A stretch of DNA of 49,711 bases from Actinomycetota bacterium (GTDB lineage Bacteria > Actinomycetota > UBA4738 > HRBIN12). The stretch is from the NCBI GenBank assembly GCA_036555125.1, contig DATBLY010000013.1, positions 1-49,711 of the forward strand, written 5' to 3'. Numbering within the stretch: position 1 is the stretch's first letter; every line of letters starts with the position of its first letter. The translations under genes were made by a program, and so were the position numbers. Shown here piece after piece: positions 1-49,711 of this stretch. Under the pieces are notes generated by a model. The model worked only from the letters and a program-made list of their open reading frames with translations, searched no databases and was not told the DNA's origin.

Positions 1-3000
1 AACGTCTCGTCGCCCTCGTACAGCGCGTCGCCCGTCACCGCGACGTCGAACGTCGCGGTCAGGTCGCCGGGCGCGAAGGTCACCGTGCCCGTGGCGGCGG
101 CGTAATCGAGGGGCGAGACGGCGGATCCGTCGGCCGTCGCGACGTCGACCGTGGTCGCGAACGCACTCGCGTTCACGAGGGAGAGCGTGAGGGTCGCGTT
201 CGCCGACCCGGCGTTGCCCTCGATCACCGTCGCGTCCGCGATCGAGATCGCCGGGACGGGGTCGTCGTTCACGATCGTGCCGGTCGCCGTCGCCGTGCCG
301 ACCGTCGCGTCGACCGGGTTCGACAGGCCCACCGAGAGGTCCTCGTCGTCCTCGAAGATCGTCTCGCCGTGGATGGTCACGTCGACGGTCTTCGTGGTCT
401 CACCCGGCGCGAACGTGAGGCTGGTCGCGAGCGGAGCGAAGTCCGCGGGCGCCGTCGCGGTGCCGTCGGCGGTGGCGACGTCCACGCCCGCGGGGAGGTC
501 GGTCGATCCGGACAGGGTGATGACGAAGGTGGCGATCGCGTCACCGGCGTCGCCCTCGCTCAGCGTGACGCCGGTCACGTCCAGGACGGGGGCCGCGTCG
601 TCGCCCGCGATCGTGCCGATCCCCGTCCCGTCGGCCACCGTCGCCCCGGCGGGGTTGGACAGGCCGATCGTGAGGGTCTCGTCGCGCTCGAACACGGCGT
701 CGCCGTGGACGGTGACGTCGACGGGCAGGCTCAGCTGCCCCGGGGCGAAGGTGAGCGTGGCGGCCGCCGACGCGTAGTCCCCGGGGGCCGCGGCCGTGCC
801 GTCGGCCGTGGCGACGTCGACCGAGACCGGGAAGGCGCTGGGGCCCGACAGCGAGACCGTGAACGACAGGGTGACGTCGCCCGCGTCGCCCTCGGCGACC
901 GACACGTCGTCGACCGATAGCCCGGGGAGCGGGTCGTCGTTCGCGATCGTCACGGTGGCGCTCGGGTCGGCGACCTGCACGTTGGTCTCGCCCGACAGCA
1001 CGACGAAGAGGTCCTCGTCGGATTCGAAGGTCGTATCGCCGGTCACCGTGAGGTCGATCGTCGTCGCCGTCTCTCCGGGCGCGAACGACAGGGCGCCGGC
1101 CGCCGCGACGTAGTCGCTGCCGGCCGCCGCGGTCCCGTCGACCGTGGCGTAGTCGACCGTGATGGGCTTGCCGGAGGCCGCGGACAGCGTCACCGGGATC
1201 GATGCGGTGGACGACCCGGCGTTGCCCTCGGGGACGGCGAGGTCCGCGATCGACAGGTCCGGCGGCAGGTCGTCGTCGAGGATCGTCCCCAGCCCGGTGC
1301 CGTCGAGGATCGCGGCGTTCGTGGCGCCGGAGAGCACGAGCGTGAACGTTTCGTCGGACTCGTCGAGGACGTCGCCGTCGACCGTCACGTCCACCGTGGT
1401 CGAGAGGTCGCCCGGCGCGAACGCGAGCGTCCCCGAGACCGCCGCATAGTCGGCGACCGCCGTCGCGGTCCCGTCGACCGTGGCGTGGTCGACCGTGATC
1501 GGCATCCCGCTGATCGCCGACAGGCCGACCGTGAACGTCGCCGTGACGGTGCCGGCGTCTCCCTCGGTCACCGTCGCATCGCTCACCGCGAAGGACGGGG
1601 GGGCGTCGTTGTCGACGATCGTGCCGACGGCCTGCCCATCCGAGATCGTCGCGTTCGTCGGGGCCGAGAGGTCGACCTGGAACGTCTCGTCGACCTCGTC
1701 GATCGTGTCGCCCGCCACCGGGACGCTGAAGGTGCGGCTCGTCTGTCCTGCGGCGAAGGTGACGGTGCCGGCGGCGGCCGTGTAGTCGGCCGGCGCGAGC
1801 GCGGAGCCGTCGGACGTCGCCCAGGCGACCGTGACGGTGCGGCCGCTCACGGGGGCCAACGTCGCGGTGAACGTCAGGTTCGCGGTGCCCGAGTTGCCCT
1901 CGGTCCGGGTCGCGTCGGCGATCGAGATCGACGGGAGCGGGTCGTCGTCGAGGATCGACCCGATGCCCTGGCCGTCGGCCAGCGTGGCGTTCGTGACCGA
2001 AGACAGGTTCACGAGGACCGTGTCCGCGTCCGCCTCGTCGAGCGCGTCGCCGTTCACGGTGACGGGGACGGTCAGCGACGTGACCCCGGGGTTGAAGACG
2101 AGGTTCTGCGTCGAGGACACGTAGTCGGCGGGCTGCGTCGCCGTCCCGTTCGCGGTGGTGGCACGGACGTTCACGGCACGCCCGCTGGCGGCGGACAGGG
2201 TGAGGGTGTAGGTGAGGGTGGTCGTGCCGGCGTTCCCTTCCGTCACCGAGGGGTCGTCGATCGCGATCGTCGGCAGGGGGTCGTCGTCGGTGATCGTGCC
2301 CACGCCGAGGTTGTCGGCGATCGTGGCGTTCGTGGGGTTCGAGAGCGTGACGTTGTAGGTCTCGTTCGCCTCGTCGAGGAGGTCGGTCGCCACGGTGACG
2401 ACCACCGGCCGGGTGGTCTGACCGGGGGCGAACGTCAGCGACCCGCTCGTCGCGGCGTAGTCGCCCGGGTCGGTCGCCGTCCCGTCGGACGTGGCGTAGG
2501 CGACCCCGACGGTCAGCCCGCTGGCGGCCGACAGGGTCACCGTGAACGTCGCGGTGGTCGTGCCGTTGTCACCCTCGGTGACCGTGAGGTCGTTGATCCG
2601 CAGGCTGGGCGTGGCGTCGTTGTCGCGGATCGTGGCCACGCCCTGCGCGTCGGAGATCGTCGCGTTCGTCGGGCCGGAGAGGTTCACCGCGAACGTCTCG
2701 TCGAGTTCGTCGAGCGTGTCGCCGCGAACCGGCACCGTGAACGTCCGCGTGGTCTGGCCGGCGGTGAAGGTCACGGTGCCCGAGCTCGTCGTGTAGTCGG
2801 CGGGGGCCCCGGCGCTGCCGTCGGCGGTCGCCCAGGCCACCGTGACCGTGCGCCCGCTGACGGGGGTGAGGGTGACCGTGAAGGTCACGTTCGACGTTCC
2901 GCTGTTCCCCTCGGTGATCGACACGTCGTTGATCGTCAGGGACGGCAGCGGATCGTCGTCGGTGATCGTCCCGACGCCCTGCGTGTCCGAGATCGTGGCG

Positions 3001-3640
3001 TTCGACGCGGACGAGAGGTTCACCACGAACGTCTCGTCGACCTCGTCGAGGGCGTCGCCGACGACCGGGACCGAGATCGTCCGGCTCGTCTGTCCGGCGG
3101 CGAACGTGAGCGTCCCGGAGGTGTTCGTGTAGTCGGCGGGCCGGGTCGCGGTCCCGTTCGCGGTCGCGTAGTTGACCGTGACGGTGCGACCGCTCACCGG
3201 CGTGAGCGTCACGGTGAACACGGCGTTCGTGGTCCCGCCGGTGCCCTCGCTCAGCGTCGCGTCGTTCACGGCCAACGCCGGGACCGGATCGTTGTCGTTG
3301 ATCGTGCCGATCCCCTGGGCGTCCGTGATCGCGGCGGTGGCTGCAGGGAGCGGGTTCGTGAGGTTCAAGAAGAAGGTCTCGTTCCCCTCGTCGAGCATGT
3401 CCCCGCGGATCGGCACCGTGATCGTGCGCGACCGCGAGCCGCTGGCGGCGGTGAACGTCGCGGTCCCCGACGAGGCGGTGTAGTCGGCGCCGGCCGTGGC
3501 CGTGTTGTCGGCCGTGGCCCAGTCCACCGAGATGTCGTTCAGCGCCCCCGTGTAGCTGATCGTGAACGTCAGGTTCGCCGTCCCCGAGTTCCCCTCCGTG
3601 ATCGAGACGTCGTTGATCGAGAAGAAGTCGACGGGCGTGG
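1..3640 (-). repeat. Tandem coding repeat array: at least 11 Calx-beta units with a period of about 336 nt (about 112 aa)
   Basis: I delimited eleven successive units by the recurring ..DDDP(L/V)P / (S/A)(L/I).(I/V).D..(V/T).EG.. boundary motif. The plus-strand shadow ORFs recur at a similar spacing (151, 796, 1159, 1480, 1831, 2542, 2842, 3172, 3562). Confidence 0.85.
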
Positions 3641-3752
3641 CGTGCGCTCCCGGTGCGACACCGAGGACGAGGAGGACGGCGCCGCCGAGCCCGGCGACGA
3701 CGGCCCGCCGCCAGCGGGGGGTACGGCCTTCCCGTATGCGGGTTTCCCACAT
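1..3752 (-). CDS. Secreted multi-repeat Calx-beta domain protein. The N-terminus is in the window and the C-terminus runs off the left edge.
   Basis: Hand translation of the minus strand from ATG at 3752..3750 gives MWETRIREGRTPRWRRAVVAGLGGAVLLVLGVAPGAHA (signal-peptide-like). This is followed by repeated units such as INDVSITEGNSGT..TFTVTLTPVSGRTVTV.YATADGTA..ADY...SGTLTFAAGQT.RT..VPV.GD.LDE.DETF.V.LS...NATI.D..G.GTI.DDD. The frame was checked at 1..120, 2101..2220 and 3400..3752 and is the same throughout (first codon bases = 2 mod 3). The ORF is absent from the track because it has no stop inside the window. Confidence 0.88.
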   Translation of the reverse strand, partial: MWETRIREGRTPRWRRAVVAGLGGAVLLVLGVAPGAHATPVDFFSINDVSITEGNSGTANLTFTISYTGALNDISVDWATADNTATAGADYTASSGTATFTAASGSRSRTITVPIRGDMLDEGNETFFLNLTNPLPAATAAITDAQGIGTINDNDPVPALAVNDATLSEGTGGTTNAVFTVTLTPVSGRTVTVNYATANGTATRPADYTNTSGTLTFAAGQTSRTISVPVVGDALDEVDETFVVNLSSASNATISDTQGVGTITDDDPLPSLTINDVSITEGNSGTSNVTFTVTLTPVSGRTVTVAWATADGSAGAPADYTTSSGTVTFTAGQTTRTFTVPVRGDTLDELDETFAVNLSGPTNATISDAQGVATIRDNDATPSLRINDLTVTEGDNGTTTATFTVTLSAASGLTVGVAYATSDGTATDPGDYAATSGSLTFAPGQTTRPVVVTVATDLLDEANETYNVTLSNPTNATIADNLGVGTITDDDPLPTIAIDDPSVTEGNAGTTTLTYTLTLSAASGRAVNVRATTANGTATQPADYVSSTQNLVFNPGVTSLTVPVTVNGDALDEADADTVLVNLSSVTNATLADGQGIGSILDDDPLPSISIADATRTEGNSGTANLTFTATLAPVSGRTVTVAWATSDGSALAPADYTAAAGTVTFAAGQTSRTFSVPVAGDTIDEVDETFQVDLSAPTNATISDGQAVGTIVDNDAPPSFAVSDATVTEGDAGTVTATFTVGLSAISGMPITVDHATVDGTATAVADYAAVSGTLAFAPGDLSTTVDVTVDGDVLDESDETFTLVLSGATNAAILDGTGLGTILDDDLPPDLSIADLAVPEGNAGSSTASIPVTLSAASGKPITVDYATVDGTAAAGSDYVAAAGALSFAPGETATTIDLTVTGDTTFESDEDLFVVLSGETNVQVADPSATVTIANDDPLPGLSVDDVSVAEGDAGDVTLSFTVSLSGPSAFPVSVDVATADGTAAAPGDYASAAATLTFAPGQLSLPVDVTVHGDAVFERDETLTIGLSNPAGATVADGTGIGTIAGDDAAPVLDVTGVTLSEGDAGDAIATFVITLSGSTDLPAGVDVATADGTATAPADFAPLATSLTFAPGETTKTVDVTIHGETIFEDDEDLSVGLSNPVDATVGTATATGTIVNDDPVPAISIADATVIEGNAGSANATLTLSLVNASAFATTVDVATADGSAVSPLDYAAATGTVTFAPGDLTATFDVAVTGDALYEGDET

Positions 3753-3921
3753 ACGACGTTCATCGTCGTCCTATGGGCCGACCTTGAATTCCCCCGTTGG
3801 GGGGACGGCGGTAATTCCCCGTACCCACGACGGGGTAGGCCAAGTGTCCCACTTCGGTGCAACCCCCTCGGAACGCAACGCGGGACGCGATCCGGGTCCG
3901 ATACGAGCCGTGGAGCGGCGG

Positions 3922-4545
3922 CTACCCGTTCCGTTCCGGAGGAACGGGGTCGGGGTACAGCGCGCGCTCCACGAGGAGCGCCAGCAGCTGCTCGATCGCC
4001 AGATGCGCCTCCTGGATATGGGCCGTCACCACGCTCGGGACCCGGATCGCGACGTCTGCGCGGGGCGCGAGGCCCCCTCCCGATGCCCCGGTGAGCGCGA
4101 CGACCCGCACGTCGAGCGTCCGCGCCAGCTCCGCGGCCCGCAGCACGTTCGTGGAGTTCCCGCTCGTCGAGATCGCGATCAGCACGTCGCCGGCCGACGC
4201 GAGCGAGCCCACCTGTCGCTCGAAGAGCCCGTCGACGCCGTAGTCGTTGGCGATCGCCGTCAGGAGCGACGTGTCCGTGGTCAGCGCGATCGCGGGGATC
4301 GACGGACGCGGATGGTCGAGGGTGAGCGTGCTGACGAACTCGGTGGCGAGGTGCTGCGCGTCGGCCGCGCTGCCACCGTTGCCACAGATCAGGAGCTTCC
4401 CGCCGGCGCGGACGGCATCGATCATCAGCTCGGCGGCCGCGACGATCCCGTCGAGGTCGTCGGCCTCGACCGCTCGCAACGTGCCCGCCGCCTCGGCGAG
4501 GTACCGGCGGGCCCGATCGGCGAGCGCTCGTCCCCGGTCCGTCAT
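3922..4545 (-). CDS. gmhA: D-sedoheptulose-7-phosphate isomerase (SIS domain)
   Basis: Contains GKLLICGNGGSAADAQH, AISTSGNS and the AHIQEAH tail typical of GmhA. I chose the start at MTDRGRA (ATG 4545..4543) because it forms an ATGA overlap with the hddA stop (4544..4542). The track start at 4566 is an alternative. Confidence 0.9.
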   Translation of the reverse strand: MTDRGRALADRARRYLAEAAGTLRAVEADDLDGIVAAAELMIDAVRAGGKLLICGNGGSAADAQHLATEFVSTLTLDHPRPSIPAIALTTDTSLLTAIANDYGVDGLFERQVGSLASAGDVLIAISTSGNSTNVLRAAELARTLDVRVVALTGASGGGLAPRADVAIRVPSVVTAHIQEAHLAIEQLLALLVERALYPDPVPPERNG

Positions 4546-5594
4546 GTCGTCCGGACCGGGGTCCACGTGTCCTGCCCGCGCTCGGCGCGGGCGCCGCGCA
4601 TCGAGAACCCGAAGCTCGTGAACTGGGCGCCCATCCGCTCCAGCTCCTCCCGCACGGAGGGCTGTGCGCTGGGCCGGCAGTACAGGAGCAGGTACCCGCC
4701 ACCGCCCGCCCCGCAGATCTTCCCGCCCGTGGCGCCCGCCGCCTGAGCGAGCGTCAGCATCGACTCGATCGGCGTGTGCTCGGCGATGTGGGGGTTCATG
4801 AGCTTCTTGGCGAGGAAGGCGTCGCGCAGCATCACGCCCAGCTCATCGAGCTCCCCGGACTCGATCGCATCGCGCATCGCGTACGCCATCTGGTGGAGCT
4901 GCTTGAGGCCGAGGATCGTCTCCTCGCGGCCCTGCTCGTACAGGCGGATCTGGGCGTCGATCAGGCCCGCGTGTCGTCGCACGGAGCCCGTGTAGCAGAG
5001 CAGGAGGTTCGCCTCGAGCCGAGCGAGGGTCTCCGGCGCGGCGTGGACGGGCTCCACCGCGACGCCGCCGGCCGAGAAGGCGAGGAGGTTGATCCCGCCG
5101 AAGGCGGCGGCGTACTGGTCCTGCCAGCCGCCGCTGATCCGCAGGTCGTCTCGCTCGATCGCGTGCGAGACGGCGGCCAGCTCGTGATCGGTGTACGAGC
5201 GCCCGCCGAGCATCGCCAGGCCGGCGACGACGGCGGTGACGAGGGCCGAGGAGCCACCCAGCCCGCTGCCGGGGGGCGCGTCGGATGCGATGGCCATGTC
5301 GAGCCCACCCTCGACCCCGATCCGCGCGATCGCGGCCTTCGCCAGGTCCATCACCCCGTCGTACGCGGGGGGTTCGTCGAGGTGGTACTCGACGATGCGT
5401 CCGAGGTCGAGCGATCGCACGCGCACGTGCCGATCGTCGCGCGGTGCGACGTGCACCCGAACCTGGTGGTCGATCGTCGCCGAGAGCACGGCACCCCCGT
5501 GGTGCTCGAAGTAGTGCGGGAAGTCGGTCCCGCCACCGACGAAGCTGATGCGCAGGGGCGCCGTGGCGAGGATCGGGGTGCGGTCGTCGTGCAT
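4542..5594 (-). CDS. hddA: GHMP-family sugar kinase, D-glycero-D-manno-heptose 7-phosphate kinase-like
   Basis: RISFVGGGTDFP N-terminus, GHMP ATP motif PPGSGLGGSSA, and C-terminal GGKICGAGGGGYLL. Translationally coupled to gmhA. Confidence 0.85.
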   Translation of the reverse strand: MHDDRTPILATAPLRISFVGGGTDFPHYFEHHGGAVLSATIDHQVRVHVAPRDDRHVRVRSLDLGRIVEYHLDEPPAYDGVMDLAKAAIARIGVEGGLDMAIASDAPPGSGLGGSSALVTAVVAGLAMLGGRSYTDHELAAVSHAIERDDLRISGGWQDQYAAAFGGINLLAFSAGGVAVEPVHAAPETLARLEANLLLCYTGSVRRHAGLIDAQIRLYEQGREETILGLKQLHQMAYAMRDAIESGELDELGVMLRDAFLAKKLMNPHIAEHTPIESMLTLAQAAGATGGKICGAGGGGYLLLYCRPSAQPSVREELERMGAQFTSFGFSMRGARAERGQDTWTPVRTT

Positions 5595-5641
5595 GCCGGC
5601 GTCAGTCTAGGGTCGCCGGCGCGCCGGACGCCGGATGCCGC

Positions 5642-5875
5642 TCAGGCCACCTGTCGACCGACGCGCCGTCGCTTCTGCTCGGTCAGGCCGCCCCAGACGC
5701 CGTAGCGCTCGCCGTTCTTGAGCGCCCAGGCGAGGCATTCCTCGCGGATCCGGCAGATCCCGCAGAACGCGAGCGCGGGGCCGGCCTCGTCCTCGGAGAC
5801 CGGGAAGAACACGTCGGGGTCGATCCCGAAGCAGGCGGCCCGCTCCTGCCATCGATCGGGTGGCGCGGGGTTCAT
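5642..5875 (-). CDS. whiB: WhiB-family Fe-S transcriptional regulator
   Basis: Four Cys (C..C..C....C): WQERAACFGIDPDVFFP...AFCGICRIREECLAWAL, followed by GVWGG and a basic tail. I took the start at MNPAPP (77 aa). The longer ORF to 6166 is an R/P-rich extension. Confidence 0.9.
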   Translation of the reverse strand: MNPAPPDRWQERAACFGIDPDVFFPVSEDEAGPALAFCGICRIREECLAWALKNGERYGVWGGLTEQKRRRVGRQVA

Positions 5876-6107
5876 CGGCAAGCGTGCGAGGTCCACTTCG
5901 GCGACGTGTTCGATCCTCACCCGCCCCCTCCCCTCGACCTGTGGCGGCTCCCGAGGGCGATTCATAACAGAGGCGGGGTCATCAGCGGAAGGGGTCGGAA
6001 GCCCGCGATGGCGGATCCGCCGGGGGACCCTCCCCGGGGCGGCGAGGAGATCGCCGGGCGTTCGGCCTCGGGCGTGTGTCGTCCCCCGACGGCGGGATAA
6101 TCCGGGC

Positions 6108-7241
6108 GTGTCGATCCCGAAGACGCTGCTCGTCACGAACGACTTCCCACCACGGGTGGGGGGCATCCAGCGGACGCTCGAGGCGCTCTGGCGAGCGCTC
6201 CCGCCCGATCGGGTGAGCGTCTTCGCGCCCTCGTGGGCCGGGAGCGACGCCTACGACGTGGCCTCGGCGTTCCCGATCGTGCGCGAGCCCGCGACGTTCG
6301 TCTGGCCCACGCCCGAGGTGGCGGACCGCGTCGACCGCGCGATCGACCGGCTGGGCGCGGAGGTCGTGCTGTTCGGTGACGCGCTGCCCCTGGCCGTGCT
6401 CGGTCCGAGGATCGCCGCGCACGGCGTGCCGTACCTGGTCGCGGCCCACGGGTTCGACCACTGGTCCTCGATCGTGCCCGGCACCCATGCGCTGATGCGC
6501 TTCATGACCTCGCGGGCATCCCGGGTCCCGGTCATGTGCAGCCGGTTCATCGCTCGGACCGTTCGGACCGCCGTCCCTGACCACGTGCCCGTCTCGGTGC
6601 TGTACCCGGGGGCCGATCTTCGCCGCTTCCGGCCGGATCTGCCGACCGACGACCTCCGCGAACGGTACGGGGTGCGCGACCGTCCGCTCATCGTCTGCGT
6701 GAGCCGGCTCGTCGCGCGGAAGGGGCAGGATGTGCTGATCCGCTCCATGCCGGCGATCCGGCGGCGCGTGGCCGACGCGACCCTGCTGATCGTGGGCGCC
6801 GGCCCGGCCGAGGCTCGGCTCCGGACGATGGCGACCATGGCGCCGGCCGGATCGGTCGTGTTCGCCGGCCAGGTCGACGAGGAGGAGCTGCCCCGCCACT
6901 ACGCGATGGCGGACGTGTTCGCGATGCCGTGCCGCACACGCCTCGCTGGCCTCGAGGTCGAAGGGTGGGGCAACGTCTTCATCGAAGCCGCCGCGTGCGG
7001 CCGCCCCGTGGTCGTCGGCGATTCGGGCGGCGCCCGCGAGTCGCTCGTGGACGGCCAGACCGGGGTGCTGGTCGACGGCCGCGATCGGGGCGCGGTCGCC
7101 GCGGCGGTGGGCGACCTCCTGGCCGATCCTTCGACGGCCGATCGCATGGGGGCTGCCGGCCGCGCTCGCGTCGAGCGCGATCACGATTGGGCGAGCATCG
7201 CCGCGACCCTCGCCGGCTGGCTGCGAGCCGCCGTCGCGTAG
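6108..7241 (+). CDS. GT4-family glycosyltransferase (PimB-like mannosyltransferase type)
   Basis: LLVTNDFPPRVGGIQ N-terminus. GT-B C-terminal EX7E region: EGWGNVFIEAAACGRPVVVGDSGGARE. GTG start at 6108, in frame with track ORF 5718..7241; the upstream part of that ORF is low-complexity. Confidence 0.85.
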   Translation: MSIPKTLLVTNDFPPRVGGIQRTLEALWRALPPDRVSVFAPSWAGSDAYDVASAFPIVREPATFVWPTPEVADRVDRAIDRLGAEVVLFGDALPLAVLGPRIAAHGVPYLVAAHGFDHWSSIVPGTHALMRFMTSRASRVPVMCSRFIARTVRTAVPDHVPVSVLYPGADLRRFRPDLPTDDLRERYGVRDRPLIVCVSRLVARKGQDVLIRSMPAIRRRVADATLLIVGAGPAEARLRTMATMAPAGSVVFAGQVDEEELPRHYAMADVFAMPCRTRLAGLEVEGWGNVFIEAAACGRPVVVGDSGGARESLVDGQTGVLVDGRDRGAVAAAVGDLLADPSTADRMGAAGRARVERDHDWASIAATLAGWLRAAVA

Positions 7242-7289
7242 CGCCGCGGATCTCCCGATCCGGCCCCCGGCGGGCGGTACGCTCGAAGG

Positions 7290-8024
7290 ATGTCCGAGCC
7301 CACCGAGCCGGATCTTCGGTGTCCGAACTGCGGGGCCGCGGTCTACGCCGGGGCGGAGTGGTGCAACCTCTGCTTCACCCCGATCCGGCGTGGGGCGGAC
7401 GAGGTCCCGACCGCCGCGGCGGCCACCACGACCGACGGCGCCGCGGAGCTCCCGACCGATGCTCCACCCGCGATCTCGGCCGTGCCGTCCGGGACCTCCC
7501 CGGGCGGGCCGACGCCGTCCGTCATCGCGGTCGAGGACGACGCCGCCGGCGCCGGCGCCTTCTGGCCGTGCCCGGTGTGTCAGGCGAAGAACCCGATCGC
7601 GCTCGACGCGTGCGCGACCTGCGGAACCCCCTTCGCCTCGGTGATGCGACAGGAGCGGGACCGACCACGGGTCGACCCGTCCGTCGCCTTCGGTCGCTCA
7701 CTGCTGTTCCCGGGGCTCGGCCATGCGAAGCTGGGCCTCGGGGCCGAGGGGTTCGCGCGGGGCGCGCTCTTCCTGATCCTGCTGTTCGTCACCCTGCTGA
7801 TCGGGTTCGCGGGCGCGTCGTCGCCGCTGCTCAAGGTGATGCTGGTGACGTTCGCGACGGGAACGATCGGCGTCTACCTGCTGACCGCGGTGGAGGCGCG
7901 ACGCCTCGCCGAGGGCGGGCGGCCGATGGTGTCGACGCGGCTGCTGCTGTGGGTGACCGTCGGCGCGCTGATGGCGGCGATGGCGCTGATCGTCGTCGTC
8001 ATCGGCACCACACCCACGCAGTAG
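7290..8024 (+). CDS. Double zinc-ribbon membrane protein
   Basis: Two CxxC..CxxC ribbons (CPNCGAAVYAGAEWCNLC and CPVCQAKNPIALDACATC), followed by 3-4 hydrophobic segments. Confidence 0.7.
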   Translation: MSEPTEPDLRCPNCGAAVYAGAEWCNLCFTPIRRGADEVPTAAAATTTDGAAELPTDAPPAISAVPSGTSPGGPTPSVIAVEDDAAGAGAFWPCPVCQAKNPIALDACATCGTPFASVMRQERDRPRVDPSVAFGRSLLFPGLGHAKLGLGAEGFARGALFLILLFVTLLIGFAGASSPLLKVMLVTFATGTIGVYLLTAVEARRLAEGGRPMVSTRLLLWVTVGALMAAMALIVVVIGTTPTQ

Positions 8025-8036
8025 GATTCCCAGCCC

Positions 8037-8477
8037 ATGGAGCACGCCGAAGGCTCGATCGTGATCGAGGCGCCGCTCGAGGACGTCATGGAGGTCATCG
8101 AGGACTACGAGGCGTACCCGGAATGGGCCGAGGTCCAGCGGGTCGAGGTCCGCCAGCGGATCGAAGGGGGCCGCGCGACGGAGGTCGCCTTCGAGGTCGA
8201 GGTCCCGGTACTGGGCAAGGCGAGCTACACGCTCGCCTACACGTACGCGCCGGGCGACACCGGGATCTCGTGGATCACGAAGGAGGCCCGCGGCGCGATC
8301 CGCGATATCCGGGGGGAGTACCTGCTGAACGAGCTGCCCGACGACACCACGAAGGTGACGTACCGCCTGGCCGTCGAGCTCGGCGTCCTCGTCCCCGGGT
8401 TCCTGCGGACCGAGGGGGCCAAGCGCGTGATCGAGAACGCGCTCGAGCGCTTGAAGCGGCGCGTCGAGATGGGCTGA
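8037..8477 (+). CDS. SRPBCC (START / polyketide cyclase-like) family protein
   Basis: Size (146 aa) and pattern GSIVIEAPLEDVMEVIEDYEAYPEW... are typical of SRPBCC ligand-binding proteins. Confidence 0.7.
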   Translation: MEHAEGSIVIEAPLEDVMEVIEDYEAYPEWAEVQRVEVRQRIEGGRATEVAFEVEVPVLGKASYTLAYTYAPGDTGISWITKEARGAIRDIRGEYLLNELPDDTTKVTYRLAVELGVLVPGFLRTEGAKRVIENALERLKRRVEMG

Positions 8478-8515
8478 CCGCCCCGCGCGCGGGCATCCTG
8501 CGTAAGCTGCCTGCC

Positions 8516-9709
8516 ATGCGCGTCATCCTGTTCACCGGGAAAGGGGGGGTCGGCAAGACGACGATCGCGGCGGCGACGGCGGTGCGCTCGGCGAACGCCG
8601 GGTCGCGGACCCTCGTGATGAGCACGGATCCGGCCCACTCCCTGGCCGATTCGTTCGAGGCGGAGATCGGCTCCGATCCGACCGAGATCGCCCCCGATCT
8701 GTGGGGCCAGCAGATCGACGCCCAGGAGCGCCTCGAGGACAACTGGCGCGAGATCCAGGACTACTTCGTCCAGCTGATGAACTGGGCGGGCACGGAGACG
8801 ATCCAGGCCGAGGAGCTCACGGTGATCCCCGGCATCGACGAGATCTTCAGCCTGATCGACGTCCGCACGCACGTGGAGAGCGGGAAGTTCGACGCGGTGG
8901 TGGTGGACTGCGCGCCGACCGCGGAGACCCTTCGCTTGCTGTCACTCCCCGAGGTCATGAACTGGTACATCGAGCGGATCTTCCCGGTGGAGCGACGGGT
9001 CGTGAAGGCGGTCCGCCCGATGCTCAGCCGGATGACGACCCTGCCGATCGCGGGCGATCAGGTGTTCGCGGCGATCGAGCGCCTGCACCGCAACCTCGAC
9101 GCCGTCAAGCAGATCCTCACCGACGAGCGCGTCGCGTCGGTCCGGCTCGTCGTGAACCCCGAGAAGATGGTGATCGCGGAGGCCCGCCGGACCTACACGT
9201 ACCTCGGCCTGTTCGGGTATCGGGTCGACGCCGTCATCGTGAATCGGATCATCCCCGAGGACGTCATCGACCCGTACTTCGGCAAGTGGAAGGACATCCA
9301 GTCCGAGCACCTCGCCACGGTTCACGAGTCCTTCGACCCCGTGCCGATCCTCACGTCTCGGCTGTTCGATCGGGAGATGGTCGGGATCCCCCTCCTGCGG
9401 GAGATGGGCGACGAGGTCTATCGGTCGCGACCCGCGATGGAGGTGCTGTACCGGGACGAGCCGATCCGTGTGCGCAAGCGCGGCACCGGGTACGTGCTGT
9501 CGATGCGGCTCCCGTTCGTCTCGCGCGACGACATGGACATCCACCGTCGGGGTGAGGAGCTGTTCGTCCGCGTGGGGTCGTACAAGCGCAACCTGATCCT
9601 CCCTCAGACCTTGAAGCGCATGACCGTGCGAGAGGCGAACTTCGCCGGGGACCGGCTCGAGATCCTCTTCGGGCGCGTCGGGCCCTCGGCGGAAGCGGGA
9701 GGAGGGTGA
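8516..9709 (+). CDS. ArsA/Get3-like P-loop ATPase with a C-terminal HSP20-like domain
   Basis: Deviant Walker A FTGKGGVGKTT, MSTDPAHSL signature, DCAPTAETLRLL. ATG at 8516 in frame with track ORF 6929..9709; the upstream 529 codons are R/G-rich shadow. Confidence 0.9.
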   Translation: MRVILFTGKGGVGKTTIAAATAVRSANAGSRTLVMSTDPAHSLADSFEAEIGSDPTEIAPDLWGQQIDAQERLEDNWREIQDYFVQLMNWAGTETIQAEELTVIPGIDEIFSLIDVRTHVESGKFDAVVVDCAPTAETLRLLSLPEVMNWYIERIFPVERRVVKAVRPMLSRMTTLPIAGDQVFAAIERLHRNLDAVKQILTDERVASVRLVVNPEKMVIAEARRTYTYLGLFGYRVDAVIVNRIIPEDVIDPYFGKWKDIQSEHLATVHESFDPVPILTSRLFDREMVGIPLLREMGDEVYRSRPAMEVLYRDEPIRVRKRGTGYVLSMRLPFVSRDDMDIHRRGEELFVRVGSYKRNLILPQTLKRMTVREANFAGDRLEILFGRVGPSAEAGGG

Positions 9710-10023
9710 ACGTGCCGGGGACACAGGACACGTCGGGGACGTCGACCAACGGCGAGCGCAGGCGGGCGGCGGAGACGGAGCCGGACGGCGCGAAGGGCGA
9801 GGGGCCGGCGCCCGGCGCGGGCAAGCACGTCTGCGACGTGGCGTTCTGCCCGATCGGGCTCGCGCTCTCCGCCGTGCAGCCGCTCAAGCCCGATGTGGTC
9901 GAACACCTGCTCGTGGCCGGTCGGGAGTTCCTGCTCGCGGCGAAGGCGGTGATCGATGCCCGCGTCGGGGAGACAGACGACCAGGAGGCTCCGCCGACGC
10001 TAGAGAGGATCGACATCGGGTGA
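9706..10023 (+). CDS. Small conserved hypothetical protein with a CxxxxC motif
   Basis: 105 aa with HVCDVAFCPIGLA. High GC3. GTGA overlaps at both ends (9706..9709 and 10020..10023). Confidence 0.55.
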   Translation: MNVPGTQDTSGTSTNGERRRAAETEPDGAKGEGPAPGAGKHVCDVAFCPIGLALSAVQPLKPDVVEHLLVAGREFLLAAKAVIDARVGETDDQEAPPTLERIDIG

Positions 10024-10982
10024 GCGACCGCTCGCCCGAGGCTGTCGGGATCGACGTCGGCGGCACGAAGATCGCCGCGGCGCGTGTCTCGTCGGTGGGT
10101 GAGATCCTCGCGCGGGCGGTGGTCCCATCGCCGGCCGACGACACGGACGCGATCGTCGAGGCGATGGTCGCTGCCGCCGTGGCGGTGGGGGCGCAGGGGG
10201 TGACCGCCGTCGGGATCTCTGCGGCCGGGATGGTCGAGATCGGCACCGGGATCATGCGGTTCGCGCCGAACCTCGCCTGGCGCGACGCCGATCTGCGGGC
10301 TCGGGTCGGGACCCCGCTCGGCCTCCCGACCGTGGTGGAGAACGACAACAACGCGGCGGCCTGGGGCGAGTTCCGGTTCGGGGTCGGGCGGGGCCACCGA
10401 CATGTCCTGTTCGTCGGGGTCGGGACGGGGATCGGCGGCGGGATCGTCGCCGACGGCGCGCTGCTCCGCGGCGCCCACGGGTTCGCGGCCGAGATCGGCC
10501 ACTTCGTCGTCCAGCCGGACGGGGAGCGGTGCGGATGCGGGAACCGCGGCTGCTGGGAGACGGTCGCGAGCGGATCCGCGATCACCAGGGAGGCCCGCAA
10601 GGCCGTGGCCCGTCACCCGCACTCGAGGATCGCCGAGCTGGCGGAGGGCGATCCCGATCGCGCCACCGGCTCGATGGTGACCCGGGCGGCCCGAGAGGGA
10701 GACCCGGCGGCGACGGGGATCCTGGCCGAGGTGGGCCACCGGCTGGGCGAGGGGATCGGCGGCCTCGTGAACATCCTCGATCCCGAGATCGTGATCGTCG
10801 GCGGCGGGGCGGCGGCGGCCGGCGATCTCTTGCTGGCCCCGGCGCGGGTCGCGTTCCGGATGTCGGTGGAGGCCCCCGACCACCGTCCGGACGTGCCGAT
10901 CGTCGCCGCCGGGCTGGGGGCGGACGCGGGCGTGATCGGGGCGGCGGTCCTCGCGCTCGACGGGACGCCCGTGGCCCCGTGA
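10020..10982 (+). CDS. ROK-family glucokinase
   Basis: GIDVGGTKIAA N-terminus, ENDNNAAAWGE, and the zinc motif EIGH...CGCGNRGCWE. Confidence 0.9.
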   Translation: MSDRSPEAVGIDVGGTKIAAARVSSVGEILARAVVPSPADDTDAIVEAMVAAAVAVGAQGVTAVGISAAGMVEIGTGIMRFAPNLAWRDADLRARVGTPLGLPTVVENDNNAAAWGEFRFGVGRGHRHVLFVGVGTGIGGGIVADGALLRGAHGFAAEIGHFVVQPDGERCGCGNRGCWETVASGSAITREARKAVARHPHSRIAELAEGDPDRATGSMVTRAAREGDPAATGILAEVGHRLGEGIGGLVNILDPEIVIVGGGAAAAGDLLLAPARVAFRMSVEAPDHRPDVPIVAAGLGADAGVIGAAVLALDGTPVAP

Positions 10983-11860
10983 AGCTCGGGCTCTCGCTCC
11001 CGGTCTTCACGCCCGATCCCGCGCGGCCGCTCGAGGTCGCCGGGAGGGCGGCGGAGGCCGGCTTCGACGGTGTGTTCGTCCCGGATCACCTGTTCCCGCC
11101 GGTCTTCTATCCACCGTCGGGGCCCGACCGGCCCGCCCTGGAGGCGTTCGCCGTGCTCTCGTCGGTGGCGGCACGCCATCCGGAGCTGTACGTGGGGACC
11201 CTGGTCGCCCGGGTCACCCTGCGCCCGCCGGGGATCCTCGCGAAGCAGGTGGCGGCGCTCGCCGAGATGTCGCGAGCCGGGGCGATCGTGGCGCTCGGGA
11301 CGGGCGATCGTGCGTCGCAGCCCGAGCACGAGACGTTCGGGATCGACCTCCCCGCGGCCGGCGAGCGCGTGCGGCTCCTCGAGGAGACGGTCGAGTCGTT
11401 GGGGGAGCTCTTCCGGGGGCGGCCGTATCCGGGCGGGACCATGGTGCCCCCGCTCGTCGGCCCCCTCCTCCCGGCGGCCTCGGCCGAGCGATGGGTCGGA
11501 GGCCTCTCCGAGGCGGTCGTGGCGGTCGCCGCGCGGTCGGCGGATGCGTGGAACGGGTGGGGGCTCGGCGTCGAGGCGTTCGCGACGACGGCAGGGCGGC
11601 TGCGCGAGCTCGCGGGGGACCGGGTCGTGCCGCCGACGTGGGGAGGGATCGCGCTCGTCGGACGCGATCGCGGAGAGCTCGGGCGGTTGATCGACGAGCG
11701 GACCGCAGACGGAAGGTCGCTCGACGGGGTGTGGACCGGCACGGCGGCGGACCTGCGCGCGTTCGTGGACGCGCTCGCCGGCCACGGCGCGGCCTGGTTC
11801 ATCGTCCTGCCGGTCGGACCCCCGGACCGCGTCGACGTGATCGCGGACGCGCTCCGATGA
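10979..11860 (+). CDS. Luciferase-like (LLM class) flavin/F420-dependent oxidoreductase
   Basis: VKLGLSLPVF...AAEAGFDGVFVPDHL pattern. GTG 10979 forms a GTGA overlap with the glucokinase stop. Confidence 0.75.
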   Translation: MKLGLSLPVFTPDPARPLEVAGRAAEAGFDGVFVPDHLFPPVFYPPSGPDRPALEAFAVLSSVAARHPELYVGTLVARVTLRPPGILAKQVAALAEMSRAGAIVALGTGDRASQPEHETFGIDLPAAGERVRLLEETVESLGELFRGRPYPGGTMVPPLVGPLLPAASAERWVGGLSEAVVAVAARSADAWNGWGLGVEAFATTAGRLRELAGDRVVPPTWGGIALVGRDRGELGRLIDERTADGRSLDGVWTGTAADLRAFVDALAGHGAAWFIVLPVGPPDRVDVIADALR

Positions 11861-12468
11861 ACGGCGGGGCGCTGAAGCGGGCGAAGCGGGAAGTGCGGCG
11901 CCGCGTGCTCGCCGCCCGGGACGCGATCGCGCCGACCGAGCTCGCCCGGACCGCCGAGCGGGTCGCCCGGCGCGTCGTCGACCTGCCCGAGCTGGCCGAC
12001 GCGCGGACCGTCCTCGCGTTCTGGTCCTTCGGCTCCGAGGTGCCCACCGCACCCCTGCTCGAGGCGTTGACGGGAGCCGGGCATCGCGTGCTCCTGCCGA
12101 GGATCGCGGGCGACGAGCTCGAGCTGCGGACCTGGTCCCCGGGCGACCCCCTCTCGGCGACGAGCTTCGGGGCGATGGAGCCGACGGACGGAGCGGTCGT
12201 CGATGCCGGCGAGGTCGATGTGGTCGTGACGCCTGCGGTCGCGTTCGATCGGATGGGTGGCCGCGTGGGCTACGGCCGTGGGTTCTACGACCGGCTGTTC
12301 CGCCGGACACGGCCCGATGCGTTCCGCCTGGGGATCGCGACGGATGAGCAGCTGGTGGACGGCCGGCTGCCGGCGGGCCCGTTCGATCTCCCCGTCCATG
12401 CGATCGTGACCGGATCCGGGGTCGTCCGTCCGGGGACGGCCGGGCCCGCGGCCGACCGCAAGGGTTGA
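11857..12468 (+). CDS. 5-formyltetrahydrofolate cyclo-ligase
   Basis: K.LR...L..R, FGSEVPT, and VVTPAVAFDRMGGRVGYGRGFYDR (the G.G.GYYDR signature). ATGA overlap at 11857..11860. Confidence 0.85.
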   Translation: MNGGALKRAKREVRRRVLAARDAIAPTELARTAERVARRVVDLPELADARTVLAFWSFGSEVPTAPLLEALTGAGHRVLLPRIAGDELELRTWSPGDPLSATSFGAMEPTDGAVVDAGEVDVVVTPAVAFDRMGGRVGYGRGFYDRLFRRTRPDAFRLGIATDEQLVDGRLPAGPFDLPVHAIVTGSGVVRPGTAGPAADRKG

Positions 12469-12548
12469 ACGAAGGTTCAAACGCGCGGTATAACGCCCGG
12501 ACCGACCGGAGGCCGGCCCGGCCTCGGGCGACCGCATCCGGAGGACGG

Positions 12549-13646
12549 GTGAGCGAGAGCAGGCGGACCGCGTTCCACGCCGTCACGTCGCGGACGGCGG
12601 CCGACTACATGGAGGAGGCCGGCTGGCTCTGGGTCACGAACTACGGCGACCCGGAGGCCGAGTATCGCGCCGTGCGGGACGGCGTCGGGATGTGGGACCT
12701 CTCGCCGCTGAACAAGTGGGAGTTCCGCGGGCCGGACGCCGTCGAGGCCGCACAGCGGGTGCACACGAACGACGTCCTCGCGATGCGCGACGGCCAGGTG
12801 CGCTACGGGGCCTTCGTCGACGAGGACGGGCTCCTGGTCGACGACGGCACGGTCTTCCGGTTCTCCGACGACCACCTGTGGGTGTGCACGAACGGCAACG
12901 ACCGCGCCGACTACTTCGCCGAGGCCACGAAGGGACTCGACGTGTCGGTCGACTACATCGCGCCCGAGCTGCCCAGCATGCAGATCCAGGGACCGCGGTC
13001 GCGCGATCTGGTCCGGACGCTCACCGATGCGCCCGTGGACGAGCTGCGCTACTTCACGTTCTTCCCCCAGCCCGTCACGTTCGGCGGGGTGCCCGTCTGG
13101 CTCTCGCGAACCGGGTTCTCGGGCGAGCTCGGATACGAGGTCTTCCTGCGGCCCCAGCACGCGGAAGCGCTCTGGGACGCGGTCGAGGCCGCCGGCGCTA
13201 CGCCGTACGGCGTCGACATCATCGAGCCGATCCGGGTCGAGACCGGGATGATCGTCACGGACTACGACTACGAGGCGCATCAGCGCACGCCGTTCGACCT
13301 GGGGCTCGACCGGATGGTCGCCCTCGACGGCGAGGGCGAGTTCATGGGGAAGGAGAAGCTCCGGGAGGTGGCGAACGATCCACCGAACCGGTTCAAGACG
13401 GTGCGCTTCGAGGGGGAGCGCCTGCCCGCGTACGGCGCGCCGATCTCGATCGACGGGGCCGAGGTCGGCGTGCTCACCTCGCCGGCCACGAGCCCGCGCT
13501 ACGGGGGCCTGGGGCTCGCCATCCTCCGGACCGACGTCGCGGCGGAGGGTCGCCGCGTCGAGGTGGCGAGCGACGAGGGCCCGATCGCCGGGACCGTCGA
13601 CGTGCTCGCCGTGCACGACCCGGGGAAGCGCCGCCCGCGGAGCTGA
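12549..13646 (+). CDS. Aminomethyltransferase (GcvT) family protein, paralog A
   Basis: DLSPLNKWEFRGPDA, VRYGAFVDEDG...DDG, MQIQGPRSRD, RTGFSGELGYEVF. GTG 12549 is preceded by GGAGGA. Confidence 0.85.
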   Translation: MSESRRTAFHAVTSRTAADYMEEAGWLWVTNYGDPEAEYRAVRDGVGMWDLSPLNKWEFRGPDAVEAAQRVHTNDVLAMRDGQVRYGAFVDEDGLLVDDGTVFRFSDDHLWVCTNGNDRADYFAEATKGLDVSVDYIAPELPSMQIQGPRSRDLVRTLTDAPVDELRYFTFFPQPVTFGGVPVWLSRTGFSGELGYEVFLRPQHAEALWDAVEAAGATPYGVDIIEPIRVETGMIVTDYDYEAHQRTPFDLGLDRMVALDGEGEFMGKEKLREVANDPPNRFKTVRFEGERLPAYGAPISIDGAEVGVLTSPATSPRYGGLGLAILRTDVAAEGRRVEVASDEGPIAGTVDVLAVHDPGKRRPRS

Positions 13647-13683
13647 TCCGGCCGACGACGACCGACCCGATGGGAGGAGACCG

Positions 13684-14775
13684 ATGAACGACGAGCGACG
13701 CTCGCCGCTGCACGACGCTCAGATCGCGATGGGCGCCGAGTTCATGTGGGAGGACGGGTGGCCCTGGACCAACAAGGTCACCGATCCGATGGCCGAGTAC
13801 GAAGCGATCCGGACCGCGACCGGGATCTGGGATCTGTACTCGACCTGCAAGTACGAGGTCACGGGCGCGGACGCGGGGCGGCTGATCCAGCGCCGGTTCA
13901 CGAACGACGTCTCGGCGATGACGGACGGCTCGGTGCGCTACGGGGCGTTCGTGAACGCCGACGGGAACATGGTCGACGACGGCAACGTGTACCGGTTCGC
14001 ACCCGACCGCTACTGGGTGATGATCAACACGGCCGACCTCGAGGGGTGGTTCCGAGAGACCGCCGACGGTCTGGATGCGACGGTGGAGCATCGGACCGAC
14101 GACCTGCCGATGATCTCGGTCCAGGGGCCGACGTCGCGCGACCTGATGCAGGGGCTGACCGACGCCGACCTGTCCTCGCTCGGCTACTTCCGCTTCTGGC
14201 CCGACGCCGTGACGGTGGGGGGCGTGAGCGCGACCGTGCTCCGCACGGGGTTCTCGGGCGAGCTGGGGTTCGAGCTCGTCACCGACGTCGCGTCCGTCGT
14301 GCCGCTCTGGCAGGCGCTCGCCGCCGCGGGCGCGGTGCCGTTCGGCCTCGAGGCGATCGACCTGGCACGGACCGAGGTGGGCCTGATCATCATCGCGCTC
14401 GACTACCAGCCGGGCGAGACGGACCCCTACGACCTGTCGATGGACCGGTTCATCAAGGCCGGCACCGAGTGCGTCGGGGCCCGGGCGCTCGCGGCCTACG
14501 GCGCCAACCCGCCGAAGCGGTTCAAGACGCTCCGGATCGAGGGCGACACGGCCCCGGAATACGGCGCGTCGGTGATGCTCGAGGGGGAGCAGGTCGGGAC
14601 CGTCACCTCGCCGGCGATCTCGCCGCGCCTCGGCACGATCGGCCTCGCGGTCCTCGACGCCGCGGTGTCGGACGACGGGCGGCGACTGGACGTGGCGGTC
14701 GGCGACGGCACGGTGGGGGCAGACGTGGCCCCGCTCAACCTGTACGACCCGGAGCGTCGCAAGCCGCGCGCCTGA
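13684..14775 (+). CDS. Aminomethyltransferase (GcvT) family protein, paralog B
   Basis: Same architecture as paralog A: VRYGAFVNADGNMVDDG, ISVQGPTSRD, RTGFSGELGFEL. Roughly 40% identity to paralog A by eye. Confidence 0.85.
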   Translation: MNDERRSPLHDAQIAMGAEFMWEDGWPWTNKVTDPMAEYEAIRTATGIWDLYSTCKYEVTGADAGRLIQRRFTNDVSAMTDGSVRYGAFVNADGNMVDDGNVYRFAPDRYWVMINTADLEGWFRETADGLDATVEHRTDDLPMISVQGPTSRDLMQGLTDADLSSLGYFRFWPDAVTVGGVSATVLRTGFSGELGFELVTDVASVVPLWQALAAAGAVPFGLEAIDLARTEVGLIIIALDYQPGETDPYDLSMDRFIKAGTECVGARALAAYGANPPKRFKTLRIEGDTAPEYGASVMLEGEQVGTVTSPAISPRLGTIGLAVLDAAVSDDGRRLDVAVGDGTVGADVAPLNLYDPERRKPRA

Positions 14776-14795
14776 GCGGCCGATAGGGTCGAGAG

Positions 14796-15323
14796 GTGAT
14801 CGACGCCGCCTTCGAGCTGCGCACCGAGCGTCTGCGCCTGCGGCCGTATCGGGTCGGCGACCTCGAGGCCTTCCACGCGATCGTCGGGGACGCCGAGACG
14901 ATGCGGTACTACCCGGAGCCGTTCTCGCTCGATGCCGCCCGGGGCTGGATCGAGCGCGTCCTCGCGCGCTACGACGAGCTCGGGTTCGGCCTGCTGATGG
15001 TCGAGGACGGTGCGTCGGGCGAGCTGATCGGCAGCTGCGGCCCGAACGTCCAGACCGTCGACGGCGTCCAGGAGGTCGAGCTGGGGTGGCACGTCCGACG
15101 CGACCGCTGGGGCGAGGGTGTCGCACCGGAGGCCGCCATCGCCTGCCGCGAGTGGACGTTCGCGAACGTCGACACGGACCACCTGATCGCGCTCGTGCGA
15201 CCCGTCAACACGCCGTCTCGGCGCGTCGCCGAGAAGATCGGGATGACGGTCTGGAAGGAGACGCTCCACAACGAGCGCCTCCGCTGGCCGCACCTCGTCT
15301 ACCGGATCGACCGGCCCGGCTGA
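14796..15323 (+). CDS. GNAT-family N-acetyltransferase (RimJ/RimL-like)
   Basis: TERLRLRP..., ELGWHVRRDRWGEGVAPEAA, N..S.RVAEKIGM pattern. Confidence 0.8.
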   Translation: MIDAAFELRTERLRLRPYRVGDLEAFHAIVGDAETMRYYPEPFSLDAARGWIERVLARYDELGFGLLMVEDGASGELIGSCGPNVQTVDGVQEVELGWHVRRDRWGEGVAPEAAIACREWTFANVDTDHLIALVRPVNTPSRRVAEKIGMTVWKETLHNERLRWPHLVYRIDRPG

Positions 15324-15333
15324 CGTTCGGGGA

Positions 15334-17004
15334 TCAGAACAACCCGACGGTGCGGCCGGCCTCGTCGATGTCGACGTCCATGAACGCCGGCGTCTTGCCG
15401 AGGCCCGGCATCCGCTGCATGTCCCCGCACAGGACCACGACGAACCCCGCCCCGGCCGCGGGGACGACGCCGCGGACGGGCAGACGGAACCCACGTGGCC
15501 GGTTGAGCAGGCCCGGGTCGTGCGAGAGCGAGAGGTGCGTCTTCGCCATGCAGACCGGGACGGTGCCGAACCCGAGGGCGTCCATCCGCTCGAGATCCCG
15601 CTCGGCCTGGGGGAGGTAGTCGACGCCGTCGGCGCCGTACAGGCGGGTCGCGATCGTCTCGATCTGCTCCCGGAGCGGCGTGTCGTCCGGCGTCAGGAAC
15701 GTGAAGGCGTTCGGCCGGTCGCAGGCCGCCACGACCGCGTTCGCGAGGTCGACGGCGCCCTCGCCTCCGTCGGCGAACCCGCGGTTCACGACGACGGTCT
15801 CGGCGCCGGCGGCGGTCGCGAGCTCCTGGATCAGCGCGAGCTCGGCGGCCGTGTCGGTCGGGAACGCGTTGATCGAGACGACGCACGGCAGACCGTAGGC
15901 GCGGGTGATCTCGACGTGCGCGGACAGGTTGTCGATCCCGCGCCGCAGTGCCTCGAGGTCCTCCTCACCCAGGCGGTCGAACGCCATCCCCCCGTGCGAC
16001 TTCGTGGCGCGGACCGTGGTCACCAACACCGCCGCGCTCGGGCTGAACCCCCCGAACCGGCAGACGATGTCGCAGAACTTCTGCAGCCCGAGGTCGGAGG
16101 CGAACCCGGCCTCGGTCACGACGTAGTCCGCCAGCTTCAACGCGACCCGGTCCTCGATGATCGAGTTGTTCGCGTGGGCGATGTTGCCGAAGGGGCCCGC
16201 GTGGATCAGCACGGGCTGATGCTCCAGCGTCTGCACGAGGTTGGGGGCGATCGCGTCCTTCATGATCACGGTCATCGCCCCGGCCACCCGCAGGTCCTCG
16301 GCGGTGACCGACCGGCCGTCGCGCGACTCCGCGACGACGATCCGGCCGAGGCGGGTCCGCAGGTCGTGCAGGTCGCTCGCGAGCGCGAAGACGGCCATCA
16401 CCTCCGACGCGGCGGTGATCACGAACGCGTTCTCGCGCGGGACGCCGTGCGGCTTGCCGCCGAGGCCCACGACCGTGTACCGGAGCTCCCGGTCGTTCAC
16501 GTCGAGCGTCCGGGGCCACGTGATCGTCCGCGGGTCGATGTCCAACGGGTTGCCGTTGAAGATGGACGCGTCCAGGGCCGCCGCGAGCAGGTTGTGGGCG
16601 GCCGTGACGGCGTGGAAGTCGCCGTTCAGGTGCAGGTTGATCTCCTCCATGGGGACCACCTGCGCGTAGCCGCCCCCGTTGCCCCCGCCCTTGATCCCGA
16701 ACACCGGTCCCATCGAGGGCTCGCGCAGGCAGAGGATCACGTCCTCGCCGATCGCCCCGAGCCCCTGGGTGAGCGACACCGACGTGGTCGTCTTGCCCTC
16801 GCCGGCCTTCGTGGGCGTGATCGCGGTGGTGATGATCAGCTTGCCGTCGGGACGATCGCGGAGCCGATCCACGATCGCCGGCGAGACCTTCGCCCGGTAG
16901 CGGCCGAAGGGCTCCAGCTCCTCGGGAAGGATCCCCGCGGCGGCGGCGATCTCGTCGATCGGCCGCAGCTCCGCCTGCTGGGCGATCTCGAGTCCTGACC
17001 TCAC
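15334..17004 (-). CDS. fhs: Formate-tetrahydrofolate ligase
   Basis: LEIAQQAELRPIDEIAAAAGI, PTKAGEGKTTT P-loop, EAGFASDLG; full-length match to the Fhs pattern. I chose the GTG start at 17004 (GAGGAG 7 nt upstream), giving 556 aa. The track start at 17163 adds an R/P-rich tail. Confidence 0.92.
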   Translation of the reverse strand: MRSGLEIAQQAELRPIDEIAAAAGILPEELEPFGRYRAKVSPAIVDRLRDRPDGKLIITTAITPTKAGEGKTTTSVSLTQGLGAIGEDVILCLREPSMGPVFGIKGGGNGGGYAQVVPMEEINLHLNGDFHAVTAAHNLLAAALDASIFNGNPLDIDPRTITWPRTLDVNDRELRYTVVGLGGKPHGVPRENAFVITAASEVMAVFALASDLHDLRTRLGRIVVAESRDGRSVTAEDLRVAGAMTVIMKDAIAPNLVQTLEHQPVLIHAGPFGNIAHANNSIIEDRVALKLADYVVTEAGFASDLGLQKFCDIVCRFGGFSPSAAVLVTTVRATKSHGGMAFDRLGEEDLEALRRGIDNLSAHVEITRAYGLPCVVSINAFPTDTAAELALIQELATAAGAETVVVNRGFADGGEGAVDLANAVVAACDRPNAFTFLTPDDTPLREQIETIATRLYGADGVDYLPQAERDLERMDALGFGTVPVCMAKTHLSLSHDPGLLNRPRGFRLPVRGVVPAAGAGFVVVLCGDMQRMPGLGKTPAFMDVDIDEAGRTVGLF

Positions 17005-17081
17005 GACGACGCTCCTCGGCCGGATGGCGACGGCCGTGAGGATACCGGAGGCGTCCCCGAGGCCGGTGCGATACTCCGGCG

Positions 17082-18902
17082 GTGGACATCCCGTCCTTCC
17101 TACGGTCGCACCCGCCGTTCGACGAGCTGGACGAGGACGAGCTGGCGAGCGTCGTCCTGGCAACCCGGATCGAGTTCTTCCCCGAGTACCAGGTGATCCT
17201 CGCCCAGGACGGCGAGCCCGCGAGCTTCCTCTACGTCGTGCGGAAGGGATCCGTCGAGGTGCTGGACGGCGACCTGGTCATCGACCTCCATCAGGAGGGA
17301 GAGGTGTTCGGGTTCGTCTCGCTGCTGACCGGGGAGCGACCGGCGCTCACCGCCCGCGCCGCGGAGGAGACGATCTGCTACCTGATCGAGCCGGCGGTCG
17401 CGGAGGACATCCTCGCCACCAAGGAGGGCGCGTCGTTCCTGTCCCGGAGCGTCCGCCGACGGGAGCTGAAGGTGCTCGAGCGCGCGGAGCCGCGCGCCGA
17501 CCCCTGGACGCTGCCGGCGCGGACGCTCGTGGCCCGGCGGCCGGTCGCGGTGGCCGAGACCGACACCGTCCGCGCCGTCGCGGAGCGCATGGCGACCGAG
17601 CGCGTGTCGTCGGCGCTCGTGCGCGTCGGGGAGGCCTGGGGGATCGTCACCGACCGCGACCTGCGAACGCGGGTCCTCGCCGAAGGAAGGGGTCCCGAGC
17701 ACCTCGTGGCGGAGGTCGCATCCACCCCGCTCCTCTCGCTCCCCGAGGACGCCACGATCGGCGACGTGCTGGGGACGATGCTCGAGCGCGGGATCCACCA
17801 CGTGCCGCTCGCCGACGGATCCGGTGCGATCGTCGGCGTGCTCACGGACACGGACCTGATGGCGCTGGAGCGTCGTTCGGCGTTCCAGGTCCGACGCGGG
17901 ATCGAGCGGGCCGCGGATCCCCGGGCGGCGTCGCGGCTCGCGCTCGCCGTCCCCGAGACGACGGCCGACCTCATCGAGGCCGGGGTCGACGCCCTCGAGG
18001 TCGCCCACGTCATCACGGTGACCACCGACGTCCTGACGACCCGCCTGCTGTCGCTCGCGATCGAGCGGCTGGGCGAGCCCCCCGGGGGATGGGCGTGGCT
18101 CGCGCTCGGCGGGGAGGCGCGCCAGGAGCTCTCGCTCGTGTCCGATCAGGACAACGCGCTCGTCTTCGCGTCGGACGAGGACCCGTCGGCGGACGCCTAC
18201 TTCGCGCGGCTCGCGGCCGTCGTGAACGACGGGCTGGCGTCGGCCGGGATCCCCCGGTGCCGATCCGGCGTGATCGCCTCGAACGTCGCCTGGCGGGGCT
18301 CGGTCGAGCGCTGGTGCGGCCGGTTCCGGTCGTGGATCGCCGACCCGGACGGCTCCCGGATGCCGGCGGTCGCCCTCGACCATCGGGTCGTCGCCGGGGC
18401 GCTGGACGTCGACGAGGCCTTCGCCCCGATCCTGGCGGACGGCTCGGCGGATCGCGCGTGGCTCCGGCACCTGGCGCGGACGGCGGTGGAGCGCCCCCCG
18501 CCCAAGGGCTTCCTCCGTGACGCCGTGATCGAGGCGCGCGGCACCAGCGCGGTGGTGCTCGATGCCAGGGACGCCGGCATCGCGACGATCACGGCCCTCG
18601 CCAGGATCCAGGGCCTCCGTGCGGGGGTCCACGACCGGCGGACGGTGCGTCGCCTGCGGGGCGCCGTGGCCGGCGGCCGGATCGGCGGCGAGGTCGGGAC
18701 GGCGCTCGAGGAGGCGTTCCAGCTGCTCTGGAGGATCCGGCTCGGCCACCAGGTGGCCCGCGTGCGCGCGGGCGCACCCCCCGACGACGACGTCGATCCG
18801 CGCTCGCTGGGCCCGCTCGCGCGCCAGGCCCTGAAGGAGGCCTTCCGGCTGATCGATCGCGCACAGGGGCTCCTGGCGCTCGAGCTGGATCTGCGTCGGT
18901 GA
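17082..18902 (+). CDS. Signal-transduction protein: cNMP-binding domain + CBS pair + DUF294-type (GlnD-like) nucleotidyltransferase
   Basis: N-terminal cNMP fold (FLYVVRKGSVEV..GEVFG). Two CBS modules (VSSALV..GIVTDRDL and IHHVPL..GVLTDTDL). Pol-beta NTase motif GGEARQELSLVSDQD at 18108..18152, plus a C-terminal helical DUF294_C-like region. Confidence 0.85.
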   Translation: MDIPSFLRSHPPFDELDEDELASVVLATRIEFFPEYQVILAQDGEPASFLYVVRKGSVEVLDGDLVIDLHQEGEVFGFVSLLTGERPALTARAAEETICYLIEPAVAEDILATKEGASFLSRSVRRRELKVLERAEPRADPWTLPARTLVARRPVAVAETDTVRAVAERMATERVSSALVRVGEAWGIVTDRDLRTRVLAEGRGPEHLVAEVASTPLLSLPEDATIGDVLGTMLERGIHHVPLADGSGAIVGVLTDTDLMALERRSAFQVRRGIERAADPRAASRLALAVPETTADLIEAGVDALEVAHVITVTTDVLTTRLLSLAIERLGEPPGGWAWLALGGEARQELSLVSDQDNALVFASDEDPSADAYFARLAAVVNDGLASAGIPRCRSGVIASNVAWRGSVERWCGRFRSWIADPDGSRMPAVALDHRVVAGALDVDEAFAPILADGSADRAWLRHLARTAVERPPPKGFLRDAVIEARGTSAVVLDARDAGIATITALARIQGLRAGVHDRRTVRRLRGAVAGGRIGGEVGTALEEAFQLLWRIRLGHQVARVRAGAPPDDDVDPRSLGPLARQALKEAFRLIDRAQGLLALELDLRR

Positions 18903-19549
18903 GGGGACGGCGCCCGACCCGCCCGCCGCGTCCGTCGCGACGGGCGTGGGGTCAGCCGTGGCGGGACGCCGACTACGTCGCGCTGGACTTCGAGGCGACG
19001 GGGCTCGACCTGAGCCGGGACCGGATCATCTCCTTCGGCACGGTCCCCATCCGGATGGGCAGGATCGAGGTCGGCGGGTGCCGCTATCGGATGGTCGATC
19101 CGGAGGGCCGCGTCCCGTCGCCCCGATCGGTGACCGTGCACGGGATCCGTCCGGTCGACCTGCGGGGCGCGCGCTCGCAGGCGTCGGCGGTGCGAGAGCT
19201 CGGGGATGCGCTCGCGGACCGGTTCCTGGTCGCGTGGTACGGGCGGGTCGAGGCCGGGTTCCTGTCGGCGATGTTCCGCGTCTCGGCCGATCGATGGACG
19301 CGGACGATGATCGACGTCCGAGACCTGATGCTCGCGCTCGAGGGTTCACAGGCGGAGGAACGGTCGCTCACGGCCGCGGCCACGCGCTACGGGGTCCCCG
19401 TCGCAGACCCGCACCACGCGCTCGACGACGCCCTCGTGACGGCGCAGCTCTTCCTCGTGGTGGCGGAGCGTCTCGTCCGTCGCGACGGCCTCGCGACCGT
19501 CGGCGACCTCATGCGCGTGCGAGCACCGAGCGCGCGGCGCGGCCACTGA
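18899..19549 (+). CDS. DnaQ-like 3'-5' exonuclease (DEDDh family)
   Basis: Exo I is ALDFEATGL and Exo III is HHALDDALVTAQLF. Exo II is divergent (VAWYGRVEAGFL). GTGA overlap with the upstream gene. Confidence 0.8.
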   Translation: MRGRRPTRPPRPSRRAWGQPWRDADYVALDFEATGLDLSRDRIISFGTVPIRMGRIEVGGCRYRMVDPEGRVPSPRSVTVHGIRPVDLRGARSQASAVRELGDALADRFLVAWYGRVEAGFLSAMFRVSADRWTRTMIDVRDLMLALEGSQAEERSLTAAATRYGVPVADPHHALDDALVTAQLFLVVAERLVRRDGLATVGDLMRVRAPSARRGH

Positions 19550-19632
19550 GGACCCCGCCGCGCCAAGGCAGCCGGTGGAACGCCCCCCGGCGGCGTGACC
19601 GGCCGGACGGGGACGCGGATACTGGTCGGGAG

Positions 19633-20472
19633 ATGCCCGACGAGACCGCGCTCCGACGCAACGTGCGCCCGACCCGGGTGGTGTCCGTGCGGGACGGGAG
19701 CCGATCCGAGCGCGGCGATACGCTCGCCGCCGAGGAGCCGCTCGAGATCCGCGTCGAGGGTCCCGGCCAAGATCCGGTTCAGGTCGCGGTCACGATGCGG
19801 ACCCCGGGTGGGGACTTCGAGCTCGCCGCTGGGTTCCTGTTCACCGAGGGCCTCGTGGCGCCGGGCGACATCCGTCGCGTCGCCTACTGCGACGACCTGG
19901 ACGACGCGGAGCAGCGCTACAACGTGGTCACGGTCACGCTCGCACGCCCGTTCGACGCGGACCGTCTCCGGCGGAACTTCTACGCCACCTCGTCGTGCGG
20001 GGTCTGCGGCAAGGCGGCCCTGGACGATGTCGCGGTGCGATGCGCCCCGGTGGGGGCCGGGCCCGTGGTGCCCGCGGCGCTCCTGACCGCGCTTCCGGAC
20101 CGGCTCCGGGCGGCGCAGCGGGTCTTCGAGCGGACGGGCGGCCTGCACGCCGCCGGGCTGTTCACGGCCGAGGGCGAGCCCATCGCGGTCCGCGAGGACG
20201 TCGGCCGTCACAACGCCGTGGACAAGGTGATCGGCGAACGGCTCCTGGCCGGCGAGGTGCCGCTCGCCGAGCGCATCCTGCAGGTGAGCGGCCGGGCGAG
20301 CTTCGAGATCGTCCAGAAGGCGGCGGTCGCGGGCATCCCGATCGTGGCCGCGGTCAGCGCGCCGTCGTCGCTCGCGGTCGAGGCCGGCGAGCGGTTCGGA
20401 CAGACGATCGTGGGATTCGTCCGAGACGGCGGCGCGAACGTCTATTCGCACCCCGAAAGGATCGCCGGGTAG
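19633..20472 (+). CDS. fdhD: Formate dehydrogenase accessory sulfurtransferase
   Basis: SSCGVCGK active-site loop, GGLHAAGLF, VGRHNAVDK, SGRASFEIVQKA. ATG 19633 in frame with track ORF 18946..20472. Confidence 0.9.
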   Translation: MPDETALRRNVRPTRVVSVRDGSRSERGDTLAAEEPLEIRVEGPGQDPVQVAVTMRTPGGDFELAAGFLFTEGLVAPGDIRRVAYCDDLDDAEQRYNVVTVTLARPFDADRLRRNFYATSSCGVCGKAALDDVAVRCAPVGAGPVVPAALLTALPDRLRAAQRVFERTGGLHAAGLFTAEGEPIAVREDVGRHNAVDKVIGERLLAGEVPLAERILQVSGRASFEIVQKAAVAGIPIVAAVSAPSSLAVEAGERFGQTIVGFVRDGGANVYSHPERIAG

Positions 20473-20473
20473 A

Positions 20474-20496
20474 GCGACCGGTTCGTCCGGGATCGC
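20474..20496. terminator. Possible bidirectional hairpin between the convergent fdhD and VIT genes
   Basis: gcgaccgg-ttcgt-ccgg(ga)tcgc: an 8-bp stem with a 2-nt bulge that fills the whole 24-nt gap. There is no U-tract. Confidence 0.25.
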
Positions 20497-21288
20497 TCAG
20501 GCGACGGTCGCGCCAAGCAGGGAGCCGACCACGTAGGTGATCGTCGCCGCCGCGGCCCCGATCCCCAGCATCCGCAGACCGGACAGCAGTGCGGGACGAC
20601 CGGTGATCCTGGTGAGGAGGGCTCCTGCGGCGAACAGCGTCGCCCCCGAGATCAGGGCCGACGTGACCACCGCCGCGGTCCCCTCCGTCATCAGGAACGG
20701 CAGCACCGGCACGATCGCGCCGATCGCGAAGAACACGAACGACGACCCGGCGGCGCCCCAGGGGGAACCGAGCTCGGAGGGGTCGAGTCCGAGCTCCTCA
20801 CGCGCGTGCGTGTCGAGGGCGAGCCGCGGATCGCGCATCACCGCCTCGCTCACCCGCTCGGCGAGGTCGCGCGGGATCCCGCGCTCGACGTAGATCCCGG
20901 TGAGCTCATCGCGCTCGAGCTCCGGATCCACGCCGATCTCGTGAGCCTCCAGGTGGATCAGGCGCTCGAACAGCTCGCGCTGCACCTTCATCGAGACGTA
21001 CTCCCCGGCCCCCATCGAGAACGCGCCCGCCAGCAGGCCCGCGATCCCCGCGAGGATCACGACGTTGTTGTCCACGCTCGCGCCGGCGAACCCGAAGATC
21101 AGGGAGAGGTTCGAGACGAGGCCGTCGTTCAGGCCGAAGACGGACGCCCGCAGCGCCCCGGAGCGGCCGCCCATCGCCGTCTGCTCGCCCTCGACGATGC
21201 CCTCGTGCGGCAGCATCGGATGGTTGCGTCGTCGGAGCCGCCGGTACTTCTGCGCGAGCCGCGGCCCGAGCGGCGACGGGTCCGACAC
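20497..21288 (-). CDS. VIT1/CCC1-family iron/manganese transporter
   Basis: LRASVFGLNDGLVSNLSL, AGAFSMGAGEYVS, C-terminal TM bundle. GTG start at 21288, one nt after the RDD stop. ATG 21216 (MLPHEG) is an alternative. Confidence 0.8.
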   Translation of the reverse strand: MSDPSPLGPRLAQKYRRLRRRNHPMLPHEGIVEGEQTAMGGRSGALRASVFGLNDGLVSNLSLIFGFAGASVDNNVVILAGIAGLLAGAFSMGAGEYVSMKVQRELFERLIHLEAHEIGVDPELERDELTGIYVERGIPRDLAERVSEAVMRDPRLALDTHAREELGLDPSELGSPWGAAGSSFVFFAIGAIVPVLPFLMTEGTAAVVTSALISGATLFAAGALLTRITGRPALLSGLRMLGIGAAAATITYVVGSLLGATVA

Positions 21289-21289
21289 G

Positions 21290-21799
21290 TCAGGACGGCT
21301 CGCGGACCCGGGGCCGCCAGTCGTAGAGCACCGACGTCCGCAGCACGAGGTCTTGGATCGAGCGGTTCTCCCGGCTGACGCCGGCCCACAGGAGGCCGAA
21401 CGGCACGAGCACGCAGAAGACCGCGCGCACGAGCGCCGTGCCGAACCGGAGGCGGTCACCGGTCCTGCCTACGACCCGCAGCCCCATCACCTGGTTACCC
21501 AGGGTCCGTCCCGAGGTCGTCCACGCGACCGCGAAGTAGACCACGTGCAGGGCCTCGGCGAACAGCAGGGCGGCGGCGAAGCCGGGCGTCGGACGGGTGA
21601 ACGAGGATCCCTGCCAGAGCAGCTTGACCCCTGCCCAGCCCACGTAGGTCGCGACGACGCCCGTGAAGACCAGGGCCAGGTCCAGGACGTTCGCGACGAT
21701 CCGGCTGAACAGGCCGGCTCGACGTCCCTGCAGACCCCGGGCTTCCGCCGGGATCACGTCCACGTGGATCCGCTTCTCCGGCTCCACGGTGGCGCTCAC
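21290..21799 (-). CDS. RDD-family membrane protein
   Basis: RRAGLFSRIVANVLDLAL..., GRTLGNQVMGLRVV, SIQDLVLRTSV: the RDD pattern with 3 TM segments. Confidence 0.8.
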   Translation of the reverse strand: MSATVEPEKRIHVDVIPAEARGLQGRRAGLFSRIVANVLDLALVFTGVVATYVGWAGVKLLWQGSSFTRPTPGFAAALLFAEALHVVYFAVAWTTSGRTLGNQVMGLRVVGRTGDRLRFGTALVRAVFCVLVPFGLLWAGVSRENRSIQDLVLRTSVLYDWRPRVREPS

Positions 21800-22800
21800 C
21801 CGGCCGGATCCTCCGGTGGCGTCGGGTCACCGGGCCCGTCGGGCGCTTCGGTGAGCTGCTCGACCTCCTCCGCGGCGCGCTCTCGCCGACGCATCAGCAC
21901 GCGGTCCACGATGTAGGCGAGCCGGCGGTCGACCTCTGCCGAGAGCATCCGCACGCTGCGGACCGTCTCCGAGGTGACGGCCCCGGTGGACTCGCGGATC
22001 AGCTCCGGCACGTCCACTTCGCCGATCACCCGGTCCGCGATCCCGATCAGGTCGACCCGTCCGACGGCCACGTCGAGGTCCACCCGGCGGACGATCTCGT
22101 CGACGTCGATCCGGTCCACGATCGCGTCCAGGTCGATCTTGTCCACGATCGCGTCCAGGTCGATCCGATCGGCGACGAGGGTCGTCAGGTCGAGCTGCTC
22201 GACGATCCCGTCGACGAGGCGTGGCATCAGGTCGGCGACGAACGCCGCGGCGGCCGCCTCGTGCTCGGGCCGGGCCTCGGACCAGACGCCGTTGAACCGG
22301 TCGATCCCGCGGGTGATCGGCGCGGCCCGCTCGCGCAGGCTGGGGGCGCTCGTCGCGAAGGAGAGCAGGGGGGCCAGGGATCCGGCGAGGGTGGACACGC
22401 TCCGAACGGCCAGGCGGGCCGTCTCCATGCCGAGCCCGAGGGTCGCGCCCGCGAGCGCGGATCCGGCGACCGGTGTGTCGCCGGGCCGGCCGGGCATCGT
22501 GCGCTCGAGCGCGTTCGAGACCGCCGTCGCGGCCACGGACGCCATCCCGACCGCCACGCGCAGCCCGTGCTCGACGAGGGCATCCAGCTCGGCGGTCGCC
22601 GAGGCACGCCCGACGGCGTCGTCCGGCTCGAGCTCATCGAGGGGCGCGGGCCTGGTCTCGACGGAGCCTGGGTCCGGTCCGTGGCGAACGTCGTCCGGCT
22701 CCTCCTCGGGAGGAGCGGAGAATGGTGGGGACGGGAGCTCGACCACGTTGTCGATCGACTCCTCCCCGTCGCCGATCGGGATCTGCTCCATGGGGGGCAT
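21796..22800 (-). CDS. Hypothetical protein with an acidic N-terminus, an Ala-rich hydrophobic core and about 7 nonapeptide (V/I)DLDxIVxR repeats
   Basis: High-GC3 ORF with a GTGA overlap onto the RDD gene. Repeat block: LDLTTLVADRIDLDAIVDKIDLDAIVDRIDVDEIVRRVDLDVAVGRVDLIGIADRVIGEVDVPELIRE. I took the start at MPPMEQ (22800); 22791 and 22845 are possible. Confidence 0.65.
   Translation of the reverse strand: MPPMEQIPIGDGEESIDNVVELPSPPFSAPPEEEPDDVRHGPDPGSVETRPAPLDELEPDDAVGRASATAELDALVEHGLRVAVGMASVAATAVSNALERTMPGRPGDTPVAGSALAGATLGLGMETARLAVRSVSTLAGSLAPLLSFATSAPSLRERAAPITRGIDRFNGVWSEARPEHEAAAAAFVADLMPRLVDGIVEQLDLTTLVADRIDLDAIVDKIDLDAIVDRIDVDEIVRRVDLDVAVGRVDLIGIADRVIGEVDVPELIRESTGAVTSETVRSVRMLSAEVDRRLAYIVDRVLMRRRERAAEEVEQLTEAPDGPGDPTPPEDPAG
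22114..22167 (-). repeat. Near-perfect 27-bp tandem duplication (2 copies, 25/27 identical) inside the nonapeptide-repeat region
   Basis: gtccacgatcgcgtccaggtcgatc occurs at 22114 and again at 22141. It encodes IDLDAIVDK / IDLDAIVDR. Confidence 0.9.
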
Positions 22801-22904
22801 GATGGACCTTCGCCGGGGGGGTGACCACCCGGGTCGCGGCCGCACGGCGTCACGCGGACCCCACGTAGGATAGGCGCGGAACCTCGGTGGAAAGGAGCCG
22901 CTCG

Positions 22905-24839
22905 ATGCAGGACGGGCTCACGCGACTCACCGAGCCGATGGTCCGCGACGACGGCGTGCTGCGCGTCGCCACCTGGGACGAGGCGCTCGATCGCGCCGCG
23001 GCCGGGCTGCGCGCCGCCACGGAGCGGAACGGCGGCAACGGGGTCGGCCTGTTCAGCTGCTCGAAGGCCACGAACGAGATGAACTTCGTCGCACAGAAGT
23101 TCGCCCGTCAGGTCTTGCGCAGCAACAACATCGACAGCTGTAACCGCACCTGACACGCGCCGAGCGTGGTCGGTCTGGCCACGGTGTTCGGTGCCGGAGG
23201 CGGTACCAGCTCATACGGAGAGGTCGAGGAGACGGACCTCATCCTGCTCTGGGGGTCGAACGCGCGCGCCGCGCATCCGATCTTCTTCCACCACGTGCTG
23301 AAGGCGATCCACCGCGGCGCACGGATGATCGCGGTCGACCCCCGGCGGACGGAGTCGACGGAGTGGGCGGACCTGTGGCTGGGGATCGACGTCGGCACGG
23401 ACATCGCCCTGTCGAACACGATCGCGCGCGAGATCATCGTGAACGACCTCCAGCACCACGCGTTCGTCGAGGGCGCCACGACCGGCTTCGAGGCGTACCG
23501 CGACTCCGTGATGGACTGGACCCTCGAGCGCGGCGAGGCCGTCACGGGCGTCCCCGCCGAGGCGATCCGCGAGGTCGCGCACGCCTACGCGAGGGCCGAC
23601 CGCGCCGTGATCTGCTGGACGCTCGGGATCACCGAGCACCACAACGCCGTCGACAACGTCCTGTCGCTGATCAACCTCAGCCTGCTGACCGGTCACGTCG
23701 GACGCTACGGCAGCGGGGTGAACCCGCTGCGCGGCCAGAACAACGTGCAGGGCGGCGGCGACATGGGCGCGATCCCGAACAAGCTGCCCGGCTTCCAAGA
23801 CATCGAGCGGGACGCCGACGCGCGCGCCCGCTTCGAGGCGGCGTGGGGCGTGCCGATCACGCCGCGGTACGGGTGGCACCTCACGCAGATGTTCCTGGCG
23901 ATGGAGCGCGACGAGCTCCGCGCCGTCTACGTGATCGGCGAGAACCCCGTGGCCTCCGAGGCCGACAACCAGCACGCGAAGCACCTGCTGGAGACGCGCG
24001 ACTGCCTGATCGTGCAGGACATCTTCCTGACGCAGACGGCCGAGATCGCCGACGTCGTGTTCCCGGCCTCGGCCTCGTGGGCCGAGAGCGAGGGGACCGT
24101 CACGAACAGCGAGCGGCGCGTGCAGCGCGTCCGCAAGGCGCTGGACCCACCCGGGAACGCGAAGGACGACATCTGGATCATCGCGCGGCTGGCGGAGCGG
24201 CTCGGCGTGGACTGGGGCGAGGTCACGGCGGCGAGCGCGTGGGAGGAGCTGCGCACGCTCTCGCCGATGCACGCGGGGATGAGCTACGAACGGCTCGAGG
24301 CGCTCGGCGGCCTGCAGTGGCCGTGCCCGGACGAGTCGCATCCGGGCACGACGTTCCTGCACGGGCGCCTCTGGGCGTTCGACGATCCGCGGGCCCAGGG
24401 CACGAAGGCGCCGTTCAGTGTCGTGGTCGACGACCCGCCGGTCGACGCGCTGTCGCCCGAGTACCCGATCCGGCTGACCACGGGCCGGCGTCTGGACTCG
24501 TACAACACCGGCGTGCAGAGCGGTGGCTACACGTCGCCGTTGCGGCGGCCGGAGTCGATCGAGCTCTCCCCGGAGGACGCCGCCGAGCTCGGCGTGGGCG
24601 AGGGCGAGCGCGTGCGGGTGTCGTCGCGGCGCGGCTCGGTCGAGGCCCCGGTCCACGTGACCCCGTCCGTCCGTCCCGGCCTCGCGTTCATGACGCTGCA
24701 CTTCCCGGACCAGGTCGAGACGAACCGGCTCACGATCGAGGCGACCGATCCGAAGTCGGGCCCCGCGGAGTTCAAGGCGACGGCGGTGCGCGTGGACAAG
24801 CTGTCGGAGCGAGCCGCGGTCACGGGTCGCGCCGAGTGA
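22905..24839 (+). CDS. fdhA: Formate dehydrogenase catalytic (Mo/W-bis-MGD) subunit, selenocysteine-containing (TGA at 23151..23153 read as Sec). It lacks the N-terminal Fe-S domains.
   Basis: Track ORFs 22887..23153 and 23166..24839 are in the same frame, separated only by TGA + HAPS. Read-through gives FVAQKFARQVLRSNNIDSCNRT-U-HAPSVVGLATVFG, matching the FdhF Sec region. Downstream come NPLRGQNNVQGGGDMGA and the rest of the MopB and C-terminal barrel regions. ATG 22905 is preceded by AAAGGAG. Confidence 0.88.
23165..23183 (+). promoter_or_regulatory. Candidate bacterial SECIS hairpin
   Basis: CGUGGUC-GGUCU-GGCCACG: a 7-bp stem (one G-U pair) with loop GGUCU, starting 11 nt after the UGA. 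E. coli fdhF has the same spacing and the same GGUC loop core. Confidence 0.6.
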
Positions 24840-24849
24840 GGGAGGCCCG

Positions 24850-26726
<1,877 letters not shown>

Positions 26727-26730
<4 letters not shown>

Positions 26731-27725
26731 GCGATCCCGTCCCGGTCGCGCCGCCCCGCCGCCTGATCGACCTCGAGGTCGACGGGCGCGCCGTGCGGGT
26801 GCCGGAGGGGGACACGATCCTCGCCGCGTGCCGGGCCGAGGGGGTCGACACGCCGACGCTGTGCTTCGCCGACAACCTCACGCCGGTGAATGCCTGCCGG
26901 GTCTGCGTCGTCGAGGTCGAGGGTTCTCGCGCCCTCGTCCCCGCCTGCTCGCGCGCCGCCGAGCCCGGGATGGTCGTGCGGACCGACACGGATCGGGTGC
27001 GGCACTCCCGCAGGCTCGTGCTGGAGTTCCTCGCCTCGAGCGTCGACGTCGAGCTCACGTCGCCCGAGGTGCACCGGTGGATGGAGGCGTACGGGAGCGA
27101 CCCCGACCGCTTCGGCGCGCGGATGGACCCGCGGCCCGCGGGGGAGCGCGACGCCCGTGGGCCGGGACATCACCACGCGCCCGAGCCCGCCGTCGCCGAG
27201 ACCGTCGAGCAGCCGGTCAAGATCGACAACGAGCTCTACGTGCGCGACTACTCGCGCTGCATCCTCTGCTACAAGTGCGTCGAGGCGTGCGGGGTCGATG
27301 CGCAGAACACCTTCGCGATCGCGGTGGCGGGGCGGGGATTCGACGCGAGGATCTCGACGGAGTATGCCGTTCCGCTCGGCGAGTCCGCCTGCGTCTACTG
27401 CGGGAACTGCATCGGCGTGTGCCCCACGGGCGCGCTGATGTTCCGCACCGAGCACGAGATGCGCGAGGACGGCACCTGGGACGAGGCGGAGCAGACCGTG
27501 ACCGACACGATCTGCCCGTACTGCGGCGTGGGGTGCGAGCTCGAGCTCCACGTGCAGGACGACCGGATCGTGAAGGTGACATCGCCCTGGGACAACGACG
27601 TGACGAACGGGCACCTGTGCATCAAGGGGCGCTTCGGGTACGCGTTCGTCCAGGCCCGCAAGGGCGACGATCCCGCCGCCCGGAAACGGCGCGATCGGAG
27701 CCCGGGAGGCGGAGGGGGAACCTAG
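26727..27725 (+). CDS. Fe-S module corresponding to the N-terminus of an FdsA/NuoG-type FDH alpha subunit (2Fe-2S, His-ligated 4Fe-4S, 2x[4Fe-4S] ferredoxin, MopB-type 4Fe-4S)
   Basis: LCF...ACRVCVVEV...PAC; CILCYKCVEAC...CVYCGNCIGVCP; ICPYCGVGCELELHV...GHLCIKGRFGY. GTGA overlap with the upstream gene. The gene ends right where the catalytic domain would begin. Confidence 0.88.
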
Positions 27726-27765
27726 TCTGGCACGGACTACCGGCGAGCCGATCGCGGTCCGAGGG

Positions 27766-28383
27766 GTGACGGGGATCGTGCTCGCGGGCGGCCGCTCGGC
27801 CCGGTTCGGTCGCGACAAGCTGTCGGTCCCGGACCGCGGCCGCCCGCTCCTGCACCACGCCGTGTCCGCGGTCGGAGCCTGCTGCGAGGAGGTCCTGGTC
27901 GCGGTCGCGCCCGGCCGAGACCCGGCCGACCCGGTGGTGGACCCGGAGGCGCTGGCCGGCCTGGTCCGCGGGCGAGCCCGCGTCGTCCGCGACCCGGCCG
28001 AGGGCGGCGGTCCGCTCGTCGGCGTGCGGACCGGCCTGGAGGCCGCGGCGACCGACGTCGCGCTGGTCGTCGGCGGGGACATGCCCGACCTGGTGCCCGC
28101 GGTCCTCGATGACCTCCTGGAACGGCTGTCGATCGGACACGCGGCGGCCGTGGCGCTCGACGACGGCGCCGGGGTCCGCCCGCTGCCCGCCGCGGTGCGG
28201 ACGGCGCCGGCCCTCGCGGCCGCCCGGGAGCTGCTCGCGCGCGGCGAGGGATCGCTTCGGGCGCTCCTGCGGGCCCTCGACGTCCTCGCGGTCGATCGCG
28301 AGACCTGGGCGAGGCTGGACCCGGACGCCGCCACCCTCCGCGACGTGGACAGGCCCGCCGATCGTGACCGCGGGGGAGGCTAG
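27766..28383 (+). CDS. mobA: Molybdenum cofactor guanylyltransferase
   Basis: GIVLAGGRSARFGRDK, GPLVG, VVGGDMP motifs. Confidence 0.85.
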   Translation: MTGIVLAGGRSARFGRDKLSVPDRGRPLLHHAVSAVGACCEEVLVAVAPGRDPADPVVDPEALAGLVRGRARVVRDPAEGGGPLVGVRTGLEAAATDVALVVGGDMPDLVPAVLDDLLERLSIGHAAAVALDDGAGVRPLPAAVRTAPALAAARELLARGEGSLRALLRALDVLAVDRETWARLDPDAATLRDVDRPADRDRGGG

Positions 28384-28415
28384 GAGGGCCGCCCGCCGGA
28401 GGGTAGGGTCGCCGC

Positions 28416-29246
28416 GTGCCGCACGCGCCGCTGTCGGTCGGGGGAGCCGAGGTCGTGCCGCTCTGCGACGCGCGGATCCCCTTGCCGATCGACGAGGAAC
28501 CTCCCATCGAGCTCGGCGAGGACGGGTGGGTGTCGGTCCGGGCCGCCTACCCGTGGGCGTTCGCGGGGCCGCACACGTGGGATCTCCACGTCCACGCGTT
28601 CGCGGTGCGCATCGCGGGCGCGCTCGTGCTGATCGATACGGGGATCGGCGCCGAGCCGCCACCCGGATGGGGATCGGTCCGAGGCTCCCTGGTGAGCGAG
28701 CTGGCGCTCGCGTCGATCACGCCCGGAGAGGTCGATCACGTCGTGATCACGCAGGTCCACCGCGACCACATCGGCGGTGCGACCGGACCGGACGGGGAGC
28801 CGGCGTTCCCGTACGCGACGTATCACCTGCACCCGGCCGACTGGTCCGCCGCGGTCGACGCGGACGCCCCCCACCTCCGCGCGGCGTTCGAACGCTCGAT
28901 CCGGCCCATCGCCGACCGGGACCGTCTGGCGGTCGTCGAGGCCGATCATGAGATCGTTCCCGGGGTGCGCCTGGTGCATGCGCCGGGTCACACCCCGGGG
29001 CACCGCGCGGTCGTGGTCGTGTCCGAGGGTCGGGAGCTCCTGATCGGTGGAGACGTCGTGCACCATCCGTTCCAGGTCGAGTACCCGACGTGGCCGTCGC
29101 CCAACGACGCGGATCCCGCCCTCGGGGTCGAAACGCGCGGCCGCCTGCTGGCCTCGGCGAGTGCGGTTGACCGCACGCTCGGCGTCTCGCACTTCGGGGA
29201 GCCGTTCGGCTGCATCGTCGAGGGGCGCTGGGTCGGCGTGCGGTGA
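28416..29246 (+). CDS. Metallo-beta-lactamase-fold hydrolase (variant metal motif)
   Basis: LIDTGIG..., VVITQVHRDHIGG (QxHxDH instead of HxHxDH), HAPGHTPGH. Confidence 0.75.
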   Translation: MPHAPLSVGGAEVVPLCDARIPLPIDEEPPIELGEDGWVSVRAAYPWAFAGPHTWDLHVHAFAVRIAGALVLIDTGIGAEPPPGWGSVRGSLVSELALASITPGEVDHVVITQVHRDHIGGATGPDGEPAFPYATYHLHPADWSAAVDADAPHLRAAFERSIRPIADRDRLAVVEADHEIVPGVRLVHAPGHTPGHRAVVVVSEGRELLIGGDVVHHPFQVEYPTWPSPNDADPALGVETRGRLLASASAVDRTLGVSHFGEPFGCIVEGRWVGVR

Positions 29247-29421
29247 GCTGGCCGTCCGCGCGTCCGGAGGCGGCCCTCCGACCGGTCCCGAAGCCCCACG
29301 GCCGGCGGGTGTCCGGTCGATGCGCCCCGGGGGGCGTTCGGGGTAGGCTCGCCGCGAAGAGCGGGGCGGCGGAACCAGCGGAGCCCTCCGCGTATCACAC
29401 CTCTCCCGGAAGGACGGAACG

Positions 29422-30735
29422 ATGGCGAAGCGACGTGTCCTGATCATGGGGGCCGCGGGCCGCGACTTCCACAACTTCAACACCGTGTACCGGGACGACC
29501 CGGACACGGAGGTCGTCGCGTTCACGGCGACGCAGATCCCGTTCATCGACGACCGGACCTATCCGGCGGAGCTCGCCGGGCCGTCCTACCCGAACGGGAT
29601 CGCGATCCACGACGAGCCCGAGCTCTCGGCGCTGATCCGGGACCTCTCGGTGGACGACGTCGTCTTCTCGTACTCGGATGTCTCGCACGAGTACGTGATG
29701 CACAAGGGGAGCGAGGCGATCGCCGCGGGGGCGAACTTCCTGCTCCTCGGTGCCGAGGCGACGATGCTGGAGGCGACGGTCCCGGTCGTCGCGGTCTGCG
29801 CGGTCCGCACCGGCGCGGGGAAGAGCCAGACGACGCGCGCGATCGCCGGCGCCCTGAAGGACGCGGGGAAGACGGTCGTCGCGGTCCGGCACCCGATGCC
29901 GTACGGGAACCTGCTCGCGCAGCGCGTCCAGCGGTACGGAGCGATCGAGGACCTCGACCGGTTCGACACGACGATCGAGGAGCGAGAGGAGTACGAGCCG
30001 CACATCACGTCCGGGACGGTGATCTACGCGGGCGTGGACTACGGAGACATCCTCGAGCAGGCGCAGGCGGAGTGCGACGTGTTGCTGTGGGATGGCGGGA
30101 ACAACGACCTGCCGTTCTACCGGCCGACGGTGCATCTGGTCGTGGCCGACCCGCTGCGGGCGGGCCACGAGCTCCGGTACCACCCCGGCGAGGCGAACCT
30201 GCGGATGGCGGATGCGATCGTGATCAACAAGGTGGACTCCGCCACCGCGGAACAGCTCGCACAGCTCGAGGCGACGATCCACGAGGTGAACCCGCGCGCG
30301 ACGGTCGTGAGGGCGAACAGCCGGGTCACGGTCGACGATCCCGAAGCGGTGGCAGGCAAGCGCGTGCTGGTGGTGGAGGACGGACCGACGCTCACGCACG
30401 GCGAGATGAAGTTCGGGGCGGGCGTGGTGGCCGCGAGGGCGCACGGAGCGGCCGGGATCGTCGACCCGCGCCCCTGGGCGGTCGGCACGATCGAGGAGAC
30501 CTTCCGCAAGTACGACGTCGGGCCGGTGCTGCCGGCGATGGGGTACTCGGACGGTCAGCTCGCCGAGATGGAGAAGATCATCGACGCCGCGGACGTCGAC
30601 CTGGTGGTGATCGGCACCCCGATCGATCTCCGGCGCGTGATCAACATCTCGAAGCCGGCGGTGCGGGTGCGCTACGACCTGGACGTCCTTCCGGACTCCG
30701 CGCAGCTCGCGGACGTCCTCGAGCCCGTCCTGTAG
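29422..30735 (+). CDS. COG2403-type P-loop GTPase (cyclic 2,3-diphosphoglycerate synthetase-like)
   Basis: N-terminal RVLIMGAAGRDFHNFN, G1 motif VRTGAGKSQTT, G4 motif INKVD. The length and layout are as I recall for cDPG-synthetase-like proteins. Confidence 0.7.
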   Translation: MAKRRVLIMGAAGRDFHNFNTVYRDDPDTEVVAFTATQIPFIDDRTYPAELAGPSYPNGIAIHDEPELSALIRDLSVDDVVFSYSDVSHEYVMHKGSEAIAAGANFLLLGAEATMLEATVPVVAVCAVRTGAGKSQTTRAIAGALKDAGKTVVAVRHPMPYGNLLAQRVQRYGAIEDLDRFDTTIEEREEYEPHITSGTVIYAGVDYGDILEQAQAECDVLLWDGGNNDLPFYRPTVHLVVADPLRAGHELRYHPGEANLRMADAIVINKVDSATAEQLAQLEATIHEVNPRATVVRANSRVTVDDPEAVAGKRVLVVEDGPTLTHGEMKFGAGVVAARAHGAAGIVDPRPWAVGTIEETFRKYDVGPVLPAMGYSDGQLAEMEKIIDAADVDLVVIGTPIDLRRVINISKPAVRVRYDLDVLPDSAQLADVLEPVL

Positions 30736-30759
30736 CCCGGCGCGACGGCGGAGGCGACG

Positions 30760-31707
30760 GTGGAACGCGTGGTGATCGCCCTGGGCGGCAACGCGCTGCT
30801 CCGCCGCGGCGCGGCCGACACGTTCGAGGAGATGTACCGCGCGTGCCGCGCCGCGGCGGAGCGGGTCGCCGATATCGCGACGGACGGCTGGGAGGTCGTC
30901 CTGACCCACGGGAACGGACCGCAGGTCGGCCGGATCCTCCTGCAGCAGGAGGCCGCGAAGGACCTCGTCCACCCGATGCCCCTCGATGTCTGTGGCGCCG
31001 AGAGCCAGGGACAGATCGGCTACCTGCTCCAGGTCACGATCGGCGACGTCTTCTTCGAGCGCGGGATGGAGCGTCCCGTCGCGACGATCCTGACCCTCAC
31101 GCGCGTGCGCCCGGACGACCCCGCGTTCGCGAACCCCACGAAGTACGTGGGTCCGTACTACGAGGAGGCCGAGGCGCGGGCGCTCGAGCGCGAGCGCGGC
31201 TACGTGATGAAGGCGGACCCGCACGGCGGATGGCGGCGGGTGGTGCCGAGCCCGGCTCCGTACTCGATCGTCGAGACGCCGATCGCGAAGCGGCTCGTGG
31301 CGGATGGGACGATCGTGATCGCGTCCGGCGGCGGGGGGATCCCGGTGGTCGAGGAGGGACCCCGGCTGATCGGCCGGGAGGGCGTCGTGGACAAGGATCT
31401 CGCGGCCGCGATCCTGGCGACGGAGGTGGAGGCCTCGGTGCTGCTGATCCTCACCGACGTCGCGAAGGTGCAACGAGGCTACGGGTCGCTCTACCCGGAG
31501 GACATCGACCGGATGCAGGCGGGCGAGGCGCGGGTGCTGATGGCCGCGGGTGAGTTCGGGGCGGGGTCGATGGGGCCGAAGGTGCAGGCCGCGCTGAACT
31601 TCCTCGACGCCGGGGGCGTCCGGGCCGTGATCGCCGAGCTCGACGGCGCGCCGGCCGCCCTCCGCGGCGAGGGCGGGACCGAGATCGTGCCGGACCCGGC
31701 CGCGTGA
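30760..31707 (+). CDS. arcC: Carbamate kinase
   Basis: VVIALGGNAL, THGNGPQVG, GGGGIPVV, VDKDLAAA, GSMGPKV. Confidence 0.92.
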   Translation: MERVVIALGGNALLRRGAADTFEEMYRACRAAAERVADIATDGWEVVLTHGNGPQVGRILLQQEAAKDLVHPMPLDVCGAESQGQIGYLLQVTIGDVFFERGMERPVATILTLTRVRPDDPAFANPTKYVGPYYEEAEARALERERGYVMKADPHGGWRRVVPSPAPYSIVETPIAKRLVADGTIVIASGGGGIPVVEEGPRLIGREGVVDKDLAAAILATEVEASVLLILTDVAKVQRGYGSLYPEDIDRMQAGEARVLMAAGEFGAGSMGPKVQAALNFLDAGGVRAVIAELDGAPAALRGEGGTEIVPDPAA

Positions 31708-32429
31708 GCGGATCGGGCACCCTGCGCGTGACCGGCTACAACGTCCGCGGGTTCCGGTCGGGGATCGACGCGGTCGTCGCGGTCGTGGAGGATCTGGCCC
31801 CCGACGTCCTCCTGCTCCAAGAGACCGGTCCCCGACGGGTCCTTCGGGCGTTCGCCCGCGCCGTCGGGATGCAGCTGGCCGAGGACCCGCCGTCGCCCCT
31901 CCGCCGCCGGGTGAAGGACGCCGTCCTGGTGCGGGCGCCGTCCCGGATCGCGGAGCGCCGGTTCCGCCGGTTCCGGGACTCCCGGCCCTGGTATCCGCGA
32001 GGATGCGCGATCGCCCGGATCGACGGGCCCGGCGCCGCCCCGTTCTGGGCGGTCTCGGTGCACCTCGGTCTCGACGGCGGGGAGCGAGGGCGGCACGTGC
32101 GGGAGCTGCTCGCGCTCGTCGACGCGCTGGAACCGGCGGGTCCGGTGGTGATCGGCGGCGATCTGAACGTGACCCCCGACGCGCGCGTCGTGGCCTCGAT
32201 CGGGGCTCGGCTCCCCGCCGTGACCGGGGCGGGGGCGCCGACGTACCCGGCCTCCGCGCCGACGGCGAGGATCGACCACCTGTTCGCCTCCCCTGCGTTG
32301 CGGGTCATCGCGGAGACGGTCGGGGCTGCGGGCGCGGGCACGGCCTCGGATCACCTGCCAGTGACGGCCGACCTCGAGCGCCCCGTGGACGACCCGGGAC
32401 GTTCCGCGACCGGGGATCGGCGCCGCTAG
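31704..32429 (+). CDS. Endonuclease/exonuclease/phosphatase (EEP) family protein
   Basis: YNVRGF, LLLQE, GGDLNV, and a terminal SDHLPV motif. GTGA overlap with arcC. Confidence 0.8.
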   Translation: MSGSGTLRVTGYNVRGFRSGIDAVVAVVEDLAPDVLLLQETGPRRVLRAFARAVGMQLAEDPPSPLRRRVKDAVLVRAPSRIAERRFRRFRDSRPWYPRGCAIARIDGPGAAPFWAVSVHLGLDGGERGRHVRELLALVDALEPAGPVVIGGDLNVTPDARVVASIGARLPAVTGAGAPTYPASAPTARIDHLFASPALRVIAETVGAAGAGTASDHLPVTADLERPVDDPGRSATGDRRR

Positions 32430-32566
32430 GGACGCGAGCGGGGCGTGCGGCCCGGGTTGCGGAACAGCTGCACGAACAGGAAGAGCGCGAAGAGGCCGAC
32501 CACGCCCACCAGCAACGTCAGCAGGCCCGCGAAGAACCACTCGAGGAACCCGGAGATCGCGAGCAC
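32426..32566 (-). CDS. Small (46 aa) hydrophobic membrane protein, not in the ORF track
   Basis: Hand translation gives VLAISGFLEWFFAGLLTLLVGVVGLFALFLFVQLFRNPGRTPRSRP. Nearly every codon ends in G/C. There is an AGGA about 8 nt upstream of the GTG. Its stop shares CTAG with the EEP stop. Confidence 0.5.
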   Translation of the reverse strand: MLAISGFLEWFFAGLLTLLVGVVGLFALFLFVQLFRNPGRTPRSRP

Positions 32567-32663
32567 ACGGCCATCCTACCCGGCGCGGTCCGCGCGCCGG
32601 CTCCCCGGCGGTCAAGCCGCCGCCCTCCGTGGCCGATGGGAACGGTGGGCTATCCTGGCCCGC

Positions 32664-32822
32664 ATGGAGCGACCGATGGACGATCAGGAGCAGAAGGCCG
32701 AGCAGACCTCCTCGAGCGAGGAGATCGCCTACGAGTCGGACTGGTACGAGGTGCTGAAGCGCCGGGCCGAGGAAGAGGCGCAGGAGGAGGAGCTCGCCTC
32801 GGTCGACGGCGACGACGGCTGA
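32664..32822 (+). CDS. Small (52 aa) highly acidic protein
   Basis: MERPMDDQEQKAEQTSSSEEIAYESDWYEVLKRRAEEEAQEEELASVDGDDG. High GC3. The upstream part of track ORF 32445..32822 is antisense to the small membrane ORF. Confidence 0.45.
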   Translation: MERPMDDQEQKAEQTSSSEEIAYESDWYEVLKRRAEEEAQEEELASVDGDDG

Positions 32823-32837
32823 TCCAGCCATCCGCGC

Positions 32838-33857
32838 ATGCGCCTCGGCATCCTGACCGGCGGTGGTGACTGCCCCGGTCTGAACGCGGCGATCCGGTCC
32901 GTCGTGCGTTCCGCCGACGACGCGAGGGTCGATGTGCTCGGCTTCCGCGACGGGTGGCGGGGCGTGCTCGATGGCACCGCGCACGAGCTGTCGCTCGAAG
33001 ACGTCCGGGGCATCCTGCCGCGCGGCGGAACGATCCTCGGGACCTCCGGCGTCCAGCCGCACCGGGCGGAGCGAGGGCCCGCGCTCGTTCGGGAGGCGCT
33101 CGAGGTGCACGGACTGGACGGCTTCCTCGTGGTCGGCGGCGAGGGCACGATGGGGGCGTCCGCGGCCCTGTCGGACGTCCCCGTGATCGGCATCCCCAAG
33201 ACGATCGACAACGACATCCGCGGCACGGACGCGAGCATCGGGTTCTGGACCGCCGCGCAGATCGCCACCGATCTGATCGACCGCCTCTACAGCACCGCGG
33301 AGAGCCATCGCCGGGTCATGGTGTGCGAGGTCATGGGCCGCACCGCCGGCTGGATCGGCCTCACGGCGGGCGTCGCGGCCGGGGCCGACGTGATCCTGAT
33401 CCCGGAGTGCCGGTTCGACATCCAGGCCGTGGCGCGCCGGATCCGCCGGGTGCACTCGGAACGGCGGCCGTTCTCGATCGTCGTCGTGTCCGAGGGGGCG
33501 ATGCCCGTCGACGGCACGCTCGAGCTGCCCCCCTACGAGCTGGACGAGAACGGCTGGCCGAAGCTCGGCGGCATCGGCCGGATCGTCGCCGAGGCGATCG
33601 AGGATCTGACGCGCTCGGAGACCCGCGTCACGACGCTGGGGCACGTCCAGCGCGGCGGCTCGCCGGTCGCGTTCGATCGCGTCCTGGCGACGCGGCTGGG
33701 CGCGGCCGCGGTGGCGGCCGCGCGGGAGGGACGCTGGGGTGTCATGGTCGGGGCGCGGGGGACCGAGATCCACGAGACGCCCCTGGCCGAGGTCGCGGTC
33801 GGGGCCTCGGTCGTGCCCCCCGAACGGTGGCAGATCCCAGAGGTCCGCTGCGACTGA
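32838..33857 (+). CDS. pfkA: 6-phosphofructokinase (GGEGT type, likely ATP-dependent)
   Basis: GILTGGGDCPGLNA, VVGGEGT, PKTIDNDI, EVMGR, GHVQRGG. Confidence 0.9.
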   Translation: MRLGILTGGGDCPGLNAAIRSVVRSADDARVDVLGFRDGWRGVLDGTAHELSLEDVRGILPRGGTILGTSGVQPHRAERGPALVREALEVHGLDGFLVVGGEGTMGASAALSDVPVIGIPKTIDNDIRGTDASIGFWTAAQIATDLIDRLYSTAESHRRVMVCEVMGRTAGWIGLTAGVAAGADVILIPECRFDIQAVARRIRRVHSERRPFSIVVVSEGAMPVDGTLELPPYELDENGWPKLGGIGRIVAEAIEDLTRSETRVTTLGHVQRGGSPVAFDRVLATRLGAAAVAAAREGRWGVMVGARGTEIHETPLAEVAVGASVVPPERWQIPEVRCD

Positions 33858-33887
33858 CCGATCCGGCCGTCTAGTAGCGTTCGCCGC

Positions 33888-35036
33888 ATGAAGATCGGGG
33901 TCCTGACCGGCGGCGGCGACGTCCCGGGCCTGAACGCCTGCATCAAGGCCGTCACGGTCCGGGCCGAGGAGGAGGGCCACGACGTCGTCGGCATCCGCCG
34001 GGGATGGGCGGGGCTGCTCGAGACCGATCCCGACGACCCCACGACGATCGGGGCGAACGTCGTCGATCTGGACCCGTCCTCCGTCCGGACGATCGACAGG
34101 ACCGGCGGCACGATCCTGCACACGTCGCGGACGAACCCGGCGAAGGTCAAGGCCGGCGAGGAGCCCGCGTTCCTGCGCGACGGGGGCGACGCAGGCTCCC
34201 CGCGCGACCATACGGCGCACGTCGTGCGTGTGATCGAGCACCTGGGGATCGACGCGCTGGTGCCCATCGGCGGCGACGACACGCTGTCGTTCGCGCTCCG
34301 CCTGCACGACGAGGGCGTCCCGGTGATCGCGATCCCGAAGACGATGGACAACGACGTCCACGGCACGGACTACTGCATCGGGTTCTCGACGGCGATCACC
34401 CGAACGGTGATCTTCATCCACCAGCTGCGCACGAGCGCCGGCTCACACGAGCGGCTCGCGGTCGTGGAGGTGTTCGGCCGCTACAGCGGCGAGACGTCGC
34501 TGGTCTCCGCCTACCTCTCGGGGGTGGAGCGCGCGATCATCTCCGAGGTTCCGTTCGACGTCGAGAAGCTGGGGGAGCTCCTGGTCAAGGACAAGCGGTC
34601 CAACCCCAGCAGCTACGCCATGATGACGATCTCCGAGGGCGCCACGATGATCGGCGGCGAGATGATCAAGGGGGGTGCCGAGGACGCCTACGGGCATCAG
34701 AAGCTCGGCGGGATCGGCCTCGTGACGGCGGAAGCCCTGAAGGAGATCACGGGCGAGGGGCTCATCTACCAGCAGCTCGGCTACTTGATGCGGTCGGGGA
34801 GCCCGGACTCGCTGGACCTCATGGTCGCCACGAACTACGCGGTGATGGCGGCGGATCTCGTGATCGAAGGCGTGCACGGTCGCCTGGTGGCCCTGCGGAG
34901 CGGCAACTACACGAACGTGCCGCTCGACGTGACCCGGCAGGGCGTCAAGCGCGTGGACGTCGAAGCGCTGTACGACGTCGAGGGCTACCGGCCGAAGATC
35001 CGACACGTCGACGGCAAGCCGATGTTCCTGTACTGA
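33888..35036 (+). CDS. Phosphofructokinase paralog (GGDDT type, PPi-dependent-like signature)
   Basis: [44 protein letters not shown]. Confidence 0.85.
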
Positions 35037-35059
35037 GGGGCGTCGATACACTGCCGCGC

Positions 35060-36121
35060 ATGGCCGCCTACCGCGTCGACCTGCGATCGGACACCGTCAC
35101 CACCCCGTCGGCCGCGATGCGCCGCGCCATGGCGGACGCCGAGGTCGGGGACGACTGGTTCGGCGACGACCCGACCGTGAACCGCCTGCAGGAGCGCGCG
35201 GCCGAGATCACGGGCCACGACGCCGCGCTGTACGTCCCCACGGGGACGATGGCGAACCAGATCGGGCTCCGGCTTCACGTCACCGGCGCCGGGCACCTCG
35301 TCGCCGCGACCCGCGGCGCGCACGTCGCGAGCACCGAGATGATGACCTCCGCGGTGCTCTCGGGCATCACGGCGCGCACGGGGGACCCCGGTCCGAAGGG
35401 CTGGATGACCGCGGAGCTGGCGCGCTCGCTCGTCGAGGCAGAGGATCCGTACGACGTCGAGGTCGTGGACCTGATCGCCGTGGAGAACACGATGGGGCAT
35501 GCCGGGGGCACGGTGATGCCCGTCGAGGAGCTTCGCGCGATCCGCAAGGTGGCCGACGACGACGGGCTGCCGATCCATCTGGACGGGGCGCGGATCTTCA
35601 ACGCGGCCGTCGCCGCCGGTGTGGACGTGGGGGAGTACACGCGCGAGGCCGACACCATGATGTTCTGCGTGTCGAAGGGCCTCGGCGCCCCGATCGGCTC
35701 CCTCGTGTGCGGTCCCTCCGAGGCGATCCGCGAGGCTCGCCGCTTGAAGATCCTGTTCGGGGGTGCCTGGCGCCAGGCGGGGATCGTAGCGGCGGCCGGC
35801 CTGGTGGCGTTGGAGGAGGGTCCCAAGCGCCTCCACGAGGACCACGAGCGGGCACGGGCGCTCGCCGCCGGGGTGGCCGACCTCCTGCCGGGCGCGGTGG
35901 ATCCGGCGGACGTTGAAACGAACATGGTCTACGTCGACACGGAAGCGGTGGGGTTGGGAGCGCTGGAGATGGTCCGGCGGCTCGCCGCCCTCGGCGTGGG
36001 TTCGACGTTCGTCTCGGACAAGGTGCGGATGGTCACCCACGTCGACGTGGACGACGACGGGATCCGGGCGGCGCTGGGTGCCTGGCGAACCGTCGTCGCC
36101 GATGCCGCGAAGGAGGACTGA
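35060..36121 (+). CDS. ltaE: Low-specificity L-threonine aldolase (PLP)
   Basis: DLRSDTVT.P, GDDWFGDDPT, TGTMANQ, HLDGARIFNA, FCVSKGLGAP (PLP lysine). Confidence 0.9.
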   Translation: MAAYRVDLRSDTVTTPSAAMRRAMADAEVGDDWFGDDPTVNRLQERAAEITGHDAALYVPTGTMANQIGLRLHVTGAGHLVAATRGAHVASTEMMTSAVLSGITARTGDPGPKGWMTAELARSLVEAEDPYDVEVVDLIAVENTMGHAGGTVMPVEELRAIRKVADDDGLPIHLDGARIFNAAVAAGVDVGEYTREADTMMFCVSKGLGAPIGSLVCGPSEAIREARRLKILFGGAWRQAGIVAAAGLVALEEGPKRLHEDHERARALAAGVADLLPGAVDPADVETNMVYVDTEAVGLGALEMVRRLAALGVGSTFVSDKVRMVTHVDVDDDGIRAALGAWRTVVADAAKED

Positions 36122-36744
36122 TGGGCCTGTTCACGAAGAACTACCCGGACGAGATCGCCGCGCGCATCCCGCCCGGTCAGCGGCTGGTGAAGACGTGGCC
36201 GGTGCTCCACTACGGACCGATCCCGCGGTTCGACGGGACGGACTGGAACCTCTCGCTGACGGGCCTGGTCGAGGAACCGGTCACGCTCAGCTACCAGCAG
36301 CTCCGAGACCTGCCGAACGTGACGATCGACGCCGACATGCACTGCGTCACGGGCTGGACCACCCTCGACAACACCTGGGAAGGGGTCTCGTTCCGCACCC
36401 TCAAGGAGCTCTGCAAGCCGACCGCCGAGGCGAAGTGGGTGATCGCCCATTGCGAGTACGGCTACGACTCGAACCTGTCGCTGCGGGCGATGGACGACGA
36501 CGACGTGCTGGTCGCCTGGCGGAACCATGGAGAGGATCTGACGCCCGAGCACGGCTGGCCGCTGCGGCTGGTCGTCCCGAAGCGCTACGCGTGGAAGAGC
36601 GCGAAGTGGCTGACCGGCCTCGAGTTCACGGACAAGAACAAGAGGGGGTTCTGGGAGGTCCGCGGGTACCACATCCACGCGGAGCCGTTCGGCGAGGAGC
36701 GCTACAGCTACCAGGAGGGACCTCGTGCCGAGCTCGAGCCGTAG
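36121..36744 (+). CDS. Short sulfite-oxidase-fold molybdopterin-binding oxidoreductase (no signal peptide)
   Basis: MHCVTGWT (Mo-ligand Cys context), GWPLRLVVP, YAWKSAKWL, GFWE..GYH. There is a 1-nt overlap (TGATG) with ltaE. Confidence 0.8.
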   Translation: MGLFTKNYPDEIAARIPPGQRLVKTWPVLHYGPIPRFDGTDWNLSLTGLVEEPVTLSYQQLRDLPNVTIDADMHCVTGWTTLDNTWEGVSFRTLKELCKPTAEAKWVIAHCEYGYDSNLSLRAMDDDDVLVAWRNHGEDLTPEHGWPLRLVVPKRYAWKSAKWLTGLEFTDKNKRGFWEVRGYHIHAEPFGEERYSYQEGPRAELEP

Positions 36745-36747
36745 CGC

Positions 36748-37581
36748 TCAGCCGGCGAGCGACCGCAGCGTCGCGATGTCGCGGGCGTGACGCTCGGCGT
36801 CCCCCGGCGTCTCGAGGATGAAGGGCACCGCGGCCAGCTCCGGCCGGGAGACGATCGCCCGCCAGCCCTCGGCCCCGATGTGGCCGTCGCCGATGTTCGC
36901 GTGGCGATCGCGGCGCTCCCCGCACCCGTACATCGAATCGTTCGCGTGCACGAGGGCGAGCCGGTCGGCGACACCCTCGGTCCGCAGCTCGTCGACGACC
37001 GCGGCGACGCCCTCCTCGGTGTCGAGGGCGTAGCCCGCGGCGAACAGGTGGCAGGTGTCCAGGCAGAGCCCCAGCTCGGGTGCCTCGGACGCTTCGAGCA
37101 GCCGCGACGCCTCCGGGATCGTGGAGGCCACCGCCCCCGACGTGCCGGCCATCAGCTCGACGAGGATCCGCACGCGCTCGGCCTCGCCTGCGACGAGACC
37201 GAGCGAGAGCGCGGCGCGCTCGAGCGCGGCCGTCCGCTCGGCCGGGCCGCCCGACCCCGCGTGGACGATCAGCAGGTCGATCCCGAGCGCGTCGCAGGCG
37301 CGAACCGTCGATGCCGCCAGGGCCCGGGTCTTCGCCAGGAACTCCCGGCTGGGCGATGCGATGTTCACGAGGTACGGGGCGTGGGCGACGAGCGGCCCGA
37401 GGCCCGCCGCCGCCCACTCCCGCCGGAAGGCTTCGGCGTCCTCGGGCGAGGTCCGCGGCCCGACCCATCCGCGGGGGTTGGACACGAAGATCTGGGCGCA
37501 GTCGGCGCCGCGGACCCGGCACGCCTCGATCGCGCCGGCGGCACCGGCGGACCCGCGCCGCACGTGCGCGCCGATCCTCAC
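36748..37581 (-). CDS. nfo: Endonuclease IV (AP endonuclease family 2)
   Basis: RIGAHV, HAPYLVNIAS, LIVHAGS, LDTCH, HANDS, ILETP. Confidence 0.9.
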   Translation of the reverse strand: MRIGAHVRRGSAGAAGAIEACRVRGADCAQIFVSNPRGWVGPRTSPEDAEAFRREWAAAGLGPLVAHAPYLVNIASPSREFLAKTRALAASTVRACDALGIDLLIVHAGSGGPAERTAALERAALSLGLVAGEAERVRILVELMAGTSGAVASTIPEASRLLEASEAPELGLCLDTCHLFAAGYALDTEEGVAAVVDELRTEGVADRLALVHANDSMYGCGERRDRHANIGDGHIGAEGWRAIVSRPELAAVPFILETPGDAERHARDIATLRSLAG

Positions 37582-39563
37582 ACCATGAACAGCGTGATCG
37601 TGTCGCCGTAGGTGACGGTGACCGACGGGCCCGGGCTCTGGCTGTAGACGATCGCGCCCCCCGTCCCGACGACGGTCTGGAAGTCCGCGACGAGCCCGTA
37701 GCGATCCGCGAGCTCCTGCGCCGCCTCCCGCGACAGGCCACGGAAGTCCGGGCAGGCGAACGTCTTCGGGCCCAGCGAGACCACGAGCGTGATCGTGGCC
37801 CCGGGCTGGAGCTTCTCCTGGGCCGGCGGGGTCTGACGGATCACGTCCCCGCGCGGGACCTGGGTCGAGAACTTGGAGTCCCCGACGACCGGCACGAACC
37901 CCGCCTCGCGCAGGATCCGCTCGGCGTCCTCACGCGACTCGCCGACGACGTCGGGGACCGGCCGCGGCGGCGGACCCTCGCTGACCACGAGCGCGACGGT
38001 GCTGCCCTGTGGCGCCTGACCCTGGGCCGGCGTCTGGGAGATCACCGAGCCCTCGGGGACGTCCTCGGAGAACGCGTACGTCGGCTCGCCGGGGACGAGT
38101 TTCGCCTGCCGGATCGCCTTGCGCGCCTTCTCGAGGGCCCGGCCGGTCACGTCGGGGACGTCGCGCGGCGGAGGTCCGAGGGAGGGGACGATCGTCACGG
38201 TCGACCCCCGATCGAGCGAGGTCCCCGGCGGGGGATCCAGGCGAAGGACGCTGCCGGCGTCCACCCGCATCGAGTGCTCGCCCGGATCCGCGGTCACGAC
38301 CACGAACCCGAGGTCCGTCAGCCGCGCCTGGGCGTCCGCGACCGTCAGGCCGGCCACGTCTGGGACGTCGGCCGCGTGCGGCAGGAGGTAGGTCCACCCG
38401 CCCCACGCGGAGGCGGCGATCGCGATCGTCAGCAGCAGGATCCCCGAGACGCGCCGCCAGCGGCGCTTCCGCCGCCGTTCGGTGCGGGGGATCGTCGCGG
38501 TCGTGGTGGCCGCGCCGCCCACGCGGATCGTCGTCTCGCCGTCGTCGCCGCGGACCTCGACGGCGTCGGCGACCGCCGCGGCGAGGGGCGGCGCCGGCGG
38601 GAGGTTCGGAAGGAGCGACTCCAGGTCGCGGCGCATCTCGAGCGCGGACTCGGGGCGGAGCTCGCGTTCCCGCTCCGTGGCGGAGGCCACGAACCCGTCG
38701 AGCTCCGAGGGGATGTCGGGGACCTGGGTCGACGGCAGGGGCACCCGATCGGAGAGGTGCTTGTAGGCGATCGCCATCGCGGTCTCGCCCGTGAACGGCA
38801 GCCTGCCGGTCAGCAGCTCGTACGCGACGATGCCGAGCGAGTAGAGGTCGGATCGGGGATCGGCCGGCTCGCCGCGGATCTGCTCGGGGGCGAGGTACTG
38901 GACGGTCCCCGTGACGGCGCCGGCCTGCGTCGCGGTCCCGTCCGCGTACGCGCGCGCGAGGCCGAAGTCGGCCACCTTCACGACCCCTTCGATCGTCAGC
39001 AGGATGTTCTCGGGCTTGATGTCCCGATGCACGATGCCCTGGCGGTGCGCGTGGTCGAGGGCGAGCAGCGTCTGGCGGAGGATCTCGCCCGCCTGCGCCG
39101 GCGCGAGGTGGTGCTCGGCGTTCAGGAGGTCACGGACGCCGCGACCGCGGACGAACTCCATGACCATGTAGTAGATGCCGTCCACGGCGCCCCAGTCGTA
39201 GACGGCCACGATGTTCGGGTGCGAGAGCACGGCGGCGGCGCGTGCCTCGCGGCGGAAGCGGTCGACGAAGGCCTGGTCGCCGGCGAGCGACCGGTGCAGG
39301 ACCTTGATCGCGACCTCGCGAGCGAGCACGGCGTCGTGCGCCCGGAAGACCTCACCCATGCCGCCGGCGGCGACCCGGTCGACGATGTGGTAGCGGCCGT
39401 CGAGGGTGACGAGCGCATGGCCCCCGGTCTCACCGGCGGCCGTGGGGCGTGCGATGCTCCTGGACGTGGGACGACCTCCCTCGGGGGAAGCGCTGCATGA
39501 GCCAAGCGGGGTCCGGGGCGATTCTAGGGTGAGGAGCGGGTCGGATGGCTGAAGCTCGGGCAA
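37578..39563 (-). CDS. pknB: Ser/Thr protein kinase with one TM segment and four extracellular PASTA domains
   Basis: GGMGEVF, AIKVL, HRDIKPENIL, DFG, APE, then a TM (ILLLTIAIAASAW) and 4 repeats of VPDV.G......A...L. The start is uncertain: TTG 39563 (preferred, GAGGA upstream) or GTG 39608. There is no canonical start closer to the kinase domain. Confidence 0.85.
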   Translation of the reverse strand: MPELQPSDPLLTLESPRTPLGSCSASPEGGRPTSRSIARPTAAGETGGHALVTLDGRYHIVDRVAAGGMGEVFRAHDAVLAREVAIKVLHRSLAGDQAFVDRFRREARAAAVLSHPNIVAVYDWGAVDGIYYMVMEFVRGRGVRDLLNAEHHLAPAQAGEILRQTLLALDHAHRQGIVHRDIKPENILLTIEGVVKVADFGLARAYADGTATQAGAVTGTVQYLAPEQIRGEPADPRSDLYSLGIVAYELLTGRLPFTGETAMAIAYKHLSDRVPLPSTQVPDIPSELDGFVASATERERELRPESALEMRRDLESLLPNLPPAPPLAAAVADAVEVRGDDGETTIRVGGAATTTATIPRTERRRKRRWRRVSGILLLTIAIAASAWGGWTYLLPHAADVPDVAGLTVADAQARLTDLGFVVVTADPGEHSMRVDAGSVLRLDPPPGTSLDRGSTVTIVPSLGPPPRDVPDVTGRALEKARKAIRQAKLVPGEPTYAFSEDVPEGSVISQTPAQGQAPQGSTVALVVSEGPPPRPVPDVVGESREDAERILREAGFVPVVGDSKFSTQVPRGDVIRQTPPAQEKLQPGATITLVVSLGPKTFACPDFRGLSREAAQELADRYGLVADFQTVVGTGGAIVYSQSPGPSVTVTYGDTITLFMV

Positions 39564-40270
39564 GTGACCTGCCGGTCCTCGACCGCGAGATCGGGGCCGA
39601 GCTGGCACGGATCGAGGCCGCGGTCGGAGCGGGTGAGACGGACCTCCGAGGGCTCGGGTTCTGGCGGATCGTGGCCCGCGTGAAGATCGACCGGATCCTG
39701 ATCGACCGTCACGCCGACCGGATCGGCAGGATCGACGCGGCCGCCTTCCGCCGGGCCGTCCGCCCGCGGTTCCCGGTCTGGTTGGGGAACACGGTCCTGC
39801 TCGCGGGGGCGGCCGTGAGCGGGGTCCTGATCGGGGTCGCCGGCGCGGTCGGCTCCCCGGGGTGGAAGGGCGTCTGGATCGTCGCCGCGGGGGTCGGCTG
39901 GGCCATCACGCTCCACTGTCCCACCCACTGGATCTTCGGATGGTTCGTCGGCGTGCGGTTCACCGACTACTTCTTCGGCGGACCGCCGCCGCCACGCCCG
40001 GGACTGAAGAGCGACTACGCGACCTACCTGCGTGCCGACCCGGGCAGCCGCGCCTGGATGCACGCCTCGGGCGCGATCGCGACCAAGCTCGCCCCGTTCC
40101 TGGCGCTGATCTTCGTCCGAGTGGTGGACGCGCCGTGGTGGGCGGCGGTCGTGCTGCTGGCCGTCGGGATCGGGCAGATCCTGACGGACGTCCGGTTCTC
40201 GACCGCATCGAGCGACTGGAAGAAGTTCGCCCGCGAGCGCCGCGTCGCGCGGGCGCGTGCCGACATCTGA
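39545..40270 (+). CDS. Membrane protein of unknown function (about 4 TM)
   Basis: GAGGAG lies 8 nt upstream of the ATG. GC3 is high from about 39566 onward. Hydrophobic segments include VLLAGAAVSGVLIGVAGAV, VWIVAAGVGWAITL, LAPFLALIFV and WWAAVVLLAVGIG. Confidence 0.65.
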   Translation: MAEARASDLPVLDREIGAELARIEAAVGAGETDLRGLGFWRIVARVKIDRILIDRHADRIGRIDAAAFRRAVRPRFPVWLGNTVLLAGAAVSGVLIGVAGAVGSPGWKGVWIVAAGVGWAITLHCPTHWIFGWFVGVRFTDYFFGGPPPPRPGLKSDYATYLRADPGSRAWMHASGAIATKLAPFLALIFVRVVDAPWWAAVVLLAVGIGQILTDVRFSTASSDWKKFARERRVARARADI

Positions 40271-40283
40271 CCCGGTATCCTCG

Positions 40284-40381
40284 TGCTCGGAACCGGGGAG
40301 CTCGGGACACCGGGCTGAGAGGCCGGCTGCGGACGCCGGCGACCCGACGAACCTGATCCGGGTAATGCCGGCGGAGGGAGC
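40284..40381 (+). promoter_or_regulatory. TPP (THI-box) riboswitch
   Basis: GGGGAGC...GGGCUGAGA....ACCCGACGAACCUGAUCCGGGUAAUGCCGGCGGAGGGA matches the THI element core. It sits directly upstream of thiE, and the GGAGGGAG RBS is part of the 3' end. Confidence 0.9.
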
Positions 40382-40387
40382 GGCAGG

Positions 40388-41041
40388 ATGGCCTTCGACC
40401 CAGCGGTGCTCGCGTTGTACGTCGTGACCTCCGCGACGGTCTCGCGGGACCGCGGGCACGTGGAGATCGCGCGCGCGGCGATCGCGGGCGGGGCGACCGC
40501 GATCCAGCTCCGGGCGCCGGAGCTCGACGACGAGGCGCTGCTCCCGGTCGCGCGCGAGATCGTGGCGCTCGGGCGTGCCGGCGGGGTCCTCACGATCGTG
40601 AACGACCGCGTGGGCGTCGCGATGGAGGCGGATGCCGACGGCGTGCACCTGGGGCAGGAGGACGCGTTCGGGGACGCCGCCCGCCGGGTGGGCCCGCGGC
40701 GGGTCCTCGGGATCAGCGTCGGAACCCCGCTGGAGGCCCGCGGGGCCGAGGCGGCCGGCGCACACTACCTGGGCGTGACGGTCTGGTCCACCGCGACGAA
40801 GCCGGAGGCGCGGCCGGTCGGGCTCGACGGCGTCCGGGCGATCGCCCGGGCGACCCGGCTGCCCGTGGTGGGCATCGGGGGGATCGATGCGTCGAACGCG
40901 GCCGACGTCCTGGCGGCGGGGGCACGCGGCGTCGCCGTGGTGTCGGCCGTGGCGGCCGCCGACGACATGGTCGCGGCCGCGCGGGGGCTGCGCGACGCGA
41001 TCGCGGGGGCGGACGCGGCCGCGAGGGGAGGGGCCAGATGA
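40388..41041 (+). CDS. thiE: Thiamine-phosphate synthase
   Basis: LYVVT, AIQLR, VNDR...A...ADGVHLGQED, GIGGI. Preceded by the TPP riboswitch. Confidence 0.88.
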   Translation: MAFDPAVLALYVVTSATVSRDRGHVEIARAAIAGGATAIQLRAPELDDEALLPVAREIVALGRAGGVLTIVNDRVGVAMEADADGVHLGQEDAFGDAARRVGPRRVLGISVGTPLEARGAEAAGAHYLGVTVWSTATKPEARPVGLDGVRAIARATRLPVVGIGGIDASNAADVLAAGARGVAVVSAVAAADDMVAAARGLRDAIAGADAAARGGAR

Positions 41042-42123
41042 GCGAGCCGCGGACGGGCAAGGCCACCGCCGAGCTCTTCGAGCAGGTCATCCTCCGCCGG
41101 CTGGGCGCGCCCGATCCCGACCTGATCGTCGGCCCGCAGCACGGCGTCGATGTGGGTGTCGTCCGCGTGGCCGACGGGATCGCGATGGCGCTCACGGCGG
41201 ACCCGGTCTTCGTCGTGCCGGCGTACGGCTGGGAGCGCGCCGCCTGGTTCGCGGTGCACATCCTGGCGTCCGACGCGTCGACGAGCGGGTTGCCGCTGCG
41301 ATGGATCGCCGTCGACCTGAACCTGCCGCCCGAGCTGTCCGACGACGACCTCACGAGCCTGTGGGACGCGTTCTCGCGGACGTGCGCGGACCTCGGGATC
41401 GCGGTCGTGACCGGGCACACCGCCCGCTACGACGGCTGCGCCTGGCCGATGGTGGGCGGCGCCACCTGCATGGCCGTCGGTCCCGAGGACGCGTTCGTCA
41501 CGCCCACGATGGCCCGGCCCGGCGACCGCGTCGTCGTGACGAAGGGCGCCGCGATCGAGGCGACCGCCCTCTTCGCGGCGACCTTCCCCGAACGCCTCGC
41601 GCGCGGTGTCGGCGCCGACGTGGTGCGAGCCGGCGACGCGCTCTTCGAGCGGATGACGGTCGTGCCGGAGGCTCGGGTCGCGTCGGCGTTCGGCCTGCGG
41701 GACGACGGGGTCACGTCGATGCACGACGCCACCGAGGGCGGCGTGCTGGGCGGGCTCCTCGAGGTCGCCGTCGCCTCCGGTGTGGGGATGCGGATCGAGC
41801 TCGACCGGATCCCGGTCCGGCCGGAGGTCCGAGCGATCTGCGCCCACGTCGGGATCGACCCGTACACCGCGATCTCGGAGGGCACGCTGATCGCGACGGT
41901 CCGCCCGGAGCGCGCCATCGGCTACGTCGAGGCCTGCGCGGGGGCGGGGATCGACGCGGCGGTCGTGGGCGAGATCACCGATCCGGGAGCCGGCCGCATC
42001 CTCGTCGACGACGCGGGCGAGCGCGATCTGATCCACCCCGGCCTCGATCCGTTCTGGGCCGCCTTCGGAGCCTGGGCCGCCGAGGCGGCCGCCCAGGACG
42101 CAGCCGGCGGGGATCGACCCTAG
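41038..42123 (+). CDS. AIR-synthase-related (PurM/HypE/ThiL superfamily) ATP-utilising protein
   Basis: GVDVGVV...ALTADPVFV...N-domain, VVTGHT, DATEGG. AIRS N+C domain layout. ATGA overlap with the thiE stop. Confidence 0.75.
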   Translation: MSEPRTGKATAELFEQVILRRLGAPDPDLIVGPQHGVDVGVVRVADGIAMALTADPVFVVPAYGWERAAWFAVHILASDASTSGLPLRWIAVDLNLPPELSDDDLTSLWDAFSRTCADLGIAVVTGHTARYDGCAWPMVGGATCMAVGPEDAFVTPTMARPGDRVVVTKGAAIEATALFAATFPERLARGVGADVVRAGDALFERMTVVPEARVASAFGLRDDGVTSMHDATEGGVLGGLLEVAVASGVGMRIELDRIPVRPEVRAICAHVGIDPYTAISEGTLIATVRPERAIGYVEACAGAGIDAAVVGEITDPGAGRILVDDAGERDLIHPGLDPFWAAFGAWAAEAAAQDAAGGDRP

Positions 42124-42168
42124 GGCCGCGGATCGGCGCGCGGCCCGCGGTCGGTAGGCTCTTGCGCC

Positions 42169-43053
42169 GTGGATCTCGTGTGCGTCGGCGACGTGATGCT
42201 GGACATCCGGGTGGATGCCGACGCGCTGAAGCGGGGCGGCGACGTCCACGGCCGGGTCCGGCTCCAGCCCGGCGGGACGTCGGCGAACGCCGCCGTGTGG
42301 GCGGCGTGGGACGGGGCCTCGAGCCGCGTCCACGGACGGATCGGCGACGACCTGCAGGGCCGGATGCTCCGTGCAGCGCTCGCCGAGCGGGGGGTCGACG
42401 ACGCCCTCCGCGTCGATCCGGCCGCGCCGAGCGGCACGATGCTCATCGTCCACGAGCCGGGCGAGCGATCGATGGCGGCCGATCGCGGCGCGAACGCGAA
42501 CCTCGTGCCGGAGGACCTTCCCGACGAGATCGTGGCGGGCGCCGTCCTGGTGTCGGGGTACCTGTTGCTGCAGGCCCTCGGCCACGCGGCCGCGCTCGCC
42601 GCCTTCGAGCGTGCGCGCGCGCCGTTCGTGGCGGTCGAAGCGGCGTCGTGGCCGCTCGTGGAGGCGTTCGGGGTCGAGCGGTTCTTCGAGGAGACGGCGC
42701 GCGCGAACGCGGTCTTCGCGAACGAGCTCGAGGCGCGGACGCTGACCGGCGCGGAAGGCACGGACGCGGCAGCGGCGCTGGGGGAGCGTTACCGGCTCGC
42801 CGCCGTGAAGATGGGAGCGGAAGGGGCGGCCGTCGCGTTCGACGGGTCGGTGTTCACGGCTGCGCCCGAGGCCATCGAGGAGGTCGACCCCACGGGCGCG
42901 GGCGACGCGTTCGACGGGGTGCTGCTCGCCGGGTTGGCTCGGGGTGTGACGGTCACGGACGCGGCGCGGCGGGCGTGTCACGCGGGGGCTCTCGCGGCGG
43001 CGAGCGCCGGCACCTGGCCCGAGCCGGGGGCGCGATCGGGGGCGCGGCCGTGA
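42169..43053 (+). CDS. psuK: PfkB-family carbohydrate kinase, probable pseudouridine kinase
   Basis: GGTSANAA, DPTGAGDAF anion-hole motif. GTGA-coupled to psuG. Confidence 0.75.
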   Translation: MDLVCVGDVMLDIRVDADALKRGGDVHGRVRLQPGGTSANAAVWAAWDGASSRVHGRIGDDLQGRMLRAALAERGVDDALRVDPAAPSGTMLIVHEPGERSMAADRGANANLVPEDLPDEIVAGAVLVSGYLLLQALGHAAALAAFERARAPFVAVEAASWPLVEAFGVERFFEETARANAVFANELEARTLTGAEGTDAAAALGERYRLAAVKMGAEGAAVAFDGSVFTAAPEAIEEVDPTGAGDAFDGVLLAGLARGVTVTDAARRACHAGALAAASAGTWPEPGARSGARP

Positions 43054-43955
43054 ACGGGGCCCTCGTCGTCGGCGAGGCCGTCCGAGCGGCGCTCGCCGAC
43101 GGTCGTGGCGTGGTCGCCCTGGAGACGAGCGTGATCGGGCAGGGGCTGCCCTTCCCGCGCAACCGGGAGTGCATCGAGCGGATGACGGGGGCGATCGCCT
43201 CGGCAGGGGCCGTCGCGGCCTGGATCGGCGCGACCGACGGCTCCCTCGTCGTCGGCCTGTCGGACGAGCAGCTCGACCGGTTCGCCGAGCCCGGGGCCGC
43301 CGTCAAGGTGGCGAGGCGGGACCTCCCCATGGCGGTCGCCACCGGTGCGCTCGGGGCGACCACGGTGTCGGCCACGATCTGGGCGGCGCGCGCGGCGGGG
43401 ATCGCGATCGGCGCCACCGGCGGGATCGGCGGCGTGCATCCGGGCGACGGGGACGTTTCGGCCGACCTCCTCGAGCTGGCGCGGACGCCGATCCTGCTGG
43501 TCTGCTCGGGGCCGAAGTCGATCATCGACGCCGTGGCCACCGCGGAGAAGCTCGAGGAGCTCGGGGTCGCCCTCGTCGGCTACCGGGTCGACCGGCTGCC
43601 GTGGTTCCTCGCGCGGGAGGCCACGGGCGTGGAGCTCGAGCACCGCGTCGACTCGCCCTCGGAGGCCGCGGGGCTCGCGAAGGCGGCTCGGGACCTCGGC
43701 GTGAAGGCCGCGACCCTGCTCTGCAACGCGATCCCGGTCGACGACGCGATGGACGCCGACGAGGTCGCGACGGCCGGCGCCGAGGCCGAGCGGCGAGCCC
43801 GGCGCGACGGCGTGGAGGGCAAGTGGCGCACCCCCTACCTGCTGGCCGCGCTCGCCGAGATCACGGGGGGCCGGAGCCTCGAGGCGAACCTCTCGCTCCT
43901 GCAGGACAACGCGCGCGTCGCGGGGGAGGTCGCCGCCGCCCACGCCCAGGCGTGA
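43050..43955 (+). CDS. psuG: Pseudouridine-5'-phosphate glycosidase
   Basis: VVALETSVIGQGLPFPRN, TGGIGGVH, DVSADL.EL..TP, and SGPKSI(L/I)D-like motifs. GTG 43050 in frame with track ORF 40887..43955. Confidence 0.9.
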   Translation: MNGALVVGEAVRAALADGRGVVALETSVIGQGLPFPRNRECIERMTGAIASAGAVAAWIGATDGSLVVGLSDEQLDRFAEPGAAVKVARRDLPMAVATGALGATTVSATIWAARAAGIAIGATGGIGGVHPGDGDVSADLLELARTPILLVCSGPKSIIDAVATAEKLEELGVALVGYRVDRLPWFLAREATGVELEHRVDSPSEAAGLAKAARDLGVKAATLLCNAIPVDDAMDADEVATAGAEAERRARRDGVEGKWRTPYLLAALAEITGGRSLEANLSLLQDNARVAGEVAAAHAQA

Positions 43956-43967
43956 GCGCGCGCTCAC
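43952..43967. terminator. Perfect 16-nt palindrome spanning both stop codons of convergent psuG and GT2
   Basis: gtgagcgcgcgctcac contains the TGA of psuG (43953..43955) and the TGA of the minus-strand GT2 (43966..43964). No U-tract, so the terminator function is speculative. Confidence 0.2.
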
Positions 43968-45010
43968 CGGAGCCAGGTCTGGATGATGACCTTCGAGAAG
44001 TTCCAGCCGTACTTCAGCGACTTCGGCTTCTTCGACTTGCCGCCCTTGCGCGCGAGGATCGTGACCGGGACCTCCACGATCTTCGCGCGATGCCGCAGGG
44101 CCTCGATCAGGATCTCGCTCGTCCAGAACTGATCCTGCTCCAGCACGAGCCGGCGGAGCAGATCGGCGCGGGCCGCGCGGTACCCGCTCGAGATGTCGGT
44201 CACGCGTGTGCCCGTCAGGATCGTCACGAGCCACGAGAAGAAGTGGACGCCGATGTGGCGGATCGTGCTCTCCTTCTCGAACTCGCCCAACAGGCGCGAC
44301 CCGTTCACGTAGTCCGCCTCGCCCGCGATGATCGGGGCGATCATCACGGGGAGCTCGTCGGGCAGGTGCTGGCCGTCGGCGTCGAGGGTGACGACGATGT
44401 CCGCGTCCATCCGGAGGGCGACCTCGTACCCCACGCGCAGCGCGAGCCCGCCGCCGCGGCGGATCGGGAGCTCGGCCACGAAGGCCCCAGCCTGGCGCGC
44501 CACGTCCGCGGTGCGGTCATCGGAGCCGTCCGAGACGACCACGGGGACCACGGCGTAGCCCTCGACCATCTGCGGGATCGACTTCACGACGGCGCCGACG
44601 TTCTCCGCCTCGTTGTACGCGGGGGACACCGTCACCAGGCGCGGACCCTCGGGCAGTGTCGCCACTCGGTCCCAGTCGAACCGCTCCCGCCCGAGGGCCT
44701 CCACCAGCAGGCGGATGCTCCGCTCGTTGACGTCGGCGATCGACTGGAGCCGCAGGTACAGCGAGAAGAGCACGACGACCGCGACCATCAGCAGGAAGAT
44801 CAGGCGGCGGTTGTCCCCGGGCGTCGCGTCGAACGCGCCGAACAGTGGGTCGAACAGCGACGGGGAGATCGCGAGCAGGATCACGCCGATGCACAGCGCG
44901 CTGGACAGGATCAGGTTGAGCCGGCTCGTCTGTCGGTGGCGGTAGCGGCGGACCTGGAAGACGAAGAGCGCCAGCGCGGCGACCCCGCCGGCGATCCGAA
45001 GGCCGAGCAT
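43964..45010 (-). CDS. GT2-family glycosyltransferase with N-terminal TM segments (polyprenyl-phosphate / lipid glycosyltransferase-like)
   Basis: Three N-terminal hydrophobic segments, then SPAYNEAENV, SDGSDDRT, LDADGQH (DxD) and a basic C-terminal tail. The start abuts the sqdB stop (TAG then ATG). Confidence 0.8.
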   Translation of the reverse strand: MLGLRIAGGVAALALFVFQVRRYRHRQTSRLNLILSSALCIGVILLAISPSLFDPLFGAFDATPGDNRRLIFLLMVAVVVLFSLYLRLQSIADVNERSIRLLVEALGRERFDWDRVATLPEGPRLVTVSPAYNEAENVGAVVKSIPQMVEGYAVVPVVVSDGSDDRTADVARQAGAFVAELPIRRGGGLALRVGYEVALRMDADIVVTLDADGQHLPDELPVMIAPIIAGEADYVNGSRLLGEFEKESTIRHIGVHFFSWLVTILTGTRVTDISSGYRAARADLLRRLVLEQDQFWTSEILIEALRHRAKIVEVPVTILARKGGKSKKPKSLKYGWNFSKVIIQTWLR

Positions 45011-46201
<1,191 letters not shown>

Positions 46202-46272
46202 TCAGACATCGGGGGTGCGGGTCATCCTACCGGGAGGCGTGGCTCGGGCGCCGGTGACCCGGCCCGATGGTC

Positions 46273-47547
46273 CTACGCCAGATCGGCGAGGGCATCGAGC
46301 ACGCGGTCCACGTCGTCGGGCGTGTGGTAGTGGCAGAACCCGATCCGCACGGCTCCGCCCGTCCCGAGCAGGCCCAGGCGCTCCATGATCGTGATCGCGT
46401 AGTAGTGCCCGTCCCAGACGTAGATCCCGCGGCGTCCGAGCTCCGTGGCCGTCTTCAGCGGCTCCTGGTCCCCGACGCGCACGGCGAAGGTTGGCGTCCG
46501 CTCGTCGACGCGACCGGGATCGCCGATCCCGTAGAGACGGACCCCTGCGAGCGAGGCCAGGCCGTTCAGGAACCGCGTCGCGAGCTCCCGTTCATGGGCG
46601 GCGATCGCCTCGTACCCGGCGACGAGCCGCGCGCGCCTCGAGGCTGCCGCCCGCCCGTCGGTTCCCGCATCCCCGAGCGAGGCCAGGTAGTCGATCGCCG
46701 CCTCCATCCCGGCCAGACCCTCGTGGTTCTGCGTGCCGGTCTCCCATCGTTCCGGAGCCTCCTCCGGCGCCGGACGGAGCTTGTAAGGGGTCCACGTCTC
46801 CAGGAGCTCCCGCCGGACGGCGAGGACCCCGAGGTGTGGGCCGAAGAACTTGTACGGCGAGCAGGCCAGGATGTCGGCATCCAGCCCGGCGCGGTCGAGG
46901 AGCCGGTGCTGTGCGTAGTGGACGCCGTCGACGGCGACGAGCGCGCCCGCGTCGTGCGCGCGCCGGATCAGCTCGGCGGCCGGCGGGATCGTGCCCACGG
47001 CGTTCGACGCGAGCGTGAACGCGACCAGGCGCGTCCGCCCGGTGAGGGCGGCATCGAAGGAAGCGAGGTCGAGCGTCACGTCGTCCTCGTGGACGTCGAC
47101 CCATCGGACGGTCGCGCCCGCATCCTGCGCGGCCAGCACCCACGGCCGGACGTTGGCGTCGTGGTCGAGCGTCGTGACGACGACCTCGTCCCCGGGCCCG
47201 AGCGTCCGGCCGAACGAACGCGAGAGGTGCAGGAGCAGGGTGGTCGCGTTCGGGCCGAAGACCACCTCGCCGGCATCGGTTCCGGTCAGATCGGCCGCCG
47301 CCCGTCGCGCGCTCGCGATCGTGGCGTCCGTCTCCTCGCTGGCCGCGAACGCGCCGTGGGTGTTCGAGATCCCGCGGCGCAGGTGCCGGCCGATCGCCTC
47401 GATCACGGTGTCGGGGACCTGGGAACCCCCGGGCGCGTCGGCGAAGATCACCGGTCGGCCGTCGTCGCTCGTGCGCGCGAGCGCGGGGAACCTCCGTCGG
47501 AGACCGGCGACATCGAGCGCGGCGACCGGTGCCGCGCGGTCGCTCAC
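46273..47547 (-). CDS. Cysteine desulfurase-like class V aminotransferase (PLP)
   Basis: THGAFAAS, DGVHYAQH, SPYKFFGPHLG (PLP Lys), FCHYHT tail. GTG 47547 forms a GTGA overlap with the upstream gene. The 144 upstream codons of the track ORF are R/G shadow. Confidence 0.82.
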   Translation of the reverse strand: MSDRAAPVAALDVAGLRRRFPALARTSDDGRPVIFADAPGGSQVPDTVIEAIGRHLRRGISNTHGAFAASEETDATIASARRAAADLTGTDAGEVVFGPNATTLLLHLSRSFGRTLGPGDEVVVTTLDHDANVRPWVLAAQDAGATVRWVDVHEDDVTLDLASFDAALTGRTRLVAFTLASNAVGTIPPAAELIRRAHDAGALVAVDGVHYAQHRLLDRAGLDADILACSPYKFFGPHLGVLAVRRELLETWTPYKLRPAPEEAPERWETGTQNHEGLAGMEAAIDYLASLGDAGTDGRAAASRRARLVAGYEAIAAHERELATRFLNGLASLAGVRLYGIGDPGRVDERTPTFAVRVGDQEPLKTATELGRRGIYVWDGHYYAITIMERLGLLGTGGAVRIGFCHYHTPDDVDRVLDALADLA

Positions 47548-48359
47548 GGCCGGGAGACCTCGCCCCGCAGGGTGGTGGCCGTGAGCGCCTCGCCGCGCGC
47601 ACGCAGGTCGACGTACAGCAGCACCGCGACGAGCGCCGTGAACGGCGCCGTGACGATGGTGCCGATCGACGTGAAGATCCAGCGCAGGAACCACGCGTCG
47701 CCGCCCAGCGCGCCGATGATGCCCGAGATCGCGCCCGCGATCAGGCCGGCCACGAAGAACACGCCCACGACGTGCCAGAAGTTCCCCCTCACGAGGTTCC
47801 AGGAGCGCCCGAGGGCGTCCGAGCCCCGCCGGTCCTCGACGATCAGCGCGGGGATCGACACGGACAGCATCACCGCGAAGATCAACCCGGGGATCACGAG
47901 CAGGATCAGGCCGCCCACCACGGCGAGCCCGACCAGGATCGAGACCAGGATCACGCTCCCGATGCGCCGGAACCCCCACCGGTAGCTCGTCTCGACGTCG
48001 ATCGGGTCGCCGAGCGTCGCCTGGGCGGCGGCGCGCACGATCGCCGCCTCCAGGAGGGACCAGATGATCAACGAGATCGCGACCGTGATCACGGCCACGA
48101 GCAGAGCGGTCATCACCCCACCCTCGGTGTCGGGATCCCGCGCGACCTGGGTGAGGAGCGTGCTGACGAGCGTGAGCGGCACGACGACGAGCGCCACGAT
48201 CGTGATCAGCCCCGCGGCGTTCGCCTTGTACACGTTGAAGGCCGCCGAGAGGATCTCGCCGAGCGTCTTCGGAGGGATACCGCCCCCAGGCCCGCCCATC
48301 GTGGGCGGGGGTGGCGGAGGTGGAGGTGGCGGGGTGGGTCCGCCTGGGCCGTCGCTCAT
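47544..48359 (-). CDS. Polytopic membrane protein with an N-terminal run of 10 prolines
   Basis: MSDGPGGPT-P10-TMGG, then about 6 hydrophobic segments. High GC3. Confidence 0.7.
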   Translation of the reverse strand: MSDGPGGPTPPPPPPPPPPTMGGPGGGIPPKTLGEILSAAFNVYKANAAGLITIVALVVVPLTLVSTLLTQVARDPDTEGGVMTALLVAVITVAISLIIWSLLEAAIVRAAAQATLGDPIDVETSYRWGFRRIGSVILVSILVGLAVVGGLILLVIPGLIFAVMLSVSIPALIVEDRRGSDALGRSWNLVRGNFWHVVGVFFVAGLIAGAISGIIGALGGDAWFLRWIFTSIGTIVTAPFTALVAVLLYVDLRARGEALTATTLRGEVSRP

Positions 48360-48436
48360 GAAGGTTCCCTTCGGGTCGGTCCGCGCAGCCTAGTCTCTAC
48401 TGCGCCCCGGCGTCCGACGAGGAGGGTGGTCTCGGC

Positions 48437-49267
48437 ATGCGGTTCGGACTGGATATCGCTCAACACCAGCTCTCGTGGGAGGAGGTCGTCTCGCGAGCGC
48501 GCCTCGCCGAGGATGCCGGGTTCGAGGGCGTCTGGGCCTTCGACCACTTCAAGGCGCTGTACGGCGACCCAGGAGGGCCGGCGCTCGAGGCGTGGACCTT
48601 GCTGGCGGGGCTCGCGCGGGAGACGAGCCGGGTCCGCATCGGGACGCTCGTCACGGGCATGACCCACCGCCAGCCGTCGGTGCTCGCGGCTCAGGTGGTC
48701 ACCGTGGACCACCTGTCCGGCGGGCGCGTGGAGTGCGCCGTCGGAGCGGCGTGGAACGAGCCGGAACACCGCGAGCTCGGGATCGCGTTCCCGCCGGCAG
48801 GCGAGCGCATGGACCGCCTCGAGGAGGGCGTGCAGGCGATGCGGCTCCTCTTCACCCAGGACGACGTCACGTTCGAGGGCCGGTACGTCCGTCTCGAACA
48901 CGCGACGTACCGTCCGCGCCCCATCCAGCGGCCTCACCCGCCGATCTGGGTCGGGGGGACGGGGCGGCAACGGCTCCTGCCGATCGCCGGGCGCCACGCC
49001 GACGCGTGGCACGGCTGGGCCGACGACGCCGACGAGCTGCGCTCGATGATGGGGATCGTGGATCGGGCGGCCGAGGAGGCCGGCCGCGACCCTCGGTCGA
49101 TCCTGCGGGCCTCGAGCCTGTCGATCTCCGAGCCGTGGGACGAGGTCCGCCGGTCCTACGAGTGGATGGCGGGTTGCGGGGTCCGCTACCTGGTGGTGGA
49201 GTGGCCGAGCGAGGGGCAGGAGAGGCTCGAGACGTTCATCGCGGACGTGATGCCGGACCTCGGCTGA
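48437..49267 (+). CDS. Luciferase-like (LLM class) flavin/F420-dependent oxidoreductase
   Basis: MRFGLDI...AEDAGFEGVWAFDHF, LDHLSGGR, HPPIWVGG. Confidence 0.8.
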   Translation: MRFGLDIAQHQLSWEEVVSRARLAEDAGFEGVWAFDHFKALYGDPGGPALEAWTLLAGLARETSRVRIGTLVTGMTHRQPSVLAAQVVTVDHLSGGRVECAVGAAWNEPEHRELGIAFPPAGERMDRLEEGVQAMRLLFTQDDVTFEGRYVRLEHATYRPRPIQRPHPPIWVGGTGRQRLLPIAGRHADAWHGWADDADELRSMMGIVDRAAEEAGRDPRSILRASSLSISEPWDEVRRSYEWMAGCGVRYLVVEWPSEGQERLETFIADVMPDLG

Positions 49268-49276
49268 GTCGACCCG

Positions 49277-49711
49277 TCACGTCAGGTCCCAGCCGTGCGG
49301 GAGCTCCGGCCGGGCCCACGCCGGATCGGGTCGCCAGCCCTCCCAGTCGCGATCGAACGGCGGCTGCCCGAGCAGGACGTGCTCGACGCCCCGCTCGCCC
49401 CAGTGACGGAACCACGCGGCGTCCTGCTCGGAGAATAGACCCAGCGCAACAGCCTCCGCCAACTCGTCCTCGTCCTTCCAGCTCCACGACGACCGGTCGA
49501 GCGGGATCACCACGTCGATCACGTGGTCCACGGTGTCGAACCCGATGGGTGCGCGCGCGAGCGCCGCCTGCAGGTTCACGTACCACCCGCGCGGCGAGCC
49601 GTCGGGCTCCTGCGTGAACAGGATCGCGTACGGGGTGTCGGGCCACGCCCACGACAGGACCCCGAACGCGAGGTGCTCCCGCAGCTCCAGGTGCCAGGGA
49701 CGATCGGGGAT
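49277..49711 (-). CDS. DUF402-family (FomD-like nucleotide phosphatase) protein. The N-terminus lies beyond the right window edge.
   Basis: Translation remains open to the edge: IPDRPWHLELREH...GWYVNLQAALARAP..DTVDHVIDVVI. The WYVN.. and D..LD core is typical of DUF402. The track M at 49579 is internal. Confidence 0.7.
   Translation of the reverse strand: MPDRPWHLELREHLAFGVLSWAWPDTPYAILFTQEPDGSPRGWYVNLQAALARAPIGFDTVDHVIDVVIPLDRSSWSWKDEDELAEAVALGLFSEQDAAWFRHWGERGVEHVLLGQPPFDRDWEGWRPDPAWARPELPHGWDLT

Follow-up and report, generated by a model that had tools for sequence, protein, structure and literature searches.

The formate dehydrogenase (FDH) gene that appears broken into two open reading frames in the window, by which we mean the whole 49,711-nt stretch of DNA analysed here, is almost certainly a single gene in which an in-frame TGA encodes selenocysteine (Sec) by way of a conserved downstream hairpin. 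The UGA stands at the Sec/Cys position of the enzyme and is universally conserved among the relatives examined, the hairpin is under selection at the nucleotide level, and the gene is identifiable as that of an FDH by its own sequence and by its operon. We put at about 0.93 the probability that positions 22905-24839 encode the catalytic subunit of a cytoplasmic, NAD(H)-linked Mo/W FDH of the FdsABG type, with Sec inserted at UGA codon 83 through a SECIS element and SelB. The elements concerned are:

22892-22897: ribosome-binding site AAGGAG, ahead of the catalytic gene
22905..24839, + strand: FDH catalytic (molybdo/tungstopterin) subunit, one 644-codon ORF that includes UGA codon 83
23151..23153, + strand: UGA, almost certainly read as Sec, at the Mo/W ligand position equivalent to Sec140 of E. 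coli FdhH and followed by His
23166..23182, + strand: conserved SECIS apical stem-loop, with a 6-bp stem (23166-23171 with 23177-23182) and the loop GGUCU (23172-23176)

The ORF listing gives two frames, 22887..23153 and 23166..24839, which are in the same phase, as the sequence-only reading had pointed out. The TGA at 23151-23153 is followed by CAC GCG CCG AGC and then by GTG at 23166. Translation most likely starts at ATG 22905, which has the AAGGAG upstream, rather than at GTG 22887. Read-through yields NNIDSCNRT*HAPSVVGLATVFG, to be set beside TNNVDCCARV*HGPSVAGL from fdhF of E. coli K-12, where the stop falls at codon 140, so the residue-for-residue alignment proposed earlier holds. The region spanning the Sec codon, CNRT-U-HAPSVVGLATVFGAGGGTSSYGEVEETDLILLWGSNAR, contains the Sec-His dyad: in alignments, CNRT-U-HAPSV of the window falls on CARV-U-HGPSV in E. 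coli fdhF and on ...ciCHgPSV... in solved FDHs. The active-site Arg motif NPxRGQNNVQG is represented by GVNPLRGQNNVQG, aligned with its counterparts in 7BKB_D and 7QV7_S; the conserved Arg corresponds to R333 of the E. coli enzyme. Pfam domains Molybdopterin and Molydop_binding are found in the ORF, which aligns with residues 308-931 of R. capsulatus FdsA and residues 61-693 of E. coli FdhH.

Gene callers cut this ORF into pieces of 82 and 557 aa, and public annotations likewise call two ORFs. Taken at face value, translation would stop at the UGA and restart at GTG 23166, 12 nt past the stop in the window, to make a peptide of 82 aa and an enzyme of 557 aa without the metal-ligand residue. 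The downstream product would, however, miss the catalytic His along with the Sec/Cys ligand, and the two pieces make up one continuous domain in all solved homologues. Moreover, in 59 of 81 sequences codon +5 reads GTC instead of a start codon; the relatives thus share no re-initiation codon and the called starts vary, giving downstream products of 532 to 571 aa. We consider two separate genes extremely unlikely.

Relatives of the catalytic subunit number at least 593 in GTDB species genomes. The best 80 loci, at 68-87% amino acid identity, were examined; they represent at least five phyla, among them Actinomycetota, Acidobacteriota, Chloroflexota and Dormibacterota. One close relative is contig_15745 of ENA ERZ25039602, which is syntenic, with 92% amino acid identity. 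Tabulation of TGA against TGC at the Sec codon found an in-frame TGA in 80 of these 80. The closest database proteins tell the same story from the other side: 119 of 120 are calls of 532-571 aa that begin just past the TGA codon. A sequencing or assembly error at a TGC or TGT cysteine codon would need a change of one base, and a true Cys form is known in a related lineage, but TGA stands in four JGI metagenome assemblies, independent of one another and 99.5-99.9% identical to the window, as well as in 80 MAGs drawn from various projects and sequencing technologies; the chance of such an error is vanishingly small.

The hairpin noticed in the sequence-only reading is where it was said to be, 11 nt past the TGA: CGTGGTC (23165-23171), GGTCT (23172-23176) and GGCCACG (23177-23183). 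A seventh pair, 23165-23183, can form in the window, yet this outermost C-G pair, formed in 36 of 70 distinct sequences, lacks conservation, and the conserved stem is therefore of 6 bp. The description of the hairpin as fdhF-like was right as to position and GGUC core, the sequence GGUCUG occupying positions 22-27 from the U of UGA in the window gene and in E. coli fdhF alike; but the window hairpin, with its 5-nt GGUCU loop, has no bulged U and matches neither SECIS_2 nor SECIS_3 of Rfam. The bulged U is important for binding of the E. coli SelB. An Rfam scan of window positions 23050-23300 at E<=10 returned no SECIS family, only two chance miRNA matches; the positive controls scored 87.1 bits (SECIS_2) and 35.8 bits (SECIS_3) for E. 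coli fdhF and 31.4 bits (SECIS_3) for Tsukamurella fdnG. The distance from UGA to apical loop, 18 nt, falls within the 16-37 nt reported for bacterial SECIS elements (PMC10778597), and the loop contains G and U.

Folding of the single sequence gave no significant result. Against dinucleotide shuffles the z-scores of the hairpin region were -1.4, +0.4, -1.1 and -1.4; the folding check suggested earlier did not single out the hairpin, whose stability (z about -1.4) is not beyond chance in DNA of 72% GC. The hairpin cannot be argued from thermodynamics, and we take its significance from comparative data only. The RNAalifold consensus and the MFE fold also weakly suggest a larger element:

23157..23194, + strand: possible extended SECIS, with a lower helix (23157-23161 with 23190-23194) around the apical stem-loop

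The variable pair of this helix, 23159/23192, forms in 46 of 70 distinct sequences; the other four of its five pairs are essentially fixed by coding and so say nothing.

The apical stem-loop itself has changed in the manner of a selected RNA structure. Pair 23168/23180, which joins two synonymous sites, is C-G in 52 of the 70 distinct sequences, G-C in 18 and broken in none, and is thus fully compensatory; the switch is seen even between close relatives (L001 vs L002, for example). Pair 23170/23178 changes from U-G to C-G. Of the cells, 93% pair, a figure that drops to 27-67% once the 3' partner is displaced, and none of 500 shuffles reached the covariation score. Codons +6 to +8 are GTC, GGT and CTG in 81 of 81 sequences, leaving the loop GGUCU equally invariant. 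Their third positions are the only four-fold sites of zero entropy in 100 codons, and correspond to the loop and its closing pair; other nearby Gly, Ala and Val codons show third-position entropies of 0.8-1.95 bits. Covariation and synonymous freezing therefore coincide exactly with the hairpin. A covariance model of this SECIS family gave one extra weak match (L001:1457-1519, 20.8 bits), whose TGA is not in phase with the local ORF and which was therefore put down to chance.

These patterns bear on the possibility that a nonsense mutation from TGC or TGT to TGA inactivated the gene. The ORF calls of 82 and 557 aa and the lack of sel genes in the window are what a pseudogene might show. But the TGA is shared by all 80 best relatives across several phyla, both halves stay in frame and highly conserved, the freezing and covariation fall exactly on the hairpin, and fdhD, mobA and the genes for the partner subunits are intact and syntenic. 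Conservation effectively refutes inactivation, which we hold to be highly improbable.

A natural control is provided by a syntenic Cys-form homologue (P0009/L089, 74% identity). It has TGC at the Sec codon, and its hairpin region carries GGC, CTC and an Ala-to-Asp replacement, with loss of the hairpin; against the SECIS model built from Sec forms it scores 30 bits, compared with 72-81 bits for the Sec forms. Together with the 80 TGAs, the hairpin covariation, the frozen sites, the four assemblies and the ordinary use of TGA as a stop, this homologue bears out the earlier proposal of a selenoprotein rather than a pseudogene or two genes.

Sec would be inserted as follows. The mRNA past UGA codon 83 is predicted to fold into a SECIS with a 6-bp stem and GGUCU loop, placing G23 and U24 of the loop as far from the UGA as they are in fdhF of E. 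coli. SelB carrying Sec-tRNA(Sec) would bind this loop and deliver Sec when the UGA is in the A site, so giving the full 644-residue protein, in which Sec would serve as metal ligand beside the catalytic His. Other decodings can be conceived: near-cognate read-through by Trp, Cys or Arg tRNA, a reassigned UGA, or insertion of Cys by the Sec machinery when selenium is scarce. In their favour, Sec machinery is only predicted for the source genome, and the SECIS departs from that of E. coli and from Rfam models. On the other hand, a hairpin that is under selection and carries its GGUC(U) loop where fdhF has it is the signature of SelB-dependent decoding, and the codon sits at the sole FDH position that uses Sec or Cys. 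Reassignment in particular is contradicted by TGA being the ordinary stop codon in 22 of 32 window genes. We judge these decodings, taken together, very unlikely. The window was also scanned for further in-frame stops with coding-like sequence on either side; all that turned up were ordinary neighbouring genes.

A tRNA search and Pfam scans of about 40 ORFs found no tRNA-Sec, selA, selB or selD within the 49.7-kb window. The one SelD candidate, an AIR-synthase-like ORF at 41038-42123, was rejected: it scores 58 bits against a cutoff of 125 and adjoins thiE and a TPP riboswitch. Searches of the 80 related loci for tRNA-Sec and, by tblastn, for sel genes were negative over the 10 kb on either side of the FDH gene in actinobacterial relatives. 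Among these loci sel genes occur only beside those of Chloroflexota type (L046, L059, L072, L073, L079), where tRNA-Sec, selA, selB and selD are no more than a few kb away from the FDH orthologue and SelD scores 347 bits. A search for SelA homologues, based on the actinobacterial selA/selB of a Miltoncostaea oceani replicon, produced no link to an FDH-bearing actinobacterial genome; that replicon and the other plasmids of a plasmid collection hold no close homologue of the window FDH (at most 44.5% identity). From the UGA and its hairpin we infer that selABCD are present elsewhere in the source genome.

The genes around the catalytic subunit supply the remaining parts of an FdsABG-type enzyme:

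24850..26730, + strand: NuoE-NuoF fusion, an FdsG/FdsB-like NAD(H)/FMN diaphorase module (Pfam 2Fe-2S_thioredx, Complex1_51K, SLBB, NADH_4Fe-4S)
26727..27725, + strand: Fe-S subunit corresponding to the N-terminal third of FdsA (Pfam 2Fe-2S, 4Fe-4S clusters, C-terminal Molybdop_Fe4S4)
27766..28383, + strand: MobA-like guanylyltransferase for bis-MGD cofactor synthesis (Pfam NTP_transf_3), kept downstream in actinobacterial relatives
19633..20472, + strand: FdhD, FDH accessory sulfurtransferase (NF001943, 305 bits, above the cutoff of 269), also called in the near-identical contig L081
15334..17004, - strand: formate-tetrahydrofolate ligase (Pfam FTHFS, 802.9 bits), syntenic in many relatives

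The fusion protein matches both NuoF and NuoE of NCBIfam, and its gene lies downstream of the catalytic gene in nearly all relatives. The FdsABG module set (NuoE-like, NuoF-like, NuoG-like Fe-S region, catalytic domain, FdhD/FdsC) is encoded here, in a gene order conserved in relatives, and the enzyme is predicted to be coupled to NAD(H). Formate-tetrahydrofolate ligase gives a metabolic context that ties formate to C1-folate metabolism; with GcvT-like proteins it forms a C1 cluster around the FDH gene.

The alpha subunit of this enzyme is both split and permuted: the catalytic module comes first, then the NuoE-NuoF fusion, then the Fe-S module. The catalytic polypeptide has no Molybdop_Fe4S4 domain, its ORF starting at the equivalent of FdhH residue 61 and the gene upstream being on the opposite strand. 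Loss of an upstream Fe4S4 domain by frameshift was considered and dismissed, as the ORF at 21974-22873 is low-complexity nonsense and the real upstream gene runs on the minus strand. The missing part is found in the Fe-S subunit, which aligns with FdsA residues 25-303 and contains, at its residues 261-311, positions 1-51 of the TIGR01591 (Fdh-alpha) profile (53.6 bits). The catalytic ORF covers positions 52-672 with 631.8 bits; jointly the two span the whole profile, and neither alone passes the curated cutoff of 666.25 bits. The catalytic subunit would then assemble with the NuoE-NuoF fusion and with the separate Fe-S subunit, the latter contributing the pterin-proximal [4Fe-4S] domain. The Cys-form homologue has the same split between catalytic and Fe-S parts, so the split is not a consequence of Sec use.

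As a selenoprotein the gene is correctly identified but ordinary and scientifically expected: FdhA is the most widespread bacterial selenoprotein, with 822 organisms (PMC5029168), is thought to maintain the Sec trait (PMC1794560) and is known in Actinomycetota. The earlier remark that Sec decoding is uncommon in actinobacterial genomes was overstated, as reports place Sec-FDH in some 40% of the genomes of mycobacteria (PMC13449736) and describe it from further Actinobacteria (PMC5029168, PMC1794560). The practical consequence is for annotation. The window gene and hundreds of soil-MAG orthologues are called as an 82-aa fragment and a 532-571-aa "YjgC-like oxidoreductase"; neither call is right: the catalytic Sec-His dyad is overlooked and a selenoprotein goes unrecognised. 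By implication, an abundant uncultured actinobacterial lineage would possess the Sec-decoding trait and need selenium for its formate/CO2 metabolism. Two things add modest value: a SECIS variant that has clean support and no match among current Rfam models, and the conserved layout of a split and permuted FdsA, of possible interest to FDH/CO2-reductase enzymology. We raise tentatively, at rather less than even odds, the idea that the enzyme belongs to an uncharacterised subclass of NAD-linked Sec-FDH defined by a split, permuted FdsA-type operon, its own SECIS variant and a misannotated, multi-phylum module. The variant would be marked by the GGUCU pentaloop, the lack of a bulged U and the lack of a match to the Rfam SECIS models; the module appears to extend across soil Actinomycetota, Chloroflexota, Acidobacteriota and Dormibacterota, misannotated as two ORFs in hundreds of MAGs. 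If such a subclass exists, finding nearly the same SECIS in different phyla would imply that it was transferred along with compatible SelB proteins, or else that SelB recognises this target very broadly.

Comparison with characterised systems places the enzyme more closely. The Mycobacterium/Tsukamurella enzymes of FDH-O/N type are also from Actinomycetota, have a UGA and SECIS in FDH alpha, and are apparently the main selenoprotein of their hosts (PMC13449736). The Tsukamurella plasmid locus keeps fdnG, selD, tRNA-Sec, selA and selB together, whereas the window FDH has no adjacent sel genes, and the actinobacterial FdnG/FdoG-type proteins are of about 1060 aa, membrane-associated, with FdnH and FdnI-like partners and a weak SECIS_3 match. 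E. coli FdhH (fdhF, Sec140; SECIS RF01988, SECIS_2) is of the same enzyme family (E=1e-127) and shares with the window the aligned U-H dyad, a SECIS within the ORF right after the UGA, and GGUCUG at 22-27. In the E. coli hairpin, however, the loop is GGUC, of 4 nt, and one U is bulged, where the window has the five-nucleotide, unbulged form, and the SECIS model from the window family does not match E. coli fdhF; FdhH furthermore includes an N-terminal Fe4S4 domain of its own and is part of formate hydrogenlyase, with no NuoEF module. The best solved-structure matches (E about 1e-151) are PDB 7QV7, the FdhF of a hydrogen-dependent CO2 reductase, and the FDH 7BKB; these chains too have their own Fe4S4 domain, the match starting from residue ~62-64, and their partners are a hydrogenase or other modules, not a diaphorase of NuoEF type.

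In the FdsGBA(CD) enzymes, FdsA is one polypeptide of 958 aa with an active-site Cys. The window enzyme differs from FdsA in being split at the Fe4S4/catalytic junction, in the order catalytic-NuoEF-Fe-S, in the fusion of NuoE and NuoF, and in having Sec as its likely ligand. The modules are nonetheless those of the R. capsulatus/Cupriavidus-type complex (PDB 6TG9/6TGA): NuoE-, NuoF- and NuoG-like parts, a Mo-bisPGD catalytic domain, and FdhD (=FdsC).

The formate dehydrogenase (FDH) gene stands in the mechanical ORF list as two ORFs, 22887..23153 and 23166..24839, which share one frame and are parted by a TGA (23151-23153) followed by CAC GCG CCG AGC and then GTG at 23166. A sequence-only reading had described this split, as the window sequence and ORF list confirm, and had taken the whole for a selenoprotein gene, neither a pseudogene nor two genes. 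Read-through gives ...NNIDSCNRT*HAPSVVGLATVFG..., and the claimed residue-for-residue alignment with the Sec region of E. coli FdhF, including the His after Sec, held when checked against the E. coli K-12 fdhF sequence, which has TGA as codon 140, within TNNVDCCARV*HGPSVAGL. Conservation of the TGA and selection on the adjacent hairpin support the selenoprotein reading, and we consider SelB/SECIS-dependent Sec decoding of the TGA highly probable, at somewhat over nine chances in ten.

The codon proved constant among relatives. The best 120 protein matches (78-100% identity) include 119 gene calls of 532-571 aa that cover the gene downstream of the TGA and nothing before it, the sole full-length protein (P0009, 646 aa) having Cys at the Sec position; annotation consistently, and wrongly, makes two ORFs of the gene. 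Scanning GTDB species genomes turned up at least 593 relatives. In each of the best 80 loci (68-87% protein identity) the TGA recurs in frame between conserved flanks; Actinomycetota, Vicinamibacteria and other Acidobacteriota, Chloroflexota and Dormibacterota are represented, as are one MAG of Chthonomonadia and one of Spirochaetia. The same TGA is present in four independent JGI assemblies, 99.5-99.9% identical to the window, and in a syntenic MAG contig 92% identical to it. Within the window TGA is the ordinary stop of 22 of the 32 confidently called genes, and the codon is therefore not reassigned. Decay of the gene to a pseudogene, an assembly error at 23151-23153 and a change of genetic code for UGA are therefore excluded for practical purposes, the first by the 80 conserved loci, the second by the independent assemblies and the third by stop usage. 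Two adjacent, full-length phosphofructokinase (PFK) paralogues (32838-33857 and 33888-35036), in the same frame with a TGA and 30 nt between them, were considered as a second recoding site and rejected as separate genes.

That there are two genes, with translation restarting after the TGA, matches the ORF list but is unattractive: 59 of 81 sequences have GTC, no start codon, at codon +5 after the TGA, and neither the metal ligand nor the catalytic His would be part of the downstream product.

Sec insertion calls for a SECIS, and the hairpin proposed 11 nt downstream of the UGA is indeed present, as CGUGGUC-GGUCU-GGCCACG at 23165-23183. Folding of the window sequence alone did not distinguish it: at 72% GC, the energies of four sub-windows against dinucleotide shuffles gave z-scores of -1.4, +0.4, -1.1 and -1.4. 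The evidence came from an ungapped alignment of the 55 nt from the UGA in 81 sequences, on which RNAalifold drew a 6-bp apical stem (23166-23171 with 23177-23182), a GGUCU loop and a lower helix (23157-23161 with 23190-23194). Among the 70 distinct sequences, pair 23168/23180, whose two bases are the wobble positions of a Val codon and an Ala codon, is C-G in 52, G-C in 18 and broken in none; close relatives alternate between the two forms (L001 vs L002, L003 vs L005), so the switch arose repeatedly. Pair 23170/23178 goes from U-G to C-G where Val is replaced by Ala. Pairing holds in 93% of all cells, compared with 27-67% once the partners are slid, and the covariation score was reached by none of 500 shuffles. 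The hairpin as originally drawn therefore stands in its 6-bp stem and GGUCU loop, whereas its outermost pair, 23165/23183, forms in only 36/70 and is, like the lower helix (variable pair 23159/23192 in 46/70), weakly supported.

Synonymous sites, analysed independently of pair counting, tell the same story. At conserved four-fold-degenerate codons over a 100-codon stretch, third-position entropy is zero at only three, Val+6 (GTC), Gly+7 (GGT) and Leu+8 (CTG), which coincide exactly with the hairpin's closing pair and loop. Four further Gly codons slightly downstream give 1.3-1.95 bits. The UGA-to-loop distance of 18 nt falls inside the 16-37 nt range of bacterial SECIS elements (PMC10778597), and the element is nearly invariant across phyla.

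A homologue at locus L089 (10247-10301; JGI Ga0673044_0000090), which encodes P0009 at 74% amino acid identity in the same syntenic operon, has TGC for TGA. At the former hairpin GGT has become GGC, CTG has become CTC and Ala has become Asp, changes that destroy the hairpin, and synonymous sites are relaxed. A covariance model built from Sec forms scores 72-81 bits on these and 30 bits on the Cys form, and over 338 kb has no other credible match, an extra one of 20.8 bits being rejected because its TGA is out of frame. It seems that Sec has naturally been converted to Cys at this locus and that the SECIS has decayed.

The genes around the TGA are as follows.

22905-24839, plus strand: FDH catalytic read-through gene; ATG at 22905 after AAGGAG; Pfam Molybdopterin and Molydop_binding
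24850-26730: NuoE-NuoF fusion, downstream of the catalytic gene
26727-27725: Fe-S protein, 332 aa; 2Fe-2S, 4Fe-4S and C-terminal Molybdop_Fe4S4
27766-28383: MobA, downstream of the Fe-S protein gene
19633-20472: FdhD, above the curated cutoff
15334-17004, minus strand: formate-THF ligase, near the FDH locus

Against NCBIfam TIGR01591 (formate dehydrogenase alpha) the catalytic protein scores 631.8 bits, covering profile positions 52-672, and it keeps the active-site motif NPLRGQNNVQG. Among solved structures it is closest to cytoplasmic FDHs: 7BKB_D and 7QV7_S (E ~1e-151), E. coli FdhH (E 1e-127) and residues 308-931 of Rhodobacter capsulatus FdsA (5e-121). It lacks the usual N-terminal Fe4S4 domain. 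An upstream plus-strand ORF, tried as source of that domain, is nonsense, the real upstream gene lying on the minus strand. The Fe-S protein aligns to FdsA residues 25-303, and its residues 261-311 correspond exactly to the TIGR01591 positions 1-51 missing from the catalytic ORF. The module set (catalytic, NuoEF, Fe-S, FdhD) identifies an FdsABG-type FDH, presumably NAD(H)-linked, whose alpha subunit is split at the Fe4S4/catalytic junction in a permuted operon, with the catalytic gene first and the Fe-S gene after the NuoE-NuoF fusion. Nearly every relative with sufficient flanking sequence, across several phyla, keeps this order, and so does the Cys form.

A C1-metabolism neighbourhood is conserved with FDH in relatives: two tandem GcvT-like aminomethyltransferase paralogues (12465-13646, 13684-14775), the formate-THF ligase listed above, a cNMP-binding/CBS/DUF294 nucleotidyltransferase (17082-18902) and an RNase T-like exonuclease (18899-19549). 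Divergent from the operon, the minus strand (21796-22845 and 21290-21799) encodes a 349-aa protein with DLD(A/E)IV-type repeats and no Pfam or NCBIfam match, and after it come an RDD-domain protein and then a VIT1 iron transporter; all three are conserved in the 92%-identical relative. Elsewhere, the end of the window cuts through a very large minus-strand ORF (3-3770) that carries at least 11 Calx-beta repeats (Pfam 534 bits). The actinobacterial origin to which the labels of related MAGs also point agrees with two minus-strand genes, one for a WhiB-like protein (5642-~5910; four Cys, GVWGG motif) and one for a PknB-type kinase (37578-39608) bearing four PASTA domains.

The 49,711-nt window holds no tRNA and no SelA, SelB or SelD. 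An AIRS-fold protein (41038-42123) was rejected as SelD (58 bits against a cutoff of 125); it lies with thiE (40388-41041) behind a TPP riboswitch (40284-40396; Rfam RF00059, 57.3 bits), and also falls below the ThiL cutoff (84 against 184 bits). Five of the 80 related loci, all of Chloroflexota type, have a tRNA-Sec within 10 kb, flanked by selA, selB and selD (SelD 347 bits); the actinobacterial loci have no sel genes within 10 kb. Chloroflexota-type loci with these genes a few kb upstream of FDH are L046 (411-6174), L059, L072, L073, L079 and L050; in L046 selA appears frameshifted after ~residue 275, running in one ORF into selB, possibly through a long-read indel. Actinobacterial selD-selA-selB is found on a Miltoncostaea oceani replicon and fdnG-selD-selC-selA-selB on a Tsukamurella plasmid; a plasmid search gave no close homologue of the window FDH. 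Given the conservation data, it is very unlikely that this genome would lack sel genes.

No bacterial selenoprotein is more widespread than FdhA (822 organisms, PMC5029168; 67 of 75 Sec users, PMC1794560), Actinobacteria are documented users of Sec (PMC1794560 and PMC5029168, the latter including horizontal transfer among them), and ~40% of 244 mycobacterial genomes carry Sec-FDH with sel genes (PMC13449736); the Sec-FDH here is therefore of an already known kind. Less routine are the split and permuted FdsA, the near-invariant SECIS across phyla and the consistent two-ORF mis-annotation, on which a non-exhaustive literature search found no papers.

The element had been called fdhF-like, and in position and GGUC core it is: GGUCUG occupies positions 22-27 from the U of UGA in the window gene and in E. 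coli fdhF alike. G23 and U24, in the customary numbering the SelB-contacting bases of the fdhF SECIS, fall at the same positions. The element differs in having a pentaloop and in lacking a bulged U. An Rfam scan of the region found no SECIS family at E<=10, whereas E. coli fdhF reaches 87 bits on SECIS_2 and 36 bits on SECIS_3, and Tsukamurella fdnG 31 bits on SECIS_3; conversely, the covariance model from the window family has no match on E. coli fdhF. By these comparisons the window element lies outside the curated Rfam families, yet probably works as the fdhF SECIS does.
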